Source: an uncultured Eubacteriales bacterium (GTDB lineage: Bacteria > Bacillota > Clostridia > Oscillospirales > CAG-272). From it: a stretch of 64,000 bases of DNA. Of the stretch, positions 1 through 64,000 are shown piece by piece. The notes below the pieces were generated by a model. The model made no database searches and was not told the origin of the DNA. It was given only the letters and a program-made list of their open reading frames with translations. The stretch spans positions 181 to 64,180 of the forward strand of contig CASGAQ010000007.1 of the NCBI GenBank assembly GCA_949299535.1, written 5' to 3'. Every line of letters starts with the position of its first letter. Within the stretch, counting starts at the first letter, position 1. The position numbers were made by a program, and so were the translations under genes.

Positions 1-7
1 TTCGTGT

Positions 8-196
8 TCAGATATATTTGATTTTGAACTTTCTTTTCTTGGCTGAAAGCACCTTGCAGAGAACATCGTCAACCCCATCGGTGTATCTGCCTTGTGCTAT
101 CAGGCTGTTCTTCAAACGGATAAGTGATTGTATCACTCTGCTGTATTCGTCATTGGTAAGGTATAAATGATATTTCTGTTCTTTCAAAACAACCAC
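8..196 (-). CDS. small hypothetical protein (62 aa in the track; true start may be the TTG at 187)
   Basis: The ORF starts with GTG directly abutting a GGAGG (197-201). A TTG at 187 sits 9 nt after that SD. I recognise no motif. It lies next to tRNA fragments and a repeat array, so it may belong to an integrated element lying off-window. Confidence 0.35.
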   Translation of the reverse strand: MVVLKEQKYHLYLTNDEYSRVIQSLIRLKNSLIAQGRYTDGVDDVLCKVLSAKKRKFKIKYI

Positions 197-335
197 CTCC
201 TGTTGCTACAATTATATAATAGGAAAGGACATAGAGGTAGTTTGCGATTGCTGCTTGACCACCCCCTTAATGAACGAATTAACAGGGTAACAGCCGCCCC
301 GGTTCTTAGCAAGATTTTTGCTCTTTTTTTTCTCC

Positions 336-465
336 CATTAGCAGAGAGGGCGTTTTCATTAGCAAAATAGCGAAAATCCTGCTAATTTTTATTAGCAAAC
401 CGTACACCTGATAGGCGGACGACATTTGTCCTAATTTCCATTAGCTGACGGAGAATTTGCTAATG
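336..465. repeat. cluster of six ATTAGC(A) motifs in both orientations
   Basis: CATTAGCA occurs at 336-343, 357-364 and 439-446, and ATTAGCA at 391-397. The inverted form TGCTAAT occurs at 380-386 and 458-464. The segment is non-coding, between the small ORF and the tRNA-derived fragments. Confidence 0.7.
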
Positions 466-558
466 AAAATCTATGAATTTTACGATTTTTCTCTTTTTCC
501 GTAAAAATGAAAAAACGCCGGAAACCCTTGATTTTACTCACGTTTCCGGCGGAGTTTT

Positions 559-603
559 TGGCGTTCCCGAGGTGATTCGAACACCCGACCTACCGCTTAG
601 GAA
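559..603 (-). pseudogene. tRNA-Arg(CCU) 3' half only (anticodon loop, 3' anticodon stem, T arm, acceptor 3' strand, encoded CCA)
   Basis: The minus strand reads TTCCTAA GCGGT AGGTC GGGTG TTCGAAT CACCT CGGGAAC G CCA. No D arm or 5' acceptor strand adjoins it. Confidence 0.65.
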
Positions 604-651
604 ACTCAATGTCAATCGCCTTTGCCCGAAAAGCGGTCGTTATAACATATT

Positions 652-691
652 CTTAGGAGGCGTGTGCTCTATCCAGCTGAGCTATATGGAC
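652..691 (-). pseudogene. tRNA-Arg(CCU)-like 5' half (copy A)
   Basis: The minus strand reads GTCCATA TA GCTC AGCTGGATA GAGC A CACGC CTCCTAA. It is followed by about 50 nt that do not complete the anticodon stem or a T arm. Confidence 0.6.
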
Positions 692-711
692 GTGTCTGAT
701 ATATGATTATA

Positions 712-815
712 GCCCGGCAAAAGTCGAACTGCAATCCCTTATTTAGTTTTTCTAAGGTGGCCGTTGTAACGCAACCTTAGGAAGCGGTCGCTCTATCCTG
801 CTGAGCTACGGGCGC
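712..815 (-). pseudogene. tRNA-Arg(CCU)-like gene (copy B) with intact 5' half and a disrupted, degenerate 3' part
   Basis: The minus strand reads GCGCCCG TA GCTC AGCAGGATA GAGC G ACCGC TTCCTAA. A 7-bp hairpin CTAAGGT..ACCTTAG follows. Then comes a degenerate T-arm-like GCAGTTCGACTTTTGC and CGGGC, which is only 5 of 7 acceptor nucleotides with no CCA. Confidence 0.55.
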
Positions 816-915
816 AAATAGATATATTTAAATTTAAAAAGAGCTGACACAAGAATTGCCGCGCCCGCAGAAAGCGGGCACGGTATATTTTATGAAAATA
901 ATCTGCTCTTTGATT

Positions 916-2310
916 TTATTTTTTATCTTTTTCCGATAAAACTCTCTCGTCTTCCTTTTCCGTTTCATCTTCGTAGTCTATTTTATCAAGATAATCTTCC
1001 GCAAGCTCATCTTCATGAGGCTCGGATTCAATATCCTGCTCCGTGGTCGTGACGAACATACTCTTTATACGGGTAAAGAGCGACGGTTTTTTCTCCTTAT
1101 TCTCCTCGGCTTTTATACGCTCAAGTTCTATCTCTTTGCCGACGCTGTCGGAATAATAATCGACTATCTCCGTCGCAAGACCTTTTTTGCGGAGCCTGTT
1201 TGAAATAGCGTCGTCGAACCATGTGTATATGAGAGAGAATACCGGCACGCCTATTACCATACCCATGAATCCAAAAAGTCCCGACATTATCGAGATGGCG
1301 ATAACAACCCAGACAGAGGAAAGATTCAAGTGGTTGCCGATTATCTTAGGCGCTATGATATTTCCGTCTATCTGCTGTATCACCACAATGATTATTATGA
1401 ACCAAATTACCGATATAGGATCGGCTATAAAAATGATGAAAGCGGAAGGGATAGCGCCGATAAAAGGGCCGAAAAACGGAATAAAATTCGTAAAGCCGAT
1501 GATAAGCGAAACAAGCGGATAATACGGTATGCCGACAATGCTGCATATGACAAAACATTCAAGTCCCACGAGAAGAGAGTCGAACGCCATGGCGACGATA
1601 TAACCGCCGAAAGAATCATCAGCCTGCTTTACTATACGAACTATTTTTTCGTATTTATTTTCGGAGAAGAGCGCTCTGACAAATCTCTTGCCCTGAGCGA
1701 TAAACTTCTCTTTCTGCAAAAGGAAATAAACGGAAAGTATTATGCCGACAATAAAGTCTTTGATGAAAACAAATATGTTTCCGAGAATACCCGTGAGCTT
1801 TGGCATGATATATTCGATAATATCATATACTTTATCGATAAAACTGTTGATATAGCTCACCAATTTTTCAATTATTCCGGAAAAGGATTCGCTTTGTTCC
1901 GAAAGCTTTGTAAGCCAGTTCTGGACAGCCGCGATATACATGGGCACATTGTTTTTAAGGTCCACGATCCCCGCCCATACCTGAGGTCCGATAAAGATAC
2001 ATAACAGGGCAAGGATAATTATAACCGTAATATATGCACAGCTCACCGACAAAGTGCGCTTTAATTTCATTTTCTTCTCTTTTTTATCCAGAAAAGAAAA
2101 TACCCTGTTTTCAAATATCTTAACTATCCTGTTGACGACATATGCTATAATTATTCCGTAAAAAATAGGATTAAATACGGCCATTATGCTCTTAAAGCTA
2201 TTGCCGACATCGACTTTAATGAAGAAGAATACGCACACTACCGCAAACAGTATGAGCAGACAAGCACAAATCATTATTTGAGAACGTTTTTTGTTCCACT
2301 CAAATTTCAT
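916..2310 (-). CDS. AI-2E family transporter (PerM/YhhT-like) with acidic C-terminal tail
   Basis: The 464-aa polytopic membrane protein has the layout typical of UPF0118/AI-2E permeases. Its C terminus is rich in E/D. Confidence 0.75.
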   Translation of the reverse strand: MKFEWNKKRSQIMICACLLILFAVVCVFFFIKVDVGNSFKSIMAVFNPIFYGIIIAYVVNRIVKIFENRVFSFLDKKEKKMKLKRTLSVSCAYITVIIILALLCIFIGPQVWAGIVDLKNNVPMYIAAVQNWLTKLSEQSESFSGIIEKLVSYINSFIDKVYDIIEYIMPKLTGILGNIFVFIKDFIVGIILSVYFLLQKEKFIAQGKRFVRALFSENKYEKIVRIVKQADDSFGGYIVAMAFDSLLVGLECFVICSIVGIPYYPLVSLIIGFTNFIPFFGPFIGAIPSAFIIFIADPISVIWFIIIIVVIQQIDGNIIAPKIIGNHLNLSSVWVVIAISIMSGLFGFMGMVIGVPVFSLIYTWFDDAISNRLRKKGLATEIVDYYSDSVGKEIELERIKAEENKEKKPSLFTRIKSMFVTTTEQDIESEPHEDELAEDYLDKIDYEDETEKEDERVLSEKDKK

Positions 2311-2503
2311 ATGTGTCCTCCTTCGGAAAAATAAAAATATTATTTCTTGTTTTTGTTATATTATATAAATATTCTACACTTATAAGTCGGTCAAGTCAAG
2401 TTTTTTTCTCACTCTGAATTGTTACAAATATCTTAACTTGTTTATGTGCATTTTTCCGCGCTCGGCTAAACACCGGAGCTTGAAAAAGAAATACTTATGA
2501 CGA

Positions 2504-3163
2504 TTATTTTTCGATTATCCTGATGGCACCGAAAGAGCAGTCCGCATCAATGCAAAGAGGAATGCCGCAGTCATTCTCCGGATATTCGTTTTCTATCTCT
2601 CCGAAAACGACGCTGCTCTTCAGTTCAAGCGAAACATTCTTGGGAAGTATTACTCTGGTTTCACCGAACAAACAAAATATTTTCAAAGGCTCCGTCTGAT
2701 TTATTACCGCGCCGGAAATGTCTATGACCATTTCGCCGAAAACGCATTTGAAAGCGCCGCCGTCAAACGGCTTTCCGTCATAAATGAGCTTTTTGCTTGA
2801 GAAAGAAGACTTGGTATTATAGATCATGCCTCTTTTTCGTCTTTCGGTTCTGACGGCGGAAACGATGATACACACGCCTATTATCACGACAGCGGCGGGA
2901 AAAATGAGTTTCCACGAGATATATTTGCCGAAAGTTTCTGTCTTGCTGAGAAGCAGCAGCACGCCGACTGCAAGTCCAGTTATATTTCCCGCGTCCGGAC
3001 CGTTCGTTATGATCAAGTAAATACATGGCAGAATTATAAACAGAGTCCACCAACCGGGGAAAAGAACGTCTATGTCCCAGATACCCATTACATTTCCGCC
3101 GAATATAACGCCGAGAGCAATTACAAGAAGTCCGAAAAAGACTTTAGATATCGTTTTTCTCAA
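2504..3163 (-). CDS. LiaF-like membrane protein (N-terminal TM segments plus C-terminal DUF2154-type beta domain)
   Basis: The 219-aa protein has 3-4 N-terminal TM helices. Its C terminus shows the repetitive pattern seen in cell-wall-active-antibiotic response proteins (GEMVIDISGAVI...VILPKNVSLELKSSVVFGEI). Confidence 0.5.
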   Translation of the reverse strand: MRKTISKVFFGLLVIALGVIFGGNVMGIWDIDVLFPGWWTLFIILPCIYLIITNGPDAGNITGLAVGVLLLLSKTETFGKYISWKLIFPAAVVIIGVCIIVSAVRTERRKRGMIYNTKSSFSSKKLIYDGKPFDGGAFKCVFGEMVIDISGAVINQTEPLKIFCLFGETRVILPKNVSLELKSSVVFGEIENEYPENDCGIPLCIDADCSFGAIRIIEK

Positions 3164-3229
3164 AGTGACAGCCTCCTCACATCAAAATTATATTTTTTAA
3201 TCATATTAATCATATATTTTGCCCTAATA

Positions 3230-4471
3230 TCAGTATTTCATTCGTGCCTGTGCACGTTTTTGGCGAATATACATATTTCGGAACACCAGAATCAGCACTC
3301 CCACGCATATTATAAACAGCACTACCCAGAAAGAGAGCGTCAGCTCGTTTGTGCGGACTATTGATATCCAGAGGTCGTCCATGAGCTGATTCGTTTCGGA
3401 AGAAAGATGTTTGAATCTTTCTGTGTTGGAAAGGACTTCATCGTCGGGGTAAGCGATATCGCTTGAGGCAAGCTCCTCGTCCATAAGCGGTTTTGCCGCA
3501 GAGATAGGCGTCGAATACCATATCATATCGCAGTTTGCCGCGGATATTACAGGTTCGCACATGAAATTTATGAACATTTCAGCCGCTTCTTTGTTTTCGC
3601 TTGTCGCAGGTATGCACATTGCGTCCGTAAAGAGATTCGTGCCTTCGTCCGGAATAAAGAACGCAAGGTTCTCGTTTTCGTCTGCCATCGTAAGGTAATC
3701 TCCCGCATAGTACGGAGCTATATATGCGTTTTCCTCGACCATTTTGTCGAATATCATATCCATGACGTACGCCTGAACGACATCACCCTGTTTTGAGAGC
3801 TCCTCGGCGGCTTCCTTTATCTCTTGCTCGTTCGTTGTATTCATTGAATAGCCGAGCTTTTTAAGAGCTATTGCAAAAGCGTCGCGCGAGTTGTCGAACA
3901 TGAGTATCTTGCCCGAATATTTTTCGTTCCAAAGCAGATCCCAGCCGGTGACATCTTCATCGTCGACGTATTTGGTGTTGTAAATAATACCTACCGTGCC
4001 CCACATATAAGGCACGCTGTATTCATTGGACGAGTCGTATTCGGGATTTTTAAATTCGTCGTCTACATATTTTTCAAAATTTGGTATATTAGAATAATCC
4101 AGCTTGTGAAGCATTCCCTCCTCGGCAAGACGCGACACCATGTAGTCCGAGGGGATTATAACGTCATACGAAGCGCTGCCGCTCTTCAGCTTGGCATAGA
4201 GAGATTCATTGCTGTCAAAAGTGGTATATTCCACGTTTATGCCGGTGAGTTTTTCAAACTCTTTTACGACATCGACGGAACCGTCGCTGCCGTCGGATAT
4301 ATACTCGCCCCAGTTGTAAACGTATATCGTTACATTCTTGTCTTTCAGTTTTGAGTAATATTCCATATCATAGGAGTATTCCTCCGTTTCGGAGGCTTGC
4401 GCCGGAAATACTGCCGAGCATAACAGCAAAGACGCCGAGAGAATCAACAAAAGTATTTTTTTAAATTTCAT
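3230..4471 (-). CDS. potD: spermidine/putrescine ABC transporter substrate-binding protein
   Basis: The 413-aa protein has an N-terminal signal peptide and a PotD/PotF-like body. It is the last gene of the potABCD-order operon. It has an extra C-terminal TM helix. Confidence 0.8.
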   Translation of the reverse strand: MKFKKILLLILSASLLLCSAVFPAQASETEEYSYDMEYYSKLKDKNVTIYVYNWGEYISDGSDGSVDVVKEFEKLTGINVEYTTFDSNESLYAKLKSGSASYDVIIPSDYMVSRLAEEGMLHKLDYSNIPNFEKYVDDEFKNPEYDSSNEYSVPYMWGTVGIIYNTKYVDDEDVTGWDLLWNEKYSGKILMFDNSRDAFAIALKKLGYSMNTTNEQEIKEAAEELSKQGDVVQAYVMDMIFDKMVEENAYIAPYYAGDYLTMADENENLAFFIPDEGTNLFTDAMCIPATSENKEAAEMFINFMCEPVISAANCDMIWYSTPISAAKPLMDEELASSDIAYPDDEVLSNTERFKHLSSETNQLMDDLWISIVRTNELTLSFWVVLFIICVGVLILVFRNMYIRQKRAQARMKY

Positions 4472-4474
4472 AAT

Positions 4475-5275
4475 TTATCTCCTTGCGGCTCTTTTCCTCT
4501 CAATTTCTTTTTCCCTGCGTATGGCGCGGATATTCGTCACAAGAAGCACCGCCAGCACTACCGCAAAAAGTATCGTGGAAAGCGCGTTTATTTCGGGACT
4601 TACCCTTTTCTTAACCATTGAATATATGGTAATGGAGAGGGTTTGAACATCTCCTGCGGTAAAGAAGCTTATGACAAAGTCATCTATTGAATAGGTCAGA
4701 GCCATAAGAAATCCTGTGACGATACCGGGCATTATCTCCGGTATGACAACTTTCTGAAAAGCCTTTGCAGGACTGCAGCCAAGATCCATCGCCGCTTCAT
4801 AAAGACTTACGTTTATCTGCCTCAGTTTAGGAAGAATGGACAGAAATACACTCGGCACGCAAAACGTGATGTGAGCTATTATAAGCGTTGCCCAGCCGCC
4901 TCTCATACGCATTGCGGAAAAGAGCAGCATGAGCGAAATACCCGTAACTATCTCCGGATTGAGGATAGGGAGATTCGTAACATTTTTGATAAGTCCCTTT
5001 GCCATCTTGTTTTTCATCGAATAAACGCCGAGCGCCGCCAAAATTCCGAGAATTGTCGCCAATACGCTGGCAACAAAAGCGACGATAAGCGTATTCCGGA
5101 AAGATTCTATTATAAGCTCGTTTGAAAAAAGCTCCTTGTACCATTTAAGAGAGAAACCTTGCCAAGAGTACCCTTTTACAGAGTTAAATGAGTAAATTAT
5201 AAGTATAGCTATGGGCGCATAAAGGAACGCCAATACAAAAGCGGCGTATATGCCAGATATTTTGCTTCTTTTCAT
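4475..5275 (-). CDS. potC: spermidine/putrescine ABC transporter permease
   Basis: The 266-aa protein is a 6-TM BPD-type permease. Its start overlaps the potB stop by 4 nt. Confidence 0.85.
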   Translation of the reverse strand: MKRSKISGIYAAFVLAFLYAPIAILIIYSFNSVKGYSWQGFSLKWYKELFSNELIIESFRNTLIVAFVASVLATILGILAALGVYSMKNKMAKGLIKNVTNLPILNPEIVTGISLMLLFSAMRMRGGWATLIIAHITFCVPSVFLSILPKLRQINVSLYEAAMDLGCSPAKAFQKVVIPEIMPGIVTGFLMALTYSIDDFVISFFTAGDVQTLSITIYSMVKKRVSPEINALSTILFAVVLAVLLVTNIRAIRREKEIERKRAARR

Positions 5276-6090
5276 ACTATCATCGCCTCCGAATCTTCCG
5301 TTTCAAGGCGATTGAAAATCACCATTGTTATAAGGACTACGACCATAAGCAGCAGAGAAGTTGCCGAGCCATAGTTGAGGTTGTAAGCGCCGCCCAGCGT
5401 CTGAGCCGTAATAAGGTCGCCTATAAGGTAGTTTCCGCTTCCGCCGAGGAGCCCTGATATTACAAACGTGCTGACGGCGGGTACAAATACCATCGTCGTT
5501 CCGGAAACTATTCCGGGAACGCTCATGGGAAATATTATCCTTCTGTGCGTCTGGATAAAGCCGGCGCCGAGATCTGCCGCAGCCTCCACAAGTCTTACGT
5601 CTATCTTTGTCATAATAGAGTAAAGCGGCAGTATCATATACGGTAAGTAGTTGTATACCATACCGAAAACGACGGCGCCCTGAGTGTTTATCATCTGCAA
5701 AGGCTCAAACCCGAGCTTTGTAAGCAGAGTGTTTATTACGCCGTTATCCTCTATGAGCGCTGAAAGCGCGTGCGTGCGGAGCAGAAAGTTCATCCACATG
5801 GGAAGCATGACGAGCATTATCATCATCTTCTGTCTGCTGTAAGACTTGCGCGAAACGTGATACGCAAAAGGATATGCTATGACAAGGCATATGACCGTCG
5901 AAATAGCGGCAAGATAAATGCTTTTTATGAGCGTGGGAATATGGTCGGACGCTTTTTTGATATATTCGAGCGTGAAAATTCCGTCCGCGTCCGTAAAACC
6001 GAAATACGCTATCATGCAAAGCGGGATTATGGTGAAAAGCACCATCCAGGCAATATAGGGAGCCGCCGCCCATCTGGCTTTAATCGTCAT
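5272..6090 (-). CDS. potB: spermidine/putrescine ABC transporter permease
   Basis: The 272-aa protein is a BPD-type permease. Its start overlaps the potA stop by 4 nt. Confidence 0.85.
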
Positions 6091-7694
6091 TTTACTTCTC
6101 CGCCCTCCTCATCCGTTTCATCTTCTTCCTTCGCCCGCCAATTGCTCTTGTGCATGATGTGGATATTGTCGGGGGCTATGTAAAGACCGACAAAAGTGCC
6201 GACGGGAGCAAATGTTGTGGACTGAACTATCCAAAGCTTGCCGCTGTCCGGCTTGAGCTTGATGGTATACGTCTTTTCCGAACCGTTTTCAATCGGTGTA
6301 AAATGAGCGTAGAGAGTATGATTGTCATATTCGAGCAGTTCTGCTCCCGTCTGCGCTTTTTGTCCGCCGTTTACCTTTGTAAACCAGCCTGCAAATTTAA
6401 AGCCTTCGCGTTCTTCCGGCACAGGCAGTTCTCCGTACACGCCGTTCTCACATATCATATCGTCAAAGCTGTCGTCCGTTTCATTGGACTCAAAGTACAC
6501 TCTGTATTCTTCGCCCTCTTCGCAAACAGCTTTTTCGTGTATCCTGCTTGAGCGCTCGCCGTACATCGTCCAATGCGCGTAGAGACGGTGCGGAGCGTTT
6601 TTACAGATAGCCGTATCGGCTTCGACCTTGTGTCCGCCGACGGGTTTTGTATACCAGCCTTCAAATTCAAAATCGCAGTTCGACGGAACGGGCAGTTCGC
6701 CGTAAGCTCCGTTCTCCCCTACCTCTATCGTTTCAGGAGAAACCTGACCGGAACGCAAAGCTATCTCCATTTCATAGTGTACGCCTTTGAAAGTGACGTT
6801 TACTACTTTGCCGCACAGAACGTCTTCCGATACCTCTCCGAGTCTGATGTCTTCGGGACGGATAACAACGTCCACTTTTTCATTTTTCTTGAAGCCTTTA
6901 TCAACGCATTTGTGTTTTTTGCCGCCGAAAGATATGGAAAAGTCCTCATGCATGAGTCCCGGAACGATATTCGACTGACCGATAAAGTCCGCGGTGAACG
7001 CGTTCGCCGGTTCGTTGTATATATCCTGCGGTGTGCCTATCTGCTGAATGACGCCGCCGTTCATTACAACGACGGTATCGCTCATTGTAAGCGCTTCCTC
7101 CTGGTCGTGAGTAACGTAGATAAATGTTATGCCCAGACGTTTTTGTATCTTTTTAAGTTCCGTCTGCATTTCCTTTCTCAGCTTTAGGTCAAGAGCGCCG
7201 AGCGGCTCGTCGAGAAGCAGTACCTTAGGTCTGTTTACCAGAGCGCGCGCTATCGCAACTCTCTGCTGCTGACCGCCGGAAAGCAGGTCGACTCTTCTTG
7301 AATCAAAGCCCTCAAGGTTCACCATAGCCAGCATCTCATGTACGCGGCGCGCTATCTCTTCCTCAGGCGTTTTTGAAAGACGCAGTCCGAAAGCGACGTT
7401 TTCATAAACGTCGAGATGCGGGAAAAGCGCATATTTCTGGAATACAGTGTTGAGTTGTCGTTTATGCGGAGGCAGATCGTTTATCTTTTTGCCGAGGAAA
7501 TTTACATCGCCCTCGTCCGGCGTGACAAAGCCGCCTATTATGCGAAGCATGGTCGTCTTGCCGCAGCCGGATGGTCCCAGAAGAGTCACAAACTCCTTGT
7601 CGTGGATCTCAAGGTCGACGGATCTCAAAATAGGCTCGCCGTCATAGCTTTTGGAAATGTTTTTAAGTTCGATTATAATCGGATCGCTGCTCAT
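6087..7694 (-). CDS. potA: spermidine/putrescine ABC transporter ATPase with an inserted tandem-repeat module of about 160 aa
   Basis: Walker [10 protein letters not shown], signature LSGGQQQR and Walker B LLLDEP are present. The C-terminal TOBE-like domain is split by two GW(Y/F)TK...LYAH(W/F)T repeats. Confidence 0.85.
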
Positions 7695-7764
7695 TTTTTC
7701 CCTCGATTCTTTTTGAATGTATTATGCGCGTGACATACTCGGACGCACCTGCCTGTCTCAATCT

Positions 7765-7798
7765 AAAAAATGCACGGAAAAACAGTCTTTTCCGTGCA
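7765..7798 (-). terminator. rho-independent terminator downstream of spoIIE
   Basis: The minus strand reads TGCACGGAAAAGACTGTTTTTCCGTGCA followed by TTTTTT. Confidence 0.8.
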
Positions 7799-8048
7799 TT
7801 AAAAGTGCCGTGAATATCAAAAAAATTTTTTGAAAGAGGAGAAGATATAAATTCTCCGATTCACGTGGGAATTATAGCAGATTATGTCGCAAAATGCAAT
7901 AGTTTTACCGAAAAAACCTTGTGGGGAATCCAAATTATCGGCGATTGGCTCTGTTTTTGCCGAAAAACCGCGTTTATAAGTTTTTTTCTTCGTTTTTTTC
8001 CATTATTCTTAAAAAAGCTCCGATTTTCTTGCGAAGCTTAGGAATCAC

Positions 8049-10457
8049 TCACCGCTTCTTCTTTTTTATGCGGTAAACGCATACGCTCATGTCGTCCGCT
8101 TTTTTTCCCGCGTATGCGGCATCCGAGATGATTGCGTCCGCCATGCTCCTTACGTCAAGACGCCATTCATGCTCCAAAAACTCGGCTATCCTGAAAAGTC
8201 CGGCTCCGCCGTCCTGCTCCCCGTCTCCGCCTACTCCGTCAGAGCACATCACGATAACGTCGCCGTCGCAGAGCGAAAACTCCGTCACCTCCGCACTCAC
8301 CTCCGGCAAAATGCCGACGGGAATAGTGCCCGAAGCTATTTTATAAACGCTTCCGCGCCGAGCGATATATGAGGCAGCGGCTCCGCTTTTGGTAAAAGAC
8401 GCCGTGCCGCGTATAAGGTCTATCTCAAGCAGGTCGACGGTCGAAAAACATTCGTTGTTTTTGCTTGAGATAAACATATTGAGCATATCCAAAGTGGTAG
8501 ACCTGCTGTTTCCGCAGGAGAGCAGTTCTTCCAGAAACGTCTTGCATATGCCGGAAGTAAAGCCCGCTTCGCTGCCGCTGCCCATTCCGTCGCATATAAA
8601 GCCGTAGAAGATATCGTCGTGAGATTCCGTGACGCCCACAGCGTCGCCGCAAACAGTCTCTCCCCGTTTTGCCATTTGTCTTCCTGCGTACTCGACTTCG
8701 AACAGCCGCGCGCTTTCAAGCGTCATCGAAACGATATCTCCCTCAAGTGAGTATTGCGGCATGGTAAAAATCCCACCGCAGATATCAGAGCACAATGCGC
8801 GTATATCATACGCGCCGATACCGGAGCGAAGAAGGTCGCGCCCCACCGCGACTATATATTTTTTTCTGCCGCCGCAGACGGCTATGCTTTCCGCGGAGAT
8901 GCCCGCCGCGTCGAACGCGCGCGCAAGACGCTCGGTAAGGCGGCGGTCTACCTCGTATGCTCTGTCGTGCTTCGGCACCGTGTCCGCGATTATCTTTGCC
9001 GCCGCGCCGTAATCGAAAGCGAATATGCGCGCCTTGTCATGCTCTCCGCTCTCTCGCAAAAGCCTTGCGGCGCGTTCGTTTATCTCTGCGGAAAGCTGCT
9101 CTTTTTTTGTGCATTCAAAGTCGATATCCACAGCGTTCTTCGTCGTTTTTTCTCCCGACATTATGCATAACGCCATGTTATGCGCGATATCGTCCGCTGT
9201 CTGACGCGAGCAGCATTCGCCCGCCTCCGGACAATCCGAGCAGTACTCACGAAAAACCTCCCGGCACATATCCGACATCTTGCCGCGATCCGGCAGGCAA
9301 AATTCCGCCGACATATTTTTTATCACTCCGGAAAGAGAAGAGAGCATTCCCGCACGCTTTTCCGCGCGCCTTTCTTTTTCCTCATCGCGCTTTTTCATGA
9401 GGATCGTCCTCATGCAAAGTCTGCTCTGCGTACCGCCCTCGCCGAATGATATGCGCGGCAGTATATCTATCTTCGCCGCTGTCGTCATCAGCACGGCGCC
9501 GACAAGCACTTCCGGCAAAAACGAGAGCACGCCGTCAATTCCCTTGGAATACAGTCCTCCGCTTACGGTGATACCAAGAGAGATAAGCGAGGCGACGACA
9601 GGAGAAAGCTCGTAAAATATTCCCGCCGCCAGTCCGGAAAAGGCAAATATCACCGCATAATCCCCTCCTGCGGCAAGTCCGACAAGAAGCCCTGTTACGG
9701 CTCCTTTCGCTCCGTCTCCGGAAAACGCCGCAAACAGCATTAGCATATACGCGGCCGTCACACCGAGCGAAACGGTAAAAACATATACTTCGGCAAGCGA
9801 ATATACAAAGCAAAAAACAAAAGCGGATTTTCCCGCGGCGGCAGCTCCCGTATTTTTAAAGCTCATATCCTGTGCAAAGTAAAAAAGAAAAGTGAAAAGC
9901 AGAGCCGCTACGGCACAAAAAAGTCCTGCCAAAACATCATATACCGTCCTGCCTGAAACAGCTCTTATAAACGCCCACACGGCTCCCGAACAAACGGCGG
10001 CAAACGCGCGGCAGTAAAGCTCGTCCCTGAGTATAAATTTTTCGAAAAATCCTTCACCGCCGTCGTCCGCCTGCATGAAAGCGCGTCTTTTTCCGAGAAA
10101 GAGAAAATATCTCACCGCACAGGCGGCAACGCAAAGCGCTACGGGAATATAAAGGTCTGCCGACTCATATGATACGGCAAGCCTCAAAAAAGCTCCCAGC
10201 ACAAAGCACAGAACATATTTCTCTGCGGAGCAGACCAGAGCCGGAGCAAGCGGATATGTATCAAACGGGAATTTTGTTCCCGAAAACAAAAAGCTTATGA
10301 AAACTGCAAAAACAGCTCGGAAAGCGCTCCTCAGAAAATTTGAGAGCGATCCCTTTTTTCTTTTGCCGACGCGCGCAAACGCCTCTGTACGAATATTTTC
10401 CGTCATTCTTTCGTCCGTCATTTTTCGAATCCTTCCCGCTTTATTTTTCCTTTTCAA
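8049..10457 (-). CDS. spoIIE: stage II sporulation protein E (membrane PP2C phosphatase)
   Basis: The 802-aa protein has a polytopic N-terminal half of about 330 aa. Its C-terminal PP2C-like domain contains CGDAVGV and FICDGMGSGSEA. Confidence 0.85.
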   Translation of the reverse strand: MKRKNKAGRIRKMTDERMTENIRTEAFARVGKRKKGSLSNFLRSAFRAVFAVFISFLFSGTKFPFDTYPLAPALVCSAEKYVLCFVLGAFLRLAVSYESADLYIPVALCVAACAVRYFLFLGKRRAFMQADDGGEGFFEKFILRDELYCRAFAAVCSGAVWAFIRAVSGRTVYDVLAGLFCAVAALLFTFLFYFAQDMSFKNTGAAAAGKSAFVFCFVYSLAEVYVFTVSLGVTAAYMLMLFAAFSGDGAKGAVTGLLVGLAAGGDYAVIFAFSGLAAGIFYELSPVVASLISLGITVSGGLYSKGIDGVLSFLPEVLVGAVLMTTAAKIDILPRISFGEGGTQSRLCMRTILMKKRDEEKERRAEKRAGMLSSLSGVIKNMSAEFCLPDRGKMSDMCREVFREYCSDCPEAGECCSRQTADDIAHNMALCIMSGEKTTKNAVDIDFECTKKEQLSAEINERAARLLRESGEHDKARIFAFDYGAAAKIIADTVPKHDRAYEVDRRLTERLARAFDAAGISAESIAVCGGRKKYIVAVGRDLLRSGIGAYDIRALCSDICGGIFTMPQYSLEGDIVSMTLESARLFEVEYAGRQMAKRGETVCGDAVGVTESHDDIFYGFICDGMGSGSEAGFTSGICKTFLEELLSCGNSRSTTLDMLNMFISSKNNECFSTVDLLEIDLIRGTASFTKSGAAASYIARRGSVYKIASGTIPVGILPEVSAEVTEFSLCDGDVIVMCSDGVGGDGEQDGGAGLFRIAEFLEHEWRLDVRSMADAIISDAAYAGKKADDMSVCVYRIKKKKR

Positions 10458-10666
10458 ACACGAGCCTCACCCGCTTTTGAAATATTATTATATAAATTCT
10501 CCATGGATTCATTATATCGCGCCTACGGTACGCAGCGTGTCAAACCGGGTATATCGCAAAAAAAATGTTTTTCTCGATTTTTGCCGATTTAACACGCTCC
10601 GCAGTTTATTTTTGAGACAGATTTGTTTTTTTGCCGTTTTTTACCCGACGGTTTTCATAAAAACGC

Positions 10667-11737
10667 CTACGCCGCCATGGGAATTGAGCGCAAATTCATT
10701 TTGGAAAGCATATTTTCTATCAGTATCCCGTAACCGCGCGTTGGATCCGATATCATAACGTGAGTAACCGCGCCCACAAGCGCTTCGTCCTGTATTATAG
10801 GACTGCCGCTCATGCCTTGAACTATGCCGCCTGTCTTGGCAAGAAGTTCTTTGTCTGTTATCTCCACTATGAAGTTTTTCTGTTCGCCGCTCTCGTCTAT
10901 GGCGGAAATATTAACCTCGTACTTTTGCCGTCCGCTCCCATCAACCGTTGTGAAAATATACGCTTTTCCCTCATGGATATGACCTCTGCCGCACGCCGTA
11001 TAAAGTTCGCCGCGCAGAGAATCGTCAACCTCGGAAAGCGCGCCGAAAACTCCGGCATGGCTGTTGCTTATTATCTTGCCCGTCTTTCTGCCGGAAAAAT
11101 ATCCTCTCAGCTCTCCGGGGGCGCCGTTTTTCCCCTTGATGATATCCGTAAGCTCTACCTGTTCGCAGGATCCGTATGAGACAGGTATAAGCTCACCCGA
11201 ATCCGCGTCGCATATCCCGTGTCCGAGCCCTGCAAAAATGCCGGTGGAGGGGTCTATGAACGTGATAGTGCCTATGCCTGCCGCGTTGTCGCGCGCAAGA
11301 ACTCCTATCTTATAAACGCCGCTGCCGTCGGCAACGGGGCATATATCCACGGTCTTTTCCTTGCCGCCGCGCTTTATCTGTACGGAGATAACTTTTCCCT
11401 GACTTCGCTCCACCGCCTCGCAAAGCGCTTTTGCGCTTCCGATATGCTTGCCGCCGACCGAAAGGATTATATCTCCTTTGCGAAGTCCCGCTTCAAAAGC
11501 CGGAGAGTTCATTTCTTCGCCGGAACCGACTTTTGTAAGATTGACGATTATAACACCGTCCGTATGGAGCCTGACGCCGAACGGCACTCCCGCCGCAATG
11601 AGTGTCTGACCTTCCGCAGACGCGGCAGACGATCCGTTTTCATCAAAAGCCGCGCCTACCGCCGAAAAACTCATCACGATAACGGCAAAAACCGCTGCCG
11701 CAAAAAACATGGCTGCCGATTTTTTTGTTTTTGACAT
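10667..11737 (-). CDS. spoIVB: SpoIVB peptidase (S55 family, PDZ domain)
   Basis: A signal anchor follows MSKTKK. The PDZ region contains GDIILSVGG and the serine-protease motif is GMSGSPII. The track ORF (to 11995) has an implausible 86-aa extension, so the start was moved to the ATG at 11737. Confidence 0.8.
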   Translation of the reverse strand: MSKTKKSAAMFFAAAVFAVIVMSFSAVGAAFDENGSSAASAEGQTLIAAGVPFGVRLHTDGVIIVNLTKVGSGEEMNSPAFEAGLRKGDIILSVGGKHIGSAKALCEAVERSQGKVISVQIKRGGKEKTVDICPVADGSGVYKIGVLARDNAAGIGTITFIDPSTGIFAGLGHGICDADSGELIPVSYGSCEQVELTDIIKGKNGAPGELRGYFSGRKTGKIISNSHAGVFGALSEVDDSLRGELYTACGRGHIHEGKAYIFTTVDGSGRQKYEVNISAIDESGEQKNFIVEITDKELLAKTGGIVQGMSGSPIIQDEALVGAVTHVMISDPTRGYGILIENMLSKMNLRSIPMAA

Positions 11738-11952
11738 ATTTTTCGCTTTCAAGGCGGCTTTTCCGTTTTTGCATTTCACACCACCGCCGCCGAATGATGC
11801 GGGACGTTTTTTGCGTCCGCTCTTAATTTGCAACATTACGGAATTTTTATGTGTAACAATTTTTCGCAAATATGAAACAATTTTTTTGTTTTTTATTGTT
11901 ATGATGGCGCAAACGTGATATAATATTATATTATATTTATCTATCGAGCTAT

Positions 11953-11981
11953 TTGACAAAATTTTATAAATTTTGTTTATA
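11953..11981 (+). promoter_or_regulatory. candidate sigma-A promoter for metY
   Basis: TTGACA is followed by a 17-nt spacer and a weak -10 (TTTATA). The site lies about 40 nt upstream of the metY ATG. Confidence 0.3.
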
Positions 11982-12018
11982 CCGACTATCCACAAAGTTC
12001 AAGGAGGAAATATAAAAA

Positions 12019-13299
12019 ATGAAAGACGTAAATATCGAGACAAAATGCATACAAGCCGGTTATGTTCCCGGAAACGGCGAGCCCAGACAAATACCGATAA
12101 TCCAGAGCACCACATTCAAATACGATACGAGCGAAGATATGGGCAAGCTCTTCGACCTTGAAGCGAGCGGATATTTCTATTCCCGTCTTCAAAACCCGAC
12201 AAACGATTATGTTGCAGCTAAAATAGCCGCGCTTGAAGGCGGCACGGCGGCAATGCTCACCTCCTCCGGTCAGGCAGCGAACTTCTACGCCGTTTTCAAT
12301 ATCGCTTCCAGCGGCGACCATGTCGTTGCCGTTTCCACGATATACGGCGGCACATACAATCTTTTCGCCGTGACTATGAAGCGCATGGGCGTTGATTTCA
12401 CATTCGTTTCCCCCTACTGCACGGACGAAGAACTCGAAGCCGCTTTCCGTCCCAACACAAAAGCCGTTTTCGGTGAGACTATCGCCAACCCCGCTCTCGT
12501 AGTTCTTGACATAGAGCGATTTGCCGGCGCCGCTCACGCCCACGGCGTTCCGCTCATAATCGACAACACTTTTGCCACACCCATACTCTGCACCCCGTTC
12601 AAGTTCGGCGCGGATATCGTAACGCACTCCACTACAAAATATATGGACGGTCACGGCGCCGGCGTCGGCGGATGTATCGTCGACAGCGGTAAATTCGACT
12701 GGACAAAATATCCCGACAAATTCCCCGGACTCTGCACGCCCGACGAAAGCTATCACGGCGTAGTCTACACGGAGCGCTTTGGACTTGGCGGAGCATACAT
12801 CACAAAAGCAACTGCTCAGCTCATGCGCGACCTCGGCTCCATTCAGTCGCCTCAGAACGCTTTCATTCTCAACCTCGGTCTTGAAAGCCTGCACCTCCGC
12901 ATGGAACGCCACTGTGCAAATGCAAAGAAGATAGCCGAATACCTCTCTTCAAACGAAAACGTATCATGGGTAAAATACAGTGCTCTCCCCACTGATAAAG
13001 ACTACGCTCTGGCACAGAAATACCTTCCCAAAGGCTCCTGCGGCGTAGTAAGCTTCGGTGTAAAAGGCGGCAGAAAAGCTGCCGAAGCATTTATGAAGAA
13101 GCTTAAACTCGCTTCCATAGAAACTCATGTCGCGGACGCGCGCACATGCTGTCTGCACCCTGCAAGCGCAACTCACCGTCAGATGAACGATGAAGAACTC
13201 GTTGCGGCAGGCGTTTCCGCTGATCTCGTAAGACTTTCCGTTGGTCTTGAAAACGCGGACGACCTTATCGCAGACCTTGACCAGGCGCTTAAAGCTTAA
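12019..13299 (+). CDS. metY: O-acetylhomoserine (thiol)-lyase / sulfhydrylase, PLP-dependent
   Basis: The 426-aa protein belongs to the Cys/Met-metabolism PLP family, with the lysine motif HSTTKYMDGHG. An AAGGAGG RBS precedes the start. Confidence 0.85.
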   Translation: MKDVNIETKCIQAGYVPGNGEPRQIPIIQSTTFKYDTSEDMGKLFDLEASGYFYSRLQNPTNDYVAAKIAALEGGTAAMLTSSGQAANFYAVFNIASSGDHVVAVSTIYGGTYNLFAVTMKRMGVDFTFVSPYCTDEELEAAFRPNTKAVFGETIANPALVVLDIERFAGAAHAHGVPLIIDNTFATPILCTPFKFGADIVTHSTTKYMDGHGAGVGGCIVDSGKFDWTKYPDKFPGLCTPDESYHGVVYTERFGLGGAYITKATAQLMRDLGSIQSPQNAFILNLGLESLHLRMERHCANAKKIAEYLSSNENVSWVKYSALPTDKDYALAQKYLPKGSCGVVSFGVKGGRKAAEAFMKKLKLASIETHVADARTCCLHPASATHRQMNDEELVAAGVSADLVRLSVGLENADDLIADLDQALKA

Positions 13300-13342
13300 A
13301 TCACACCGTATTTTGAAATTCTGAAAAAGAATATGATCAAAT

Positions 13343-13385
13343 AAAAAAATAACAGGCGCAAATTAATTTGCGCCTGTTATTTTTT
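13343..13385. terminator. bidirectional terminator between convergent metY and the thioesterase gene
   Basis: The hairpin AACAGGCGCAAATTAATTTGCGCCTGTT is flanked by an A-run and a T-run. Confidence 0.85.
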
Positions 13386-13387
13386 AT

Positions 13388-14116
13388 TTATGCATCGTAA
13401 GTTTTATAGAGTTTTATGATAGCTCGGATATCGCCGTTATCGTCTTTTACCGTCACAAAATTAGCTTCATCAGTTTCGGAGTAACAGCACTTGACTGTCT
13501 CGCCGTATTTTATCGCCTGACGGTATTCTATCTCAAATTCACAGCTCTCATCTTTCGCATACACCTCATCCGGAAGCACAAGCTCGGCAAGGTCAAGATA
13601 GAAAACATTGTTCATGTGATCGTTTACATCTATGAAGTTGCGCTCCACGGTAAAATCTTTTTCTCTGATATACTCCTGAGGCGCGGCGATCTTGGATATC
13701 CACGGTTTTTCAAAGTTTCGGTGTTCGCGCTCGCTTCCGTATCTTGCAACAGCTTCAGGGTCTGCGCGTTCGATATGCTTCGTGAGCGCATTCGTGCGCG
13801 CCCAGTTCGAAAGCGCCGTTACGCACACCTCGCCCTGCTCGCTGCATATCTCGAACTCGCGGCAGGCGGAAGCGCCGCGCATCTCCCTGCTCCATGTACG
13901 TACTCTTATTCTGTCCTCTATTTCCGGACGCTTATGTACGCGCACATGATAAGCCGTGAGAAACCAGCGAATAGGACTTGTTTTTATGCTTTCGCCGGCA
14001 AGCGCGCCGTGTATGCACGCCGTATTTTCAAAAAATTTGAGCATCGATGTATTTGAAAGAGCCATTTCCTTGTTGATGTCGCTGTAACCTACATAAACTT
14101 TTTCTTCGACAACCAT
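13388..14116 (-). CDS. acyl-ACP thioesterase family protein
   Basis: The 242-aa protein has a double hot-dog layout. The motif DVNDHMNNVFY is typical of FatA/B-like bacterial thioesterases. Confidence 0.7.
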   Translation of the reverse strand: MVVEEKVYVGYSDINKEMALSNTSMLKFFENTACIHGALAGESIKTSPIRWFLTAYHVRVHKRPEIEDRIRVRTWSREMRGASACREFEICSEQGEVCVTALSNWARTNALTKHIERADPEAVARYGSEREHRNFEKPWISKIAAPQEYIREKDFTVERNFIDVNDHMNNVFYLDLAELVLPDEVYAKDESCEFEIEYRQAIKYGETVKCCYSETDEANFVTVKDDNGDIRAIIKLYKTYDA

Positions 14117-14130
14117 TTATATAACCTCCT

Positions 14131-14700
14131 TTAAAAATTTATAACTCCCAAATGCTCAAGAAGGATTTTAAGTCCCATAATGATGAGGATTATCCCTCCC
14201 GCAAGTTCCGCTTTCGCTTTATACTTAGCTCCGAAAACGTTGCCTATCTTCACTCCCGCGGCGGAAAGAGCGAACGTGATAACTCCTATGAATATAACTG
14301 CCGGCACAATATTTACATCAGGCATGAATCCGAACGTCACGCCGACGGCAAGAGCGTCTATACTCGTCGCCACAGCCATCGGAAGCATTGCGCGCGGCCC
14401 GAATGAAGCGCTGCACGCCTCCGCTTCCCCTGTAACGGCTTCGCGTATCATGTTGGCGCCGATGAGCGAAAGCAGAATGAACGCTATCCAGTGGTCAAAT
14501 TTTGTGATATAGCGTTCAAACTGTCTGCCCAAAAAATATCCGGCAAGCGGCATAAGCCCCTGAAACGCACCGAAGTAAAGTCCGACTGTCACCATATGCC
14601 TGAATTTCAACTTGCTGACGGAAAGACCCTTGCATATTGCGACCGCAAAGGCGTCCATTGAAAGTCCCGCGGCGATGATGAAGAGTTCCAAGGTCGTCAT
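14131..14700 (-). CDS. mntP: manganese efflux pump MntP
   Basis: The sequence [21 protein letters not shown] is repeated internally as [13 protein letters not shown] chose the ATG at 14700 because it lies 8 nt after GGAGG. Confidence 0.85.
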
Positions 14701-14777
14701 TTTTACTTCCTCCAAAAACCGATTTTTATTTTATTTATCTGTAAAACATCAAATTTTTATGTTCTGTATTTTACAAT

Positions 14778-14813
14778 AAAAAAAGACTTGCCTGCCTTTA
14801 CGGCAGATAAGTC
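14778..14813 (-). terminator. intrinsic terminator inside the mntP 5' leader (attenuator)
   Basis: The minus strand reads GACTTATCTGCC GTAAA GGCAGGCAAGTC followed by TTTTTTT. It lies about 80 nt upstream of the mntP start. Confidence 0.6.
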
Positions 14814-14908
14814 CCGCCGTTAAAGATGATACCGAAAAAATTTTTTCCGGCAAGCTTTATTTCGGAGCATCTCTGAAAAATGCGCCGAACGACGCCTTAT
14901 TTCTGTAT

Positions 14909-14937
14909 ATTTTACCATATTGCCGCACCTTTGTCAA
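14909..14937 (-). promoter_or_regulatory. sigma-A type promoter for the mntP leader
   Basis: On the minus strand TTGACA is followed by 17 nt and TAAAAT. Confidence 0.6.
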
Positions 14938-15001
14938 GCATTCGCGGTGAAAACAGTCAAAGTCTTATTCTTATTTCCGCAAACTATTTGAATATTGCGT
15001 G

Positions 15002-15030
15002 TTGCTTTTAAAGCGGTTTTGTGATACAAT
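15002..15030 (+). promoter_or_regulatory. candidate promoter for the gtrA-like operon
   Basis: TTGCTT is followed by 17 nt and TACAAT, with a TG-extended -10 (TGATACAAT). Confidence 0.45.
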
Positions 15031-15085
15031 TAAATTCAACTTGAGATATATTTGAGAAAAACATACCTTATTCTCGACATATATT

Positions 15086-15544
15086 GTGAGAGGTGTATTG
15101 ATAATGAATTTTTTGAAGAAAGAAAATTTTTGGGAATTTCTGCGATATGCCGTCGTGGGCGGTATCGCGGCGCTAATCGATATGGGCGTGAACTATGCCA
15201 TGCTTTACATTATTCTCGGCGCAACGGGCGAGGATTCGTGGCAGGTCGCCGTTTCCGTAACGGCAGGATTTATCGTCGGATTGACGGTCAATTTCATTCT
15301 TTCGAACATATTCGTTTTCCGCAAGTCGGAACAGCAGAAAAAAGGCAAGACATTCAAAGCCTTTGTCATATATGTCATCGTCGGCGTTATCGGATACGGA
15401 CTTACCGTCGGACTCACGCTTCTGGGCACACTGGTAACGGGCGAATCCGGCTTTCTCTATCTGGTACTCACCTGCTTTGTAAAATGTGTCGTGCTTGTTT
15501 GGAACTACATAGGCAGAAAGATACTTGTTTACCGTGGTCAATGA
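15086..15544 (+). CDS. GtrA family membrane protein
   Basis: The 152-aa protein has 4 TM helices. Its N terminus, FLRYAVVGGIAALIDMGVNY, is typical of GtrA-like proteins. Confidence 0.8.
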   Translation: MRGVLIMNFLKKENFWEFLRYAVVGGIAALIDMGVNYAMLYIILGATGEDSWQVAVSVTAGFIVGLTVNFILSNIFVFRKSEQQKKGKTFKAFVIYVIVGVIGYGLTVGLTLLGTLVTGESGFLYLVLTCFVKCVVLVWNYIGRKILVYRGQ

Positions 15545-15665
15545 CAAAACCGTTTTTTGTCCCTCCGCAGATCATTACAACGGCAATTTGTTTTTTAAAT
15601 CAACACAATAAAGAATATAAAAATAATAAATTTAAATAATATATAAAAAGCAAGAGGAGATTATC

Positions 15666-17225
15666 ATGGAAAATAAAAAGACCGCTATAATAATCGGTGC
15701 TGGTCCCGCCGGTCTTTGCGCCGCATACAAGCTTCTTACCGAAACGGACATAGTTCCGATAATTCTTGAAGAATCCGAATTTATCGGCGGTATCTCACGA
15801 ACCATCGAACACAACGGCAACAGAATGGATATAGGCGGTCACCGCTTTTTTTCCAAAAGCGAGGAAGTAAACGAGTTTTGGGCTAAGTTTATGCCCACAC
15901 AGGGCGCGCCGTCCAAAGACGACATAATCCTCGGAACCAAAGACAAGCCTCTTGCCGAAAACGGTCCCGATCCCGAAAAAGAAGACAAAGTAATGCTTGT
16001 CCGCAACCGCGTTTCACGCATATACTTCCTTAAAAAATTCTTCGACTATCCCATAAGCCTCAAATTCCAAACTTTTAAAAATATGGGATTTTCCCGCACA
16101 ATGAGGGCGGGATTCGGATATGTCAAATCCGCGCTCTTCAAAAAAGAAGAGGACTCTCTCCGCAATTTCTATATAAACCGCTTCGGAAAGCCTCTTTACG
16201 AAATGTTTTTTGAGGACTACACCGAGAAAGTATGGGGCAGAAATCCCGCAAATATCGACCCGTCATGGGGCGCACAGCGAGTTAAGGGACTTTCGCTCAC
16301 AAAAGCCGTTCTCTCCGTTATAACAAAGCCGTTCAAGAAAAAAGACGGCAATGTCGAGACTTCTCTCATAGAGCAGTATGTCTATCCTAAAAAAGGTCCC
16401 GGTCAGCTCTGGGAGACGGTCGCCGAGGAAATAGAAAAGCTCGGCGGAAGCATAATCAAAAACTGCTCCGTAAAGACGCTTGAAACGAACGGCAGCGAAA
16501 TACTCTCCGTAGGTGTTATCCGCGGCGGCAAAGAAGAAACCATGAAAGCGGATTATTACTTCTCCACAATGCCGATAAAAGACCTTATAGACGGCATGGG
16601 AAGTACAGTTCCCTCCGACGTTCATGACATAGCCGTAAATCTCCCCTACCGCGACTTTATTACCGTCGGACTTCTTGTAAACAAGCTCAAGATAAAGAAC
16701 GAAACAAAGATAAAAACAGTCGGTAATATCGTTCCGGACTGTTGGATATACATTCAGGAACGCGATGTAAAGATAGGCAGACTCCAGATATTCAACAACT
16801 GGTCGCCGTACATGGTAGAAGATTTTGAAAACAAGGTTTGGATAGGTCTTGAATACTTCTGCAACGAAGGCGACGAGCTTTGGAACATGGAAGACAAAGC
16901 GTTTATAGATTTTGCCTCCGACGAGCTTGCAAAGATAGGCATAATCGACAAAGATGATATCCTTGACAGCGTTCGCGCCAAAGTTAAGAAGGCTTATCCC
17001 GCTTACTTCGGAACATATTCCGAGTTCGACAAAGTAAAAAATTACCTCGACGGTATCGGAAATCTCTGGTGCATAGGCAGAAACGGTCAGCACAGATACA
17101 ACAACATGGATCACTCCATGATGACAGCTTTCGAAGCCGTCCGCGCGCTCAAGAGAGGCGACACTTCACGCAAAGCTGTTTGGAACGTCAATACCGAAAA
17201 AGAATATCACGAAGAGAAAAAATGA
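15666..17225 (+). CDS. NAD(P)/FAD-dependent oxidoreductase (amine-oxidase / UDP-galactopyranose-mutase-like fold)
   Basis: The 519-aa protein has an N-terminal dinucleotide-binding motif [10 protein letters not shown]. It lies immediately downstream of the gtrA-like gene. Confidence 0.6.
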
Positions 17226-17231
17226 GCTTCT

Positions 17232-17262
17232 GCGCCGCCATACAGGCGGCGTTTCTCTTTAT
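17232..17262 (+). terminator. terminator after the oxidoreductase gene
   Basis: The hairpin GCGCCGCC ATACA GGCGGCG is followed by a T-rich tract. Confidence 0.6.
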
Positions 17263-17417
17263 CTTTACGCATTGTTTAATATATTGAAATCAGGCGCTGT
17301 TTTTTGTTACAAAAAACAAATAAATAGTACTTGAAAGTAATGCCGCTTATGGTATATACTATACACGTAAAGACAAATTGCTGTTCCTTGGAAAATATTA
17401 AGATAACGGAGAAAATT

Positions 17418-18617
17418 ATGTACTGCACAAAAAAAATAACTGAAGATCTTACATGGGTCGGCGCAAATGACCGACGCCTTGCGATGTTTGAAGGCGTTTA
17501 TTCCGTCCCCGACGGCGTTTCATATAACTCATACATTCTCAAAGACGACAAAACGGTGCTGTTTGACACGGTGGACAAAGCCGTTTCAAAAGTGTTTTTT
17601 GAAAATATAGCTCACGTTCTCGGAGAAAGAAAGCTCGACTATATTGTAGTCCACCACATGGAACCCGACCACTCCGCAACGCTCGAAGAACTGGTATGCC
17701 GCTATCCCGAAGCTAAGATAATCTGCAACGCGAAAACGCTTGCAATGATAAAACAGTTCTTCGACTTTAATGTCGAAGATAAAGCAGTTCTCGTAAAAGA
17801 GGGCGACGTTTTTGAAACTGCAAATCATAAATTCACATTTATAATGGCTCCCATGGTACACTGGCCCGAGGTCATGGTGAGCTTCGACAGCGCTACGGGA
17901 ACGCTCTTTTCCGCAGACGCTTTCGGTACGTTCGGCGCGCTCAACGGCGCTATATTCGCTGATGAAGTTGATTTCATGCGCGACTATCTTGACGAGGCAA
18001 GACGCTATTACGCAAATATAGTCGGTAAATACGGACCTTCCGTAACAGCGCTTCTCAAAAAAGCGAGCGCTCTCGATATAAAGATGATATGCCCGCTCCA
18101 CGGTTTTGTCTGGAGAGAAAACATCGGCGCATATATCGATAAATACCTGAAATGGGCGGCATATACACCCGAAGAAAACGGCGTTATGATAGCTTACGCC
18201 TCCGTATACGGCAATACGGAAAACGCAGCCGAGATAGTTTCCGCCAAACTGCGCGACAAAGGAATAAAGACCGTCATGTACGATGTCTCCGTAAAACCCG
18301 CCTCAGATGTTATCGCCTCCGCGTTCAAATGGAGCCATCTCGTTTTCGCTTCCGCAACTTACAATGCCGGCATATTCGTCAAGATGGACGAATTTCTGCG
18401 CGACCTTGCCGCTCACAATATCCAGAACAGAACAGTTGCTTTTATTGAAAACGGCTCTTGGGCGCCCGTTTCCGGCAAGCTTATGAAAGAGATTCTCGCG
18501 CCTTGCAAAAATATGAATTTCATCGAAAAAACGCTCAGCGTAAAATCATCTCTCAAACCCTCTCAGGAAGAGGAGCTTTGCGAGCTTGTTGAAAGCATAG
18601 CGGCAGATTTTCAGTAA
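17418..18617 (+). CDS. flavodiiron protein (FprA-type O2/NO reductase: metallo-beta-lactamase-like plus flavodoxin domains)
   Basis: The diiron motif HHMEPDHS is present and the C-terminal half is flavodoxin-like. The start was moved to the ATG at 17418, which follows a GGAGA RBS. Confidence 0.85.
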   Translation: MYCTKKITEDLTWVGANDRRLAMFEGVYSVPDGVSYNSYILKDDKTVLFDTVDKAVSKVFFENIAHVLGERKLDYIVVHHMEPDHSATLEELVCRYPEAKIICNAKTLAMIKQFFDFNVEDKAVLVKEGDVFETANHKFTFIMAPMVHWPEVMVSFDSATGTLFSADAFGTFGALNGAIFADEVDFMRDYLDEARRYYANIVGKYGPSVTALLKKASALDIKMICPLHGFVWRENIGAYIDKYLKWAAYTPEENGVMIAYASVYGNTENAAEIVSAKLRDKGIKTVMYDVSVKPASDVIASAFKWSHLVFASATYNAGIFVKMDEFLRDLAAHNIQNRTVAFIENGSWAPVSGKLMKEILAPCKNMNFIEKTLSVKSSLKPSQEEELCELVESIAADFQ

Positions 18618-18748
18618 TATAGTTTGAACAAGGCTCATATATCAATGAAAGTAGGAAGATGAGAACCGCCGTACCTTACGCACCTCAAACGGCGCGGCGG
18701 TTTCCCGTCTTTTGACAATAAAATAACATACATAAAGGAGATCTTATA

Positions 18749-18913
18749 ATGAAATACGTTTGCACACTTTGCGGTTATATTTACGATGAAGCGCTCGGCG
18801 ACAGCAATGAAGATATAGAAGCCGGCACCGAATGGGACGAACTTCCCGAAGACTTCGCCTGCCCTCTCTGCGGAGCAGACAAATCCATGTTCGAAGAAAC
18901 GGCTGACGAATAA
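18749..18913 (+). CDS. rubredoxin (54 aa; absent from the ORF track because it is under 60 aa)
   Basis: The translation is MKYVCTLCGYIYDEALGDSNEDIEAGTEWDELPEDFACPLCGADKSMFEETADE. It contains two CxxC pairs. An AAGGAG RBS lies 8 nt upstream. Confidence 0.9.
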   Translation: MKYVCTLCGYIYDEALGDSNEDIEAGTEWDELPEDFACPLCGADKSMFEETADE

Positions 18914-18947
18914 TACGTCCGACGTTATTCGCTTTTGAAAGCTTTAT

Positions 18948-18989
18948 AAAAAAATCCTCAGACTACTTTCGATGTCTGAGGATTTTTTT
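18948..18989. terminator. bidirectional terminator
   Basis: The hairpin AATCCTCAGAC...GTCTGAGGATT is flanked by an A-run and a T-run. It lies between the rubredoxin gene (+) and the end of the arg-car transcription unit (-). Confidence 0.85.
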
Positions 18990-19170
18990 ATTCGGATTTC
19001 GTGTCGTCTGAGCCGTTTTTTTCTTTCGCATCATTCGATTTCTCATCGAAAATCTTACGCCGTTCTCTCTCTCGCTTTTCCGCCTTTATATTAAAACTGA
19101 CGGTGGAGATGACGGAAAGCACAAAAAGCAAGATAACGACGCCTATCGCAATATATCCCGAAACGCCCAT
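18988..19170 (-). CDS. small single-pass membrane protein, hypothetical (60 aa)
   Basis: The ATG at 19170 lies 6 nt after GGGAGG. The protein has one TM helix and a K/E-rich tail. Function is unknown. Confidence 0.4.
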   Translation of the reverse strand: MGVSGYIAIGVVILLFVLSVISTVSFNIKAEKRERERRKIFDEKSNDAKEKNGSDDTKSE

Positions 19171-19201
19171 TTTTTCCTCCCGAAATATTTTTGCTCTGAC
19201 G

Positions 19202-22200
19202 TTAATATTCGGTAACGCCATCGTAAACGAATTTTGCATCTCCCGAAAGAGTGACGCCGTCGTTCTTATAGTTCACAACAAGGTCGCCTCCGTTAAGTTT
19301 TACTGTAATATCTTTGCCCTTTTCGCAATAACCGTTCTCGCACGCGGCGACGACCGCGGCGCACGCACCCGTACCGCACGCAAAAGTCTCGCCGCATACT
19401 TTTTCATATACGCGCATTTTTATCGTCGTGCTGTCAATAACGCGCACGAACTCCGTATTCACTCCCTCCGGAAAGATCGGAGACTGCAAAAACGCTTTGC
19501 CCAGACTATTTATATCAAGTCCTTCCACCTTGTCGTAAAATACGACGCAGTGCGGACTGCCCATTGAAACGCACGTGATTTTCTGCTCCGTTCCGCCTAT
19601 ATTGACGCTCTGCCCGATTATCTTGCCGGAAGCCGTCTGAAGCGTACACGGTAACTCCGCGCCCGCAAGCAACGCTCTGCCCATATTGACGGTGACATAC
19701 GTCACTTTTCCTCCGCCGGTGTATACGTTCATGTGTCTGACACCATTTACCGTTTCAACGGAAATACATGATTTTGCACATATGTTCTTATCATAGAGAT
19801 ATTTCGCCGTACAGCGTATGCAGTTGCCGGCAATAGCGCTCTCACTTCCGTCGCGGTTGAATATGCGTATGCGAGCGTCTGCCTTATTCGAACGCTCGAT
19901 AAGCACAACACCGTCCGCACCTACGCCGTAATGACGGTCGCACATTGCTATGCACAACGACTCCGGCGAGGTTATACTTCCGTCGAAATTGTCGATAAAT
20001 ATATAGTCGTCGCCGCAGCCCTGCATTTTGGAAAAACGCAGTACGGCGCGCTCTTTTCTTCTGTTGTTGAGATCCACGAGCTCCGTGTTGGAGTCATTGT
20101 ATCTGTCGCGCAGCACCTTTGCAAATGTCATCGCCGCAGGCAATGAGGAAAAACACAAAGCTCCGTTTTTCAGCGCCCTGCGGTGAAGCGCTATGTAATC
20201 TTTTACGGTGGAATCGTAAAGAGCGCCGGCATAGAGCACGAATCCTATCTTGCCTGAATTCAAAAGCGAGGCGCCGTCATCGTTTTCGCGCACGCCGCGC
20301 ACCGTTTCCGCGTTTATGCCGATAGCGCCGAGCCAGCGCGCCGTATCAGACGTGGCGTATATTCTCGCACCTATCGATTCAAACTTTCTTGCAATGGCAG
20401 GCAGATCAGGAAGATAATGCTTTTCTGCGCTGAGCAATACTCCTTTTTCGCGCGTTATTTCAAATCCGGCGGCGCAAAACGCCTTATAAAAAGCCTCATA
20501 GAATGTTCTTCCGACGCCCATGGTCTGACCGGTCGCTTTCATGCGAGGACCTATATAAGAGCCTGCGTCCGTAAGCTTTTCAAAAGAATATACGGGAGCT
20601 TTTACGGCGACATACGGCGGTACGGGGCATATGCCCTTGCCCGCTCCTATGGAAGCAAGAGAACTTCCCGCCATGACCTTTACCGCAATATCCATTGCCG
20701 GTATGCCGGAAGCCTTGGAAATGAACGGAAGCGAACGTGAAACGAACGGCGATATATCGGTAACATATAAGGCGTTTTTATATATGAGAAGCTGAAGATT
20801 TATCATTCCGCGCACGCCGATGGCAACGGCTATCTTTTCGGCAATTTCCGCCGCTTCTGTGATTATCTTATCGCTCACGTCATACGGAGGATATACAGCG
20901 ACGGAATCGCCCTCAAGCACGCCTGCGCGCTCGATATGCTCTATCACCGCGGGGATAAGAACGTCCTTGCCGTCCGATATCGCCGTTATCTCAAGCTCTT
21001 TTCCCTCCATATATTTATCCGCTATGACGGAATTTGTGCCGCCGTCAAGCATTCTCTTGACATAGAGCTTGACTTCCTTATCGTCTTTGGCAACAACGAT
21101 ATTCTGACCGCTGCTCAAATGCTCAGGGCGCAGGACAACGGGATATCCCAGCTTTTCGCAGACGCGAAGAGCCGCCTCATTCGTTTTGATATATTCCGTT
21201 TCGGGAAGGACATAAGCAAACTTTTTCAGTATCTCTTGAACGCGCACGCTCTCCATGCCGAATATTATATCGGCGTCCGCTCCGAAAACCCTGACTCCGT
21301 TCGATATAAGAAATTCCGCAAGTCTTGCCGCGCGTGCCGTTCCGAACGGCAGAAAAACGCCTACAGCGCTCTCGGCTCTGAACACGTTCAAAACATCTTC
21401 TTCAGAACTCGGCTCGAGATAAACTCTGTCAGCCAGACCGTGATCTGCGGAAACGCCGTCTGGATCGCAACTTATGAGGGCGACTTCATACCCGAGCGAG
21501 CGAAGCGTCTTTATGCAGCGCACCGCTGAGTAATCAAACTCGGCTCCCGCGCCTATCCTCACAGGACCTGACGATACGACGAGCGCTATGGGACCGCCGC
21601 TTCTTTTTGACTTGCGCGATTCGCATACGTCGTCATATGTCGAATAAAAACACGGCGACATCTCGCTTCGCTCCTGTCCGCACGCGTCGATCGCCTTGTA
21701 TACGGCGGCGCGCTTTCTGCGAACGGTATCGCCGGATATCTTCTCTATGGAAAGGTCTGTATAACCGAGTTTTTTCGCTTTAATGTATTTTTCATCGTCA
21801 AGACCTTTTGCAAGTTCTTTTTCGAAGTCGGAAATGTGTTTTATCTTGTTTATAAAGAATGAATCTATATTCGTGATATCCCGTATCTCCTCGGCGGAAA
21901 CGCCGCTTGAAAGCGCTTCGAATATCGTGAATAGACGCAGATCGTCCGCATTCTCCAGCCGGTCTTCTAAAGATATGTCTTCATCATACTCGCGGTGAAG
22001 TCCATGTGAATCGGGATTCGTTCCGCGCACGGCTTTTATAAGAGCCGCCTCAAAGCACGGCGCCGCGGCAACAGCCGCCCCCGTGGATTTCATATGCTGT
22101 CCCAACAGACGCGAAACCTTTGCAAATTTATCGAACGGCCATTTCGGAAGTCTGAGCGCGACATAATCCTGTTTCGGCTCGAAAAACGCGCTTTGCTTTC

Positions 22201-23218
22201 CGGAAGGAACTATTTTCACCTCGTCAAGCGAACAGCCGAGCGCCAGATCCGACGCCGTATAAGCTATCGGATATCCGGTAGCACGCTCCGCAAAAGAAGC
22301 GCCTCGCGAAAATCCGACGGTTGCTTCCGTTACGACATATTCAAATTCATCATGTGCAACGGCAAATCTTACACCGCACCAACCGACTGCTCCAAGCGCC
22401 GCGGCGGTCTTTATCGCCATGCTCCTCAGCTCGTCATATTCGCCGGCTGAAAGCGTGAGCACGGGTGTAACCTGCGCGCTGTCGCCGGAATGTATGCCGA
22501 CAGGATCTATATTTTCGATACTGCATACTGCGGCGGCAGAGCCGAATTTATCCCTCAGGACATCTATCTCTATTTCCTTGCGCCCGAAAATATATTTTTC
22601 AACTATGACTCTCTTTGAATGAGAGGCGCCGAGAATCTCCGAAACGATAATTCTCAGCTCTCTGGGAGTATGAGCCGTGCGAAGCTCGCACTTTCCGTAT
22701 TCGGCTGAACTTCTGAGCGTTACGGGATATCCCAGCTTTTCCGCGGCGGCACATGCCTCGTTTGCATCTGCGGCGCTCCTATAAGGAACTGATGGTATTT
22801 CCGCGCCTTCAAGCGTTTTGCGGAACAACTCCGCATCTTTTGTGCGCGATATGGTGTCTTCGCTCACGCCTATGAGCTTTACGCCGAAATCATCAAGAAA
22901 GCCCTTGCGTGAAAGCTCCAGCGCAATGGCAAGAGAATTTTCGCCACCGAAAGAAGCGAAAAGCGCATCGGGTCTTTCTTTTTCTATTAACCTTTTGACC
23001 GTATTGACCGTAAGCGGCTCCAAATATACCGCATCGGCAAGCTCTCCGTCCGTCATTACGCAGGCCGGGTCCGGATCGAGAAGGACCGTAAAAATACCTG
23101 CCTTTCGGAAAACTCCCAAAGACCTGACTCCCGCATTGTCAAACTCCGCTGACTGACCGACAACATCGGCGCCGGCTCCCACAATAAGTATCTTTTTTAT
23201 ATTTCTGTCACGAGGCAT
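19202..23218 (-). CDS. divergent carbamoyl-phosphate synthase large-subunit paralogue fused to a DapF-like (diaminopimelate epimerase fold) domain
   Basis: The first ~1059 of 1338 aa are collinear with CarB (both ATP-grasp halves and an MGS-like end), but the catalytic motifs are eroded. The last 279 aa carry DapF signatures: FSKMQGCGDDY, VSMGSPHCV and GETFACGTGACAA. Confidence 0.8.
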   Translation of the reverse strand: MPRDRNIKKILIVGAGADVVGQSAEFDNAGVRSLGVFRKAGIFTVLLDPDPACVMTDGELADAVYLEPLTVNTVKRLIEKERPDALFASFGGENSLAIALELSRKGFLDDFGVKLIGVSEDTISRTKDAELFRKTLEGAEIPSVPYRSAADANEACAAAEKLGYPVTLRSSAEYGKCELRTAHTPRELRIIVSEILGASHSKRVIVEKYIFGRKEIEIDVLRDKFGSAAAVCSIENIDPVGIHSGDSAQVTPVLTLSAGEYDELRSMAIKTAAALGAVGWCGVRFAVAHDEFEYVVTEATVGFSRGASFAERATGYPIAYTASDLALGCSLDEVKIVPSGKQSAFFEPKQDYVALRLPKWPFDKFAKVSRLLGQHMKSTGAAVAAAPCFEAALIKAVRGTNPDSHGLHREYDEDISLEDRLENADDLRLFTIFEALSSGVSAEEIRDITNIDSFFINKIKHISDFEKELAKGLDDEKYIKAKKLGYTDLSIEKISGDTVRRKRAAVYKAIDACGQERSEMSPCFYSTYDDVCESRKSKRSGGPIALVVSSGPVRIGAGAEFDYSAVRCIKTLRSLGYEVALISCDPDGVSADHGLADRVYLEPSSEEDVLNVFRAESAVGVFLPFGTARAARLAEFLISNGVRVFGADADIIFGMESVRVQEILKKFAYVLPETEYIKTNEAALRVCEKLGYPVVLRPEHLSSGQNIVVAKDDKEVKLYVKRMLDGGTNSVIADKYMEGKELEITAISDGKDVLIPAVIEHIERAGVLEGDSVAVYPPYDVSDKIITEAAEIAEKIAVAIGVRGMINLQLLIYKNALYVTDISPFVSRSLPFISKASGIPAMDIAVKVMAGSSLASIGAGKGICPVPPYVAVKAPVYSFEKLTDAGSYIGPRMKATGQTMGVGRTFYEAFYKAFCAAGFEITREKGVLLSAEKHYLPDLPAIARKFESIGARIYATSDTARWLGAIGINAETVRGVRENDDGASLLNSGKIGFVLYAGALYDSTVKDYIALHRRALKNGALCFSSLPAAMTFAKVLRDRYNDSNTELVDLNNRRKERAVLRFSKMQGCGDDYIFIDNFDGSITSPESLCIAMCDRHYGVGADGVVLIERSNKADARIRIFNRDGSESAIAGNCIRCTAKYLYDKNICAKSCISVETVNGVRHMNVYTGGGKVTYVTVNMGRALLAGAELPCTLQTASGKIIGQSVNIGGTEQKITCVSMGSPHCVVFYDKVEGLDINSLGKAFLQSPIFPEGVNTEFVRVIDSTTIKMRVYEKVCGETFACGTGACAAVVAACENGYCEKGKDITVKLNGGDLVVNYKNDGVTLSGDAKFVYDGVTEY

Positions 23219-23219
23219 A

Positions 23220-24242
23220 TCATTCCCTGCCTTTCATCATATCGGCAAATCTGTCGTAAATAAATTCCGTATCGCACCTTGGGCAGAACTGCACCGAAAA
23301 AGCAAGCTTTTCCGGATAAGAAATACCCTCGCAAACGCCGTTGCCGGCGTTTTCAAATATCACTTTTCCTATCTCCTGAGCGTTCTTGACGATATGCGGG
23401 CTTTCACGCCTTACGATATACATTCGACGGCTTTCAAGCTCTCTTACGGGAACGGAGACATTCTCAGCCGGAAACGGAAGCAAAGAAAACTCCGCGCCCA
23501 TCACTTTTGCCATAAGCAAATGCCCAAGAGAAATGCCCATCATCGGGATCTTGCCCGCTATCTCCTTTATCGCGGACAAGTCTGCCTCATAAAGAGCTTC
23601 TTCCGCGCCACCTGAGATCACAACGCCGTCCGGGCATAGCGAGATTATATCTTTTGCCGAAGTTCCCGCAGGAACTACGCGAACCTTGCAGCCGTGTCTT
23701 TGCAGTGCTTTTACGACGCTCGCCTTTGTTCCGCAGTCGATAAGCACGGTAAAAAACCTCTCGCCCATTTCTCCTGTCGCCGAATATGTAGCACAGTCGC
23801 GTGCGGCGGCTTTTGCATAATATTTTTCTTTATGAGGGAAAACCGACGGCACTTCAGAAAATATCCCGGCACGCTCAATACCGTGAGCACGCGCATAATG
23901 AGAAATAAAGCGAGTATCGACTCCGCATACTCCGCATATCCCGCGGAAAAGCATGAAATTTTCAAGTTCGTCGCGGCCTCGGAATTTATCGGGCGCACCG
24001 CGCACGATAAATCCGCCGGCGGAGATATCGCTTTCAACGTCTTCAGAAACAACGCCCAAAGCGCCGCTTTCGGGAAATTCAGATAAAATAATTTTGCCCG
24101 CATTCATAGGATCTGTCAATATCTCCGTATGCGAGCATACGCCTGTAGAGAGAACAAGCTCTCCGCAGGCGTTTGTTTCAGCGCCGAAGCGCTCTCCCTC
24201 AAAAACCATTCCGTCTTCGAGGACTATATATGCTTTTTTCAT
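23220..24242 (-). CDS. divergent carbamoyl-phosphate synthase small-subunit (CarA-like) paralogue lacking the glutaminase triad
   Basis: The 340-aa protein has the CarA N-terminal pattern (LEDGMVFEGERFGA). Its GATase-like half reads GISLGH instead of GICLGH and VQFCPRC instead of HPE. It ends 1 nt before the CarB-like start. Confidence 0.7.
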   Translation of the reverse strand: MKKAYIVLEDGMVFEGERFGAETNACGELVLSTGVCSHTEILTDPMNAGKIILSEFPESGALGVVSEDVESDISAGGFIVRGAPDKFRGRDELENFMLFRGICGVCGVDTRFISHYARAHGIERAGIFSEVPSVFPHKEKYYAKAAARDCATYSATGEMGERFFTVLIDCGTKASVVKALQRHGCKVRVVPAGTSAKDIISLCPDGVVISGGAEEALYEADLSAIKEIAGKIPMMGISLGHLLMAKVMGAEFSLLPFPAENVSVPVRELESRRMYIVRRESPHIVKNAQEIGKVIFENAGNGVCEGISYPEKLAFSVQFCPRCDTEFIYDRFADMMKGRE

Positions 24243-24244
24243 GT

Positions 24245-25156
24245 TCAGTTCTTATCCTTCATGCACATAACCATGACTGCTTTCTGAGCATGCAGTCTGT
24301 TTTCCGCTTCGTCAAAGATCTCATTCGCGTGAGCTTCAAGAATATCTGCCGTAATCTCTTCTCCGCGGTGTGCCGGAAGACAGTGAAGCACCATAGCGTC
24401 CGGTTTGGCGACGCTCATAAGCTCCGAATTTACCTGATATCCGGCAAATATCTTTTTTCTTTCTTCCGCTTCGGCTTCCTCGCCCATTGACGCCCAAACG
24501 TCGGTATAAACGACGTCCGCGTCTTTTGCGGCTTCGAAAATATCGTCAGTGCAGAGGAAATCTCCGCTCTCGGAAGCCCATTTCATTATGTCCGCATCGG
24601 GTTTATGTGTTTTCGGACAGCCTATCGCAACGGACATTCCCATCTTGATACCGCCGACGATAAGGGAGTTCGCCATATTGTTGCCGTCGCCTATGAAGCA
24701 GAGTTTCTTGCCTTTTATCGAACCCTTGTGTTCACGAATAGTCATGAGGTCGGCAAGCACCTGACAAGGGTGGCAATAGTCCGTAAGTCCGTTGATAACC
24801 GGAATCGAGCCGTATTTTGCGAGATTTTCCACTTCTTCCTGCTCGAAAGTTCTTATCATTATACCGTCAAGATAACGTGAAAGAACACGAGCCGTGTCCT
24901 CTACAGGCTCGCCGCGGCCTATCTGCAAGTCGCGTGGAGAAAGGAACAGCGCACTTCCTCCCAAATCATACATGCCTACTTCAAATGAAACGCGGGTGCG
25001 CGTGGAGGATTTCTGGAATATCATTCCCAAAGTTTTTCCCTTGAGATAATGATGCTCTATGCCGTTTTTCTTGTCATATTTGAGCTGATCCGCAAGATTG
25101 AGTATCTCGATTATCTCTTTTGTTTCAAGGTCCATAAGTTTGAGCAGATGTTTCAT
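24245..25156 (-). CDS. argF: ornithine carbamoyltransferase
   Basis: The motifs STRTRVSFE, HPCQ and HCLPAHRGEE are present. I chose the ATG at 25156, which lies 10 nt after AAGAGG and overlaps the argD stop by 1 nt. Confidence 0.9.
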   Translation of the reverse strand: MKHLLKLMDLETKEIIEILNLADQLKYDKKNGIEHHYLKGKTLGMIFQKSSTRTRVSFEVGMYDLGGSALFLSPRDLQIGRGEPVEDTARVLSRYLDGIMIRTFEQEEVENLAKYGSIPVINGLTDYCHPCQVLADLMTIREHKGSIKGKKLCFIGDGNNMANSLIVGGIKMGMSVAIGCPKTHKPDADIMKWASESGDFLCTDDIFEAAKDADVVYTDVWASMGEEAEAEERKKIFAGYQVNSELMSVAKPDAMVLHCLPAHRGEEITADILEAHANEIFDEAENRLHAQKAVMVMCMKDKN

Positions 25157-26337
25157 TATGCGCATACCTCTTTAATAACTTTTATTGCCTTTTCAAGCTC
25201 TTCAAACGTAATACAAAGCGGAGGAATAAGACGTACTTTATTTTTTGCCGTGAGAAGAAGCACCCCTTTTTCTCTTGCGGCAGAAACGATTTCGGTATTT
25301 TCTTTGTCCGTTTCAAGACCGAGCATAAGTCCCATGCCGGCAATGCTCTTTATACCCTTCGCTCCTGTGAGTTCTTTTACTATATATTCGGATTTTTTTG
25401 TTACATCTTCCAGAAATTCATCCGTAAGGCGCGCAAGTACGTTATTTGCGCCTGCCGCACATACGGGGTTTCCGCCGAAAGTGGCGCCGTGCATACCGGG
25501 CTGATAAATATCCGCCGTCTTTTCGCCGAACATGGTGGCTCCTATCGGAAGTCCCGCGCCTATACCTTTAGCCGTGGATATAATATCGGGTTTTATGCCA
25601 AAGTGCATATATGCATAAAGTTTGCCTGTTCTGCCGTTTCCGCACTGTACCTCGTCGTCTATCATGAGTATGTCGTATTTCTCTGCAAGTTCTGCTATTT
25701 TTGCGACAAACTCTTTTGTAAGAGCCTTCACTCCGCCCTCGCCCTGAACGAGTTCGAACATTATGGCGCAGACTTTGTTTTCGCTCACGTTTTTTTCAAG
25801 AGCAGCGCAGTCATTGGCGGGAGTGTGGATAAAACCGGGCGTCATCGGTCCGAAATGCGTGTGGTATGCAGGCTGACCTGTCGCGGAAAGCGTTGCAAGG
25901 CTTCTGCCGTGGAAGCTGTTTTCAAGCGTGATTATATTGAAATATTCGGGACCTTTTTTTGTAACGCCGTATTCGCGCGCGGCTTTTATCGCACATTCGT
26001 TTGCTTCAGCACCGGAATTGGAGAAGAACACTTTCTTCATTCCCGTGCGCTCGCAAAGCGTTTTTGCAAGTCTTACGCACGGCTCCGAGTAAAAAAGATT
26101 GGATGTGTGCTGGCATTTGCCGAGCTGCTCGGTGACGGCGCTTATCCATTCTTCGTCGCAAACGCCGAAAGTATTTACGGCAACACCCGCACCCATGTCT
26201 ACATATTCTTTTCCTTCATCGTCCTTGAGCATAGCGCCCTTGCCGGAAACTATCTCTACCGGAAAACGTTTGTATGTGTGCGCTATATAAAGCGAATCAG
26301 CCTCTTTTACATTTATATTTGCATCTGTATTTTTCAT
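25156..26337 (-). CDS. argD: acetylornithine aminotransferase
   Basis: The 393-aa protein is a class-III PLP aminotransferase (DEVQCGNGRTG, TAKGIG). It sits in the arg operon. Confidence 0.9.
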   Translation of the reverse strand: MKNTDANINVKEADSLYIAHTYKRFPVEIVSGKGAMLKDDEGKEYVDMGAGVAVNTFGVCDEEWISAVTEQLGKCQHTSNLFYSEPCVRLAKTLCERTGMKKVFFSNSGAEANECAIKAAREYGVTKKGPEYFNIITLENSFHGRSLATLSATGQPAYHTHFGPMTPGFIHTPANDCAALEKNVSENKVCAIMFELVQGEGGVKALTKEFVAKIAELAEKYDILMIDDEVQCGNGRTGKLYAYMHFGIKPDIISTAKGIGAGLPIGATMFGEKTADIYQPGMHGATFGGNPVCAAGANNVLARLTDEFLEDVTKKSEYIVKELTGAKGIKSIAGMGLMLGLETDKENTEIVSAAREKGVLLLTAKNKVRLIPPLCITFEELEKAIKVIKEVCA

Positions 26338-26339
26338 TC

Positions 26340-27221
26340 TTAATCTCCTATCTTATCTCCGGAAATAAGCATAGTTCCCATACCTTCGTCGGTAAGAGTT
26401 TCTATGAGAAGTGAGTGCGGCACTCGTCCGTCGATAATAAACACTTTCTTCACACCGCGGCGAATTGCTTCCGTGCAACATTCAACCTTGGGTATCATAC
26501 CGCCGCATATTATGCCGTTTGAAATGAGTTCATGCGTGTCACTTACGCATATAGTGGAAATAAGCGAAGAAGGATCGTCCTTGTCGCGCAAGATGCCGCT
26601 GATATCCGTCATGGATATAAGGCTCTCCGCCGCAAGCGAGCCGGCTATCTTTGCCGCGGCGGTGTCCGCGTTTACATTGTAAGCGTTCCCCTCGCCGTCA
26701 CAGGCAACGGTTGACACTACCGGAATATAGCCTTTGTCGAGAACATCGAGTATTATTTGAGGGTTTACCTCTGTTATTTCTCCGACATAGCCCAGCGCCG
26801 GATCTTTCGGACGCGCCGATATCATGCGTCCGTCTATGCCGGAAAGGCCTATCGCCTTACCGCCTTGAACGGAGAGAAGATTTACAAGATTTTTGTTTAT
26901 CTTGCCGGCAAGAACCATCTGAACTATCTCGACGGATTCCTTGTCTGTTACGCGTAGTCCGTTTACAAATTGCGTCTCTTTTCCCACCTTGGAGAGCATT
27001 TCCGTTATCTCGGGACCGCCGCCGTGTACGAGCACGACCTTTATGCCTATGAGCGAAAGCAGCACGATATCGCGCATTACCGAATCTTTGAGTTCCTCGT
27101 TTATCATGGCGTTTCCGCCGTATTTTACAACAATTATCTTATCCTTGTATTTCTGTATATAGGGCAGCGCATGTACGATGACCTGCGCCCTTTGTGCGTT
27201 ATCTATTTTCATATTTTCCAT
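26340..27221 (-). CDS. argB: acetylglutamate kinase
   Basis: The 293-aa protein belongs to the amino-acid kinase family (VVKYGGNAM, LVHGGGPEI). Confidence 0.9.
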   Translation of the reverse strand: MENMKIDNAQRAQVIVHALPYIQKYKDKIIVVKYGGNAMINEELKDSVMRDIVLLSLIGIKVVLVHGGGPEITEMLSKVGKETQFVNGLRVTDKESVEIVQMVLAGKINKNLVNLLSVQGGKAIGLSGIDGRMISARPKDPALGYVGEITEVNPQIILDVLDKGYIPVVSTVACDGEGNAYNVNADTAAAKIAGSLAAESLISMTDISGILRDKDDPSSLISTICVSDTHELISNGIICGGMIPKVECCTEAIRRGVKKVFIIDGRVPHSLLIETLTDEGMGTMLISGDKIGD

Positions 27222-27276
27222 AGCCGTTCACCTGCAATATTTCAAATATTTTTGCGTTTGTCTTCGATTCTGTTTA

Positions 27277-28497
27277 TCAAGTTCTGTAATCGCCGTTTAT
27301 CTTGACGTAATCGTATGTCAAGTCACAACCCCACGCAACGGCTTCTCCGCTGCCGCTGCCAAGATTTATAAGAACATTTATCTCTCTTTCGGACAAGACT
27401 TCTTTCGCCGTTGCTTCGGAAAAATCTATTCCCGCGCCGTTTCGGCACACATCGACTCTGCCCGCCTTGCTTTCGAACGAAACGTCTATCTTGGAAACGT
27501 CCACGTCTGCGCCGCTGTATCCTATCGCGCAAAGAACGCGTCCCCAGTTTGCGTCAGCGCCGAACATCGCCGCCTTGAAAAGCGAAGACGTTATTACGGA
27601 TTTTGCGACAGTCTTTGCCGTCTCTTTTGTTTCGGCGCCGCTTACGGAACATTCGATAAGCTTCGTGGCACCTTCGCCGTCGCCCGCTATCTTGCGGCAA
27701 AGATAAACCGTTATTGTATTGAGGGCTTTCATAAATTCGGCAAAGTCCTCTCCCTCGCCTGTGATAGGCTCGTTGCCCGCCATGCCGTTTGCCATAACGG
27801 CAACCATGTCATTTGTAGAAGTATCTCCGTCCACGCTTACCATGTTAAACGTGTTCTGAATATCGGAGGAAAGCGCTTTGCGGAGCATTTCCGGAGCGAT
27901 AGCGGCGTCTGTCGTGATGAATACGAGCATCGTTGCCATGTTCGGGTGTATCATGCCGGAGCCTTTTGCAATACCGCCTATATGACATTCCTTGCCGCCG
28001 ACGGTGAATTTTACCGATATCTCCTTTACGACGGTGTCCGTCGTCATAATGCCCTCTGCGGCATTCAAGCTGTTCTCTTTTGAGCTTCCCAGCTCGGAAA
28101 CTAGCAGGGGAAGTCCGACAGCTATAGGAGTGACGTCGAGCTTCTGACCGATAACGCCGGTGGATGCCACGATAACATCATTCGGCTTAACTGCGATATT
28201 CTCCGACAAAAGCGAGCACATCTTCTCGGCAACCTCAATACCGTCTGCGTTGCAGGTGTTGGCGTTGCCGCTGTTGCAGAGGACCGCCTGTGCCACGCCG
28301 TCGCTGATATGTTTTTTCGTGACCGTAAGAGGCGCGCCTTTTACAAGATTAGTCGTATAAACAGCCGCCGCGGATGCGGGAACCTCGCTGTATATGAGCG
28401 CCAGATCGCGCTTTGTTTTGTTTTTGCGTATGCCGCAGTGTATGCCGGCGGCGCTGAAGCCTTTCGCGGCGCAAACGCCGCCCTCTATGATTTCCAT
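27277..28497 (-). CDS. argJ: bifunctional ornithine acetyltransferase / N-acetylglutamate synthase
   Basis: The 406-aa protein carries the autoprocessing motif ATMLVFITTDA. Confidence 0.9.
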   Translation of the reverse strand: MEIIEGGVCAAKGFSAAGIHCGIRKNKTKRDLALIYSEVPASAAAVYTTNLVKGAPLTVTKKHISDGVAQAVLCNSGNANTCNADGIEVAEKMCSLLSENIAVKPNDVIVASTGVIGQKLDVTPIAVGLPLLVSELGSSKENSLNAAEGIMTTDTVVKEISVKFTVGGKECHIGGIAKGSGMIHPNMATMLVFITTDAAIAPEMLRKALSSDIQNTFNMVSVDGDTSTNDMVAVMANGMAGNEPITGEGEDFAEFMKALNTITVYLCRKIAGDGEGATKLIECSVSGAETKETAKTVAKSVITSSLFKAAMFGADANWGRVLCAIGYSGADVDVSKIDVSFESKAGRVDVCRNGAGIDFSEATAKEVLSEREINVLINLGSGSGEAVAWGCDLTYDYVKINGDYRT

Positions 28498-28515
28498 ATT
28501 TATGTACCTCTTCTT

Positions 28516-29454
28516 TTAAACATGCATTGCTTTTGTCTTTTCGGAGCCGATAACAAGATTAAGGCATTCGATAGCCGCGCCGCAGGCGCCCTTGCCGAGA
28601 TTATCATATCTTGCCGTAAGCAATATTCTTTCTTCATTGCCGAAAACGGATATTTCCATCAGGTCCGTTCCGGACTTTTTGCCTGCCGAGATAAATCCCT
28701 CTTCATCGCCGCCGTCAGCATATTTTACGACGGAACCCGTATATTTTTCGGCATAGATTTTTTTAATTTCCCCGATACCGAAACCGTCCGAAAGTTCGCT
28801 TGCGAAAAGCGGAACGGTCACTTCCATGCCGCTGTAAAAATCGGAAACGACGGGGGAGAATATCGGCGCATTTTCAAGCCCCGTTATTTTCTGCATTTCC
28901 GGCAGGTGTTTGTGTTTCTGGGAAAGAGCGTACTGTCTGGGCGCGCCGAGAAGCGTATCTCTGTCCTCCGCCTCGTAATCCGCTATCATCTTTTTGCCGC
29001 CGCCGCTGTAGCCCGTAATCGAGAAACAAGAGAGTTTCGCCGCAGGAGAAAGCGCGCCGCATTCGATGAGAGGATATATCAGCGCGATGAAACCGCTGGC
29101 ATGACAGCCGGGAACGGCTATTCTCTTGGATGTCTTTATCTTTTCCTCAAAAGAGGGAGAAAGCTCAGGAAAACCGTATGCCCATGCCAGATCTGTTCTG
29201 TGCGCCGTAGATGTGTCGATTAAAACGGTTCGGTTGTTTTCGACCATCGCCGCAGATTCTTTAGCCGCCGCGTCGGGAAGACACAGAAAAGCCACGTCCG
29301 CTGAGTTTATGGCTTTGCGTCTTGCGTCCGCGTCTTTTCTCAGCTCTTCCGGCAGAGTGATAAGCTCTATATCATCTCTCTGAGATATTCTTCTGAAAAT
29401 GTCAAGTCCGGTCGTGCCGGCGCTTCCGTCTATAAAAACTTTGCTTTTTAACAT
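28516..29454 (-). CDS. argC: N-acetyl-gamma-glutamyl-phosphate reductase (short, about 310-aa form)
   Basis: The 312-aa protein has an N-terminal GSAGTTG Rossmann motif and the catalytic-Cys motif PGCHASG. It is the first gene of the arg operon. Confidence 0.85.
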   Translation of the reverse strand: MLKSKVFIDGSAGTTGLDIFRRISQRDDIELITLPEELRKDADARRKAINSADVAFLCLPDAAAKESAAMVENNRTVLIDTSTAHRTDLAWAYGFPELSPSFEEKIKTSKRIAVPGCHASGFIALIYPLIECGALSPAAKLSCFSITGYSGGGKKMIADYEAEDRDTLLGAPRQYALSQKHKHLPEMQKITGLENAPIFSPVVSDFYSGMEVTVPLFASELSDGFGIGEIKKIYAEKYTGSVVKYADGGDEEGFISAGKKSGTDLMEISVFGNEERILLTARYDNLGKGACGAAIECLNLVIGSEKTKAMHV

Positions 29455-29511
29455 ATCTACCTCTTTGTATATTTTGGAAAAGGATCTTATATTTTACCCG
29501 CTTATGCGGGC

Positions 29512-29528
29512 GAATATCCAAAATATTC
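29512..29528. promoter_or_regulatory. ARG-box-like inverted repeat downstream of the arg promoter -10
   Basis: The sequence is GAATAT-N5-ATATTC. On the operon strand it reads ATGAATATTTTGGATATTC. Confidence 0.3.
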
Positions 29529-29542
29529 ATAATAGCGCATAC

Positions 29543-29571
29543 ATTATAGCACGTAATGCATAAATATGCAA
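29543..29571 (-). promoter_or_regulatory. sigma-A type promoter of the argCJBDF-carA'B' operon
   Basis: On the minus strand TTGCAT (29571-29566) is followed by 17 nt and TATAAT (29548-29543). Confidence 0.55.
29557..29570. promoter_or_regulatory. ARG-box-like palindrome overlapping the -35 element
   Basis: TGCATAAATATGCA consists of perfect inverted hexamers TGCATA/TATGCA. It resembles the TGAAT-W4-ATTCA core of ArgR/AhrC operators. Confidence 0.45.
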
Positions 29572-29783
29572 TAGATATTTATAAATTTTTTTAAATTTTT
29601 TATTATCCAAAGCTTCCGCGACCGATCTTCCGTATTTCGGCGGTGCAAATACGGTCAAAAAACATTTCTTTGCCATCTGCGCTCACGCACGTCGGCAAGA
29701 TAAGGCTTCGGTGCGAATTTATTCAGCGCTTATGCATAAAAATTCTGTTTTTCGGCAAAAATCAACATTCCGGGCTCGCCGAA

Positions 29784-29811
29784 AAAGAAAAAACTCCCTT
29801 GGCAGGGAGTC
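29784..29811 (-). terminator. terminator after the lipoprotein gene
   Basis: The minus strand reads ACTCCCTGCCAAGGGAGT followed by TTTTTTCTTTTT. Confidence 0.75.
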
Positions 29812-29815
29812 TGTC

Positions 29816-30376
29816 TCATGAGTAAATAACGACGTTCGTTTCGCCGCTTCCTTGACGTATCTTCATGCCGTCGTCGCTGTCCGCAACGGCTCGGTATTCC
29901 ACCGCACCGACGTCTTTTCCGTCGATTTCCGCCGTGGTCTTCTTGGGCAAAAGAGTTATAGTGCCGCAGTGTATCGTCTGGTTTTTGTTACATATCTGCA
30001 CAACTATCACAGGCTCTTCTTCAGCCTTTTCGTCGGGTATCCACAAAAAACTTTCGTTGACCTCAAGTCTTAGCTCGCGCTGTACAGACGCATCGCTCTC
30101 TTCAGTCTGCGCTTCCGTAACGATTTCCGTCGCGTCCTCTGTCTGAGTTTCGGTCCCGTCGGCGACAAGCGTGCCGCTGTTGACCGTTACGATAACATGA
30201 GTATAATTGCTTTCGATATCAAAAGAAAAAGTCATTGCGGCGTCTTTACAATCATTGATATGCGCCCATATAACGCTTGCGGCGTCATCCGTCGTCACCT
30301 GAGTAACGCTGCTTCCGCAGGCGCAGAAACACAACGTCAGCACCGACGCCGTTATAAGCGAAATAAGTTTCTTCAT
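29816..30376 (-). CDS. hypothetical lipoprotein
   Basis: The N terminus MKKLISLITASVLTLCFCACGSS is a signal peptide with a lipobox-like cysteine. The ATG at 30376 follows GGAGGAG. Confidence 0.5.
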   Translation of the reverse strand: MKKLISLITASVLTLCFCACGSSVTQVTTDDAASVIWAHINDCKDAAMTFSFDIESNYTHVIVTVNSGTLVADGTETQTEDATEIVTEAQTEESDASVQRELRLEVNESFLWIPDEKAEEEPVIVVQICNKNQTIHCGTITLLPKKTTAEIDGKDVGAVEYRAVADSDDGMKIRQGSGETNVVIYS

Positions 30377-30571
30377 AAATCTCCTCCGTAAAAACAAACA
30401 CCAGTACTTTTATAAGAAACATAATATAATCATTTTACTACATATTATTATTTTCTTCAATAGTAATTTTTTTATAAATAGTAAATTTTTCTGCCTTAAC
30501 AATAGAAAAATTTATCAGGATATGATACAATATATTTTGCCATACACATATTTTTCAAGGAGTTTTTAATT

Positions 30572-31075
30572 ATGTACGAGAAAAATGCGGTACATCCGTT
30601 TCCGCCCGTCTTTGACGGCGACTGCGAGATACTCATTCTCGGAAGTTTCCCGTCGGTAAAGTCAAGAGAGGAAGGCTTTTTCTACGGTCATCCTCAAAAC
30701 CGCTTCTGGCGGGTGACTGCGGCGGTCTTATGCGAGGACGTTCCTTCGTCACCGGAGGAGAAAAAAGCTTTTCTTCTGCGTAATCACATATCACTTTGGG
30801 ACGTCGTAGCGGTATGCAGGATAGAAGGCTCTGCCGACAGCACGATAAAAAACGCTGTCCCGAACGATATCGTGCCGCTTATCAAAAACTCAAAAATAAG
30901 CAAGATATTCACGAACGGTCAAAAAGCTCATGCGCTCTACAAAAAGTACATTCAGCCGAAAACGGGGATCGACGCCGTTGCGCTTCCCTCCACCAGTCCC
31001 GCCAACGCCTCATGGAGCACGGAAAAACTCATATCAGCTTGGAAAGCAATAAATACAAAGGAGATATCAATATGA
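30572..31075 (+). CDS. DNA-deoxyinosine (hypoxanthine) glycosylase, UDG superfamily
   Basis: The 167-aa protein contains LILGSFPSVKSREEGFFYGHPQNRFW, which is characteristic of family-6-type UDG enzymes. Confidence 0.7.
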   Translation: MYEKNAVHPFPPVFDGDCEILILGSFPSVKSREEGFFYGHPQNRFWRVTAAVLCEDVPSSPEEKKAFLLRNHISLWDVVAVCRIEGSADSTIKNAVPNDIVPLIKNSKISKIFTNGQKAHALYKKYIQPKTGIDAVALPSTSPANASWSTEKLISAWKAINTKEISI

Positions 31076-31521
31076 CACACAGAGAAAAAGCTCTTGAATA
31101 TTTTCATCAAGGTTACAACTGCGCGCAGTCTGTCTTCGCCGCGTTCTGCGACGTGACCGGCTACAAAGAAGACGACGCTCTGCGTCTTGCCTCGTCTTTC
31201 GGCGCGGGCATGGGCAGAATGAGAGAAGTATGCGGTTCATGCTCCGCCATGTTTATGGTCGCAGGCATCGTCCGCGGTTACACGGACACCTCATCAAGCG
31301 AGCCTAAAAAAGCTCATTATGAACTCATACAATCTCTCGCCGCCAAATTCCGCGAAAAGCACGGAACTATCATCTGCCGCGAACTTTTACAAAGTCTGAA
31401 GCCCGACACGTCCCCGACGCCGTCGGAGCGAACGAAAGAATACTATAAGATACGTCCGTGCGCTGTCTTTGTGGCAGACGCGGCAGATATACTTGACGAA
31501 ATGCTGAGCGAAGGAAAATAA
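31072..31521 (+). CDS. C_GCAxxG_C_C family protein (putative redox-active)
   Basis: The N terminus MTHREKALEYFHQGYNCAQSVF carries the family's CAQ signature, and GSCSAM and a C-terminal Cys follow. The start overlaps the upstream stop (ATGA). Confidence 0.7.
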   Translation: MTHREKALEYFHQGYNCAQSVFAAFCDVTGYKEDDALRLASSFGAGMGRMREVCGSCSAMFMVAGIVRGYTDTSSSEPKKAHYELIQSLAAKFREKHGTIICRELLQSLKPDTSPTPSERTKEYYKIRPCAVFVADAADILDEMLSEGK

Positions 31522-31551
31522 AAGCCCGCTCGGCTTTTGCCGACGCTCTTC

Positions 31552-32472
31552 TCAGGAGAACATTCCCGAAGAAAGATATCGCTCTCCCGTATCCGGGAAG
31601 AAAACTACTATATTTTTGCCTGCGTTCTCACTGCGCTTTGCAAGCTCTGCGGCGGCGTGGAGCGCGGCTCCGGAAGAAATTCCCGCAAGTATACCGTCGG
31701 ACGCGGCAACGGCTCTGCCTGCGGCGTAAGCCTGTTCGCCCGTTACGGTGATTATCTCGTCATATATCTCTTTATTGAGCGCGCCGGGAACGAAGTTTGC
31801 GCCGATACCTTGTATCTTATGAGCGCCGGCTCTGCCCTCTGAGAGAAGCGGAGATTCCGCCGGCTCCACAGCAACTATCTTTATTTTCGGATTCTTGCTT
31901 TTAAGGTATTCGCCCGTTCCGGTTATCGTGCCGCCGGTTCCTACGCCTGCGACGAAGATATCTACCTTGCCGTCGGTGTCGTTCCATATTTCAGGACCGG
32001 TCGTCTTTCTGTGGGCGGCGGGATTTGCGGGATTCTCGAACTGCGACGGAACGAATGCGCCCGGTATTGTGCGCGCAAGTTCCGCGGCTTTTTCAACGGA
32101 GCCCTGCATACCCTTTGCGCCGTCGGTGAGAACAAGCTCCGCACCAAAGGCTTTCATCAACATTCGGCGCTCTGCGGACATAGTTTCCGGCATTGCGATA
32201 ATAACCTTATACCCTTTTGCCGCCGCTATCGCCGCAAGACCTATTCCCATATTGCCCGAAGTCGGCTCGATTATCGTAGCTCCCGGACGGAGCTTGCCGC
32301 TTTTTTCGGCTTCTTCTATCATCTCTCGTGCCGCTCTGTCCTTGGCTGAGCCTGTGGGATTGAAAAATTCCAGCTTTGCAAGTATTTTTGCGGACATTCC
32401 CTTGCCGTATCCGCTCAGCTCCACCAGCGGCGTGCCGCCTATCGTTTCTTCTATCGAACTATATATTTTCAT
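31552..32472 (-). CDS. cysK: cysteine synthase A (O-acetylserine sulfhydrylase)
   Basis: The sequences NPTGSAKDR (PLP lysine) and GTGGTITG are present. The track ORF has a spurious 93-aa extension, so the start was set at the ATG at 32472 after GAGG. Confidence 0.9.
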   Translation of the reverse strand: MKIYSSIEETIGGTPLVELSGYGKGMSAKILAKLEFFNPTGSAKDRAAREMIEEAEKSGKLRPGATIIEPTSGNMGIGLAAIAAAKGYKVIIAMPETMSAERRMLMKAFGAELVLTDGAKGMQGSVEKAAELARTIPGAFVPSQFENPANPAAHRKTTGPEIWNDTDGKVDIFVAGVGTGGTITGTGEYLKSKNPKIKIVAVEPAESPLLSEGRAGAHKIQGIGANFVPGALNKEIYDEIITVTGEQAYAAGRAVAASDGILAGISSGAALHAAAELAKRSENAGKNIVVFFPDTGERYLSSGMFS

Positions 32473-32484
32473 AATGATACCTCT

Positions 32485-32508
32485 GATCTTTTGATCTTTT
32501 GATCTTTC
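32485..32508. repeat. three tandem GATCTTT(T/C) octamers
   Basis: GATCTTTT GATCTTTT GATCTTTC lies in the 34-nt spacer between the zinc-ribbon gene stop and the cysK RBS. Confidence 0.8.
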
Positions 32509-32896
32509 AATTTTTGAGTCTGTTTCCGCAGGAAGCACAAAATGCGTCTTCCGGCTCCGTTTTAGCTCCGCAGTAAGGGCAAAAACGTTTTTCTTTGTAT
32601 TCGCCCCCCGATTCTTCACCGCGTTTTTCGGAGTCGGTGTGATATTTTTCAAACGGGTCCGGCTCCTCGTTCGCATCGGTGATGTCATATGAGGAGTATC
32701 GGTTCTTTCCCGTCGCGTTCTTGAAATTATAGACAGTCTGTACGATCGCAATACCGGTCCAGATAACGCCGAAAAGCGCGAAAAAAATATTTGACTGCGC
32801 TGCCAATACCGTCCAGAGAACGCCGAAGCATATCATAAATATCCCTGCGACGCCGCCCATCATTGACGGTCCTCTGCCTGGTTTAATACTTTTCAT
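32507..32896 (-). CDS. membrane protein with C-terminal zinc-ribbon
   Basis: The protein has two TM helices and then FCPYCGAKTEPEDAFCASCGNRL. The ATG at 32896 lies 8 nt after AAGGAG. Confidence 0.5.
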   Translation of the reverse strand: MKSIKPGRGPSMMGGVAGIFMICFGVLWTVLAAQSNIFFALFGVIWTGIAIVQTVYNFKNATGKNRYSSYDITDANEEPDPFEKYHTDSEKRGEESGGEYKEKRFCPYCGAKTEPEDAFCASCGNRLKN

Positions 32897-32915
32897 GTGC
32901 AACACTCCTTTGACT

Positions 32916-32995
32916 TTTTATCTTTATTATTTTTTATCTTTATTATATAGTTTTTATCTTTTTTTATATAGTTATTTTATATTAGTTATTTTATA
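32916..32995. repeat. AT-rich tandem direct repeats in a divergent promoter region
   Basis: TTTTATCTTTATTAT occurs twice (32916-32930, 32932-32946) plus a partial third copy. TAGTTATTTTATA occurs twice (32969-32981, 32983-32995). Confidence 0.75.
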
Positions 32996-33157
32996 TCACA
33001 AAAAAGCAAATATGTCAACATTGCCCCTTAAAAGCACCCTATCTAAAACAAATTCGGCGGATTTTTACCTTTATACATAATATTCTTGTTGATTTTTGCT
33101 CGTTTTTTGTGTATCATAAATATTGTAAGAATTATATATCGAGAGGACGAAAAAAAG

Positions 33158-34075
33158 ATGAATATACGCGAAATACAGGATCGGATCATAAAATTAAAAA
33201 AAGAAAATGACATATGTATCTTGGCTCACAGTTATGTAGGCAAGGACATTCGTGAGGTAGCGGACTACACCGGCGACTCTTACAAACTCAGCGTGCTGGC
33301 AAAAGAAGTGACGCAGAAGACCGTTCTAATGTGCGGCGTAAGATTCATGGCGGAAACGGTCAAGATACTTTCTCCCGAAAAACGTGTGCTTCTTTCCAAC
33401 GGCTCTGCCGGCTGTCCCATGGCTGAACAGATGAGCAAAGACTTTATCGAAAGCGTCAAAAAAGAATATCCCGACTATACAGTTGTCGCTTACGTCAACA
33501 CGACGGCTCTCCTCAAAACGGTATGCGACGTCTGCGTAACATCTTCCAGCGCCGTAAAAATTGTTAAAAACATCGAAAACAAAAACATCATTTTCATTCC
33601 GGACTGCAACCTCGGCGCATACGTTGCGGAGAAATGTCCCGAAAAAAACATCAAGCTTTTAAACGGCGGCTGCCCCATTCACGCAAATATTCCATATGCC
33701 GACGTACAAGCCATGAAAAAAGCTCACCCCGAAGCAAAGCTTCTCGTTCACCCCGAATGTCTGCCCGCAGTGAGCGCCGCTGCAGACTATGTAGGCTCTA
33801 CCGCAGGCATACTCGATTATGCGAGAAAGAGCGACGCCAAAGAGTTTATCATCGGAACCGAAATAAGCATTGCCGAACAGCTCGCTTATGAGTTCCCGGA
33901 CAAGCACTTCTATCCTCTTTCTTCAAAGCTCATCTGCCCCGATATGAAGGCGACGACTCTTATCGACGTTTATAATGCGGTGCGCGGCTTGGGCGGTGAG
34001 GAGATAATACTCGACGACGAAGTTATAAGAAAAGCCCGCGTCTGCATAGACGAAATGATTCGTCTCGGCGGCTGA
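33158..34075 (+). CDS. nadA: quinolinate synthase
   Basis: The 305-aa protein carries NadA signatures ILAHSY, VRFMAET and VHPEC. The start was moved to the ATG at 33158 after GAGAGGA. Confidence 0.9.
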   Translation: MNIREIQDRIIKLKKENDICILAHSYVGKDIREVADYTGDSYKLSVLAKEVTQKTVLMCGVRFMAETVKILSPEKRVLLSNGSAGCPMAEQMSKDFIESVKKEYPDYTVVAYVNTTALLKTVCDVCVTSSSAVKIVKNIENKNIIFIPDCNLGAYVAEKCPEKNIKLLNGGCPIHANIPYADVQAMKKAHPEAKLLVHPECLPAVSAAADYVGSTAGILDYARKSDAKEFIIGTEISIAEQLAYEFPDKHFYPLSSKLICPDMKATTLIDVYNAVRGLGGEEIILDDEVIRKARVCIDEMIRLGG

Positions 34076-34111
34076 TAAGGCCTATAGTTAAAAATTAAAT
34101 AAAATACAAAC

Positions 34112-34145
34112 AAAAAACTCATGGTAATAATGCCATGAGTTTTTT
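34112..34145. terminator. bidirectional terminator between nadA and mgsA
   Basis: The hairpin ACTCATGG...CCATGAGT is flanked by AAAAA and TTTTT. Confidence 0.8.
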
Positions 34146-34168
34146 AATTATATGTTTTTTAGTCCGCG

Positions 34169-34642
34169 TCACATTTCTTTTACGCGCATATCCACATTGT
34201 GTCGGAAATTTATGAGTTTGCGGGAATATTCAGCGTCCATATAAGAACTGGTGATAATAAAATCCGCCGTTGAACGATTGTTTGCTATCGGGATATCGTA
34301 AACCTGCGCTATTCTGAGCAGAGCTTTAACGTCCGGATCATGCGGCTGGGCTTCGAGAGGATCTGAAAAAAAGATAACAAGGTCTATCTTCCCGTCCACT
34401 ATTCTGGCACCTATCTGCTGGTCGCCGCCGAGAGGACCGCTATTGAATCCGCGCACCGGAAGTCCCGTTTTATCGGAAACGATTTTTGCCGTCGTTCCCG
34501 TTCCGCACAGAAAATGATGTTCCAAAATCTTTTTGTTTTTAAGACACCACTCAACGATATCTTTTTTCTTGTTATCGTGGGCGATAAGGGCTATGCTCTT
34601 TTGAGTCGGAAGCACACATTCAACATATTCGTTTTCAAACAT
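34169..34642 (-). CDS. mgsA: methylglyoxal synthase
   Basis: The sequences IALIAHDNKKKD, GTGTTA and HDPD are present. The ATG at 34642 lies 8 nt after GGAGG. Confidence 0.85.
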   Translation of the reverse strand: MFENEYVECVLPTQKSIALIAHDNKKKDIVEWCLKNKKILEHHFLCGTGTTAKIVSDKTGLPVRGFNSGPLGGDQQIGARIVDGKIDLVIFFSDPLEAQPHDPDVKALLRIAQVYDIPIANNRSTADFIITSSYMDAEYSRKLINFRHNVDMRVKEM

Positions 34643-34803
34643 AAAAAAATCCTCCGTTATTTTCAGGAAACCCAATTTTTTTCATTTTATCACAACAAAA
34701 TTGCGTTTTCAATATCATCAATATAAATTATATGTAAATCCATTGAAAAAAAGACATGTCCCCATCAAATTTTTTACGCATTACAAGATTTTTTCGGGCA
34801 TTA

Positions 34804-34831
34804 TCAAAAAGGCGCGCCCGCAGCACGCCTT
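34804..34831 (-). terminator. terminator after the GH94-like gene
   Basis: The minus strand has the hairpin AAGGCG...CGCCTT followed by TTTTTGA. Confidence 0.5.
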
Positions 34832-34845
34832 TTCTTGTTTTGTTT

Positions 34846-37131
34846 TTATTTTTTGCCCAAAGACACTTCGACAACAAGAGTTTCTCCCTCTTTTGCGGGA
34901 ATAACGTTATTTTCACTGTCTATCTTTTCGCCGTTTACTTTAACGGAAAGCACATCGCTGCCCTGCCCGTCGCAAGAAAAACGCACATCGTATACACAGC
35001 CGCGGAAAATCTTCTTTATAGAGCAGTTTTTCCACGAAAGAGGCAGACATGGATCTATTCTCAGTCCCTCCATCTCGGCGTGCATACCGAAAACATATTC
35101 TATCATGGATTTGAGCATCCATGAGCTTGAAGCCGTTCTCCAGCTCTGCCCGGGTGTGCCTGCTCGGTATCCCGTCTCGGGTGCGAAATATGAATTGAAC
35201 ATGGCGTAAGGTTCGCCGCACGTCTCTCCGTATTCATGGTTTCCGGGAAGCATCTTCTTAATGCCCTCCTCTACTCTGTCGGGTCTGCGGAGAATGGAAT
35301 CTACCGCAAGCTTCCATGCGGAGGGGTGCAGATATATACCGCCGTTGTCCTGAACACCGGGCTCTTTCTCAGCCATGGAGCCGATATAATCATACTGATG
35401 AGAGTATGCCGGATATGCAAGGCGTATGCCTATGGGAGTTTCAAGAATCTCCTCCGCTCTGTCCATAGCCTGCGCCGCGTTTTCAAGTCCCGCAAAAACA
35501 GACCACAGCTGAGATATGAGGAATATCTGTCCTTCCTCGCAGTCATGCGCGCCCATGATTATATCATCATCGGTGCGGGCATAGATATAGTATCCCGCTT
35601 CTTTGTCTCTGCCGTGTTCCTCTATGCGCTCAGCCATTATTTTGCCGCGCTCCTCGGAAAGTTTTACATCGTCCTCCTTGCCGAGCATCTTTGCAAGTTC
35701 GCGGAAGCGCTTATTCGCATAGCACCATGCTATGGAAAGCCATACGGAAACGCCTTTTCCTTTAAGTCCGGCGTAGTTTACGCAGTCATTCCAGTCTCCT
35801 CCCCAGATTTTTACCAGTCCGTAAAGTCCTTGGAAGTTGAAAAGAAAATCGACGCTGCGGCGTATATGCTCATATACCGTCGCAGTCGTTCCGTTATTGA
35901 ACGGAACTTCCTCAAGAAGAAGCTCTTTTTTGCCGAGTTCCTTTATGATGGTTGCAACGGCGGAGGCAAGCCAAACCGTGTTATCCGCAAAATTTCTGTC
36001 TTTTATAGAACCGTCTATAAACGTGCGCGGAGCATAACCCGTGTCATACTGGAAAGAAAGTATGCGTTTTATTCTCTCCCATGCAAGCGAAGGATTTACC
36101 GCGGCAAAACATTCCGTATCGCTTGTCAGGTCGCGGTACCCGTTATGACGCACACGCGCCCAGCGGCTGCCCATGTCGGCGGCATATTTGAGCCAGCCGT
36201 TTACAAGATGATCAAGGTCCTCCATCGGCGTTTTTATCTCAACTCCGGAGAGTTCTTTTTCATATTTGGCTTTCATAGCGGCAAAAGCGCCTTCTGCAAA
36301 CTCCGAGGTAGGTCTTATAAACTCATCCATGGATAGCGCGGCGCCGACAACATAATGGACAGTCTTCTTCTCTCCCGGAGCAAGCACTATCTTGTTTTCA
36401 AGCGCATAGCAGAGTTTTTCGGAGTTGCAGTCGGAATTTCTGCAGCCGAGCATTTTCGTTATTGCGGCAGGGTGCTGATCGTCACTGTAAGGACCTATGA
36501 ATGCATTGCGGCGGGAATCGTAACCGTCTGCCTCCTCGGACGCGGACATATATCCCCAGATATCGCGGTTGCGGTCCGATTCGAACGCGCCGTAAACATG
36601 GCCGTACACCGCGTTCTTATCCTTTAAAAAGCCGCCTTTGCCCAAGCTGTAGCACTGCGGTCTGTAAACTCCGTCTATTTCGGTTTTCGCATATGCTATG
36701 ACGGAAAGCTCGCGCGTCTGCGCTGATGTGTTTTCTGCCGTAACGCTCCATATCTCGCATTTGCCCTCGTTGGGAACAAAAATGCGGACTGAGGACCTTA
36801 TGCCGTCATAAGAAAGAGACACCGTACTTGCGCCGTTTTCGTGAGCGCACGCATAATCCGTATAGCCGTAGTCAATCGGCAGACCGAAAAGGCTCCAAGC
36901 CTTATCGGCTGTTTTGAGAAATACATTTCTTCCCGAGACGAGAAATATTCTTCTTCCCATGCTGTCCTGCGCCAGACCTTCGCCCGCGCCGACCTGAGAA
37001 GCAAACGCAACATAATCGTTGTTGAAAAAGTAGTTGTACCAGTGTCTGGGAGTTTCAACGTCCGTTACCACGAACGTTTCGCCGTTTTTTTCAAAATGGC
37101 CGTAGCTCTTCTTTTTGGAGATTTCTACCAT
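34846..37131 (-). CDS. GH94-like glycoside phosphorylase (cellobiose/chitobiose-phosphorylase-type fold)
   Basis: The 761-aa protein has an N terminus TPRHWYNYFFN resembling GH94 N-domains. The GGDWNDC motif is typical of the GH94 catalytic domain. Confidence 0.55.
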   Translation of the reverse strand: MVEISKKKSYGHFEKNGETFVVTDVETPRHWYNYFFNNDYVAFASQVGAGEGLAQDSMGRRIFLVSGRNVFLKTADKAWSLFGLPIDYGYTDYACAHENGASTVSLSYDGIRSSVRIFVPNEGKCEIWSVTAENTSAQTRELSVIAYAKTEIDGVYRPQCYSLGKGGFLKDKNAVYGHVYGAFESDRNRDIWGYMSASEEADGYDSRRNAFIGPYSDDQHPAAITKMLGCRNSDCNSEKLCYALENKIVLAPGEKKTVHYVVGAALSMDEFIRPTSEFAEGAFAAMKAKYEKELSGVEIKTPMEDLDHLVNGWLKYAADMGSRWARVRHNGYRDLTSDTECFAAVNPSLAWERIKRILSFQYDTGYAPRTFIDGSIKDRNFADNTVWLASAVATIIKELGKKELLLEEVPFNNGTTATVYEHIRRSVDFLFNFQGLYGLVKIWGGDWNDCVNYAGLKGKGVSVWLSIAWCYANKRFRELAKMLGKEDDVKLSEERGKIMAERIEEHGRDKEAGYYIYARTDDDIIMGAHDCEEGQIFLISQLWSVFAGLENAAQAMDRAEEILETPIGIRLAYPAYSHQYDYIGSMAEKEPGVQDNGGIYLHPSAWKLAVDSILRRPDRVEEGIKKMLPGNHEYGETCGEPYAMFNSYFAPETGYRAGTPGQSWRTASSSWMLKSMIEYVFGMHAEMEGLRIDPCLPLSWKNCSIKKIFRGCVYDVRFSCDGQGSDVLSVKVNGEKIDSENNVIPAKEGETLVVEVSLGKK

Positions 37132-37161
37132 GGATATTATTCCTTTTTCATAATAAAAATA

Positions 37162-38580
37162 TTAGTTCCACCAAGGCAAATAAAGAGCAGGGTCCACTGT
37201 ATGGTACACGCCGAGAGACGGATAATATTTCCTTATCTCAAAGTGCAGGTGCGTGCCGGCGTAAGGACCGCCGGAGCTGCTGTTCACTCGTCCGGTATTG
37301 CCCGAGTAGCCTATTACCTGACCTTTTTCCACCGTGTCTCCAATTGAAACCGTACGGGAGCTTAAATGCGCGTAATACGTTCTGTACCCGTCGTGCTGTA
37401 TAACAACATATGTGCCGTATGTCCACAAAATATTGTCCTTTGAAAAATATCCCTCGTCATATGCGGCGATGACCGTGCCGCTCATGGAAGCGACGATTGG
37501 ATCTCCGTAGTACACGCCGAAATCAATCGCGCTGTGTCCGGAGCCGAAATCCTGCGTTACGGAATAGTCCACGCCCCCGTGAGCCGCGTCTATAAACGGC
37601 ATTCCGAACGTAGTATCCGTTACTTTTTCCGGCTCTTTCGTGCCGACGAGCACGACCTCGTCGACGCGCTCGCTTATGCTTTCCGAAATAAGTTCTCTCG
37701 ATGTAAGCTCTCCGCGAGTGTATGTATAGAGATAAGTTCTCGTAGCGACGGCATTTTTGCCCTCTGTCTTTATTTTGGTCGTACCTATTTCCATGGTATC
37801 ACATTCTTCGTAAATTGTCGAGTATTTTTCAGCAATTTCCTCTACTGTTTTTTCTTCCGTAGTGACGCTCGGCTTCGTTCCGCGCACTATCACGCGGTTT
37901 TGGGAAAAATACTGAGTCTCTCTCTGCTTTTTTGTGGAATCCAGCACTCCGTCTATGTAAGTGGAATATATTGTCACCTTTACTCTGCCTTCCACGCCCT
38001 CTTTCCTCACAAAGCTTTCATCGTCGTACATATCGGGATCGTTTACATATATCGTTTGGAAAGGTATCGTTTCAAAAAGAATACTCGTGCGTACCTCGAC
38101 GACGGGAGCGACATCGGAGCCTGTGTCCGTGTCTGTGTCCGTATCCGTACCCGTATCCGTGTCCGTATCGGAGTTATTGTCTGAACCCGTATCTATATCT
38201 GAATCTGAACCCGTATCTGAATCCGAGTCGATGTCATTTCCCATGTCTGTATTCTCGCCTGTGTCTGTATCTGTATCGGATTCGTCTTCGGGCGGCACCA
38301 CCTCATTCGAATCATCAGGCAATTCCGAAGGCAAAGTCTGCTCCGGCGCTTTTTCCGTAAAATCGAACGGAGGCTCTTGTATAGACTGCGTCCATGACGT
38401 GATGACGTCCTCCGTGCCTGAGGACAATGTGTTCATAGGATGTGCGCTGCCTGAACAGGAGGTCAGCGTAAAAACGAACGAGGCAGCAGCGGCTGCTGCG
38501 ACGACACGTTTTTCCGTTTCACGGAATCTTTTCGCCCCATCTTTATTTTTTGCGATGTTGTTTTTGTTGTTCTTGTTCAT
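37162..38580 (-). CDS. secreted/lipid-anchored peptidoglycan hydrolase: acidic D/T/S repeat, two G5-like domains, M23 peptidase domain
   Basis: LTSCSGS is a lipobox. The G5-like segments end in VIVRGTKP and VVLVGTKEP. The M23 motifs are HSAIDFG and HLHFEIR. Confidence 0.8.
   Translation of the reverse strand: MNKNNKNNIAKNKDGAKRFRETEKRVVAAAAAASFVFTLTSCSGSAHPMNTLSSGTEDVITSWTQSIQEPPFDFTEKAPEQTLPSELPDDSNEVVPPEDESDTDTDTGENTDMGNDIDSDSDTGSDSDIDTGSDNNSDTDTDTGTDTDTDTDTGSDVAPVVEVRTSILFETIPFQTIYVNDPDMYDDESFVRKEGVEGRVKVTIYSTYIDGVLDSTKKQRETQYFSQNRVIVRGTKPSVTTEEKTVEEIAEKYSTIYEECDTMEIGTTKIKTEGKNAVATRTYLYTYTRGELTSRELISESISERVDEVVLVGTKEPEKVTDTTFGMPFIDAAHGGVDYSVTQDFGSGHSAIDFGVYYGDPIVASMSGTVIAAYDEGYFSKDNILWTYGTYVVIQHDGYRTYYAHLSSRTVSIGDTVEKGQVIGYSGNTGRVNSSSGGPYAGTHLHFEIRKYYPSLGVYHTVDPALYLPWWN
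38113..38290 (-). repeat. imperfect short tandem repeats (GAY-ACN / GAY-TCN type) encoding a D-T/D-S acidic linker
   Basis: The plus strand shows reiterated GTGTCCGT/GTATCCGT/GTATCTGA units. The translation is DTDTDTGENTD...DSDSDTGSDSDIDTGSD...DTDTDTGTDTDTDTDTGSD. Confidence 0.8.
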
Positions 38581-38754
38581 AAAAAGTTTTCCCTTTCGGT
38601 AAATATTCGCAAGGCAAATAATACTTGCCTTTCATAAATTTATTATACTGTTCCATATCCTACCTAATCAATAGGAGATGAATGGAACAAAAACCATATA
38701 AAGAGAATTTTAGCATAATATTCTTTTTATTTTTAAGGTACCTAAAGATTTTTG

Positions 38755-38783
38755 TTGACTATATTCAACCTAAGTGATATAAT
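38755..38783 (+). promoter_or_regulatory. sigma-A promoter of the ABC exporter gene
   Basis: TTGACT is followed by 17 nt and TATAAT, with a TG extension (TGATATAAT). Confidence 0.6.
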
Positions 38784-38823
38784 CTTTTTGGAATACAAGA
38801 AAACATTGCCGGAGGTATTTTTT

Positions 38824-40812
38824 ATGGGACCTATGATGGGACCTGCGCCGGACATGCGTCCGCACAGCGAAAAACCGAAAAATATACGCGAAGTTCCCTC
38901 ATTTCTGTTTAATTTTATAGGGAAATTTTTTTCAAGACTTTTCTACATATTCAAACTTGTCTGGGAAACACGTCCGTGGATACTTTTCCTGCTTCTTTTC
39001 ATTGCGGTAATAAAGGGCTTTCTGCCTGCCGTGAGATCCATAGTCGCGGCAAATATCTTAAATGAGCTTGCCGCAGCCGCCGTATCGCTGGGAAAAGAAG
39101 AAGCGATTTCTTTCGACAGCACTCTGAAGCTGTTAATAGTGTATTTCTCTCTTATTTTCATATCTAACATCGTTTCCACCGTGGAATCCCTTATTACAAG
39201 AATTTCCGGCGAACTTGTAGTAAATCATGTAAATACAAAAATAATGAAGAAGGCGAAAGCCGTCGATATCGCAAGTTTCGACCGTCCCGAATTTTACGAA
39301 AAGCTGGAAAACGCCTCTCGCGAGGCAGGAAACCGCCCCATTCAGATACTCCGTTCGACTTTCTCTATCATGAGCACCCTTATAAGCATGGTCTCATATA
39401 TCGTGATATTGTGGGCGGTAAGTCCTTTTGCGCCGCTGATAATAATTCTGCTTTCCATGCCCAGCGCCATAATCAGCTTTGCATACAGAAAAAAGAACTT
39501 CAACTATATACGCCGTAATTCCAAATCGCGCCGTGAACTCTCATACTATTCCGGCCTTACCACAAACAAGGACATGGCAAAAGAGCTTCGGATATTCGGC
39601 CTTTACGACAACTTTCTGGATCGTTACAAAGACATTTTCAAAAAATACTTTAAAGGCCTTAAAAATCTTTTCGTAAAAGAAGGCGTGCTGAACATGGTAA
39701 TCTCCGTCATTTCCTCAGCCGTGAACTGCGCCCTGTTTCTTTACATCGCCCACGGCGTTTTCGAAGGCAGAATGCAGGTCGGCGATTACTCGCTCTATAC
39801 GGGAGCGCTCAACTCGATTTCAACGGGCATGAACTCTTTTGTCGCAACAATGGCGACCATCTACGAAGGCACGCTGTTTATAGACAACCTTATAACTTTT
39901 ATGGACGAAAAACAGACAATAGTTCCTCTGCTCTCCCAGCCGCGCAAAGTTACACGCCATATCGGCCACAAAATAGAGCTTTGCAACGTTTCTTTCAGGT
40001 ATCCGGGAACAGACCGCTTCGTTATAAAAAATTTCTCCGCAACGCTTGAACCGGGAAGCACGGTCGTGCTTGTCGGTCTTAACGGCGCGGGAAAAACAAC
40101 GCTGATAAAGTTGATTACAAGACTTTATGACCCTACCGAAGGAAAAATCCTTCTTGACGGACACGATATAAGAGAATATGACCTGAAAGAACTCTATTCC
40201 CTTTTCGGCATCATCTTTCAGGATTTCGGAAAATACGCGGTAAGCGTTCGTGAAAACATCTCTTTTTCACGCATAAATGATACCGTTGACGAAACCGAAA
40301 TAATTTCCGCAGCACAAAAGAGCGCGTCCGAACAGTTTATAGAAAAACTTCCGAACAAGTACGATACAAACCTGACAAGAGTCTTTGAAAAAGACGGCAT
40401 TGAACTTTCCATAGGTCAATGGCAGAAACTCTCAATCGCACGCGCTTTTTACAGCGACGCCGATATCCTTATACTCGACGAGCCGACAGCAAGCCTTGAC
40501 GCAATAGCGGAACAGGAGATATACAACCAATTCGATTCCCTACGCAAGGATAAGACTACTATTTTTGTATCTCACAGGCTTTCGAGCGCAACTGTCGCGG
40601 ACAAAATACTCGTCATCGACGGCGGCGTGCTCTCGGAGCAGGGCTCTCATGCAGAGCTTATGAAAAAACACGGAACATATTATGAGCTGTTCACGACTCA
40701 GGCAAAGCGCTACACTGAAATACCGCCTGAAAATGCTCCTTGCGAAAAAGACCGCCCCGTTAAAGATGTTCCGCACGATGAACAATATAATCAAGATATT
40801 TTTTGCAAATAA
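38824..40812 (+). CDS. ABC transporter, fused permease/ATPase (MsbA/exporter type)
   Basis: The protein has a 6-TM N-terminal half. Walker A GLNGAGKTT, signature LSIGQWQK and Walker B ILILDEPT are present. The ATG at 38824 follows GGAGG. Confidence 0.85.
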   Translation: MGPMMGPAPDMRPHSEKPKNIREVPSFLFNFIGKFFSRLFYIFKLVWETRPWILFLLLFIAVIKGFLPAVRSIVAANILNELAAAAVSLGKEEAISFDSTLKLLIVYFSLIFISNIVSTVESLITRISGELVVNHVNTKIMKKAKAVDIASFDRPEFYEKLENASREAGNRPIQILRSTFSIMSTLISMVSYIVILWAVSPFAPLIIILLSMPSAIISFAYRKKNFNYIRRNSKSRRELSYYSGLTTNKDMAKELRIFGLYDNFLDRYKDIFKKYFKGLKNLFVKEGVLNMVISVISSAVNCALFLYIAHGVFEGRMQVGDYSLYTGALNSISTGMNSFVATMATIYEGTLFIDNLITFMDEKQTIVPLLSQPRKVTRHIGHKIELCNVSFRYPGTDRFVIKNFSATLEPGSTVVLVGLNGAGKTTLIKLITRLYDPTEGKILLDGHDIREYDLKELYSLFGIIFQDFGKYAVSVRENISFSRINDTVDETEIISAAQKSASEQFIEKLPNKYDTNLTRVFEKDGIELSIGQWQKLSIARAFYSDADILILDEPTASLDAIAEQEIYNQFDSLRKDKTTIFVSHRLSSATVADKILVIDGGVLSEQGSHAELMKKHGTYYELFTTQAKRYTEIPPENAPCEKDRPVKDVPHDEQYNQDIFCK

Positions 40813-40817
40813 TATAA

Positions 40818-40856
40818 GCACGGCAAAGTTTTTTGCACTTTGCCGTGCCTTTTTTT
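40818..40856 (+). terminator. terminator after the ABC exporter
   Basis: The hairpin GCACGGCAAAGT...ACTTTGCCGTGC is followed by TTTTTTT. Confidence 0.85.
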
Positions 40857-40944
40857 GAGCAAAAACTTGCGTAGTGGATAAATGCTCATGCAAACAATAA
40901 TTTTTGAAAATTTTGAATTTTGTATTAAATTTTATATAAAATTA

Positions 40945-40973
40945 TTGACAAATTATATAACGTGAGTTACAAT
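40945..40973 (+). promoter_or_regulatory. sigma-A promoter upstream of the RHH gene and clpB
   Basis: TTGACA is followed by 17 nt and TACAAT. Confidence 0.55.
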
Positions 40974-41005
40974 ATCAACATAGAATAAGCAGAGGTGTAA
41001 AAGTT

Positions 41006-41659
41006 ATGAAAAAAAGCGTTTACTCTGTCGTACTCTCCGACGACGTCATCGCGGAAATAGACAGACTCGCATATATCAAAAATACAAATCGGTCAAACAT
41101 GATAAACCAAATACTTGCGGAATATGTTTCGCTCACAACGCCCGAAAAGCGTATAAACGATATCTTCAGCGAACTTACTTCTCTGCTCTGTTCAGGTGAA
41201 ACTTTCAGAGAACTTGCTCCACCCACGCCCTCGGTAATGTCGCTGAGGTCCGCGCTTTCCTATAAATACAATCCCACGGTCAAATACGCAGTTGAACTTT
41301 ACCGCGAGCCGAACGGCGCGCAGGGCGAAATACGAGTTTCCACAAGAACGCAAAATTCCGCTCTTATTCTGGAACTGCTCCGTTTTTACAACATATGGGC
41401 GGGACTGGAGGCTCATTACGGCTTCTGCGGTCAGAATACATTCGAGGACGGAGTTTTCCGCCGTCCCATTATACTCCGCGAAAGTCCGCTGAAAAACTCA
41501 AGATCAAAGACCTCACTTTCCGCAGGAGAAATGATAGCCGAATACATCTCGCTTTTCGACAGCGCCATGAAAACTTATTTCGGCGGCGAGGAAAACGCCT
41601 CCGACAAAATAGAAAAGATGTATTACGACTATCTTGCGGCAAACGCAGAGATAATCTAG
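41006..41659 (+). CDS. hypothetical protein with N-terminal ribbon-helix-helix (CopG-like) DNA-binding domain
   Basis: The 217-aa protein starts KSVYSVVLSDDVIAEIDRLAYIKNTNRSNMINQILAEYV, which fits the beta-alpha-alpha RHH pattern. I recognise nothing in the remainder. Confidence 0.45.
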   Translation: MKKSVYSVVLSDDVIAEIDRLAYIKNTNRSNMINQILAEYVSLTTPEKRINDIFSELTSLLCSGETFRELAPPTPSVMSLRSALSYKYNPTVKYAVELYREPNGAQGEIRVSTRTQNSALILELLRFYNIWAGLEAHYGFCGQNTFEDGVFRRPIILRESPLKNSRSKTSLSAGEMIAEYISLFDSAMKTYFGGEENASDKIEKMYYDYLAANAEII

Positions 41660-41741
41660 CGCACATGCCGAGACGTTATTTCAAAGCTTTTGCTTTCTTT
41701 CGCAAATACGATAATTCACTATTGTTAAGGAGATGAGATAT

Positions 41742-44339
41742 ATGAATACGGAAAAACTTACGCAAAAATCGCTTGAAGCGCTCAGAAGCGCACAAAATAT
41801 CGCCGTTGAAAACGGCAACAATTCGGTCGAAGAAGAACATCTTCTCTTGTCTCTCGTTTCTCAGCAGGGCGGACTGGTAGGCGAGATATTCAAAAGCATA
41901 GGCGCCTCGCCGGAGAATACGGCAAGCGCGCTTGACGCCGCCGTTTCAAAATTCCCGAAAGTCAGCGGCGGCGGATACGACCCAAGCCGCATATACATTT
42001 CCGGCACGCTGGACAAAGCGCTTACCGAAGCCGAAAAACAGGCGGAAAAGATGAAGGACGACTACATCTCCGTAGAACATCTGCTTCTCGGAATCATGGA
42101 ACGTCCCTCCGACGGCATTAAAAATATACTTGATTCTCAAAACATCACGCTTGCAAAAGTGCTTGACGCGCTCAAAAAAATACGCGGCAACCAAAAGGTG
42201 CAAAGCGACAACCCGGAGGACACATATAATGTCCTCAAAAAATACGGCACAGACCTTGTGGAGCGCGCCAGAGAGCGCAAACTCGATCCCGTTATCGGCA
42301 GAGACGAGGAGATACGAAACGTAATACGTATACTCTCGCGCAAAACAAAAAACAATCCCTGCCTTATAGGCGAGCCGGGTGTCGGCAAGACGGCTATCGC
42401 GGAAGGTCTTGCGCTTAGAATAGTGAGCGGCGATGTTCCCGACAACCTCAAAGACCGCTCCATATTCTCTCTCGACCTCGGCGCGCTCATCGCGGGTGCA
42501 AAATTCCGAGGCGAATTTGAGGAAAGACTCAAAGCCGTGCTGAATGAGGTAAAATCCTCCGACGGCAAGATAATCCTCTTTATAGACGAGCTTCACACAA
42601 TCGTCGGCGCCGGCAAAACGGACGGCGCGCTCGACGCCGGAAATATACTCAAACCCATGCTTGCACGCGGCGAACTTCATTGTATAGGCGCGACAACGCT
42701 CAACGAATACCGCCAGTATATCGAAAAAGACGCGGCGCTCGAACGCCGTTTCCAACCCGTAATGGTAGAAGAACCGAAGGTGGAGGACACCATAGCCATT
42801 CTGCGCGGACTTAAAGAAAGATATGAAGTCTACCACGGCGTAAAGATAACGGATAACGCTATCATCGCCGCCGCAAATCTTTCCAACAGATATATACAGG
42901 ACAGATTTCTTCCCGACAAAGCCATTGACCTTATCGACGAAGCCTGCGCTCTTATCAAAACGGAAATGGACTCCATGCCGACGGAAATGGACGAAATATC
43001 CCACAGAATAATGCAGCTTGAAATAGAAGAACAAGCCCTCTCCAAAGAAACGGATAAGCTTGCAATGGAACATCTTGCCGAGATAAAAGAAGAACTTGCC
43101 AAACTCCGCGAACAGTTCAATGAAATGAAAGCAAGATGGGAAAACGAGAAGAAAGACATAGAAAAAGTTCAACAAATCCGCTCCAAAATAGAGGAAGTAA
43201 ACAACAGGATAGAAAAAGCACAGAACGAATACGATCTGGCAAAAGCCGCCGAACTGAAATACGGCAAGCTGCCCGAACTTCAAAAAGAACTCGACGAGGC
43301 GGAAAAGAAGAACGAAAACGCAGGCAATACGCTCCTGCGCGACAGAGTAACTGACGACGAGATAGCAAAAATAGTTTCTCGCTGGACGGGAATCCCCGTT
43401 TCCAAGCTCGTAGAAAGCGAACGCAGCAAACTTTTGTCTCTTGATTCAGTACTCCACGAAAGAGTTATCGGTCAGGACGAAGCAGTAAGAAAAGTAAGCG
43501 ACGCCATTCTCCGTTCGCGCGCGGGCATTAAAGATCCCCGCCGCCCGGTAGGCTCTTTCCTCTTTCTCGGTCCCACGGGCGTCGGCAAAACGGAACTTGC
43601 AAAAGCACTCACACAAGCCCTGTTCGACGACGAAAAAAGCCTTATACGCATAGACATGAGCGAATATATGGAGAAATATTCCGTCTCCCGTCTTATCGGA
43701 GCGCCTCCCGGATATGTGGGATACGATGAAGGCGGTCAGCTTACGGAAGCGGTGCGCCGCAAGCCCTACTCCGTCGTACTTTTCGACGAAGTGGAAAAAG
43801 CTCATCCCGATGTTTTCAACGTGCTTCTTCAGGTGCTTGACGACGGCAGGATAACGGACAGTCACGGCAAGACGGTGGATTTCAAAAACACGATAATAAT
43901 TCTTACCTCGAACCTCGGCTCCGATATCATTCTCGACGGCATAACGCCGGAAGGCGACATCAGCGCACAGGCACGCGAGCGCGTAAACGAACTGCTCAAA
44001 CGCAGTTTCCGTCCGGAATTTCTCAACAGACTTGACGAAATAATCTTCTACCGTCCGCTCACCAAGGACAATATACGCGGTATCGTTTCGCTCAAGATAC
44101 AGGAGATCGCCGCTCGCCTTGAAGAACACCGCGTAAAAATAGACGTTCGTCCCGCCGCTGTCGACGAGATAATCGAAAGATCTTACGATCCCGTTTACGG
44201 CGCTCGCCCGATAAAGAGATTTATCCAATCCAACATCGAAACGCTCATCGCGCGCAAGATGATAGAGTGCGATATCGCACCGGACACGACCGTGACGATA
44301 GATTTTGAAAACGGAGAGTTTACGGCTTCGCTTTCATGA
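41742..44339 (+). CDS. clpB: ATP-dependent chaperone ClpB
   Basis: The protein has two AAA+ modules ([18 protein letters not shown]) and a long coiled-coil middle domain. The ATG at 41742 lies 10 nt after AAGGAG. Confidence 0.95.
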
Positions 44340-44373
44340 AATATTTTATATAAGTAAAGCAACTAAAGAAAAA

Positions 44374-44402
44374 ACAGAGACGAACGCCGTCTCTGTTTTT
44401 AT
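44374..44402 (+). terminator. terminator after clpB
   Basis: The hairpin ACAGAGACG...CGTCTCTGT is followed by TTTTTATTTT. Confidence 0.85.
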
Positions 44403-44416
44403 TTTGCGCCGCACTT

Positions 44417-45118
44417 TTATGCGTTTTCTTTTATTTTAAGAGTTTGGAGATATTTTTTTCTTTCGTCAACGATACGCCGGCTCTCGCAGGCTTTCTGTAT
44501 CGTTTTGTTATGCACCCACGGCGACAGGATATGCTTTTCGATATAAGGCAGCGTTTCGTCGTAATGCTTGGCAAGCTCAGTGGCAAAGTACCATGCCGCC
44601 ATCATGTTTATGTAATATTCCTCACTCTTGACGCCTGCCACCATGTCAAGGTATTCCGGTGAAAAACGTTCATCTGAAAACCGGCGCATGAGTGAGCCTA
44701 TCCCGTAACGCACCGTATATGTCTTATCCGAATTGATCCATTCCTTTATTTTCAAAAGGAGCGCTTCCGTATCCTTTTCCAAAGCTTTTACGGTCATTCC
44801 GTCGCACGTCGCCCAGTTGTCTACATACGGCAAAAAGCGTTCCACCTCAGAAAGCGCCCTGCCGGGAGCTTTTATCTTGTCGATAAGAAATGCATGAAGG
44901 TTATTTTCCTCGTAATATCTGTGAGGCAAAACGCTCATAAACTCCTCGGCAAGAGGTGTGCCCGATATCTCTGCGGCATACTTGCGAAGTGCAGGCGTGC
45001 GTACTCCTATCACCGTCTGAGGCGGAACAGTCGGCATGAGCGAAGCGGCAAATACACGGTATTTTTCATCTCTCAGTTCAAACAGCCGTCCTTCTATTAT
45101 TTTTTCACATTCAGTCAT
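44417..45118 (-). CDS. DNA alkylation repair protein (AlkD-like HEAT-repeat family)
   Basis: The 233-aa helical-repeat protein has an N terminus typical of the family (LRDEKYRVFAASLMPT...IGVRTPALRK). The ATG at 45118 follows GGAGGA. Confidence 0.7.
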   Translation of the reverse strand: MTECEKIIEGRLFELRDEKYRVFAASLMPTVPPQTVIGVRTPALRKYAAEISGTPLAEEFMSVLPHRYYEENNLHAFLIDKIKAPGRALSEVERFLPYVDNWATCDGMTVKALEKDTEALLLKIKEWINSDKTYTVRYGIGSLMRRFSDERFSPEYLDMVAGVKSEEYYINMMAAWYFATELAKHYDETLPYIEKHILSPWVHNKTIQKACESRRIVDERKKYLQTLKIKENA

Positions 45119-45165
45119 ATATTCCTCCCAAAAGACGCTTTCCAAATCATATTACAATTACTCGG

Positions 45166-45203
45166 AAAAACAGCGGCAACATGACGTTTCGCCTGCTGCC
45201 GCT
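45166..45203 (-). terminator. terminator after the ABC/DUF4340-like operon
   Basis: The minus strand has the hairpin AGCGGCA...TGCCGCT followed by GTTTTTCC. Confidence 0.6.
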
Positions 45204-45280
45204 ATCTCTGACATATCCGATTTCTCCCTCGATTTTATAAGCCGAAAGCTTTACGGAAATATTCGGTTTTTAACAGTGTA

Positions 45281-47467
45281 TCAGTCTACGCCCCATTTGT
45301 CGATAGACTCGCCTGCAATAACTTTTGCAGTATCGTTAATGAGCTTTTCAACGGAAGCTCTGCGGATATAGGAACCGAACAGCTCGTCCGACTCGACTCT
45401 GTCCTCGGAAATAAGAGTTCTGGAACCGTCTGCCTCGATACGATACGTTCTCTCGACCGAGTTGGGCACAACGAGCATATATGTCTGGTTGATGACCTTT
45501 GTGACCGTTCCGTCAGCACCTACTACCTCGTCATACAGATCATAAAAATCATATTCGTAAGTCGTGACCTTATATTCCGCCGTGGCGTTGCTTATATTGA
45601 GATAAACGGGAACGAGCATATTATCGTCCGTATAATTGTAATTTCTGGGTTTGTACTCGCCGTCCGCCGTATCCTCAGCCTTGACAAAATATTTGCCCGA
45701 TTCTTCATCGTAATAAGCCTTGTCAAACGCTACTTTCGTGTCTCCGATATAGCCTTCAAGGTTGGAAACAAGCACGTTTCCGCCTGCATACATTACGGTT
45801 ATATAAGAACCGTCCTCTACCACTCTTGTGTTGCCGTCATATTTATAATACTGAGCGCTTCTGTCGCGCATGATGACCTGCGCGTCAAGATGGTATACCG
45901 GGTTAATACTTTCGTCTATCTTCACAACTTCTTCGTTCGTATCTATCATACGGGTGATGAGAACATAGTACAGATCGCGGAAGTTTTCAAAAGTGCCGTA
46001 ATAGTTCGTCTCGTATTTTGTGCGTTCGTACTCAACGTCAAATACAAGAGCGTTGCCGTCTTTATCTTTGATGATATTCTCACCCGCCGCGTCGGTAACG
46101 TCTACATGATAATTGTATGAGTTGCCCTTGAGCGTGAAGCGAACGTCTGTCTTTCCGTCTGCAGAGAGGATTGAGAAATAATCGAGCGAGCCTATTGCTT
46201 CAAAGAAGAGCCTTGCGCTTGTAAAGCTGCTTGCGGACCATGAAACGAAATCTATCGTTTCCGCAGATATCATGGCTATTGCATCTTGGGACGGAGAATA
46301 TGCATAGTAGCACTCCGTTCCGTCGGCAAGAAGCTGCTTTTCGCTGATATAAAGAGTATTTTCATAATCGTTGGAATCGTCGTCAAGACACTTGTAGGTG
46401 AGTTTGATATGATTTTTATCAGTACCCGCCTCAAGTCTTTCCTTATCGAGGTCAAGACCGTATTTTTCATAGACCTCAGTGTCGTATATCTCATCGCCGA
46501 TAGCCATTACAGACGTCGCTTCGATGTATGAAAGGGCGGACAGCACGGTTCTTTCAAACTCGTCGTCATTGAGTACATATCCGCGCGGATATTCCATTTT
46601 AAATGCGGAACCGGTGGAAGTTTCCGTATTCTCGTTTGCAACTATCTGCACAATGAGCTTGCGTTCGTTTTCCACATACCGTTGTATCTCAAAATTTGAA
46701 AGGTATGAAACGCCGTTTCCGCAGTATTTGCCTACAATAGGCGAGACAAGACCGGTTTTGCCGTACATGAGCGAATACGAGCTTGAAGAATCCATTACAT
46801 AAACGATATGATATTCCGATGTTGTGCCGTCTTCGTTTTCAACGACGTTTCTTCTGCCCTCAACATATGCATAGTAACCCGCGCCTGTGGGAAGCACGTC
46901 GCCGATGAATATGCGGTAGGTCGAACCGTCCGAAAGCGTCACTCTGAACCATGCGGGGTCGGAAGCTTCGTCAAGACCGTATTTTGCAAGGTCTTCTTCT
47001 GTCGCATACTCGTCTGCGCGGTAGCTTTTGCTGTCGGCGGCAATAGCCATCGGCTTTCCGGTAGCGACGACTATTCCGGCGACGGAAATTTCGTCGAGAG
47101 TGACATTCTCGCCGCCCTCAAGAGTATAGCTCTTGGAAAGACCGTTGACTTTTCCGTTGAGCACATAAATGCCGTTGTCGTTTTTTACTTCCATTTTGTC
47201 GATATCGGAGCGCTCATAAGGTCCTATCATATAGAGGGTTTCACTTGCCGCGTCATAATGCTCGCCGTCGTAAGTATACGAAACTCCGACGGCTTCTCTT
47301 ACGAGAAGCGGATATACCAGAAAATAGAACAGCGCGAAAAGCGCCGCGAGAACAAGTCCCGCTATGATGAAAATATACTGACGCTGAAGCGTAGTTTTTC
47401 CGGCTTTGGCAGCTTCGCCTCCGGAGAGGTTCTCGCCTGCCGCCGCCTTACGTATCTTTTTTTTCAT
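45281..47467 (-). CDS. large N-terminally anchored extracytoplasmic protein (DUF4340-like partner of GldG-type systems)
   Basis: The 728-aa protein has one N-terminal TM helix and a long beta-rich body. Its start overlaps the upstream stop (ATGA). The assignment rests on context and general composition. Confidence 0.5.
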   Translation of the reverse strand: MKKKIRKAAAGENLSGGEAAKAGKTTLQRQYIFIIAGLVLAALFALFYFLVYPLLVREAVGVSYTYDGEHYDAASETLYMIGPYERSDIDKMEVKNDNGIYVLNGKVNGLSKSYTLEGGENVTLDEISVAGIVVATGKPMAIAADSKSYRADEYATEEDLAKYGLDEASDPAWFRVTLSDGSTYRIFIGDVLPTGAGYYAYVEGRRNVVENEDGTTSEYHIVYVMDSSSSYSLMYGKTGLVSPIVGKYCGNGVSYLSNFEIQRYVENERKLIVQIVANENTETSTGSAFKMEYPRGYVLNDDEFERTVLSALSYIEATSVMAIGDEIYDTEVYEKYGLDLDKERLEAGTDKNHIKLTYKCLDDDSNDYENTLYISEKQLLADGTECYYAYSPSQDAIAMISAETIDFVSWSASSFTSARLFFEAIGSLDYFSILSADGKTDVRFTLKGNSYNYHVDVTDAAGENIIKDKDGNALVFDVEYERTKYETNYYGTFENFRDLYYVLITRMIDTNEEVVKIDESINPVYHLDAQVIMRDRSAQYYKYDGNTRVVEDGSYITVMYAGGNVLVSNLEGYIGDTKVAFDKAYYDEESGKYFVKAEDTADGEYKPRNYNYTDDNMLVPVYLNISNATAEYKVTTYEYDFYDLYDEVVGADGTVTKVINQTYMLVVPNSVERTYRIEADGSRTLISEDRVESDELFGSYIRRASVEKLINDTAKVIAGESIDKWGVD

Positions 47468-49038
47468 GAATGGCGTCTCCTTATCCAAATTACAGTTCCT
47501 GCCACGATAAAGGCAGCCGGGATTGCGACAACGCAGGCTATCGTCCATGCGTTAGTCTGTGCGTTCGTAACGGACAGGGTATTGTCGTCAAACGTCTTAT
47601 ACTTGATATCGTCGAATGTTACCGTACCGCTCCACATAAGTCCCAAAGAATAATAAACAAGCATTTTGTTGTAGTTTGAATTATCATATTCGGAATTTAT
47701 AAAGTCGGAAGAACCTATGCACATTACATAGTGCGTCGTGTTTGAAGGCTCGTTGATATCGCCCTCGATAAGCGTGATGGAAGCAAGACCGACTTCGGCA
47801 TTTTCCGGAACTTCGCCGGATACCTTCGCAGATGAATAAGGTGCAAGAAGGACTTCGCTCGTCGCTCTGCCGTTCAGAGGCGTTATTATCTTGGAATCGT
47901 CATAAACGTATATAGCGCGTGGAGATGTGAATATAACCGGGGCGCTGCTTGAAGTGGAATTGCCTATCGCGCCTTCGAGAAGCTGTGTAGAGATACTGCC
48001 CGTCGTACCTGAATAGTCGGCAAGTATCTTTATGCCGCCGGAGCTTGAAACGGAATGACTGTCATCAGTAACTATACCGCCTATGCCCACGCCCCATTCG
48101 CTCATAAGGTTGTTGAGAGAAGTAAGCGAGGAGCTTGCAGCGTCCAGAGTTATAATGACGTTGCCGTAATTCGTAGCCGCAAAATTGCGAAGCTTCTTAA
48201 CCTCGTTCACGCCGCCGTCGGAGTTGTCAACATAAAGGTCGGATTTGGGCAGGTTTATAAATACAATGGAGCCGTTCGTTATCGTTTCGGGGAAATTTTC
48301 GCTGAGAAGATTTATGGCTTTTACGGAAAATCCCGCGTCTTCAAAAAGAGATACCCAGTCAGAGGCTTCTTCAAGGGTAGGCTCGCCGTGTCCCTGGAGA
48401 TAATAAACGACGGGAGCCGTTTCTTCCCCTATCTTGCCGGCAAGCTGTGCAAAAGCGGAAAGGAACTTCGCTTCTGCGTTATATGCGAAGACATCGCCGG
48501 TATCGGTATCTTCCATATAGAAAGTATTTACGGCGAGTTTTTTGTAGCCGAGGTCGCTTCTGGAATTGTGTTCCTTATCCGCGACTTCTATTATGACGTC
48601 AGTTATGGAGTAACTGTCCGTAGACGTCTTCTGATAATGATTTTTTACAAATTCGGGGTCTTTTGTGGAGTTTATCGCCACAAGCTCTATATGGTCGTCA
48701 AGAGCAACTATCTGTTTTATGGAGCGGTAAACATAATATGTCGCTGTATTGTAATCTCTGAAGGAGTCCTCGTCCATAAGCAGAACGATATTGAAGTAGA
48801 GGTCATTTTCCGGATCTTCGTCGAAGTTGACGTCGAGTATCTCGTCGAGATTTTTGCCGAAAGCGTCGGACAAAGTATAAACGGAAGCGCCCGTAAGGTC
48901 AAAATACCATGAGAAAGTTTGTCCCAGAGAAGCTATTACAATATTGAAAAATATCGCTGCCGCAACGATAACCGCGGTAAAAACCACAGATACGCCGCCG
49001 TATTTGAGATTGCGTTTGTTGACTTTATTTTTTTTCAT
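47464..49038 (-). CDS. GldG-like auxiliary component of an ABC-2 transporter
   Basis: The 524-aa protein has TM helices at both termini flanking a large external domain. This is the usual GldG / ABC-type uncharacterized transport system topology. Confidence 0.6.
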   Translation of the reverse strand: MKKNKVNKRNLKYGGVSVVFTAVIVAAAIFFNIVIASLGQTFSWYFDLTGASVYTLSDAFGKNLDEILDVNFDEDPENDLYFNIVLLMDEDSFRDYNTATYYVYRSIKQIVALDDHIELVAINSTKDPEFVKNHYQKTSTDSYSITDVIIEVADKEHNSRSDLGYKKLAVNTFYMEDTDTGDVFAYNAEAKFLSAFAQLAGKIGEETAPVVYYLQGHGEPTLEEASDWVSLFEDAGFSVKAINLLSENFPETITNGSIVFINLPKSDLYVDNSDGGVNEVKKLRNFAATNYGNVIITLDAASSSLTSLNNLMSEWGVGIGGIVTDDSHSVSSSGGIKILADYSGTTGSISTQLLEGAIGNSTSSSAPVIFTSPRAIYVYDDSKIITPLNGRATSEVLLAPYSSAKVSGEVPENAEVGLASITLIEGDINEPSNTTHYVMCIGSSDFINSEYDNSNYNKMLVYYSLGLMWSGTVTFDDIKYKTFDDNTLSVTNAQTNAWTIACVVAIPAAFIVAGTVIWIRRRHS

Positions 49039-49063
49039 CTGATTTTAGTCCTCCGTATCGTGA

Positions 49064-49774
49064 TTATGCCCAGCGGCGCTTTTCAAGCACTCTTACGGTA
49101 AGGAAAAGGAATATGCCCGAAAGAGATATATAGTAAATGACAGCCGGCCAATCCAAGACGCCTGAAGCAAAGGAAACATAGCGTGATGTTACCGAAAGAG
49201 CAGAGAGAATGTTTCTTACAAACTCGTTGTTTATATAACTGTTAAGGTAGCTTGCGAAAACAAACGGTACAAGCATTGCCATCGTGCTGAAAGCCGCGAT
49301 GAACTGATTCTCCGTAAGAGCGGAAGCAAATACGCCGACAGCAATAAATACGCCGCCTACCAAAAGCACGGCGAAAACACAGCAGAAATATATAACGGCG
49401 TTGGGGTTTCCGTAAAGAACGAGCGGTATATAATATATAAAGGAAGAGAGCAGGAACGAACCGCCGAAAACAGTGAAAGCGGCAAAATATTTCGCCATTA
49501 CTATTCCCGCAAGAGAAACGGGAGCGGTGAGAAGGAGCTGTTCCGTCTTGAGTTTTATCTCCTCGCTGAGCAGTTTCATCGTAAGCAGAGGTATGATAGC
49601 TATGAATATGATTATTATCATCTGAAAATACGAACCGAAGCTGCTGCTCTCGCCCTGCTGGAGCGTGTAGGACATGAAAAACCATGCGCTGACCACCATA
49701 AAGAGCGCAATAAAAATATAGCCTATCGGCGTAGTAAAATATGAGCGCATTTCGCGCTTGTAAACAGCTGTCAT
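49064..49774 (-). CDS. ABC-2 type transporter permease (GldF-like)
   Basis: The 236-aa protein has 6 predicted TM helices. Its start overlaps the ATPase stop by 4 nt. Confidence 0.7.
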   Translation of the reverse strand: MTAVYKREMRSYFTTPIGYIFIALFMVVSAWFFMSYTLQQGESSSFGSYFQMIIIIFIAIIPLLTMKLLSEEIKLKTEQLLLTAPVSLAGIVMAKYFAAFTVFGGSFLLSSFIYYIPLVLYGNPNAVIYFCCVFAVLLVGGVFIAVGVFASALTENQFIAAFSTMAMLVPFVFASYLNSYINNEFVRNILSALSVTSRYVSFASGVLDWPAVIYYISLSGIFLFLTVRVLEKRRWA

Positions 49775-50766
49775 TGTTTTTTATTTCCTCCTTTTTGTTC
49801 ATGCTCATGTTCGGTTTCATCGACGACGGAAATAAATACGTCCTCGATATTCGCGCCGGGAAATTCCAGCAAAAGTATCGGCCACGAGTTCTTTGCCAGC
49901 ATATGGAACATTGGCTTTCTTATATCCATATCATTTTTGCTTTCGATAAGGAAAGTAGCGGAACCGTCGGTATACTGCGCGCCGATATTGGCGTATAAAA
50001 CGCCGTGGAGCTTCTTCAGTTCAGCAAGGACTTTGTCGCTCGGTCCGTCTATGCGGACGGAAATACGGCGGTTTCCGCGAAGCTCGCTGTCGATATTGCC
50101 TGTGAGCTGGTCGGCAACTATCTTTCCTTCGCTTATGATGAGTATGCGGTCGCATATCGTCTTCACCTCGGAGAGGATATGCGTGCTGAGTATTACCGTG
50201 TGGTCTTTGCCGAGCTCTTTTATAAGATTTCGGATATCGATTATTTGTCTTGGGTCAAGTCCGTTCGTCGGTTCGTCAAAAATGATGACCTCGGGATTGC
50301 CCACTATGGCGCCGGCAATGCCCGCGCGCTGACGGTAACCCTTGGAAAGATTTTTTATCATGCGGTTTTCCGTACCGTCGAGCTTTACGACTCTTATTAT
50401 CTCGTTTATATGCTCGCGGCGGTTCAGCGTGCATTTGCGAAGGTCGTATATGAAGTTCAAATATTCCCTTACCGTCATATCGAGGTAAAGCGGCGGCTGT
50501 TCCGGAAGAAAGCCTATCTTTTTCTTTACCTCCATGGGATATTCGAGTATATCAAGTCCGTCCACCATGGCTTTGCCAGACGTCGACGAAAGATATCCGG
50601 TGAGAATGTTGAGCGTCGTGGATTTTCCGGCGCCGTTCGGTCCGAGAAATCCTACTATCTCTCCTTTTCTGACTTCAAAGCTGATGTCGTTTACCGCGTA
50701 TCTGTCCCCGTATTTTTTAACAAGGTGTTCTACTTTTATCATTCCGGTAGCAGCCTCCAATTTCAT
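49771..50766 (-). CDS. ABC transporter ATP-binding protein (GldA-like)
   Basis: Walker A GPNGAGKST, signature LSKGYRQR and Walker B IIFDEPT are present. An alternative start at 50742 (MIKVEHL) is possible. Confidence 0.85.
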   Translation of the reverse strand: MKLEAATGMIKVEHLVKKYGDRYAVNDISFEVRKGEIVGFLGPNGAGKSTTLNILTGYLSSTSGKAMVDGLDILEYPMEVKKKIGFLPEQPPLYLDMTVREYLNFIYDLRKCTLNRREHINEIIRVVKLDGTENRMIKNLSKGYRQRAGIAGAIVGNPEVIIFDEPTNGLDPRQIIDIRNLIKELGKDHTVILSTHILSEVKTICDRILIISEGKIVADQLTGNIDSELRGNRRISVRIDGPSDKVLAELKKLHGVLYANIGAQYTDGSATFLIESKNDMDIRKPMFHMLAKNSWPILLLEFPGANIEDVFISVVDETEHEHEQKGGNKKQ

Positions 50767-50933
50767 TTTTCTTTATTTAATACTGATGTTTCTCTGTCAC
50801 ATTGAAAAAATCATATCTTCTATTATATACTCGAAAAGCTGTTTTGTCTACACTTCTTCGGGACTTTTGTGCAAATTTAAGTCATTTTTTACAAAAAGGC
50901 AATAAATCAGCCTCTCATTTGTACGCGAAATGC

Positions 50934-50967
50934 AAAAAAATCACAGGCTCACGCCTGCGATTTTTTT
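50934..50967. terminator. hairpin terminator flanked by A7 and T7
   Basis: The hairpin is TCACAGGC TCAC GCCTGCGA with one mismatch. It lies downstream of the lipoprotein gene at 51014-51556. Confidence 0.65.
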
Positions 50968-51013
50968 GCTTTTGTTCGGTTATTTCAACGTGTCATATTT
51001 GTATCTCGTAATT

Positions 51014-51556
51014 TCAAGACCGATCCGCATGGTAATAAATGAAGATGATCAGATCTATTTCGGGATCTCTGGTTAATTGTTCCAACGATCCTGCCAAGGC
51101 TTCGATATCTATATTTTCCAACTTTACAGTTATTTGTGTGTAGAACTCATGTCCGGGATGATAAGCGTTTCCGCTGCTATAATTTACATACGTAAAGTCT
51201 TTAAACTTTTCTTCCGGAACTATATAAGGAAAATAGAACGACATAAATTCTTGACCGTAATGGCGCAACATATTTATATATTTTGTCAAACATTCAACAA
51301 GCGCCGCCCTGTCGTTTATCGCACAGCGATTTTGTGCCGCTTCATATGAGGATGTGTCTAAATATACGGCAATTTTACTGTAATCAATATCCCCCAAAAC
51401 AACAGGCGTTTCCGTCGTAACTATGGTTGTATCGGTGGGAACGGTTGTTTCATTATCGTTGTTATTGCAAGACGTTAAAAATAAACTTCCCATACAAATC
51501 AAACTAAAAAGTAACATAACACAAACTTTTTTAAGTTTTGATCTTTTAGTTGACAT
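51014..51556 (-). CDS. hypothetical lipoprotein
   Basis: The N terminus is MSTKRSKLKKVCVMLLFSLICMGSLFLTSCNNN, with the lipobox LTSC. Confidence 0.45.
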   Translation of the reverse strand: MSTKRSKLKKVCVMLLFSLICMGSLFLTSCNNNDNETTVPTDTTIVTTETPVVLGDIDYSKIAVYLDTSSYEAAQNRCAINDRAALVECLTKYINMLRHYGQEFMSFYFPYIVPEEKFKDFTYVNYSSGNAYHPGHEFYTQITVKLENIDIEALAGSLEQLTRDPEIDLIIFIYYHADRS

Positions 51557-51798
51557 AAATACACCTTCTTTCATCGATTATCAAGAGCCAATACTTTACT
51601 TTTCTTTTTCATGATAGCATTCCTTTCTTAGAATAAAATTTATTGGGATTTAGAGATTTCATCTCGCCGATTTGATTATAACATATTTAAGCAAAAATAT
51701 CAATATTTTTCCTCCGCCTTTATGGGCAAGATTTCAAAAAAGCGGAAACGCTTGTCTTGAGCGCGCCGATAAATCATTTTTGCGCCGCGACAAAACTA

Positions 51799-51827
51799 TT
51801 GACAAAAAGACTTGTCTGTGGTAGAAT
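51799..51827 (+). promoter_or_regulatory. sigma-A promoter of the pyr operon
   Basis: TTGACA is followed by 17 nt and TAGAAT, with an upstream TG (TGGTAGAAT). Confidence 0.65.
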
Positions 51828-51841
51828 GTAATACAAGATAA

Positions 51842-51876
51842 AATCTTTAAGACGGTACCGTGAGACCGGTAAGATT
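51842..51876 (+). promoter_or_regulatory. candidate PyrR-binding stem-loop in the pyr leader
   Basis: AATCTT..AAGATT encloses GACGGTACCGTGAGACCGGT. The CC-N2-GAGA-CC core loosely resembles the UCCAGAGAGG PyrR loop. Confidence 0.4.
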
Positions 51877-51928
51877 GATAGCTTGGTAATTTTATATATA
51901 ACGTTATATAAAGGCTATTTTTATGTCT

Positions 51929-51955
51929 TGCCCGCACGGTGGCAGGGCATTTTTT
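51929..51955 (+). terminator. leader (attenuator) terminator upstream of pyrC
   Basis: The hairpin TGCCCGC ACGGTG GCAGGGCA is followed by TTTTTTATT. It lies 24 nt before the pyrC start. Confidence 0.65.
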
Positions 51956-51978
51956 ATTGCCCGGAAAAGGAGGATCTG

Positions 51979-53244
51979 ATGAAGCTTATCCTTAAAGGCG
52001 GAAACGTTTTCACAAACGGCGCTCTTTCCCCTCTCGATATCCTTATAGAAAACGGCTGCATTAAAGAAACAGCTTGCAAAATCGACGACAAAAACGCGGA
52101 TATTATCGATGTTCGCGGTCTTGCCGTCTTTCCCGGTTTTTCGGATGTTCATGTGCATCTCAGAGAACCGGGTTTTTTATCGAAAGAAACGATCAAAACA
52201 GGTACGCTCGCGGCAGCGCGCGGAGGATATACCGCCGTTTGCTCCATGCCGAATCTTTCGCCGTGTCCGGACACGCTCGAACACCTGAAAGTGCAGCTTG
52301 ACGCGATAGAGCGCGACGCCTGCATAAAAGTCGTTCCCTACGGCACGATAACCGAAAGAGAGTGCGGCGAAAAGCTCTCCGAAATGGAAGCTATGGCACC
52401 TTACGTCGCAGCTTTCTCCGACGACGGACGCGGAGTGCAGAACGATGAGATGATGGAGGCGGCAATGCTCAAGGCAAAAAGCCTTGGCAAGATAATAGCC
52501 GCCCACTGCGAGGACAATTCCCTGCTTCGCGGCGGATATATCCACGACGGCGAATACGCAAAAGCACACGGGCACAGAGGCATTTGCTCCGAAAGCGAAT
52601 GGAAACAGGTCGAACGTGATTTGGAGCTTGTCCGCAAAACAGGCGTATCATACCATGTATGCCACATCTCGACAAAAGAAACGGTGGCGCTTATCAGACA
52701 AGCGAAAAAGGACGGTCTTGACGTAACGTGCGAAACCGGTCCGCATTATCTTACCATGACGGACGCAGACCTTATGGAACACGGCAGATTCAAAATGAAT
52801 CCCCCTCTCCGTGCAGAAGAGGACAGACGTGCGCTCGTAGAAGGACTTCTCGACGGCACGATAGACATGATAGCCACAGACCACGCTCCGCACACCGCGG
52901 AAGAAAAAAGCCGTGGTCTTGAAAAAAGCCCTATGGGCGTCGTCGGACTTGAAACGGCATTTTCGGTGCTCTACACCGAGCTTGTAAAAAAAGGCGTTAT
53001 GACGCTCGATATGCTCATTGAAAAAATGAGCGCCGCTCCCGCAAAGCGATTCGGTCTCGGCGGCAGCAAAATAGCGGTCGGAGAAAAAGCAAACCTTTGC
53101 GTGTTCGACCTTGATAAAGAGTACATAATAGATTCTTCGGAATTTTTATCTATGGGCAAAGCGACTCCGTTTGAAGGAAAAAAAGTTTCGGGGCGCTCAA
53201 AAATGACTATTTTTGGAGGTAAAACAGTATGGCAGGAAAAATGA
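51979..53244 (+). CDS. pyrC: dihydroorotase
   Basis: The metal-binding motif is DVHVHLREPG. The start is the ATG at 51979 after AAAGGAGG. The track ORF has a spurious 32-aa extension. Confidence 0.9.
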   Translation: MKLILKGGNVFTNGALSPLDILIENGCIKETACKIDDKNADIIDVRGLAVFPGFSDVHVHLREPGFLSKETIKTGTLAAARGGYTAVCSMPNLSPCPDTLEHLKVQLDAIERDACIKVVPYGTITERECGEKLSEMEAMAPYVAAFSDDGRGVQNDEMMEAAMLKAKSLGKIIAAHCEDNSLLRGGYIHDGEYAKAHGHRGICSESEWKQVERDLELVRKTGVSYHVCHISTKETVALIRQAKKDGLDVTCETGPHYLTMTDADLMEHGRFKMNPPLRAEEDRRALVEGLLDGTIDMIATDHAPHTAEEKSRGLEKSPMGVVGLETAFSVLYTELVKKGVMTLDMLIEKMSAAPAKRFGLGGSKIAVGEKANLCVFDLDKEYIIDSSEFLSMGKATPFEGKKVSGRSKMTIFGGKTVWQEK

Positions 53245-54320
53245 ACAGAAAGATAGTGCTTGAAAACGGAACCGAATTCTTCGGCTTCGGCTTCGGCGCG
53301 CAGGACGCTTCCCGCGTCTGCGAAATGGTATTCGACACTTCGATGGCGGGATATCAGGAAATAGTTTCGGATCCGTCATACGCCGGCGCCGCCGTCGTAA
53401 TGACATATCCGCTCATCGGAAACTATGGTATAACGGATGAGGATTTTGAGGCGAAAACGCCCACGATAGGCGCTCTTATCGTAAGAGAATACAACGATTT
53501 CCCCTCCAACTTCAGATATACGAAAACGCTTTCCGAGTACCTTGAAGAAAATCACATTCCCGGAATATACGGCATGGACACAAGAGAGATCACTCGCTTT
53601 ATACGTGACAACGGCTCTTGCAGAATAATGATAACAGACGCAGATACCCCCGCCGAGGAAGCTGTTAAGGCTATCAAAAACACTCCCGCTTCTGCCGATA
53701 TATATAAAACGGTAAGTTGCCGCAAGAGATGGTATGCCCGCACGGCAAACGCAAAATACAATGTAGTCGCCATAGACTGCGGCATTAAGCTCAGCACGAT
53801 ACGCACGCTCGGAGACATGGGCTGCAACGTAACGGTAATGCCCGCAAATGCGTCGGTAAAAGATGTTGAAATGATGTCGCCTGACGGTATCATCATCTCT
53901 CAAGGTCCCGGCAACCCCGCAGACGCGGCAGAAGTTGCCGAGCTCATACGCGCGCTCCGCGGAAAATATCCGATATTCGGTATCGGTCTTGGTCATCAGC
54001 TTATTGCTCTTGCTTGCGGCGCAACGACGTCTAAAATGAAGTTCGGTCACCACGGCTGCAATCATCCCGTAAAAGACCTTACAACGGGCAATATCGAAAC
54101 ATTTACACAAAACCACAACTACGTCGTCGACGCGGACAGCATCGTCGGAACGGGACTTGAAATAACGCACATTGATATTATTGACAAAACCGTAGAAGGT
54201 CTGAAATGTGAAAAAGACCGCATATTCTCGGTTCAGTTCGAGCCGACAACCATGTCCGGTCCCCTCGGACGCGCCAATCTCTATGAACAGTTTACGGCTC
54301 TTATGAAGGAGGACAAATAA
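53229..54320 (+). CDS. carA: carbamoyl-phosphate synthase small subunit (glutaminase triad not conserved)
   Basis: The protein has the strong CarA pattern [27 protein letters not shown] and [13 protein letters not shown]. However it reads GIGLGHQ and VQFEPTT at the Cys and His-Pro-Glu positions. An alternative start lies at 53241. Confidence 0.85.
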
Positions 54321-54322
54321 TT

Positions 54323-57300
54323 ATGCCGAAAAGAACAGATTTAAAGAAAATACTCGTTATCGGCTCCGGTCCGATTGTAATCGGACAGGCTGCCGAATTT
54401 GACTATGCAGGAACACAGGCGTGCCTTGCACTTAAAGAAGAGGGCTATGAAGTAGTGCTTGCAAACTCCAACCCCGCCACCATCATGACGGATACAACTA
54501 TCGCGGACAAGATATACATGGAGCCGCTCACTCTTGAATATGTCGCAAAAATCCTCCGATATGAGCGCCCCGACGCCATCGTTCCCGGTATCGGCGGTCA
54601 GACAGGGCTTAACCTTGCAATGCAGCTTGAGAAAAAAGGCGTCCTCCGCGAATGCGGCGTAGAGCTTCTCGGCACAAGCAGTGAATCCATAGAGCGCGCG
54701 GAAGACCGCGAAGGCTTCAAAAAACTTTGCGAAGAGCTCGGCGAGCCCGTTCTTCCCTCTCTTATCGCCCACACGGTAGAAGAAGGTCTTGCGGCGGCTG
54801 AAGAGATAGGCTATCCCGTAGTCCTTCGTCCCGCCTTCACGCTCGGCGGCACGGGCGGCGGCTTTGCAGACAACCCCGCAGAATGCACGGAGCTCCTTAA
54901 AAACGGACTCAAACTCTCTCCCGTTTCCGAAGTCCTTGTTGAAAAGAGCATTAAAGGCTACAAGGAAATTGAATACGAAGTAATGCGCGACGCAAACGAC
55001 ACCGCTATCGCCATATGCAATATGGAAAACATAGACCCCGTAGGTATACATACCGGCGACTCCATCGTTGTATGCCCCACACAGACTCTTACGGCAAAAG
55101 AATGCAATATGCTCAAGGAAAGCGCGCTCAAGATAATCCGCGCTCTTAAAGTCGAAGGCGGCTGCAACGTTCAGTTTGCTCTCGACCCCCACTCCTTTGA
55201 ATATTACCTTATAGAAGTAAACCCACGAGTTTCCCGTTCCTCTGCTCTTGCCTCAAAAGCAAGCGGCTACCCCATAGCAAGAGTTACGGCGAAGATAGCC
55301 GTCGGCATGACTCTGGACGAAATAAAACTCGCCAGCGCTCCCGCCGCGTGCGAGCCGACGATAGATTATGTCGTTGCAAAATTCCCCCGATTCCCGTTCG
55401 ACAAATTTGCCGCGGCAAACAACAAGCTCTCCACTCAGATGAAAGCGACGGGCGAGGTAATGAGCCTTGGCAGAACGCTTGAAGAATGTATGCTCAAAGC
55501 AATACGCTCGCTTGAAATAGGCGTATGCCACATATACATGAGCAAATTCGATACGTTCACCGTAAACGAGCTTATGGATTATATCGCGCTCGGCACCGAC
55601 GACCGTTTCTACGCTATCGCAGAGCTTATCCGCCGCGGAGTAGATATAAGCCTTATCGAAAGTGCAACGAAGATAGACATGCTCTTCCTTGAAAAGATAA
55701 GAAATATCGTCCTCATGGAAACAGTAGTAAAGAACGCTCCCCTCGACGTCGAAGTGCTCAGAGATGCGAAGAAAATGGGCTTCTCCGATAAATTCATCGC
55801 ACAGCTTTGGAAGTGCCCTGAAGTTGAAGTTTACAACCTCCGCAGAGCAAACGGCATAATTCCCGTATACAAGATGATAGACACCTGCGGCGCCGAATTT
55901 GCAAGCTATGTTTCATACTTCTACTCAACATACGAGCATGAAAACGAATCCGTCGTTTCCGACAGAAAGAAGATAATCGTTCTCGGCTCCGGTCCCATTC
56001 GTATAGGTCAGGGCGTCGAATTTGACTATTCTTCCGTTCACGCTATCAAAACGATAAAAGATTCAGGCTATGAAGCCATCATCATAAACAACAACCCCGA
56101 AACAGTATCGACAGACTACACGACGAGCGACAAGCTCTACTTCGAACCTCTTACGGTAGAAGATGTAATGAACATCATAGAGCTTGAAAAGCCGGACGGC
56201 GTTATCGCTTCTCTCGGCGGTCAGACGGCTATCAACCTTGCCGCACCGCTCACCGAACGCGGCGTAAAAATAATCGGCACTGACGCAGAAGCGCTTGACA
56301 AAGCCGAAAACCGCGATTCTTTCGAAAAAGTTCTCGAAGCTCTCGATATCCCTCAGCCCAAAGGCAAAGCCGTTACAAAGATAGAGGACGGCGTTGCGGC
56401 AGCCGCTGAGATAGGATACCCCGTTCTTGTACGTCCCTCTTTCGTACTCGGCGGCAGAGCCATGCAGATAGTTGCAAACGAAGAAATGCTCCGCCATTAC
56501 CTCAAGACAGCCGTTGAAATAGACGAGGACAAACCCGTTCTCGTAGACAAATACATCTCCGGCAGAGAAGTGGAGGTCGACGCTGTATGCGACGGCGAAA
56601 ACGTGTTTGTTCCCGGTATTATGGAACTTGTAGAGCGCACCGGCGTTCACTCCGGCGACTCCATCTCCGTATACCCTGCATTCACACTTTCCGACAAAGT
56701 AAAGGAAACTATCCTCGATTACACCAAGAAGCTCGGTCTGGGCATCGGTATCATCGGTCTTTACAATATCCAGTTCATAGTAGACAAGAACGAAAAGGTT
56801 TATATCATCGAAGTTAACCCCCGTTCTTCCAGAACTGTACCGTTCCTTTCAAAAGCAACAGGTTACTCGCTTGCGGATATCGGCACGCTCGCAATTCTCG
56901 GCAAATCCCTGCCCGAACAAGGTATCACACAGATATATCCCGAAGAAAAGAAACGCCACTATGTAAAAGTTCCCGCGTTCTCTTTCTCCAAGCTCCGCGG
57001 TCTTGACGCATACCTCTCCCCCGAAATGAAATCCACCGGCGAAGCTATCGGTTACGACGACAGCCTCAACCGCGCTCTCTATAAAGCGCTCCAAGCTTCC
57101 GGTATGCAGGTTATGAACTACGGTACGGTATTTGCTACTATCGCAGACGCGGACAAGGAAGAAGCGCTTCCTCTCATTCGCCGCTTCTACAACATGGGCT
57201 TCAATATAGAAGCGACCGCAGGTACCGCCGCTTTCCTCAAAGAACACGGTATCCGCACAAGGGTAAGAAAGAAGATAAGCGAAGGCAGCGAGGAAATTCT

Positions 57301-57502
57301 CGATTCCATTCGTCAGGGATATGTGACATACGTTATCAACACAAGAAATCTCGACGCCGCAACGGGAACATCTTCCGACGGTTTCCAGATTCGTCAGTGT
57401 GCAACGGAAAATAACGTTTCCATCTTCACATCTCTCGACACGCTCAAAGTCCTTCTCGACGTACTTGAGGAGCAGACCATCTGCATCTCAACGATAAACT
57501 GA
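54323..57502 (+). CDS. carB: carbamoyl-phosphate synthase large subunit
   Basis: The 1059-aa protein has canonical motifs in both halves: [42 protein letters not shown] and [19 protein letters not shown]. Confidence 0.95.
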
Positions 57503-57513
57503 AGGTGCTTAAA

Positions 57514-58245
57514 ATGACTGAAAGCATTTTTACAATAATCGAAAACAAAAAAACAGCAAAAAATACTTATAAAATGATACTCAGGGGCACAGCAGATGGC
57601 TGCGCCCCGGGAAAATTCGTCAATATCAAGATAGACGGATTTTTCCTCCGCCGTCCCATCTCCGTATGCGACTGCGACGGAGAAAGCCTCACACTCATAT
57701 ATAAGACAGTAGGAGAGGGGACGGAAAAAATGTCCCGCATGAGTGCCGGCGAAAAGCTCAATATCCTTGCATATCTGGGCAACGGATATGACCTTTCAAA
57801 AAGCGGCGACGCTCCGCTTCTCATAGGAGGCGGCGTGGGAGTTCCTCCGCTCTACATGTGTGCCAAAGAGCTTATCGCCGCAGGCAAGAACGTGAGCGTT
57901 ATCCTCGGCTTCAACACCGCGGAAGAAGTTTTCTTCAAAGACGAATTCACAGCCCTCGGCGCAAAAGTCTTTGTTGCGACGGCAGACGGCAGCGAAGGGA
58001 AAAAGGGCTTCGTTACAGACGCGCTGAAAGATGTAGGAAAATACTCCTATTTTTACACTTGCGGTCCCGAACCCATGCTCAAGGCAGTTTACGGCGCAAC
58101 GGAAACATCGGGACAGTTCAGCTTTGAGGAAAGAATGGGGTGTGGATTCGGCGCCTGCGTCGGCTGCACTTGCAAGACTAAATACGGAAACAAACGCATA
58201 TGCAAAGACGGTCCGGTGCTTGTCAAGGAGGAAATAATATGGTAA
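57514..58245 (+). CDS. pyrK: dihydroorotate dehydrogenase electron-transfer subunit
   Basis: The protein has an FAD/NAD-binding fold and a C-terminal 2Fe-2S motif CGFGACVGCTC...C. The ATG at 57514 lies 8 nt after AAGGTG. Confidence 0.85.
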   Translation: MTESIFTIIENKKTAKNTYKMILRGTADGCAPGKFVNIKIDGFFLRRPISVCDCDGESLTLIYKTVGEGTEKMSRMSAGEKLNILAYLGNGYDLSKSGDAPLLIGGGVGVPPLYMCAKELIAAGKNVSVILGFNTAEEVFFKDEFTALGAKVFVATADGSEGKKGFVTDALKDVGKYSYFYTCGPEPMLKAVYGATETSGQFSFEERMGCGFGACVGCTCKTKYGNKRICKDGPVLVKEEIIW

Positions 58246-59150
58246 ATACAAAAATTTCTCTCTCAGGCATAGAGATAGACAATCCCGTTATACCTGCCAG
58301 CGGCACGTTCGGATTCGGATATGAAATGGCAGACTTTTACGATATAAACGTTCTGGGCACTTTTTCTTTCAAGGGTACGACGGAAGACCCCCGCTTCGGC
58401 AACCCCACGCCCCGTATCGCGGAAACTCCGTGCGGTATGCTCAACGCAGTAGGCCTCCAAAACCCCGGCGTAGAAAAAGTCATCGCCGAGGAACTGCCCA
58501 AGATGGAAAAAGTTTTCAGCAAAAAAGTTATGGCGAATATCGGAGGCTTTTCCGTAAAGGAATACGCAGAAACAGCGGAAAAGCTCGACGCAGTCGACAG
58601 CGTCGGCTGGCTTGAGATAAATATAAGCTGTCCCAATGTTCACGGCGGTGGTATCAGCTTCGGCACAGATCCGAACGCCGCTTACGAGGTCACAAAAGCG
58701 GTAAAAGCAGTAACGAAAAAACCCGTTTACATGAAGCTCTCGCCCAATGTAACGGACATCACCGAAATTGCGCGCGCATGTGAAGCCGGCGGAGCCGACG
58801 GCGTATCTCTCATCAACACCCTTATGGGAATGAGAATAGACTTACGCAGAAAAGCTCCGATAATCAAAAACAAAACGGGCGGTCTTTCAGGACCTGCCAT
58901 ATTCCCGATAGCAGTAAGAATGGTATACCAAGTGTACGAAGCCGTTAAGATTCCGATAATCGGTATGGGCGGCGTGTGTAGCGCGGAAAACGTAATAGAA
59001 CTCATGCTCGCGGGAGCAACGGCTGTCGAAGTCGGCGCGCAAAATCTTATCCACCCCTGCGCCTGCCGCGACATTATAAATGACCTGCCCGCAGTCATGG
59101 AAAAATACGGTATCACATCACTTAAAGAAATTATAGGAGGAGCACACTGA
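58239..59150 (+). CDS. pyrD: dihydroorotate dehydrogenase catalytic subunit (class 1B)
   Basis: The sequences [13 protein letters not shown] and NTLMGM are present. The ATG at 58239 follows AAGGAGG and overlaps the pyrK end. Confidence 0.9.
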
Positions 59151-59851
59151 TGGGAAAAGACGTTATGATAGCCTGCGACTTTGAAAGCGCGGAAAAAACT
59201 TATGAATTTCTCGATAAATTCAAAGATGTTAAACCTTTTGTAAAAATAGGCATGGAACTTTTCTATGCGGAAGGTCCCGCCATTGTAAAAGAAATAAAAA
59301 AGAGAGGCCATAAGATATTCCTCGACCTCAAGCTTCACGATATCCCCAACACGGTAAAGAAAGCAATGGCAGTCCTTGCTTCGCTTGACGTTGACTTCTG
59401 CAACGTACACGCGGCAGGCACATCGGAGATGATGAAATACGCCGTTGAAGGTCTTACAAAAGCAGACGGCTCACGCGCCGCAAAGCTTATAGCCGTAACT
59501 CAGCTCACCTCCACAAGCGAGGAAAGAATGCAGAAAGAGCTTCTCATATCCGAATCCCTTGAGAATACGGTAATGAGCTATGCTCTCAATGCAAAGAACA
59601 GCGGTCTTGATGGCGTAGTTTGCTCTCCGCTCGAAGCAGGCAAGGTTCACGAAGTATGCGGAAAAGATTTCTTCACAATCACTCCCGGCATACGCTTTGC
59701 AGACGGCGAAAAGGGCGATCAGGTCCGCGTGACGACTCCGGCAAAAGCAAAAGAGCTCGGCTCGGACTACATTGTCGTCGGCAGACCCATTACGGCTGCA
59801 GCAGACCCCGTTGCCGCTTACAACAGATGCGTTGAGGAATTTGTCGGCTGA
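59150..59851 (+). CDS. pyrF: orotidine 5'-phosphate decarboxylase
   Basis: The sequences [13 protein letters not shown] and VVGRPI are present. The start overlaps the pyrD stop (TGATG). Confidence 0.9.
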
Positions 59852-59939
59852 TTCCGATAAAATAAATATCATAATAACACAAAGGCTCCGTATACCGCCC
59901 GTAAAGAGCGGACATCACTTAATTTTAAGGAGAATAAAA

Positions 59940-60599
59940 ATGGAAAGCTACAAAAGAGAATTTATAAAATTTCTTGAAAGCGCAGGAGTGCTTAAATTCG
60001 GCGATTTTACAGCTAAAAGCGGCAGAAAGATCCCCTACTTTATAAACGCGGGCGAGATAAAAACGGGCAAGCAGATAGCGACGCTCGGCGAATTTTATGC
60101 AAAGAGCTATCTGGAAAAAATGGGCGAGAAAAAAGCTGTGCTTTACGGCCCCGCTTACAAGGGAATATCCATTGCGGTATCTTCATCTATCGCTCTTGCA
60201 AAGGGCGGTCTTGACGTGCCTTTCTTCTTCAACAGAAAAGAAGTCAAAGACCACGGCGAAGGCGGTATCTTCGTTGGCTATGTACCGAAATCCGGCGAAG
60301 AAGTAGTTATCGTGGAGGACGTTATCACAGCGGGCACCGCCATAAGAGAGAGCATGGCAAACCTTTCCACGCTCGAAGGCGTGAAAATAGCCGCAACATT
60401 CGTAATGGTAGACCGCAAGGAAGTAGGCAAGGGCGGCGTCAAATCCGCTATGGCTGAAATAGAGGACGAATTCGGCTTCCCCGTTTACTCCGTAGTCGAC
60501 GTTTACGATATCATAGAATATCTCGAAGAGGACGAGAAAAATGCAGAAAACGTTGAACGCATTAAAAAATATCTTGCAATAAACGGAGCAAAGGAATGA
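59940..60599 (+). CDS. pyrE: orotate phosphoribosyltransferase
   Basis: The sequence LKFGDFTAKSGRKIPYF and the PRPP motif VVIVEDVITAGT are present. The ATG at 59940 follows TAAGGAGA. The track extension is spurious. Confidence 0.9.
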   Translation: MESYKREFIKFLESAGVLKFGDFTAKSGRKIPYFINAGEIKTGKQIATLGEFYAKSYLEKMGEKKAVLYGPAYKGISIAVSSSIALAKGGLDVPFFFNRKEVKDHGEGGIFVGYVPKSGEEVVIVEDVITAGTAIRESMANLSTLEGVKIAATFVMVDRKEVGKGGVKSAMAEIEDEFGFPVYSVVDVYDIIEYLEEDEKNAENVERIKKYLAINGAKE

Positions 60600-60635
60600 T
60601 ATCTTTTGATTCTGATGGAGATGGAGATGGGAAAA

Positions 60636-61718
60636 ATGAGAAGCCTTATTGACATTCTGGATCTATCCGTCCAAGAGATCGATTCCATAATCGAAACGGC
60701 GGCGGATATCAAAAAAGATCCCGCGAAATATTCCGAAAAATGTCGCGGCAAGAAGCTTGCTACGCTCTTTTTCGAGCCATCCACAAGAACTCGACTGAGC
60801 TTTGAAGCAGCAATGTACGAACTCGGCGGAAATGTGCTCGGTTTTTCAGAAGCGAGATCCTCCTCTGCCTCAAAAGGTGAAAGCATGGCGGATACAGCGA
60901 CCGTTGTAAGCGGATACGCCGATATCATAGCTATACGCCACCCCAAAGAGGGCGCGCCGCTCGTAGCCTCACAGCATGCATATGTGCCGATAATCAACGC
61001 AGGAGACGGCGGACACAACCACCCGACACAGACGCTTGCCGACCTTTTCACTATCAAGTATGAAAAAGGAAGATTCGAAAATCTCACCGTGGGACTTTGC
61101 GGCGACCTCAAGTTCGGAAGAACCGTTCACTCGCTCATCGCCGCGCTTTCGCGCTATAAAGGGGTAAAATTCATACTCATCTCTCCGAAAGAGCTTCGCA
61201 TACCCAGCTATGTAAAGCATGAGATTCTTGCAAAGGCTGATGTCGAATACATCGAAACGGAAAATCTCGAACAGGCTCTCCCCGAATTGGACGTGCTTTA
61301 TATGACAAGGATACAGCGTGAGCGTTTTTCCGATCCCAATGAATACGAAAGACTCAAAGACAGCTATATCCTTACGGCAGATATGCTCAATTTGGCAAAA
61401 AGCGACCTTTGCATAATGCACCCTCTGCCCCGCGTAAACGAAATTTCCGTGGCAGTAGATAAGGATCCCCGCGCCTGCTATTTCAAGCAAACGCTTTACG
61501 GAAAGTATATGCGTATGGCGCTTATCCTTTTCCTTCTCGACGAAAAGCAGAAGAATGTACCGACAAAAGTAATAAACAAGAAATTCTCCTACGACCATGT
61601 CTGCAAAAATCCGAACTGTATAACCTCAACAGAGCAGGAACTGCCGCAGATATTCTGGTGTGCAAACGAAGAACAAAATATTTACCGCTGCGTCTGGTGC
61701 GAAAGCAGAGCTAAATAA
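60636..61718 (+). CDS. pyrB: aspartate carbamoyltransferase catalytic chain with a C-terminal PyrI-type zinc-domain extension
   Basis: The motifs [13 protein letters not shown] and HPLPR are present. The last ~57 aa contain CKNPNCI...C..C, matching the PyrI zinc-domain pattern. Confidence 0.88.
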
Positions 61719-61728
61719 GCAAACAAAA

Positions 61729-61758
61729 AGTCTGAGAAGATGATTCTCAGACTTTTTT
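61729..61758 (+). terminator. terminator of the pyr operon
   Basis: The hairpin AGTCTGAGA...TCTCAGACT is followed by TTTTTT. Confidence 0.85.
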
Positions 61759-61803
61759 GGTATATTTTATAATTTAAAGAGAGTGCCGCATAAAGAGTCT
61801 TTC

Positions 61804-63492
61804 TCAGATTTTTATCGTTTTTAAATGCTCATAAAGCTCGCCTGCTATTTCCGCGATAGCTCCGTCTTCGTACGGGAGCTTAAGGTCTGAGTCTTTTACG
61901 ATATCTTCAAACGTCTGTGTGCCCGCTTTATCAACAAAAGCAAGGTACTTATCCCAAGCCTCGCGTCGGTCTTTAAGGGAGAGAAGATAAAACTCAAACG
62001 ATATCGTCTGCGCCATGCAGTAATCGATATAGTAGAAGGGATACATAAATATATGGAGCTGTCTTTGCCAGCCGGAGCCTGCGGAATAGAAAGGCAGACC
62101 ATCAAAGTCTATATACGGACGGTATTTCTCTTCGAGAGCGAGCCAAGCCTTGTCGCGCTCCGCGGGAGAAAGAGATGGGTTTTCATACATGATGTGCTGA
62201 AATTCGTCTACCATACAGCCGTAAGGAATGAATATCATGGAATCTTCTGCATGAGAAAGCACATATTTTTTTGTATCCTCTTTGAAGAAAAGTTCATGGT
62301 AAGGCTCAGTCAAAAATTCCATCGACATGGAATGACATTCACAAGTTTCCATAGTCGGATTCTGAAGCTCATGGACTATATTCTTTCTCATCGCGCGGTA
62401 ACCGGCGAAAGCGTGTCCCATTTCGTGCGTAAGAACATCTACGTCTCCGCTTGTGCCGTTGAAGTTGGAAAAGACAAAGGGTGCTTTATAACCCTGTATT
62501 TCCGTGCAGTAACCGCCCGGAGCCTTTCCTTCTTTTGCAAGCACATCGAAAAATTCTCCGTCATACATAAAGTCGATAAACTCGCGTGTTTCGGCAGAAA
62601 GCTCTTGGTACATCTTTCTTCCCGCCGCAAGGATATCGTCGCCGGTGCCGTGGGGTTTGGGGTTTCCGTCGGTAAACATAAATACGTCATCGTAGAATTT
62701 GAGCTTGTCTACGCCGATTCTTTCGCGCTGTGTCTCTTTGAGCTTTGCTACTATCGGGACCATATCATTTGCTATCTGCTCGCGGAAAGCGGCTACTTTG
62801 CAGCTGTCGTAGCAGTTTCTGCCGAGTCTGTCGTAAGCGAGGTCGACGAAGTTTTCGTATCCGAGCTTATGAGCTATTTCCGTTCTTACGCTTACAAGTT
62901 CGGAATAGATCCTGTCAAACTCGGCTTTTCTTCCTTGGAATGCCGTTCCTTCGGCTATGTAAGCAGTTTTTCTTACATTTCTGTCGGGATTCTGTTTATA
63001 GGGAGAGAGCTTTGTTATCGGAAGGACCTGACCGTCTATCTCCGCAGTTGTCGTAGCGTAGAGCTTCTGATATTCGGTCGTTAGAGCATTTTCTTTCTGC
63101 AGGAGAGGAATTATTTCGGGAGAAAAAGTTTTCTTTTCTATCTCCATATTTTTGAAGAAAAGAGTACCAAATTCTTTTTCAAGTTCATCTCTGAAACGCG
63201 ATTCCAGCACAGCGTTCATAAAATCCTGAGCTTTTTCCTCAAGCAAGGGACCGTTTTCGTCGAAGAAATTGTTTTCTTCTTCGTAAAAAGCATCTCTTGT
63301 GTCGATAGAATGACGTATGGAAGCGATTGTCGCGTTTGTATTGAAATCGGTAGTTATATCCTGCTTTTCCCATATCAACGATATCTGTGTAGCCGCGTCG
63401 GGAGCGGCTTTGAATTTTGCGGTAAGTCCATCGAAAACTTTGCATAATGCATTGATGTCCGGGCGAGTGTATTCAAGTTCTGAAAATTTCAT
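61804..63492 (-). CDS. M3 family oligoendopeptidase (PepF-like)
   Basis: The 562-aa protein carries the zinc motif HEMGHAF. Its length and layout fit oligoendopeptidase F-type enzymes. Confidence 0.8.
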   Translation of the reverse strand: MKFSELEYTRPDINALCKVFDGLTAKFKAAPDAATQISLIWEKQDITTDFNTNATIASIRHSIDTRDAFYEEENNFFDENGPLLEEKAQDFMNAVLESRFRDELEKEFGTLFFKNMEIEKKTFSPEIIPLLQKENALTTEYQKLYATTTAEIDGQVLPITKLSPYKQNPDRNVRKTAYIAEGTAFQGRKAEFDRIYSELVSVRTEIAHKLGYENFVDLAYDRLGRNCYDSCKVAAFREQIANDMVPIVAKLKETQRERIGVDKLKFYDDVFMFTDGNPKPHGTGDDILAAGRKMYQELSAETREFIDFMYDGEFFDVLAKEGKAPGGYCTEIQGYKAPFVFSNFNGTSGDVDVLTHEMGHAFAGYRAMRKNIVHELQNPTMETCECHSMSMEFLTEPYHELFFKEDTKKYVLSHAEDSMIFIPYGCMVDEFQHIMYENPSLSPAERDKAWLALEEKYRPYIDFDGLPFYSAGSGWQRQLHIFMYPFYYIDYCMAQTISFEFYLLSLKDRREAWDKYLAFVDKAGTQTFEDIVKDSDLKLPYEDGAIAEIAGELYEHLKTIKI

Positions 63493-63578
63493 TTATTTCC
63501 TCCGTACGAATATTTTTATAAGTATATTTTATCACCTGAGAATAAAAAATAACAGCATTTTATGTAAAATAAAAAACA

Positions 63579-63902
63579 TTATCTTACGACGGCAAAAAAC
63601 TCCAAGTTTTCCACACCGTTGTTGATAAGCGAATGTTCGCATCCTTTAGGGCAGTAGTGGCAATCACCGACGGAAAGTGTTTCCTCACCGCCGTCGAACA
63701 GGCACTTTCCGACTCCGGAAAGAATGTATATTATCTCTGCGTCGCTCGTATGAGTATGCAAGCCTATGGACGAGCCCGGAGAAAGCGTTCCTCGCATTAT
63801 CTTTCCGTCTGAGTCCGTAAACATCTTAACGGCAAATTCGCCCTCACCGCCCTTAAAATTCGGCAAAATTTTTGTTTCCATAGAATTAAAATCTATTTTC
63901 AT
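63579..63902 (-). CDS. cupin domain protein
   Basis: The 107-aa protein has a two-His cupin motif region (GLHTHTSDAEIIYILSG ... PKGCEHSLIN). Confidence 0.65.
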   Translation of the reverse strand: MKIDFNSMETKILPNFKGGEGEFAVKMFTDSDGKIMRGTLSPGSSIGLHTHTSDAEIIYILSGVGKCLFDGGEETLSVGDCHYCPKGCEHSLINNGVENLEFFAVVR

Positions 63903-64000
63903 GGTATTATCCTCTTTTCTTTAATTAAATTTATCGCTTTCTTGACGCTTTCTTGAAAGAAAGCTTAGCAAAGAACTTTACTCAAAAAAAGTATATAGAT

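Follow-up and report, generated by a model that had tools for sequence, protein, structure and literature searches.

Arginine-specific carbamoyl-phosphate synthases (CPSases) of the Firmicutes are encoded by a second carAB pair inside the arg operon, beside the CPSase of the pyr operon. Bacillus subtilis has an argCJBD-carAB-argF operon, and Lactobacillus plantarum has two CPSases. The locus described here, read in a 64,000-nucleotide stretch of DNA (the window) from one uncultured gut Clostridia species, shares this layout and the domain order of the enzyme. Unlike the known arginine-specific CPSases, it (i) has the order argF-carA-carB, (ii) carries a C-terminal DapF-like domain on CarB, and (iii) appears to be dead at all three active sites. 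Judged from its residues, it is a variant of the known arginine-operon CPSase that is fused to a DapF-like domain and catalytically dead in this one species.

The arginine operon and the CarB~DapF family

All genes of the operon lie on the minus strand. The arginine enzymes argC-argJ-argB-argD-argF (24245-29454) are intact and evolve at normal rates; their translations carry GCHA in ArgC (28516-29454), ATML in ArgJ, and STRTR, HPCQ, and HCLP in ArgF (24245-25165). They are followed by carA′ (23220-24242, 340 aa) and carB′~dapF-like (19202-23218, 1338 aa), with spacings of 2 nt between argF and carA′ and 1 nt between carA′ and carB′. The original prediction, made from the window alone, had placed CarA-like and CarB-like ORFs of these lengths directly after argCJBDF; the ORF list and translations reproduce both, and every motif it quoted is found where it was said to be. 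The same prediction read the longer ORF as a CarB throughout. It is instead a CarB~DapF-like fusion, and its DapF-like part is the well conserved one; the length of 1338 aa is explained by this C-terminal domain.

More than 119 clusters of related proteins show the CarB~DapF architecture. With this fused family the window protein is orthologous, at 42-55% identity over its full length. The arrangement argCJBDF-carA-carB~dapF, an arginine-specific CPSase with a C-terminal DapF-like fusion, is ancestral in these gut Oscillospirales. The window shares with these fusions the operon, the linker motif, and a DapF-like domain without the first catalytic Cys. It differs from them at its active sites: of 25 tracked catalytic positions, 14 are altered in the window copy, while all 25 are unchanged in 118 of the 119 other fusions and the remaining one has a lone substitution. 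The fusions carry only the labels “carbamoyl-phosphate synthase large subunit” or “diaminopimelate epimerase, partial”, and we found no paper describing them in Oscillospirales.

Catalytic loss is restricted to the lineage of the window's species. The changes recur in none of the 119 related fused proteins, among which no other dead lineage turned up, and the dead form is confined to one near-clonal species. Its 90% cluster has four member sequences, separated by 0-1 residue or by a substitution together with an in-frame deletion; the nearest relative outside the cluster is intact, at 55% identity. Among relatives whose sequence after argF is readable, the six closest have no carA or carB there, so the DapF-like domain is dispensable in sister lineages, and the module is absent after argF from 40 of 68 relatives. 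The closest genome to retain it is the slightly more distant UMGS731, whose copy is intact. Accordingly, related genomes hold no conserved pair with a non-CPSase role of the kind originally proposed.

Catalytic residues of the two CPSases in the window

The CarB′ body retains every domain of a CarB. Pfam matches comprise PF25596 twice, PF02786 twice, and PF02787 (CPSase_L_D1/D2/D3), a weak MGS match, and DAP_epimerase, which corresponds to two pre-ATP-grasp plus ATP-grasp halves, an oligomerisation domain, and a weakly recognisable MGS-like allosteric domain. In NCBIfam, CarB′ passes NF003671 with 895 bits (cutoff 599; 1470 for the pyr-operon CarB) and falls under the cutoff of TIGR01369 (877 against 1027). 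With phmmer, residues 1-995 of E. coli CarB (PDB 1bxr) could be aligned.

Both ATP-grasp halves are degenerate when aligned to E. coli CarB. The tracked ATP/Mg positions (E. coli numbering) were R129, R169, G175-G180, E215, H243, Q285, E299, N301, R303, and R306 in the first half and R675, R715, G721, G722, E761, H788, Q829, E841, N843, R845, and R848 in the second. The N-terminal half (aa 1-400; 22019-23218, minus strand) carries LRSSAEYGKCELR at aa 168 and VTEATVGFSRGASFAERATG at aa 296. Its Gly loop reads GKCELR (22679-22696) and its E-x-N-P-R motif E-A-T-V-G (within 22304-22333), with the changes R129A, G176K/S177C/G178E/G179L/G180R, Q285R, N301T, and R303G. The C-terminal half (aa 541-915; 20474-21598, minus strand) carries LRPEHLSSGQNI at aa 696 (21098-21133) and VTDISPFVSRSLPFISKASG at aa 819, with VTDISPFVSR at 20735-20764; here the changes are R675S, G721S, H788L, E841D, N843S, and R845F. 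E299 in the first half is kept, as are E215, H243, R169, R306, R715, E761, Q829, and R848. The erosion of glycine-rich loops and E-x-N-P-R motifs in both halves had been predicted by eye, and phmmer against 1bxr and MAFFT agree on it, so that the manual alignment was not shifted. Between the halves lies the oligomerisation domain (aa 401-540; 21599-22018, minus strand; PF02787 match at aa 420-494), and behind them the MGS-like domain (aa 916-1045; 20084-20473, minus strand), which scores 21.6 bits with PF02142 (cutoff 24.1).

CarA′ is homologous to CarA over its full length by Pfam and NCBIfam, with lowered scores: 219.2 for NF009475 (cutoff 221) and 192.5 for TIGR01368 (cutoff 307), both missed. 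Alignment with 15 orthologous CarA proteins shows that the Cys269-His353-Glu355 triad is gone. As foreseen, GISLGH (23520-23537; Ser codon TCT, 23529-23531) replaces the Cys by Ser, and VQFCPRC (23274-23294; aa 317) replaces His by Cys and Glu by Arg. FPAENVSVP (23448-23474) stands in place of GHRGxNxP, and six small lineage-specific indels are all in frame. Together, the alignments support the view that both subunits, and with them all three active sites, are catalytically dead.

The pyr operon of the window (pyrC-carA-carB-pyrK-pyrD-pyrF-pyrE-pyrB) encodes the other CPSase. Its CarB (54323-57502, plus strand) has all catalytic residues intact and contains the four motifs that had been quoted as canonical. 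The description of this copy as canonical does not extend to its CarA (53229-54320, plus strand), which has also lost the triad, with GIGLGH (Cys to Gly; codon 53985-53987) and VQFEPT (54231-54248). Since the large subunit is intact and the small subunit lacks the triad, the pyr CPSase probably uses free ammonia; it is presumed to be the sole active CPSase.

A precedent for such a small subunit exists in human CPS1, in whose glutaminase-like domain the catalytic Cys is replaced by Ser. CPS1 (PDB 5dou) is an ammonia-dependent CPS I with a glutaminase-like domain (PMC4655335). Like that domain, CarA′ has Ser for the catalytic Cys and is kept as a non-catalytic part; unlike CPS1, whose synthetase halves are fully active, the arg-linked halves appear dead. 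The situation of CPS1 is more closely resembled by the pyr-operon CarA.

The DapF-like domain

A conserved linker (20042-20083, minus strand), identified in the family alignment, joins the CarB body to the DapF-like domain (aa 1060-1338; 19205-20041, minus strand). The family-conserved motif NTELVD(I/L)N lies at 20066-20089, and from aa 1041 onward the fraction of family-conserved positions retained is 0.83-1.0 in most 40-aa segments. The ~280 C-terminal residues match PF01678 twice (E = 8.5e-53), TIGR00652 with 248 bits (cutoff 114.65), and, in phmmer searches, PDB 2otn (E = 6e-59) and 7vdy (1.6e-37).

As in DapF (PDB 2otn, 1bwz, 2gke), homology covers the whole domain, the second catalytic Cys (C217; ACGTGA, within 19364-19405) is retained, and alignment to the H. 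influenzae enzyme (1bwz) shows the equivalents of the DAP-binding residues N64, N75, N190, and E208 in place. Unlike DapF, the domain forms one protein with a 1059-aa CarB body, its first catalytic Cys (H. influenzae C73) is Ala (AIAGNCIRC, 19811-19837), and N11, N157, and R209 are replaced by Asp, Ser, and Lys, respectively. The C73 equivalent is Ala or Gly in 120 of 120 fused proteins, so that throughout the family the domain is probably not a two-base epimerase. DapF-like domains that retain just one of the catalytic Cys residues are not known to have a function. Possible roles here are the binding of an amino acid of the diamino or ureido type and one-base chemistry; other DapF-fold enzymes act on such compounds, including the 2,4-diaminobutyrate racemase PddB (PMC8225329) and the O-ureidoserine racemase DcsC (7vdy).

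Five near-invariant positions are altered in the window's DapF-like domain, against a maximum of three in any of 119 orthologues. Among them are the Arg with which true DapF holds the carboxylate of its substrate (R to K) and the Gly next to it, and the domain itself may be drifting or changing function. Among 5.8 billion proteins, nothing is nearer to it than 71%.

Evolutionary rates and the retention of a dead CPSase

The two parts of the fusion evolve at different speeds. Branch lengths for the window and UMGS731 are 0.69 and 0.09 for the CarB body, 0.78 and 0.17 for CarA′, and 0.24 and 0.105 for the DapF-like domain. The last is thus ~three times slower than the CarB′ body and, at 2.3 times its UMGS731 counterpart, comparable to ArgD on the window branch; ArgC, J, B, D, and F have window branches of 0.04-0.24 and ratios to UMGS731 of 0.8-1.8. 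In CarA′ and the whole CarB′ body the acceleration is 4-10-fold, with ratios of 7.4 for the N-terminal half, 3.6 for the oligomerisation domain, 10.3 for the C-terminal half, 5.9 for the MGS-like domain, and 4.5 for CarA′. The elevated rates are nearly equal (0.63-0.84 substitutions per site) across the six sub-domains of the CarB′ body and CarA′. Identities follow the same trend: window-to-orthologue values, with orthologue-to-orthologue values in parentheses, are 48-81% (49-78%) for the arginine enzymes, 38-41% (53-64%) for CarA′, 44-47% (71-76%) for the CarB′ body, and 51-62% (57-67%) for the DapF-like part. Of the positions at least 97% conserved in the family, the CarB body has lost 194 of 501 (39%) to replacement and the DapF-like part 5 of 76 (Fisher p = 1.8e-9).

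The decay of the dead genes is nevertheless not neutral. Neutral-missense simulations at the observed divergence (100-200 runs per mutation model) yield 7-24 stop codons, with minima of 2-13 across models; the 1678 codons of both ORFs contain no stop, frameshift, or large deletion, and the CarB′-specific indels number five, each of 1-2 residues. At family-invariant positions, 40% of replacements are conservative (24-25% ± 3 by chance), with a mean BLOSUM62 score of +0.04 (random, -0.62 to -0.71 ± 0.11), and Gly, Pro, Lys, Tyr, and Phe are retained in the dead pair. Even in comparison with the closest relative, synonymous sites have reached saturation (dS = 1.6), while dN between the CarB′ body and UMGS731 is only 0.42, from which we estimate an omega of roughly 0.2-0.45; because the dead form occurs in one near-clonal species, purifying selection between independent dead copies is not measurable. 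Loss of catalytic residues from reading frames that stay intact and apparently fold-constrained marks the pair as a predicted pseudoenzyme. The argument that a decaying pseudogene would not look like this has held, in that free decay is very unlikely, and the non-neutral pattern agrees with the claim that selection keeps the pair. The further claim of a scaffold, regulatory, or new-chemistry role for the CarA′B′ body has fared less well; no evidence points there.

The explanation that we favor, and to which we give an even chance, is that a dead CPSase remnant keeps its fold as the carrier of a DapF-like domain that is still under selection, with carbamoyl phosphate provided by the pyr CPSase. 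In this lineage the Cys-His-Glu triad of CarA and the ATP/Mg ligands of both ATP-grasp halves have changed, and CarA′ and the whole CarB′ body then accelerated. Under the favored explanation the pyr-operon enzyme would feed the intact ornithine carbamoyltransferase, and the DapF-like domain would be the main target of selection. The first Met of this domain has no Shine-Dalgarno sequence before it; the domain would therefore be made only by translation through the 1059 upstream codons, and the CarB′ fold with its partner CarA′ would be kept as a carrier that lacks catalysis but aids folding, solubility, or oligomerisation. The good conservation of the DapF-like part explains the open frame more simply than would a novel function of the CPSase body. 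Against this explanation stand the dispensability of the domain in sister lineages, its excess of changes at near-invariant positions, and the population variant described below. In addition, ~70 nt before the start of the domain there is a weak promoter-like match, so independent expression is conceivable.

A role of the CarA′/CarB′ body in its own right (scaffold, allosteric partner, or regulatory partner) is unlikely, though it has more to recommend it than the readings that follow. The body might, for example, form a hetero-oligomer with the pyr CPSase or ArgF that directs or de-represses carbamoyl phosphate, with the DapF-like domain as a ligand sensor. Intact ORFs, few indels, and conservative replacements indicate a maintained fold, the genes share a transcript with argF and are coupled to it in translation, and one CPSase apparently serving two pathways would create a regulatory need. 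Against this role, conservation picks out no particular interface, ligand site, or sub-domain in the CarB′ body or in CarA′, and no second dead-copy lineage turned up among the fused proteins. The absence of the module after argF, in the six closest readable relatives as in 40 of the 68, also counts against such a role and speaks for plain pseudogenes on their way out, whose open frames would reflect recent loss of function and chance.

This pseudogene explanation is somewhat less probable again. It draws on the restriction of the change to one lineage, on rates that are near-uniform across domains normally unequal in constraint, on the excess of invariant-site changes in the DapF-like domain, and on a population variant with an in-frame deletion of eight residues (LPFISKAS, 20708-20731) in the C-terminal ATP-grasp half, which suggests that erosion of the CarB′ body is ongoing. 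Its difficulties are the missing stops and frameshifts, the scarcity of indels, BLOSUM62 scores well above random, and a dN of 0.42 at saturated dS; neutrality also predicts equal rates for the DapF-like domain and the CarB′ body.

It is improbable that the dead CarA′/CarB′~DapF-like complex is a true regulatory pseudoenzyme in which the DapF-like domain is the ligand sensor and the CPSase-shaped body the docking part. The complex would be expressed from the arginine operon. Its DapF-like domain, short of one catalytic Cys but with most ligand-binding residues in place, would be a sensor of ornithine, citrulline, diaminopimelate, or another amino acid of the diamino or ureido type, and the body would dock onto the one remaining, ammonia-dependent pyr CPSase or onto ornithine carbamoyltransferase and thereby steer carbamoyl phosphate towards arginine synthesis or free it from feedback by pyrimidines. 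If so, the DapF-like domain of the CarB~DapF family, present in more than 100 gut species, would be an unrecognised allosteric sensor module of arginine-specific CPSases.

Continued catalysis by a rebuilt active site, be it carbamoyl-phosphate synthesis or a new ATP-grasp reaction, is barely credible: full-length homology with every domain present and the nine retained residues speak for it, but in both halves at once unrelated residues have taken the place of the Gly-rich loops, the Asn/Arg pairs of E-x-N-x-R, R129/R675, and H788, the CarA′ triad and GHRGxNxP motif are gone, the faster rate affects the entire body and is not concentrated at one rebuilt site, and a compensating conserved pattern is absent because no other sequence shares the changes.

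The identical carB′~dapF-like protein occurs on nine contigs from at least six samples, so the sequence is real. Downstream of its gene, a small membrane-like ORF of 60 aa (19170-18988, minus strand) is followed by a hairpin and T-run (18981-18948, minus strand), read as the terminator that ends the operon.

Active sites of the arginine-linked CarA′/CarB′ pair

The arginine operon comprises seven minus-strand ORFs arranged head to tail, each delineated by its open frame and translation: argC (28516-29454), argJ (27277-28497), argB (26340-27221), argD (25156-26337), argF (24245-25165), the 340-aa CarA-like ORF carA′ (23220-24242), and the 1338-aa CarB-like ORF carB′ (19202-23218). The intergenic gaps are 2 nt between argF and carA′ and 1 nt between carA′ and carB′. 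The operon ends, as read from the sequence, in a hairpin and T-run (18981-18948, minus), which is preceded by a 60-aa membrane-like ORF (19170-18988, minus) that has a charged tail and a single predicted hydrophobic helix. This ORF starts 32 nt past the stop of carB′ and finishes immediately ahead of the terminator; gene callers predict an 83-aa version instead, overlapping the 3′ end of carB′.

CarA′ and CarB′ match carbamoyl-phosphate synthetase (CPSase) subunits over their full length in Pfam and NCBIfam, albeit with depressed scores. CarB′ attains 895 bits with NF003671, versus 1470 for the pyr-operon CarB of the window, and CarA′ lies under both NCBIfam equivalog cutoffs. The phmmer alignment of CarB′ with E. 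coli CarB (PDB 1bxr) is nearly gap-free across both ATP-grasp halves, and MAFFT alignments with 17 and then 119 orthologues map the residues identically, which rules out a shift in the manual alignment behind the original prediction. Its central claim, that the catalytic signatures are lost in both CPSase subunits, is borne out by these alignments, and the motifs it quoted, together with the Ser codon at 23529-23531, all lie where it had placed them.

In E. coli numbering, the N-terminal half of CarB′ carries the changes R129A, Q285R, N301T, and R303G, with E299 retained, and its glycine loop reads GKCELR in place of GGSGGG. The C-terminal half carries R675S, G721S, H788L, E841D, N843S, and R845F. 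CarB′ is altered at 14 of the 25 tracked positions, which are the ATP- and Mg-site residues of both halves. The aligned CarA′ triad has Cys269 replaced by Ser, His353 by Cys, and Glu355 by Arg, and the GHRGxNxP motif is no longer recognizable. The two proteins are homologous to arginine-specific CarAB but without its full set of catalytic residues. At the level of primary sequence, the pair is shown to be a catalytically dead derivative of arginine-specific CPSase, and catalysis, whether residual or new, is very unlikely.

The closest analogy for the dead glutaminase part is CPS I; its synthetase halves are active, whereas both are dead in CarB′. No description of a dead CarAB or a CPSase pseudoenzyme was found in the literature.

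The DapF-like domain and the CarB~DapF family

The assignment of the 1338-aa ORF as CarB-like holds for the CarB body but not for residues ~1060-1338, a diaminopimelate epimerase (DapF)-like domain that had gone unnoticed (PF01678, E = 8.5e-53; TIGR00652, 248 bits; PDB 2otn, E = 6e-59). Between this domain and the allosteric domain of CarB lies a conserved linker, NTELVD(I/L)N. Scanning of species-representative genomes yielded 17 complete orthologues of this fusion, designated CarB~DapF, which span 1340-1366 aa and occur in MAGs of Oscillospiraceae and other Clostridia. The matches listed from a 5.8-billion-protein search include more than 119 clusters with a length of ~1340 aa. The hosts are gut and rumen Oscillospirales (loci L001-L014, L027, L040, L048, L056, L078, L187, and others; proteins P0002-P0120), and the usual arrangement is argCJBDF-carA-carB~dapF, an operon kept in at least seven of the CarB~DapF genomes. 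Databases name these proteins only “carbamoyl-phosphate synthase large subunit” or “diaminopimelate epimerase, partial”. Among 50%-identity representatives, a query spanning the allosteric and DapF-like parts retrieved very few members of the fused family, followed by ordinary stand-alone DapF.

The first catalytic cysteine of DapF (C73 in H. influenzae) is Ala or Gly in 120 of 120 fused proteins, while the second (ACGTGA) is retained in 119. The C-terminal domain of CarB′ is homologous to DapF but lacks the two-cysteine pair. CGNG is still present in a basal fused protein (L006). Downstream of a canonical carB, at a distance of ~20 nt, five related loci carry a stand-alone dapF with the canonical MCGNGIRC active site (L100, 7373-8158; L107, 9200-9982; L111, 9192-9956; L112, 9199-9981; L114, 9202-9984), an arrangement that is a plausible precursor of the fusion. 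No second dapF occurs within the 64-kb window, and no description of a CarB-DapF fusion was found in the literature. The fusion, being widespread and bearing an epimerase-like domain without one catalytic cysteine, is a promising lead beyond the window.

Lineage specificity, selection, and persistence

The catalytic loss is specific to the window lineage. All tracked CarB residues are retained in each of the 17 orthologues, all 25 positions are intact in 118 of the 119 nearest clusters, with a single change in the remaining one, and orthologous CarA proteins mostly retain GICLGH and HPE. The next relative outside the 90% cluster of CarB′ is 55% identical; among the 5.8 billion proteins, no closer dead or stand-alone relative exceeds 55% for the full protein or 71% for the DapF-like domain. 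The identical protein occurs on nine contigs from at least six samples, which rules out an assembly artefact. Within-species dN/dS has no power, as there are only 0-2 nt differences between contigs with the protein and just four near-identical sequences in the 90% cluster.

A scan based on ArgF recovered much closer genomes. The closest, L167, shares 95% identity in ArgF, 90% in ArgJ, 87% in ArgB, 85% in ArgC, and 81% in ArgD and has syntenic flanking genes. Neither carA nor carB follows argF in this genome or in L169, L170, L171, L173, and L174, where unrelated genes occupy the site. UMGS731 (ArgF 91%; contigs L172 and L001) has an intact module, that is, the CPSase-like genes with carB~dapF, immediately after argF. 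Of the 68 informative relatives that share at least 81% ArgF identity, 40 have nothing CPSase-like after argF, ~10 have carA and carB~dapF, and 18 have carB~dapF directly after argF without any carA (argF ~8001-8903, carB~dapF from ~8928; including L195, L199, L212, L217, L218, L220-L222, L228, L230, L232, L234, L237, L238, L240, and L245). Presence of the module is thus facultative and highly variable across the clade, with repeated losses. Close relatives also have a rearrangement breakpoint behind argF, where L167 carries trkA/trkH-like genes (8983-11897) with the flanking block inverted and L169 carries genes for an XRE-type regulator, glmS, and a spoIVA-like protein (9042-13939).

Branch lengths from triplets of the window, UMGS731, and outgroups place the acceleration in the CPSase parts. 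The whole CarB body has a window branch of 0.69 versus 0.09 for UMGS731 (ratio 7.4), with 0.72 versus 0.098 (7.4) for the N-terminal and 0.69 versus 0.067 (10.3) for the C-terminal ATP-grasp half. CarA′ follows with 0.78 versus 0.17 (4.5) and the DapF-like domain with 0.24 versus 0.105 (2.3), while ArgC, J, B, D, and F have window branches of 0.18, 0.11, 0.11, 0.24, and 0.04 and ratios of 0.8-1.8. Identities to orthologues, compared with those among the orthologues, are 44-47% versus 71-76% for the CarB′ body, 38-41% versus 53-64% for CarA′, 51-62% versus 57-67% for the DapF-like part, and 48-81% versus 49-78% for the Arg enzymes. Retention of family-conserved positions averages ~0.57 through residue 1040 and rises to 0.83-1.0 in most 40-residue segments from residue 1041, apart from 1241-1280, where it drops to 0.70. 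Of the near-invariant positions (family conservation of 97% or more), CarB′ differs at 194 of 501 in its CarB body, where the other 119 proteins have a median of 1 and a maximum of 18 changes, and at 5 of 76 in its DapF-like domain (median 0, maximum 3 in the others), a contrast with Fisher p = 1.8e-9.

Synonymous divergence has reached saturation even in the comparison with the nearest relative (arg-gene dS of ~1.6; pairwise pS 0.73-0.77 against the nearest intact orthologue), so that only dN and relative branch lengths are usable. The dN of the CarB′ body against UMGS731 is 0.42, compared with ~0.20 for intact pairs, and omega on the window branch is roughly 0.2-0.45 by our own estimate, versus ~0.03 for intact CarB. 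Missense-neutral evolution of the UMGS731 sequence was simulated until only the observed 60% of invariant positions were retained, and 7-24 stop mutations were discarded along the way, depending on the mutation model, with a minimum of 2-13 in any run. Conservative replacements make up 40% of those observed versus 24-25% ± 3 simulated, and the mean BLOSUM62 score is +0.04 versus −0.62 to −0.71 ± 0.11. CarB′ retains 79% of Gly/Pro and 75% of Lys/Tyr/Phe, versus 41-58% simulated, while Ile/Thr/Asn/Met/Gln are lost preferentially (29%). An AT-to-GC mutation bias would yield the Gly/Pro retention but neither the Lys/Tyr/Phe retention nor the conservative excess and is rejected as the source of the residue-class pattern. 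Lineage-specific indels are limited to five of 1-2 residues in CarB′ and six small ones in CarA′. The simulations, replacement pattern, and scarcity of indels indicate that frame, length, and fold physico-chemistry are under selection, while the active sites are not.

On the simplest account, the dead pair likely persists because an open frame is required for production of the C-terminal DapF-like domain, which is much better preserved than any other part of CarB′ and has no ribosome-binding site ahead of it. The conservative replacements and lack of deletions further suggest a continuing need for the fold of CarB′, together with CarA′, as a structural carrier. It is also possible that the CarA′/CarB′ body is kept as a pseudoenzyme with a role of its own or, alternatively, that the pair is in a late stage of decay. 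Room for both is left by four observations. Sister lineages have given up the entire module, a caveat on selection for the DapF-like domain. This domain has more invariant-site changes in the window than in any orthologue, including R to K at the equivalent of the carboxylate-binding arginine. A population variant on a single contig (P0122) carries P603S and an in-frame 8-aa deletion, LPFISKAS (aa 830-837, window 20708-20731), that takes out the normally invariant PF(V/I)SKA(T/S) motif after R848. Finally, the dead form is limited to one near-clonal species. A freely decaying pseudogene, which the original prediction had already judged improbable, is very unlikely in view of the simulated 7-24 stops, the few tiny indels, and the conservative replacements. 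The window captures an uncommon intermediate, a two-subunit enzyme dead at three active sites yet still open and fold-constrained, and offers a natural test case for why a dead enzyme is kept, with the fused passenger domain as the likely answer here.

Carbamoyl-phosphate supply and the pyr operon

ArgF and the other arg enzymes of the window have their catalytic motifs, and the pathway therefore needs carbamoyl phosphate. The classical pyr operon of the window (pyrC-carA-carB-pyrK-pyrD-pyrF-pyrE-pyrB) encodes a CarB with all catalytic residues present that is 74-80% identical to CarB of many Oscillospirales. Its carA (53229-54320, plus) has lost the triad, with GIGLGH in place of GICLGH (Cys to Gly, codon 53985-53987) and VQFEPT in place of VQ(Y/F)HPE (His to Glu and Glu to Thr, 54231-54248), so that the only intact CPSase in the window is probably ammonia-dependent. 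This enzyme would supply ArgF with carbamoyl phosphate, using ammonia as the nitrogen donor.

The same triad loss occurs in 7 of 48 related pyr-operon CarA proteins (L087, L089, L091, L093, L095, L099, and L101). The loss of the CarA triad in both operons, together with the 18 carA-less carB~dapF operons, suggests that glutamine has been repeatedly abandoned as nitrogen donor in this gut clade and that ammonia-rich guts harbour ammonia-dependent bacterial CPSases. A literature search for bacterial ammonia-dependent CPSases with a lost cysteine returned nothing relevant. Automatic annotation would label carA′/carB′ a functional arginine-specific CPSase and overstate the capacity of the organism for glutamine-dependent carbamoyl-phosphate synthesis. 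The dead pair is a single-species evolutionary snapshot rather than a new system; more promise lies in the fusion with a DapF-like domain across the family and in the repeated loss of glutamine dependence.

The PyrB ORF (aspartate carbamoyltransferase; 60606-61718, plus) matches the zinc-binding domain of PyrI at its C-terminus (PF02748, aa 333-368), which suggests a catalytic chain fused with part of the regulatory chain.

Follow-up and report, generated by a model that had tools for sequence, protein, structure and literature searches.

Organization of the locus

The window, i.e., the whole 64-kb stretch of DNA analyzed here, carries an arginine operon on its minus strand that ends in an unusual gene, in which the large subunit of carbamoyl-phosphate synthase (CPSase), CarB, is joined at its C terminus to a domain related to the diaminopimelate (DAP) epimerase DapF. 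This gene and the associated features of the window are as follows:

24245–29454, minus strand: argF, argD, argB, argJ and argC, the upstream genes of the same operon (argC-argJ-argB-argD-argF-carA-carB::dapF), with ordinary divergence rates from the sister species
23220–24242, minus strand: carA, the partner subunit gene, 340 aa, with the glutaminase triad lost
19202–23218, minus strand: carB::dapF ORF, 1338 aa, the end gene of the operon
20099–23218, minus strand: CarB-like part, residues 1–1040
20042–20098, minus strand: linker, residues 1041–1059 (...NDSNTELVDLNNRRKERAV)
19205–20041, minus strand: DapF-like domain, residues 1060–1338, with a predicted two-lobed DapF fold
53229–57502, plus strand: second carA-carB pair, inside a pyrC-carA-carB-pyrK-pyrD-pyrF-pyrE-pyrB operon

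The CarB end passes into the DapF-like part (...TELVDLNNRRKERAVLRFSKMQGCGDDY) in one frame of 1338 codons with neither a stop nor a frameshift between them, just as a first-pass annotation of this DNA had described. That annotation had called for a check that the junction is not an assembly indel; the identical 1338-aa protein is encoded on nine contigs of independent ENA and Logan assemblies, which therefore excludes such an indel and leads us to reject an assembly artifact, and the compared copies of the gene display one synonymous difference in total. Separate translation of the DapF-like domain from an internal start was likewise rejected, since the linker (20042–20098) offers no start codon (ATG, GTG or TTG) with a Shine-Dalgarno sequence from which the domain could be translated. 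A promoter-like match at 20125–20096 is weak and does not rise above the shuffled background.

The active site of the DapF-like domain

The DapF profile TIGR00652 recovers the whole protein with 248 bits and residues 1060–1338 alone with 253 bits (E = 3e-75, cut-off 115), and the Pfam DAP_epimerase model (PF01678) matches in two stretches with 178 bits. The AF2 model of the domain (pLDDT 92.4) adopts the two-domain DAP_epimerase fold and aligns in Foldseek with solved DapFs at TM 0.87–0.90; it shares 33–37% identity with canonical members of the family (e.g., H. influenzae 1BWZ/2GKE and B. anthracis 2OTN). Alignment to H. influenzae DapF (1bwz), whose numbering we use, and to four other solved DapFs locates the following active-site positions:

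20009–20011, minus strand: Asn11 of GNDF/GNDY replaced by Asp (GDDY)
19829–19831, minus strand: Ala (codon GCC, residue 1130) at the position of the catalytic Cys73
19820–19822, minus strand: Cys at the Gly76 position
19556–19558, minus strand: Asn157 of the distal carboxylate site replaced by Ser, specific to the window lineage
19400–19402, minus strand: Arg209 of the distal carboxylate salt bridge replaced by Lys, specific to the window lineage
19376–19378, minus strand: second catalytic Cys, equivalent to Cys217, kept in the motif ACGTGA

Of the two catalytic thiols of the family, Cys73 in the motif xCGNG and Cys217 in the motif ACG(S/T)GA, the window domain therefore has only the second; the Ala at position 73, which the first-pass annotation had already recognized, recurs in 111 of 121 close relatives. 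The Asp that it had read in place of the GNDF asparagine is also confirmed by the alignment, and the 121 sequences are divided at this residue, with Asn in 68 and Asp in 52. By contrast, no weight attaches to the "displaced" Cys that it had noted three residues downstream: at position 76, canonical enzymes carry Gly or Ala and members of the clade any of Cys, Ala, Ser and Asn, and because of this variability the Cys is not a conserved substitute base and was rejected as a replacement for Cys73. The changes of Asn157 and Arg209, which that annotation had not listed, affect the five distal-site residues (Asn64, Asn157, Asn190, Glu208 and Arg209) that hold the second DAP stereocentre (PMC8225329), all of which are retained in the clade consensus. 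Hence, the window domain has in common with canonical DapF Cys217, Asn64, Gly74, Asn75, Asn190 and Glu208, and departs from it at positions 73, 11, 157 and 209, in its fusion to the C terminus of CarB and in having no dapL neighbor.

The loss of one thiol with an intact fold has counterparts in the C73S and C217S versions of H. influenzae DapF (2Q9H, 2Q9J) and in Cys-to-Ser versions of M. tuberculosis DapF and PddB. In these engineered proteins, activity is lost or falls below 0.1%, with the latter figure reported for the mutants of DapF and PddB (PMC8225329); they are laboratory-made, whereas the loss in the fused domains is natural, ancient and recurrent.

By analogy with related enzymes, the first-pass annotation had suggested that a domain with one thiol could be a one-base enzyme with new chemistry, either an elimination/dehydratase reaction or an isomerization by Cys217 alone. 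The retention of Cys217 in 96–100% of the domains, the intact predicted fold and the presence among the Foldseek matches of one-Cys 3-hydroxyproline dehydratases with other chemistry (TM 0.72–0.74) are consistent with this proposal, but we consider it quite improbable. The dehydratases, at 11–15% identity, fix a Thr in place of the lost Cys, and a one-Cys enzyme of this type would be expected to have a remodeled pocket, whereas in the fused domains the residue replacing Cys73 is variable and the pocket of the clade is unchanged from DapF. The same superfamily also includes the O-ureidoserine racemase DcsC (7VDY), the Dab racemase PddB and PhzF; both DcsC and PddB have two Cys, and the change of substrate in PddB went with replacement of the distal-site residues (PMC8225329). 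Neither this pattern nor that of the dehydratases is seen in the fused domains: as the clade keeps the DAP-binding residues, nothing indicates a new substrate, and no gene in the neighborhood points to a new pathway.

Distribution and history of the fusion

The CarB-DapF fusion is genuine and widespread among gut Clostridia. More than 120 full-length fused relatives are present in Oscillospirales, filed as "carbamoyl-phosphate synthase large subunit", and among the best 80 loci from a scan of GTDB species genomes, with no assembly represented twice, 56 are fused. The statement in the first-pass annotation that no CarB-DapF fusion had been described holds for the literature searched, where we found nothing relevant, but does not extend to sequence databases, in which the architecture is abundant under the CarB name. 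A widespread natural CPSase-DapF fusion thus appears to be undescribed in the searchable literature. Databases label the fusion as plain CarB or as "DapF, partial". They also yield many matches of 445–490 aa, which could be mistaken for a separate MGS + DapF regulatory subunit, and stand-alone Ala73 proteins of 272–284 aa; both were rejected, as all examined cases are gene-call artifacts, caused by scaffold N-gaps (L008, L013), single in-frame stops (L011, L012), a frameshifted long-read assembly (L014) or a contig end (L015). The artifactual short calls take the conserved Met in PEMKSTGE or in KMQG as their start.

In 45 of 65 fused domains, the residue at position 73 is not Cys but Ala, Gly, Ser or Phe, whereas all 21 stand-alone DapFs have the Cys, which supports the earlier view that a two-base epimerase mechanism is unlikely here. 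In a neighbor-joining tree, the deep nodes of which lack good support, the stand-alone DapFs (all with Cys73) are basal and are followed by the fused Cys-type domains, from within which the non-Cys clade arises. This clade sits in arginine operons and has exchanged Cys73 for Ala, Gly or Ser; at least five further independent losses, including one to Phe, are scattered over the tree. Within the clade, Asn64, Gly74, Asn75, Asn157, Asn190, Glu208, Arg209, Cys217 and Gly218 are 93–100% conserved, and the divergence of the DapF part relative to that of CarB is the same in non-Cys as in Cys-type genes.

A parallel difference is seen in the linkage to dapL (TIGR03542, 491–509 bits), which directly follows 13 of 18 stand-alone dapF genes and 10 of 18 fused Cys-type genes but none of the 36 fused non-Cys genes (Fisher p = 1.8e-6); the 64-kb window has no dapL either. 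The two-Cys fusions (e.g., Ruminococcus sp. FC2018, L050, and Ruminococcaceae bacterium AM07-15, L042) share the architecture, ancestry and linker (...NTELVDINxMR...) of the window protein, but keep MCGNG in addition to the frequent dapL neighbor. Such two-Cys fusions probably act as genuine bifunctional enzymes; databases list them as CarB, and we found no description of them in the searchable literature.

These data bear on an alternative under which the Ala73 domain is still the diaminopimelate epimerase of the cell, with Cys217 and a water molecule or another group as the second proton carrier. We regard this as unlikely, though it has several observations on its side: Cys217 and all the DAP-binding residues are conserved in the clade, tblastn detects no other dapF in the 64-kb window and E. 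coli copes with very little DAP epimerase activity (bioRxiv 10.1101/2024.10.14.618325). Against it stand the variability of both position 73 and position 76, which leaves no conserved replacement base, the absence of Cys73 loss among stand-alone DapFs, the vanished dapL linkage at all 36 non-Cys loci, the residual activity below 0.1% of the Cys-to-Ser mutants and, in the window domain, the additional changes at positions 157, 209 and 11. Furthermore, a separate canonical dapF is found zero to two genes downstream of carB::dapF in three genomes (L085, L053 and L062), one of which is a Neglectibacter caecimuris isolate; the arrangement is documented for these three genomes, and the fused copy retains Cys73 in two of them, while that of L062 lacks both cysteines.

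Loss of catalytic residues from the arginine CPSase

In the window lineage, the degeneration extends to the CPSase itself, a feature absent from the first-pass annotation. The following sites of the CarB-like part and of CarA are altered:

22679–22714, minus strand: N-terminal ATP-grasp glycine loop, destroyed in comparison with homologues and reading RSSAEYGKCELR
22295–22330, minus strand: N-terminal catalytic motif, reading TEATVGFSRGAS in comparison with homologues
21098–21130, minus strand: C-terminal ATP-grasp loop RPSYV(I/L)GGQNM, changed to RPEHLSSGQNI
20732–20761, minus strand: C-terminal catalytic motif IEVNPRASRT, changed to TDISPFVSRS
23529–23531, minus strand: Cys269 of CarA replaced by Ser
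23283–23285, minus strand: His353 of CarA replaced by Cys
23277–23279, minus strand: Glu355 of CarA replaced by Arg

The CarB-like part preserves the full CPSase domain order (preATP-grasp, ATP-grasp, oligomerization, preATP-grasp, ATP-grasp and MGS-like; Pfam) and scores 895 bits over residues 1–1039 with the CarB model NF003671 (cut-off 599), but falls under the cut-offs for TIGR01369 (877 versus 1027 bits) and MGS (21.6 versus 24.1 bits). All four of its motifs, i.e., the glycine-rich ATP loops and the EVNPR motifs, are degenerate, and it is the only one without EVNPR among 120 homologues. The Cys269-His353-Glu355 triad missing from its CarA partner is intact in the sister species and at other fused loci, and the catalytic residues of CarA and CarB in the sister species are all intact. 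The arginine CPSase of the window lineage is thus probably catalytically dead. Because its CarA has no triad and both CarB ATP sites are without essential residues, carbamoyl phosphate would come from the CarB of the pyr operon, likely the sole source, which has intact motifs and no DapF domain.

The replacement of the glutaminase Cys of CarA by Ser recalls the ammonia-dependent mammalian CPS1 (5DOT) and the dead-paralogue "prozymes"; the best PDB match of this CarA is the E. coli C269S mutant (1C30), with CPS1 also among the matches. However, CPS1 keeps active synthetase sites, unlike the window large subunit. A role for the DapF-like domain as ammonia supplier to a glutaminase-dead CPSase was rejected, as CarA is intact at other fused loci and in the sister species.

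Selection on the two parts of the gene

We compared the window with its sister species by dN and site-class patterns; dS is saturated, and the population is near-clonal (0.1% divergence). The dN values are 0.08 for ArgF, 0.11 for ArgB, 0.20 for the DapF part, 0.22 for ArgD, 0.23 for ArgC, 0.42 for CarB and 0.53 for CarA, which gives the DapF-like domain roughly the slow pace of ArgC and ArgD. Among family-invariant sites, 153 of 387 are changed in CarB versus 4 of 46 in the DapF part (p = 1.4e-5). The substitution frequency in CarB is 0.40 at invariant versus 0.50–0.54 at variable sites, and that in the DapF part is graded, declining from 0.29 to 0.09 with rising site conservation.

One interpretation of such a gene is that carA-carB::dapF is a non-functional remnant on its way out after takeover by the pyr-operon CPSase, with the DapF-like domain as its passenger. 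The loss of the CarA triad and both CarB active sites, the almost equal frequency of substitution at invariant and variable CarB sites, the extra DAP-pocket changes in the window domain and the segregation in the population of a deletion that removes 8 aa in frame from a conserved stretch of CarB (P0511) all fit this interpretation. Nevertheless, unconstrained mutation to 40% amino-acid divergence predicts about 27 nonsense events in 1040 codons, and the 4017-nt ORF is intact; the 8-aa deletion, the sole indel seen, keeps the frame; the gene is identical on the nine contigs; and neither the graded constraint on the DapF part nor its dN, equal to that of ArgC and ArgD, is that of a passenger. 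Hence, we consider decay of the entire gene quite improbable, on a par with the one-base enzyme. The preservation of an open 4-kb frame, together with a rate of evolution of the DapF-like domain that matches that of its working neighbors, points to a selected role independent of CPSase catalysis, which is the best reading of the function of this domain. The same observations, i.e., an ArgC- and ArgD-like rate next to degenerate CarA and CarB, and an ORF maintained through 1040 degenerate codons without an internal start, also lend themselves to the epimerase alternative, in which the frame would have stayed open after the death of the CPSase because the domain is still the epimerase of the cell.

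The DapF-like domain as a candidate pseudo-epimerase

Weighing these lines of evidence, we favor, with about an even chance of being right, the view that the DapF-like region is a catalytically disabled descendant, or pseudo-epimerase, of a once functional DapF whose fusion to CarB goes back to an ancestor shared by many Oscillospirales. Likely, carA-carB initially adjoined dapF-dapL; carB and dapF would then have fused without loss of either cysteine or of the downstream dapL; and the arginine-operon copy would subsequently have lost Cys73 and its dapL neighbor, while keeping Cys217, the DAP-binding pocket and a normal evolutionary rate. In the window lineage, the CPSase would have died later in this series with the frame still open. 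We infer that closure of the domain around a DAP-like amino acid is most likely preserved, with no proton relay across the alpha-carbon, and that the domain could serve in something other than epimerization, for example in sensing a ligand or contacting another protein. That Cys217 and the entire DAP pocket are strictly retained would also be expected of an enzyme and counts against a pseudo-epimerase.

A precedent for a DapF fold that works via protein contact instead of epimerization is provided by E. coli DapF, a non-catalytic activator of RppH (PMC6061791, PMC4227774; PDB 6D13); however, that protein is still an active enzyme and a separate polypeptide, and the window domain has no known link to RppH. 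A more specific proposal, which we hold to be rather unlikely, is that the Cys73-less domain was exapted as an amino-acid-sensing or protein-contact module, making the dead CarA-CarB-DapF assembly a regulatory pseudoenzyme co-expressed with the arginine genes. Candidate ligands of the module would be DAP and, with their similar chain length, ornithine, arginine and citrulline, and the partner of the pseudoenzyme could, for example, be the one remaining CPSase or ornithine carbamoyltransferase, directing carbamoyl phosphate into arginine synthesis. A version in which the domain regulates its own CPSase is weakened for the window lineage, because a pure CPSase sensor should have decayed along with the CPSase and has not.

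Implications

Both partners of the fusion, CPSase and DapF, are textbook enzymes. When gut Oscillospirales are annotated by pipelines or their metabolism is reconstructed, these genes would be entered as working DapF, and in the window organism carB::dapF would additionally be counted as a working arginine CPSase; both are probably wrong, and such errors affect the predicted auxotrophy for lysine, peptidoglycan and arginine. The succession from adjacent genes, through an active fusion and the loss of one thiol, to a dead host enzyme with an open frame would constitute an unusually complete natural record of a pseudoenzyme, for which the Cys-type and sister-species proteins are ready controls for what a one-thiol DapF fold does.

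A CarB-DapF fusion closing the arginine operon

The last gene of the argC-argJ-argB-argD-argF-carA-carB operon encodes one protein that matches CarB over residues 1-1039 (HMM NF003671, 895 bits) and DapF over residues 1061-1336 (TIGR00652), joined by a stop-free linker, ...TELVDLNNRRKERAVLRFSKMQG. By itself, the DapF-like domain scores 253 bits with TIGR00652 (cut-off 115) and 178 bits with Pfam DAP_epimerase; its AlphaFold model is confident (pLDDT 92.4) and is closest to DapF crystal structures (TM 0.87-0.90). No start codon or Shine-Dalgarno sequence was found ahead of the domain. The in-frame fusion proposed by the first-pass annotation is borne out by an uninterrupted frame and an identical protein on nine contigs of independent assemblies (one synonymous base differs among them), which excludes an assembly error, such as an indel, at the junction.

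Fused gene and overlapping ORF
19202..23218, minus: carB::dapF ORF, a single 1338-codon frame
18988-19239, minus: 83-aa ORF with a hydrophobic stretch, overlapping the 3' end of the fused gene by 38 nt; annotated as a gene on public contigs, no Pfam match

Residue numbering was set by alignment with five DapFs of solved structure, H. influenzae 1BWZ among them.

Key positions of the DapF-like domain (all minus strand)
20009-20011: Asn11 position, Asp
19829-19831: Cys73 position, Ala (GCC)
19820-19822: Gly76 position, Cys
19556-19558: Asn157 position, Ser
19400-19402: Arg209 position, Lys
19376-19378: Cys217 position, Cys retained

The finding of the first-pass annotation is real, and at the residue level it had correctly read Ala for Cys73 and Asp for Asn11; it missed the changes at Asn157 and Arg209. 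In line with its argument, a two-base epimerase is very unlikely, and Cys-to-Ser mutants of DapF-type enzymes retain less than 0.1% of activity (PMC8225329). The displaced Cys at position 76, which it had raised as a possible replacement, is no conserved substitute base, because this residue varies (Cys, Ala, Ser or Asn) across the clade lacking Cys73 (non-Cys); canonical enzymes have Gly or Ala there.

Distribution and history of the fusion

The fusion is widespread and old. With few exceptions, the best 120 domain homologues are pieces of CarB-DapF from Clostridia, Oscillospiraceae and Eubacterium MAGs, and the full-length query retrieves over 119 clusters with lengths of 1336-1345 aa. When each GTDB species is represented by a single genome, fusions make up 56 of the 80 best DapF loci. 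The earlier statement that no such fusion had been described holds for the literature searched, where we found no account of the architecture, but databases contain it in abundance as CarB, the named clusters being called "carbamoyl-phosphate synthase large subunit". Stand-alone Ala73 proteins and a 445-490-aa "MGS + DapF" class were rejected as gene-call artefacts (N-gaps, isolated in-frame stops, frameshifted assemblies, contig ends). Two MAG or metagenome contigs carry lone stops at differing positions within carB::dapF (L011, 7941-7943; L012, about 4640); these stops are due to sequencing error or mark young pseudogenes, and they yield spurious 449- and 468-aa "MGS + DapF" database proteins.

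The missing Cys73 is a derived, clade-wide state. Stand-alone DapFs, all of which carry Cys73, branch at the base of a neighbour-joining tree built from 86 domains. Fused domains that keep the two cysteines (e.g., Ruminococcus sp. FC2018, Ruminococcaceae AM07-15) are intermediate, and nested among them is a large clade whose residue 73 is Ala, Gly or Ser; at least five more scattered losses occur, one to Phe. Altogether, 45/65 fused domains are non-Cys vs 0/21 stand-alone ones. The LL-DAP aminotransferase gene dapL (TIGR03542, 491-509 bits) follows many stand-alone dapF genes, a linkage that disappears with Cys73 (Fisher p = 1.8e-6, a statistic that ignores phylogeny); non-Cys fused genes instead lie behind argD-argF-carA.

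Loci with dapL just downstream
Stand-alone dapF: 13/18
Fused, Cys73 kept: 10/18
Fused, Cys73 lost: 0/36

In three genomes (two MAGs of Acutalibacter and an isolate of Neglectibacter caecimuris), carA-carB::dapF is followed, in this order, by a separate canonical dapF, pyrG and dapL (L085 2791-7731; L053 122-6846; L062 3428-6855). This arrangement is an intermediate state and shows that a fused domain may be redundant as a paralogue; both cysteines and several residues of the pocket are lost from the fused copy in L062. Elsewhere within the 64-kb window we found no dapF, dapL or other DAP genes.

Degeneration of the arginine-type CPSase

The CarB part of the window protein is an outlier, with 45-47% identity to other fused CarBs that are about 66-78% identical mutually. 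It differs at 108/277 positions invariant in 54 relatives (any other sequence, at most 4) and at 153/387 invariant sites against 118 homologues. Its chance of change is nearly flat over conservation classes (0.40-0.54), that of the sister lineage dropping from 0.54 to 0.01. Both glycine-rich ATP loops are gone (the first, of 12 residues, now RSSAEYGKCELR; the second, RPSYVxGG, now RPEHLSSG), as are both EVNPR motifs (now TEATVG and TDISPF), absent only here among 120 homologues. In the partner CarA, Ser, Cys and Arg replace the Cys-His-Glu triad. In the sister species, whose protein is 55% identical (140 cluster members), the operon is the same, the CarA and CarB motifs are intact and Ala73 is present. 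Since the split from this species, CarA (23220-24242, minus) and the CarB part (20099-23218, minus) show dN 4-7x that of ArgF and ArgB.

Identity to sister and dN, on which the comparison rests as dS is saturated
ArgF: 0.91, dN 0.08
ArgB: 0.85, dN 0.11
ArgJ: 0.83
DapF-like domain: 0.73, dN 0.20
ArgC: 0.71, dN 0.23
ArgD: 0.70, dN 0.22
CarB: 0.51, dN 0.42
CarA: 0.45, dN 0.53

The death of the arginine CPSase is lineage-specific, with its ORFs still open. Random mutation simulated to 40% amino-acid divergence gave about 27 nonsense hits per 1040 CarB codons (minimum 15 in 30 runs); the window frame is nonetheless open, and the sole indel observed among population variants preserves it. That indel, in strain variant P0511, removes 8 aa (LPFISKAS) of a usually conserved CarB segment and accompanies a Pro-to-Ser change; two further variants have one substitution each.

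A CPSase copy in each of the arginine and pyr operons is known from Bacillus, and the window holds a second pair, without a DapF domain, in a pyrC...pyrB operon.

Further genes of the window
53229-57502, plus: second carA-carB pair
53229-54320, plus: pyr-operon CarA, glutaminase triad also gone (Cys269 to Gly at 53985-53987, His353 to Glu, Glu355 to Thr)
54323-57502, plus: pyr-operon CarB, motifs intact
6087-7694, minus: ABC-transporter ATPase (ABC_tran + TOBE_2) with C-terminal Listeria-Bacteroides repeat (Flg_new) domains, an unusual pairing on a cytoplasmic ATPase
17331-18617, plus: flavodiiron-type protein (ODP metallo-beta-lactamase + flavodoxin), just beyond the 3' end of the arginine operon and on the opposite strand
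34846-37131, minus: GH94 (cellobiose/cellodextrin phosphorylase-type) gene; one also adjoins carA in Ruminococcus sp. FC2018 (L050 18-1523)

Because the pyr CarA lacks the triad and the pyr CarB motifs are intact, this pair, the organism's sole plausible CPSase, is predicted to take free ammonia rather than glutamine. Flavodiiron proteins and rubredoxins are typical anaerobe genes for oxygen/NO detoxification; on matching public contigs a rubredoxin gene likewise lies close behind the arginine operon, in a stretch that would correspond to the window gap at about 18620-18990.

A probable retained role for the DapF-like domain

The DapF-like domain probably has a function, since it is not decaying. 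Only 4/46 invariant sites are altered in the window, change drops with site conservation (0.29 to 0.09), and invariant-site change differs from that of the CarB part (p = 1.4e-5); a functionless relic is accordingly, in our estimate, quite improbable. The DapF/CarB divergence ratio is equal in Cys-type and non-Cys pairs (0.83 and 0.85). Across the non-Cys clade, Asn64, Gly74, Asn75, Asn157, Asn190, Glu208, Arg209, Cys217 and Gly218 are 93-100% conserved, and Thr at the Ser219 position 91%. In H. influenzae DapF, the distal carboxylate of DAP is bound by Asn64, Asn157, Asn190 and Arg209, its distal amine by Glu208, and distal-site residues of this kind are replaced in substrate-changed relatives (PMC8225329). 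New one-base chemistry is likewise quite improbable in our estimate. Residual epimerase activity of the Ala73 domain would account well for the open frame, but the variability at position 73, the missing linkage to dapL and the additional pocket changes of the window are hard to reconcile with it, and we consider it unlikely. The function has outlasted CPSase catalysis in the window lineage, which argues against purely allosteric sensing of the arginine CPSase. We favour, at about even confidence, a pseudo-epimerase domain that serves a purpose other than epimerisation, for example binding a ligand or contacting a protein; a precedent for the fold acting in the latter way is E. coli DapF, whose contact with RppH activates it (PMC6061791). 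The more striking feature of the locus is, as read from sequence, a whole arginine-type CPSase that is catalytically dead with a DapF-like tail still under selection.
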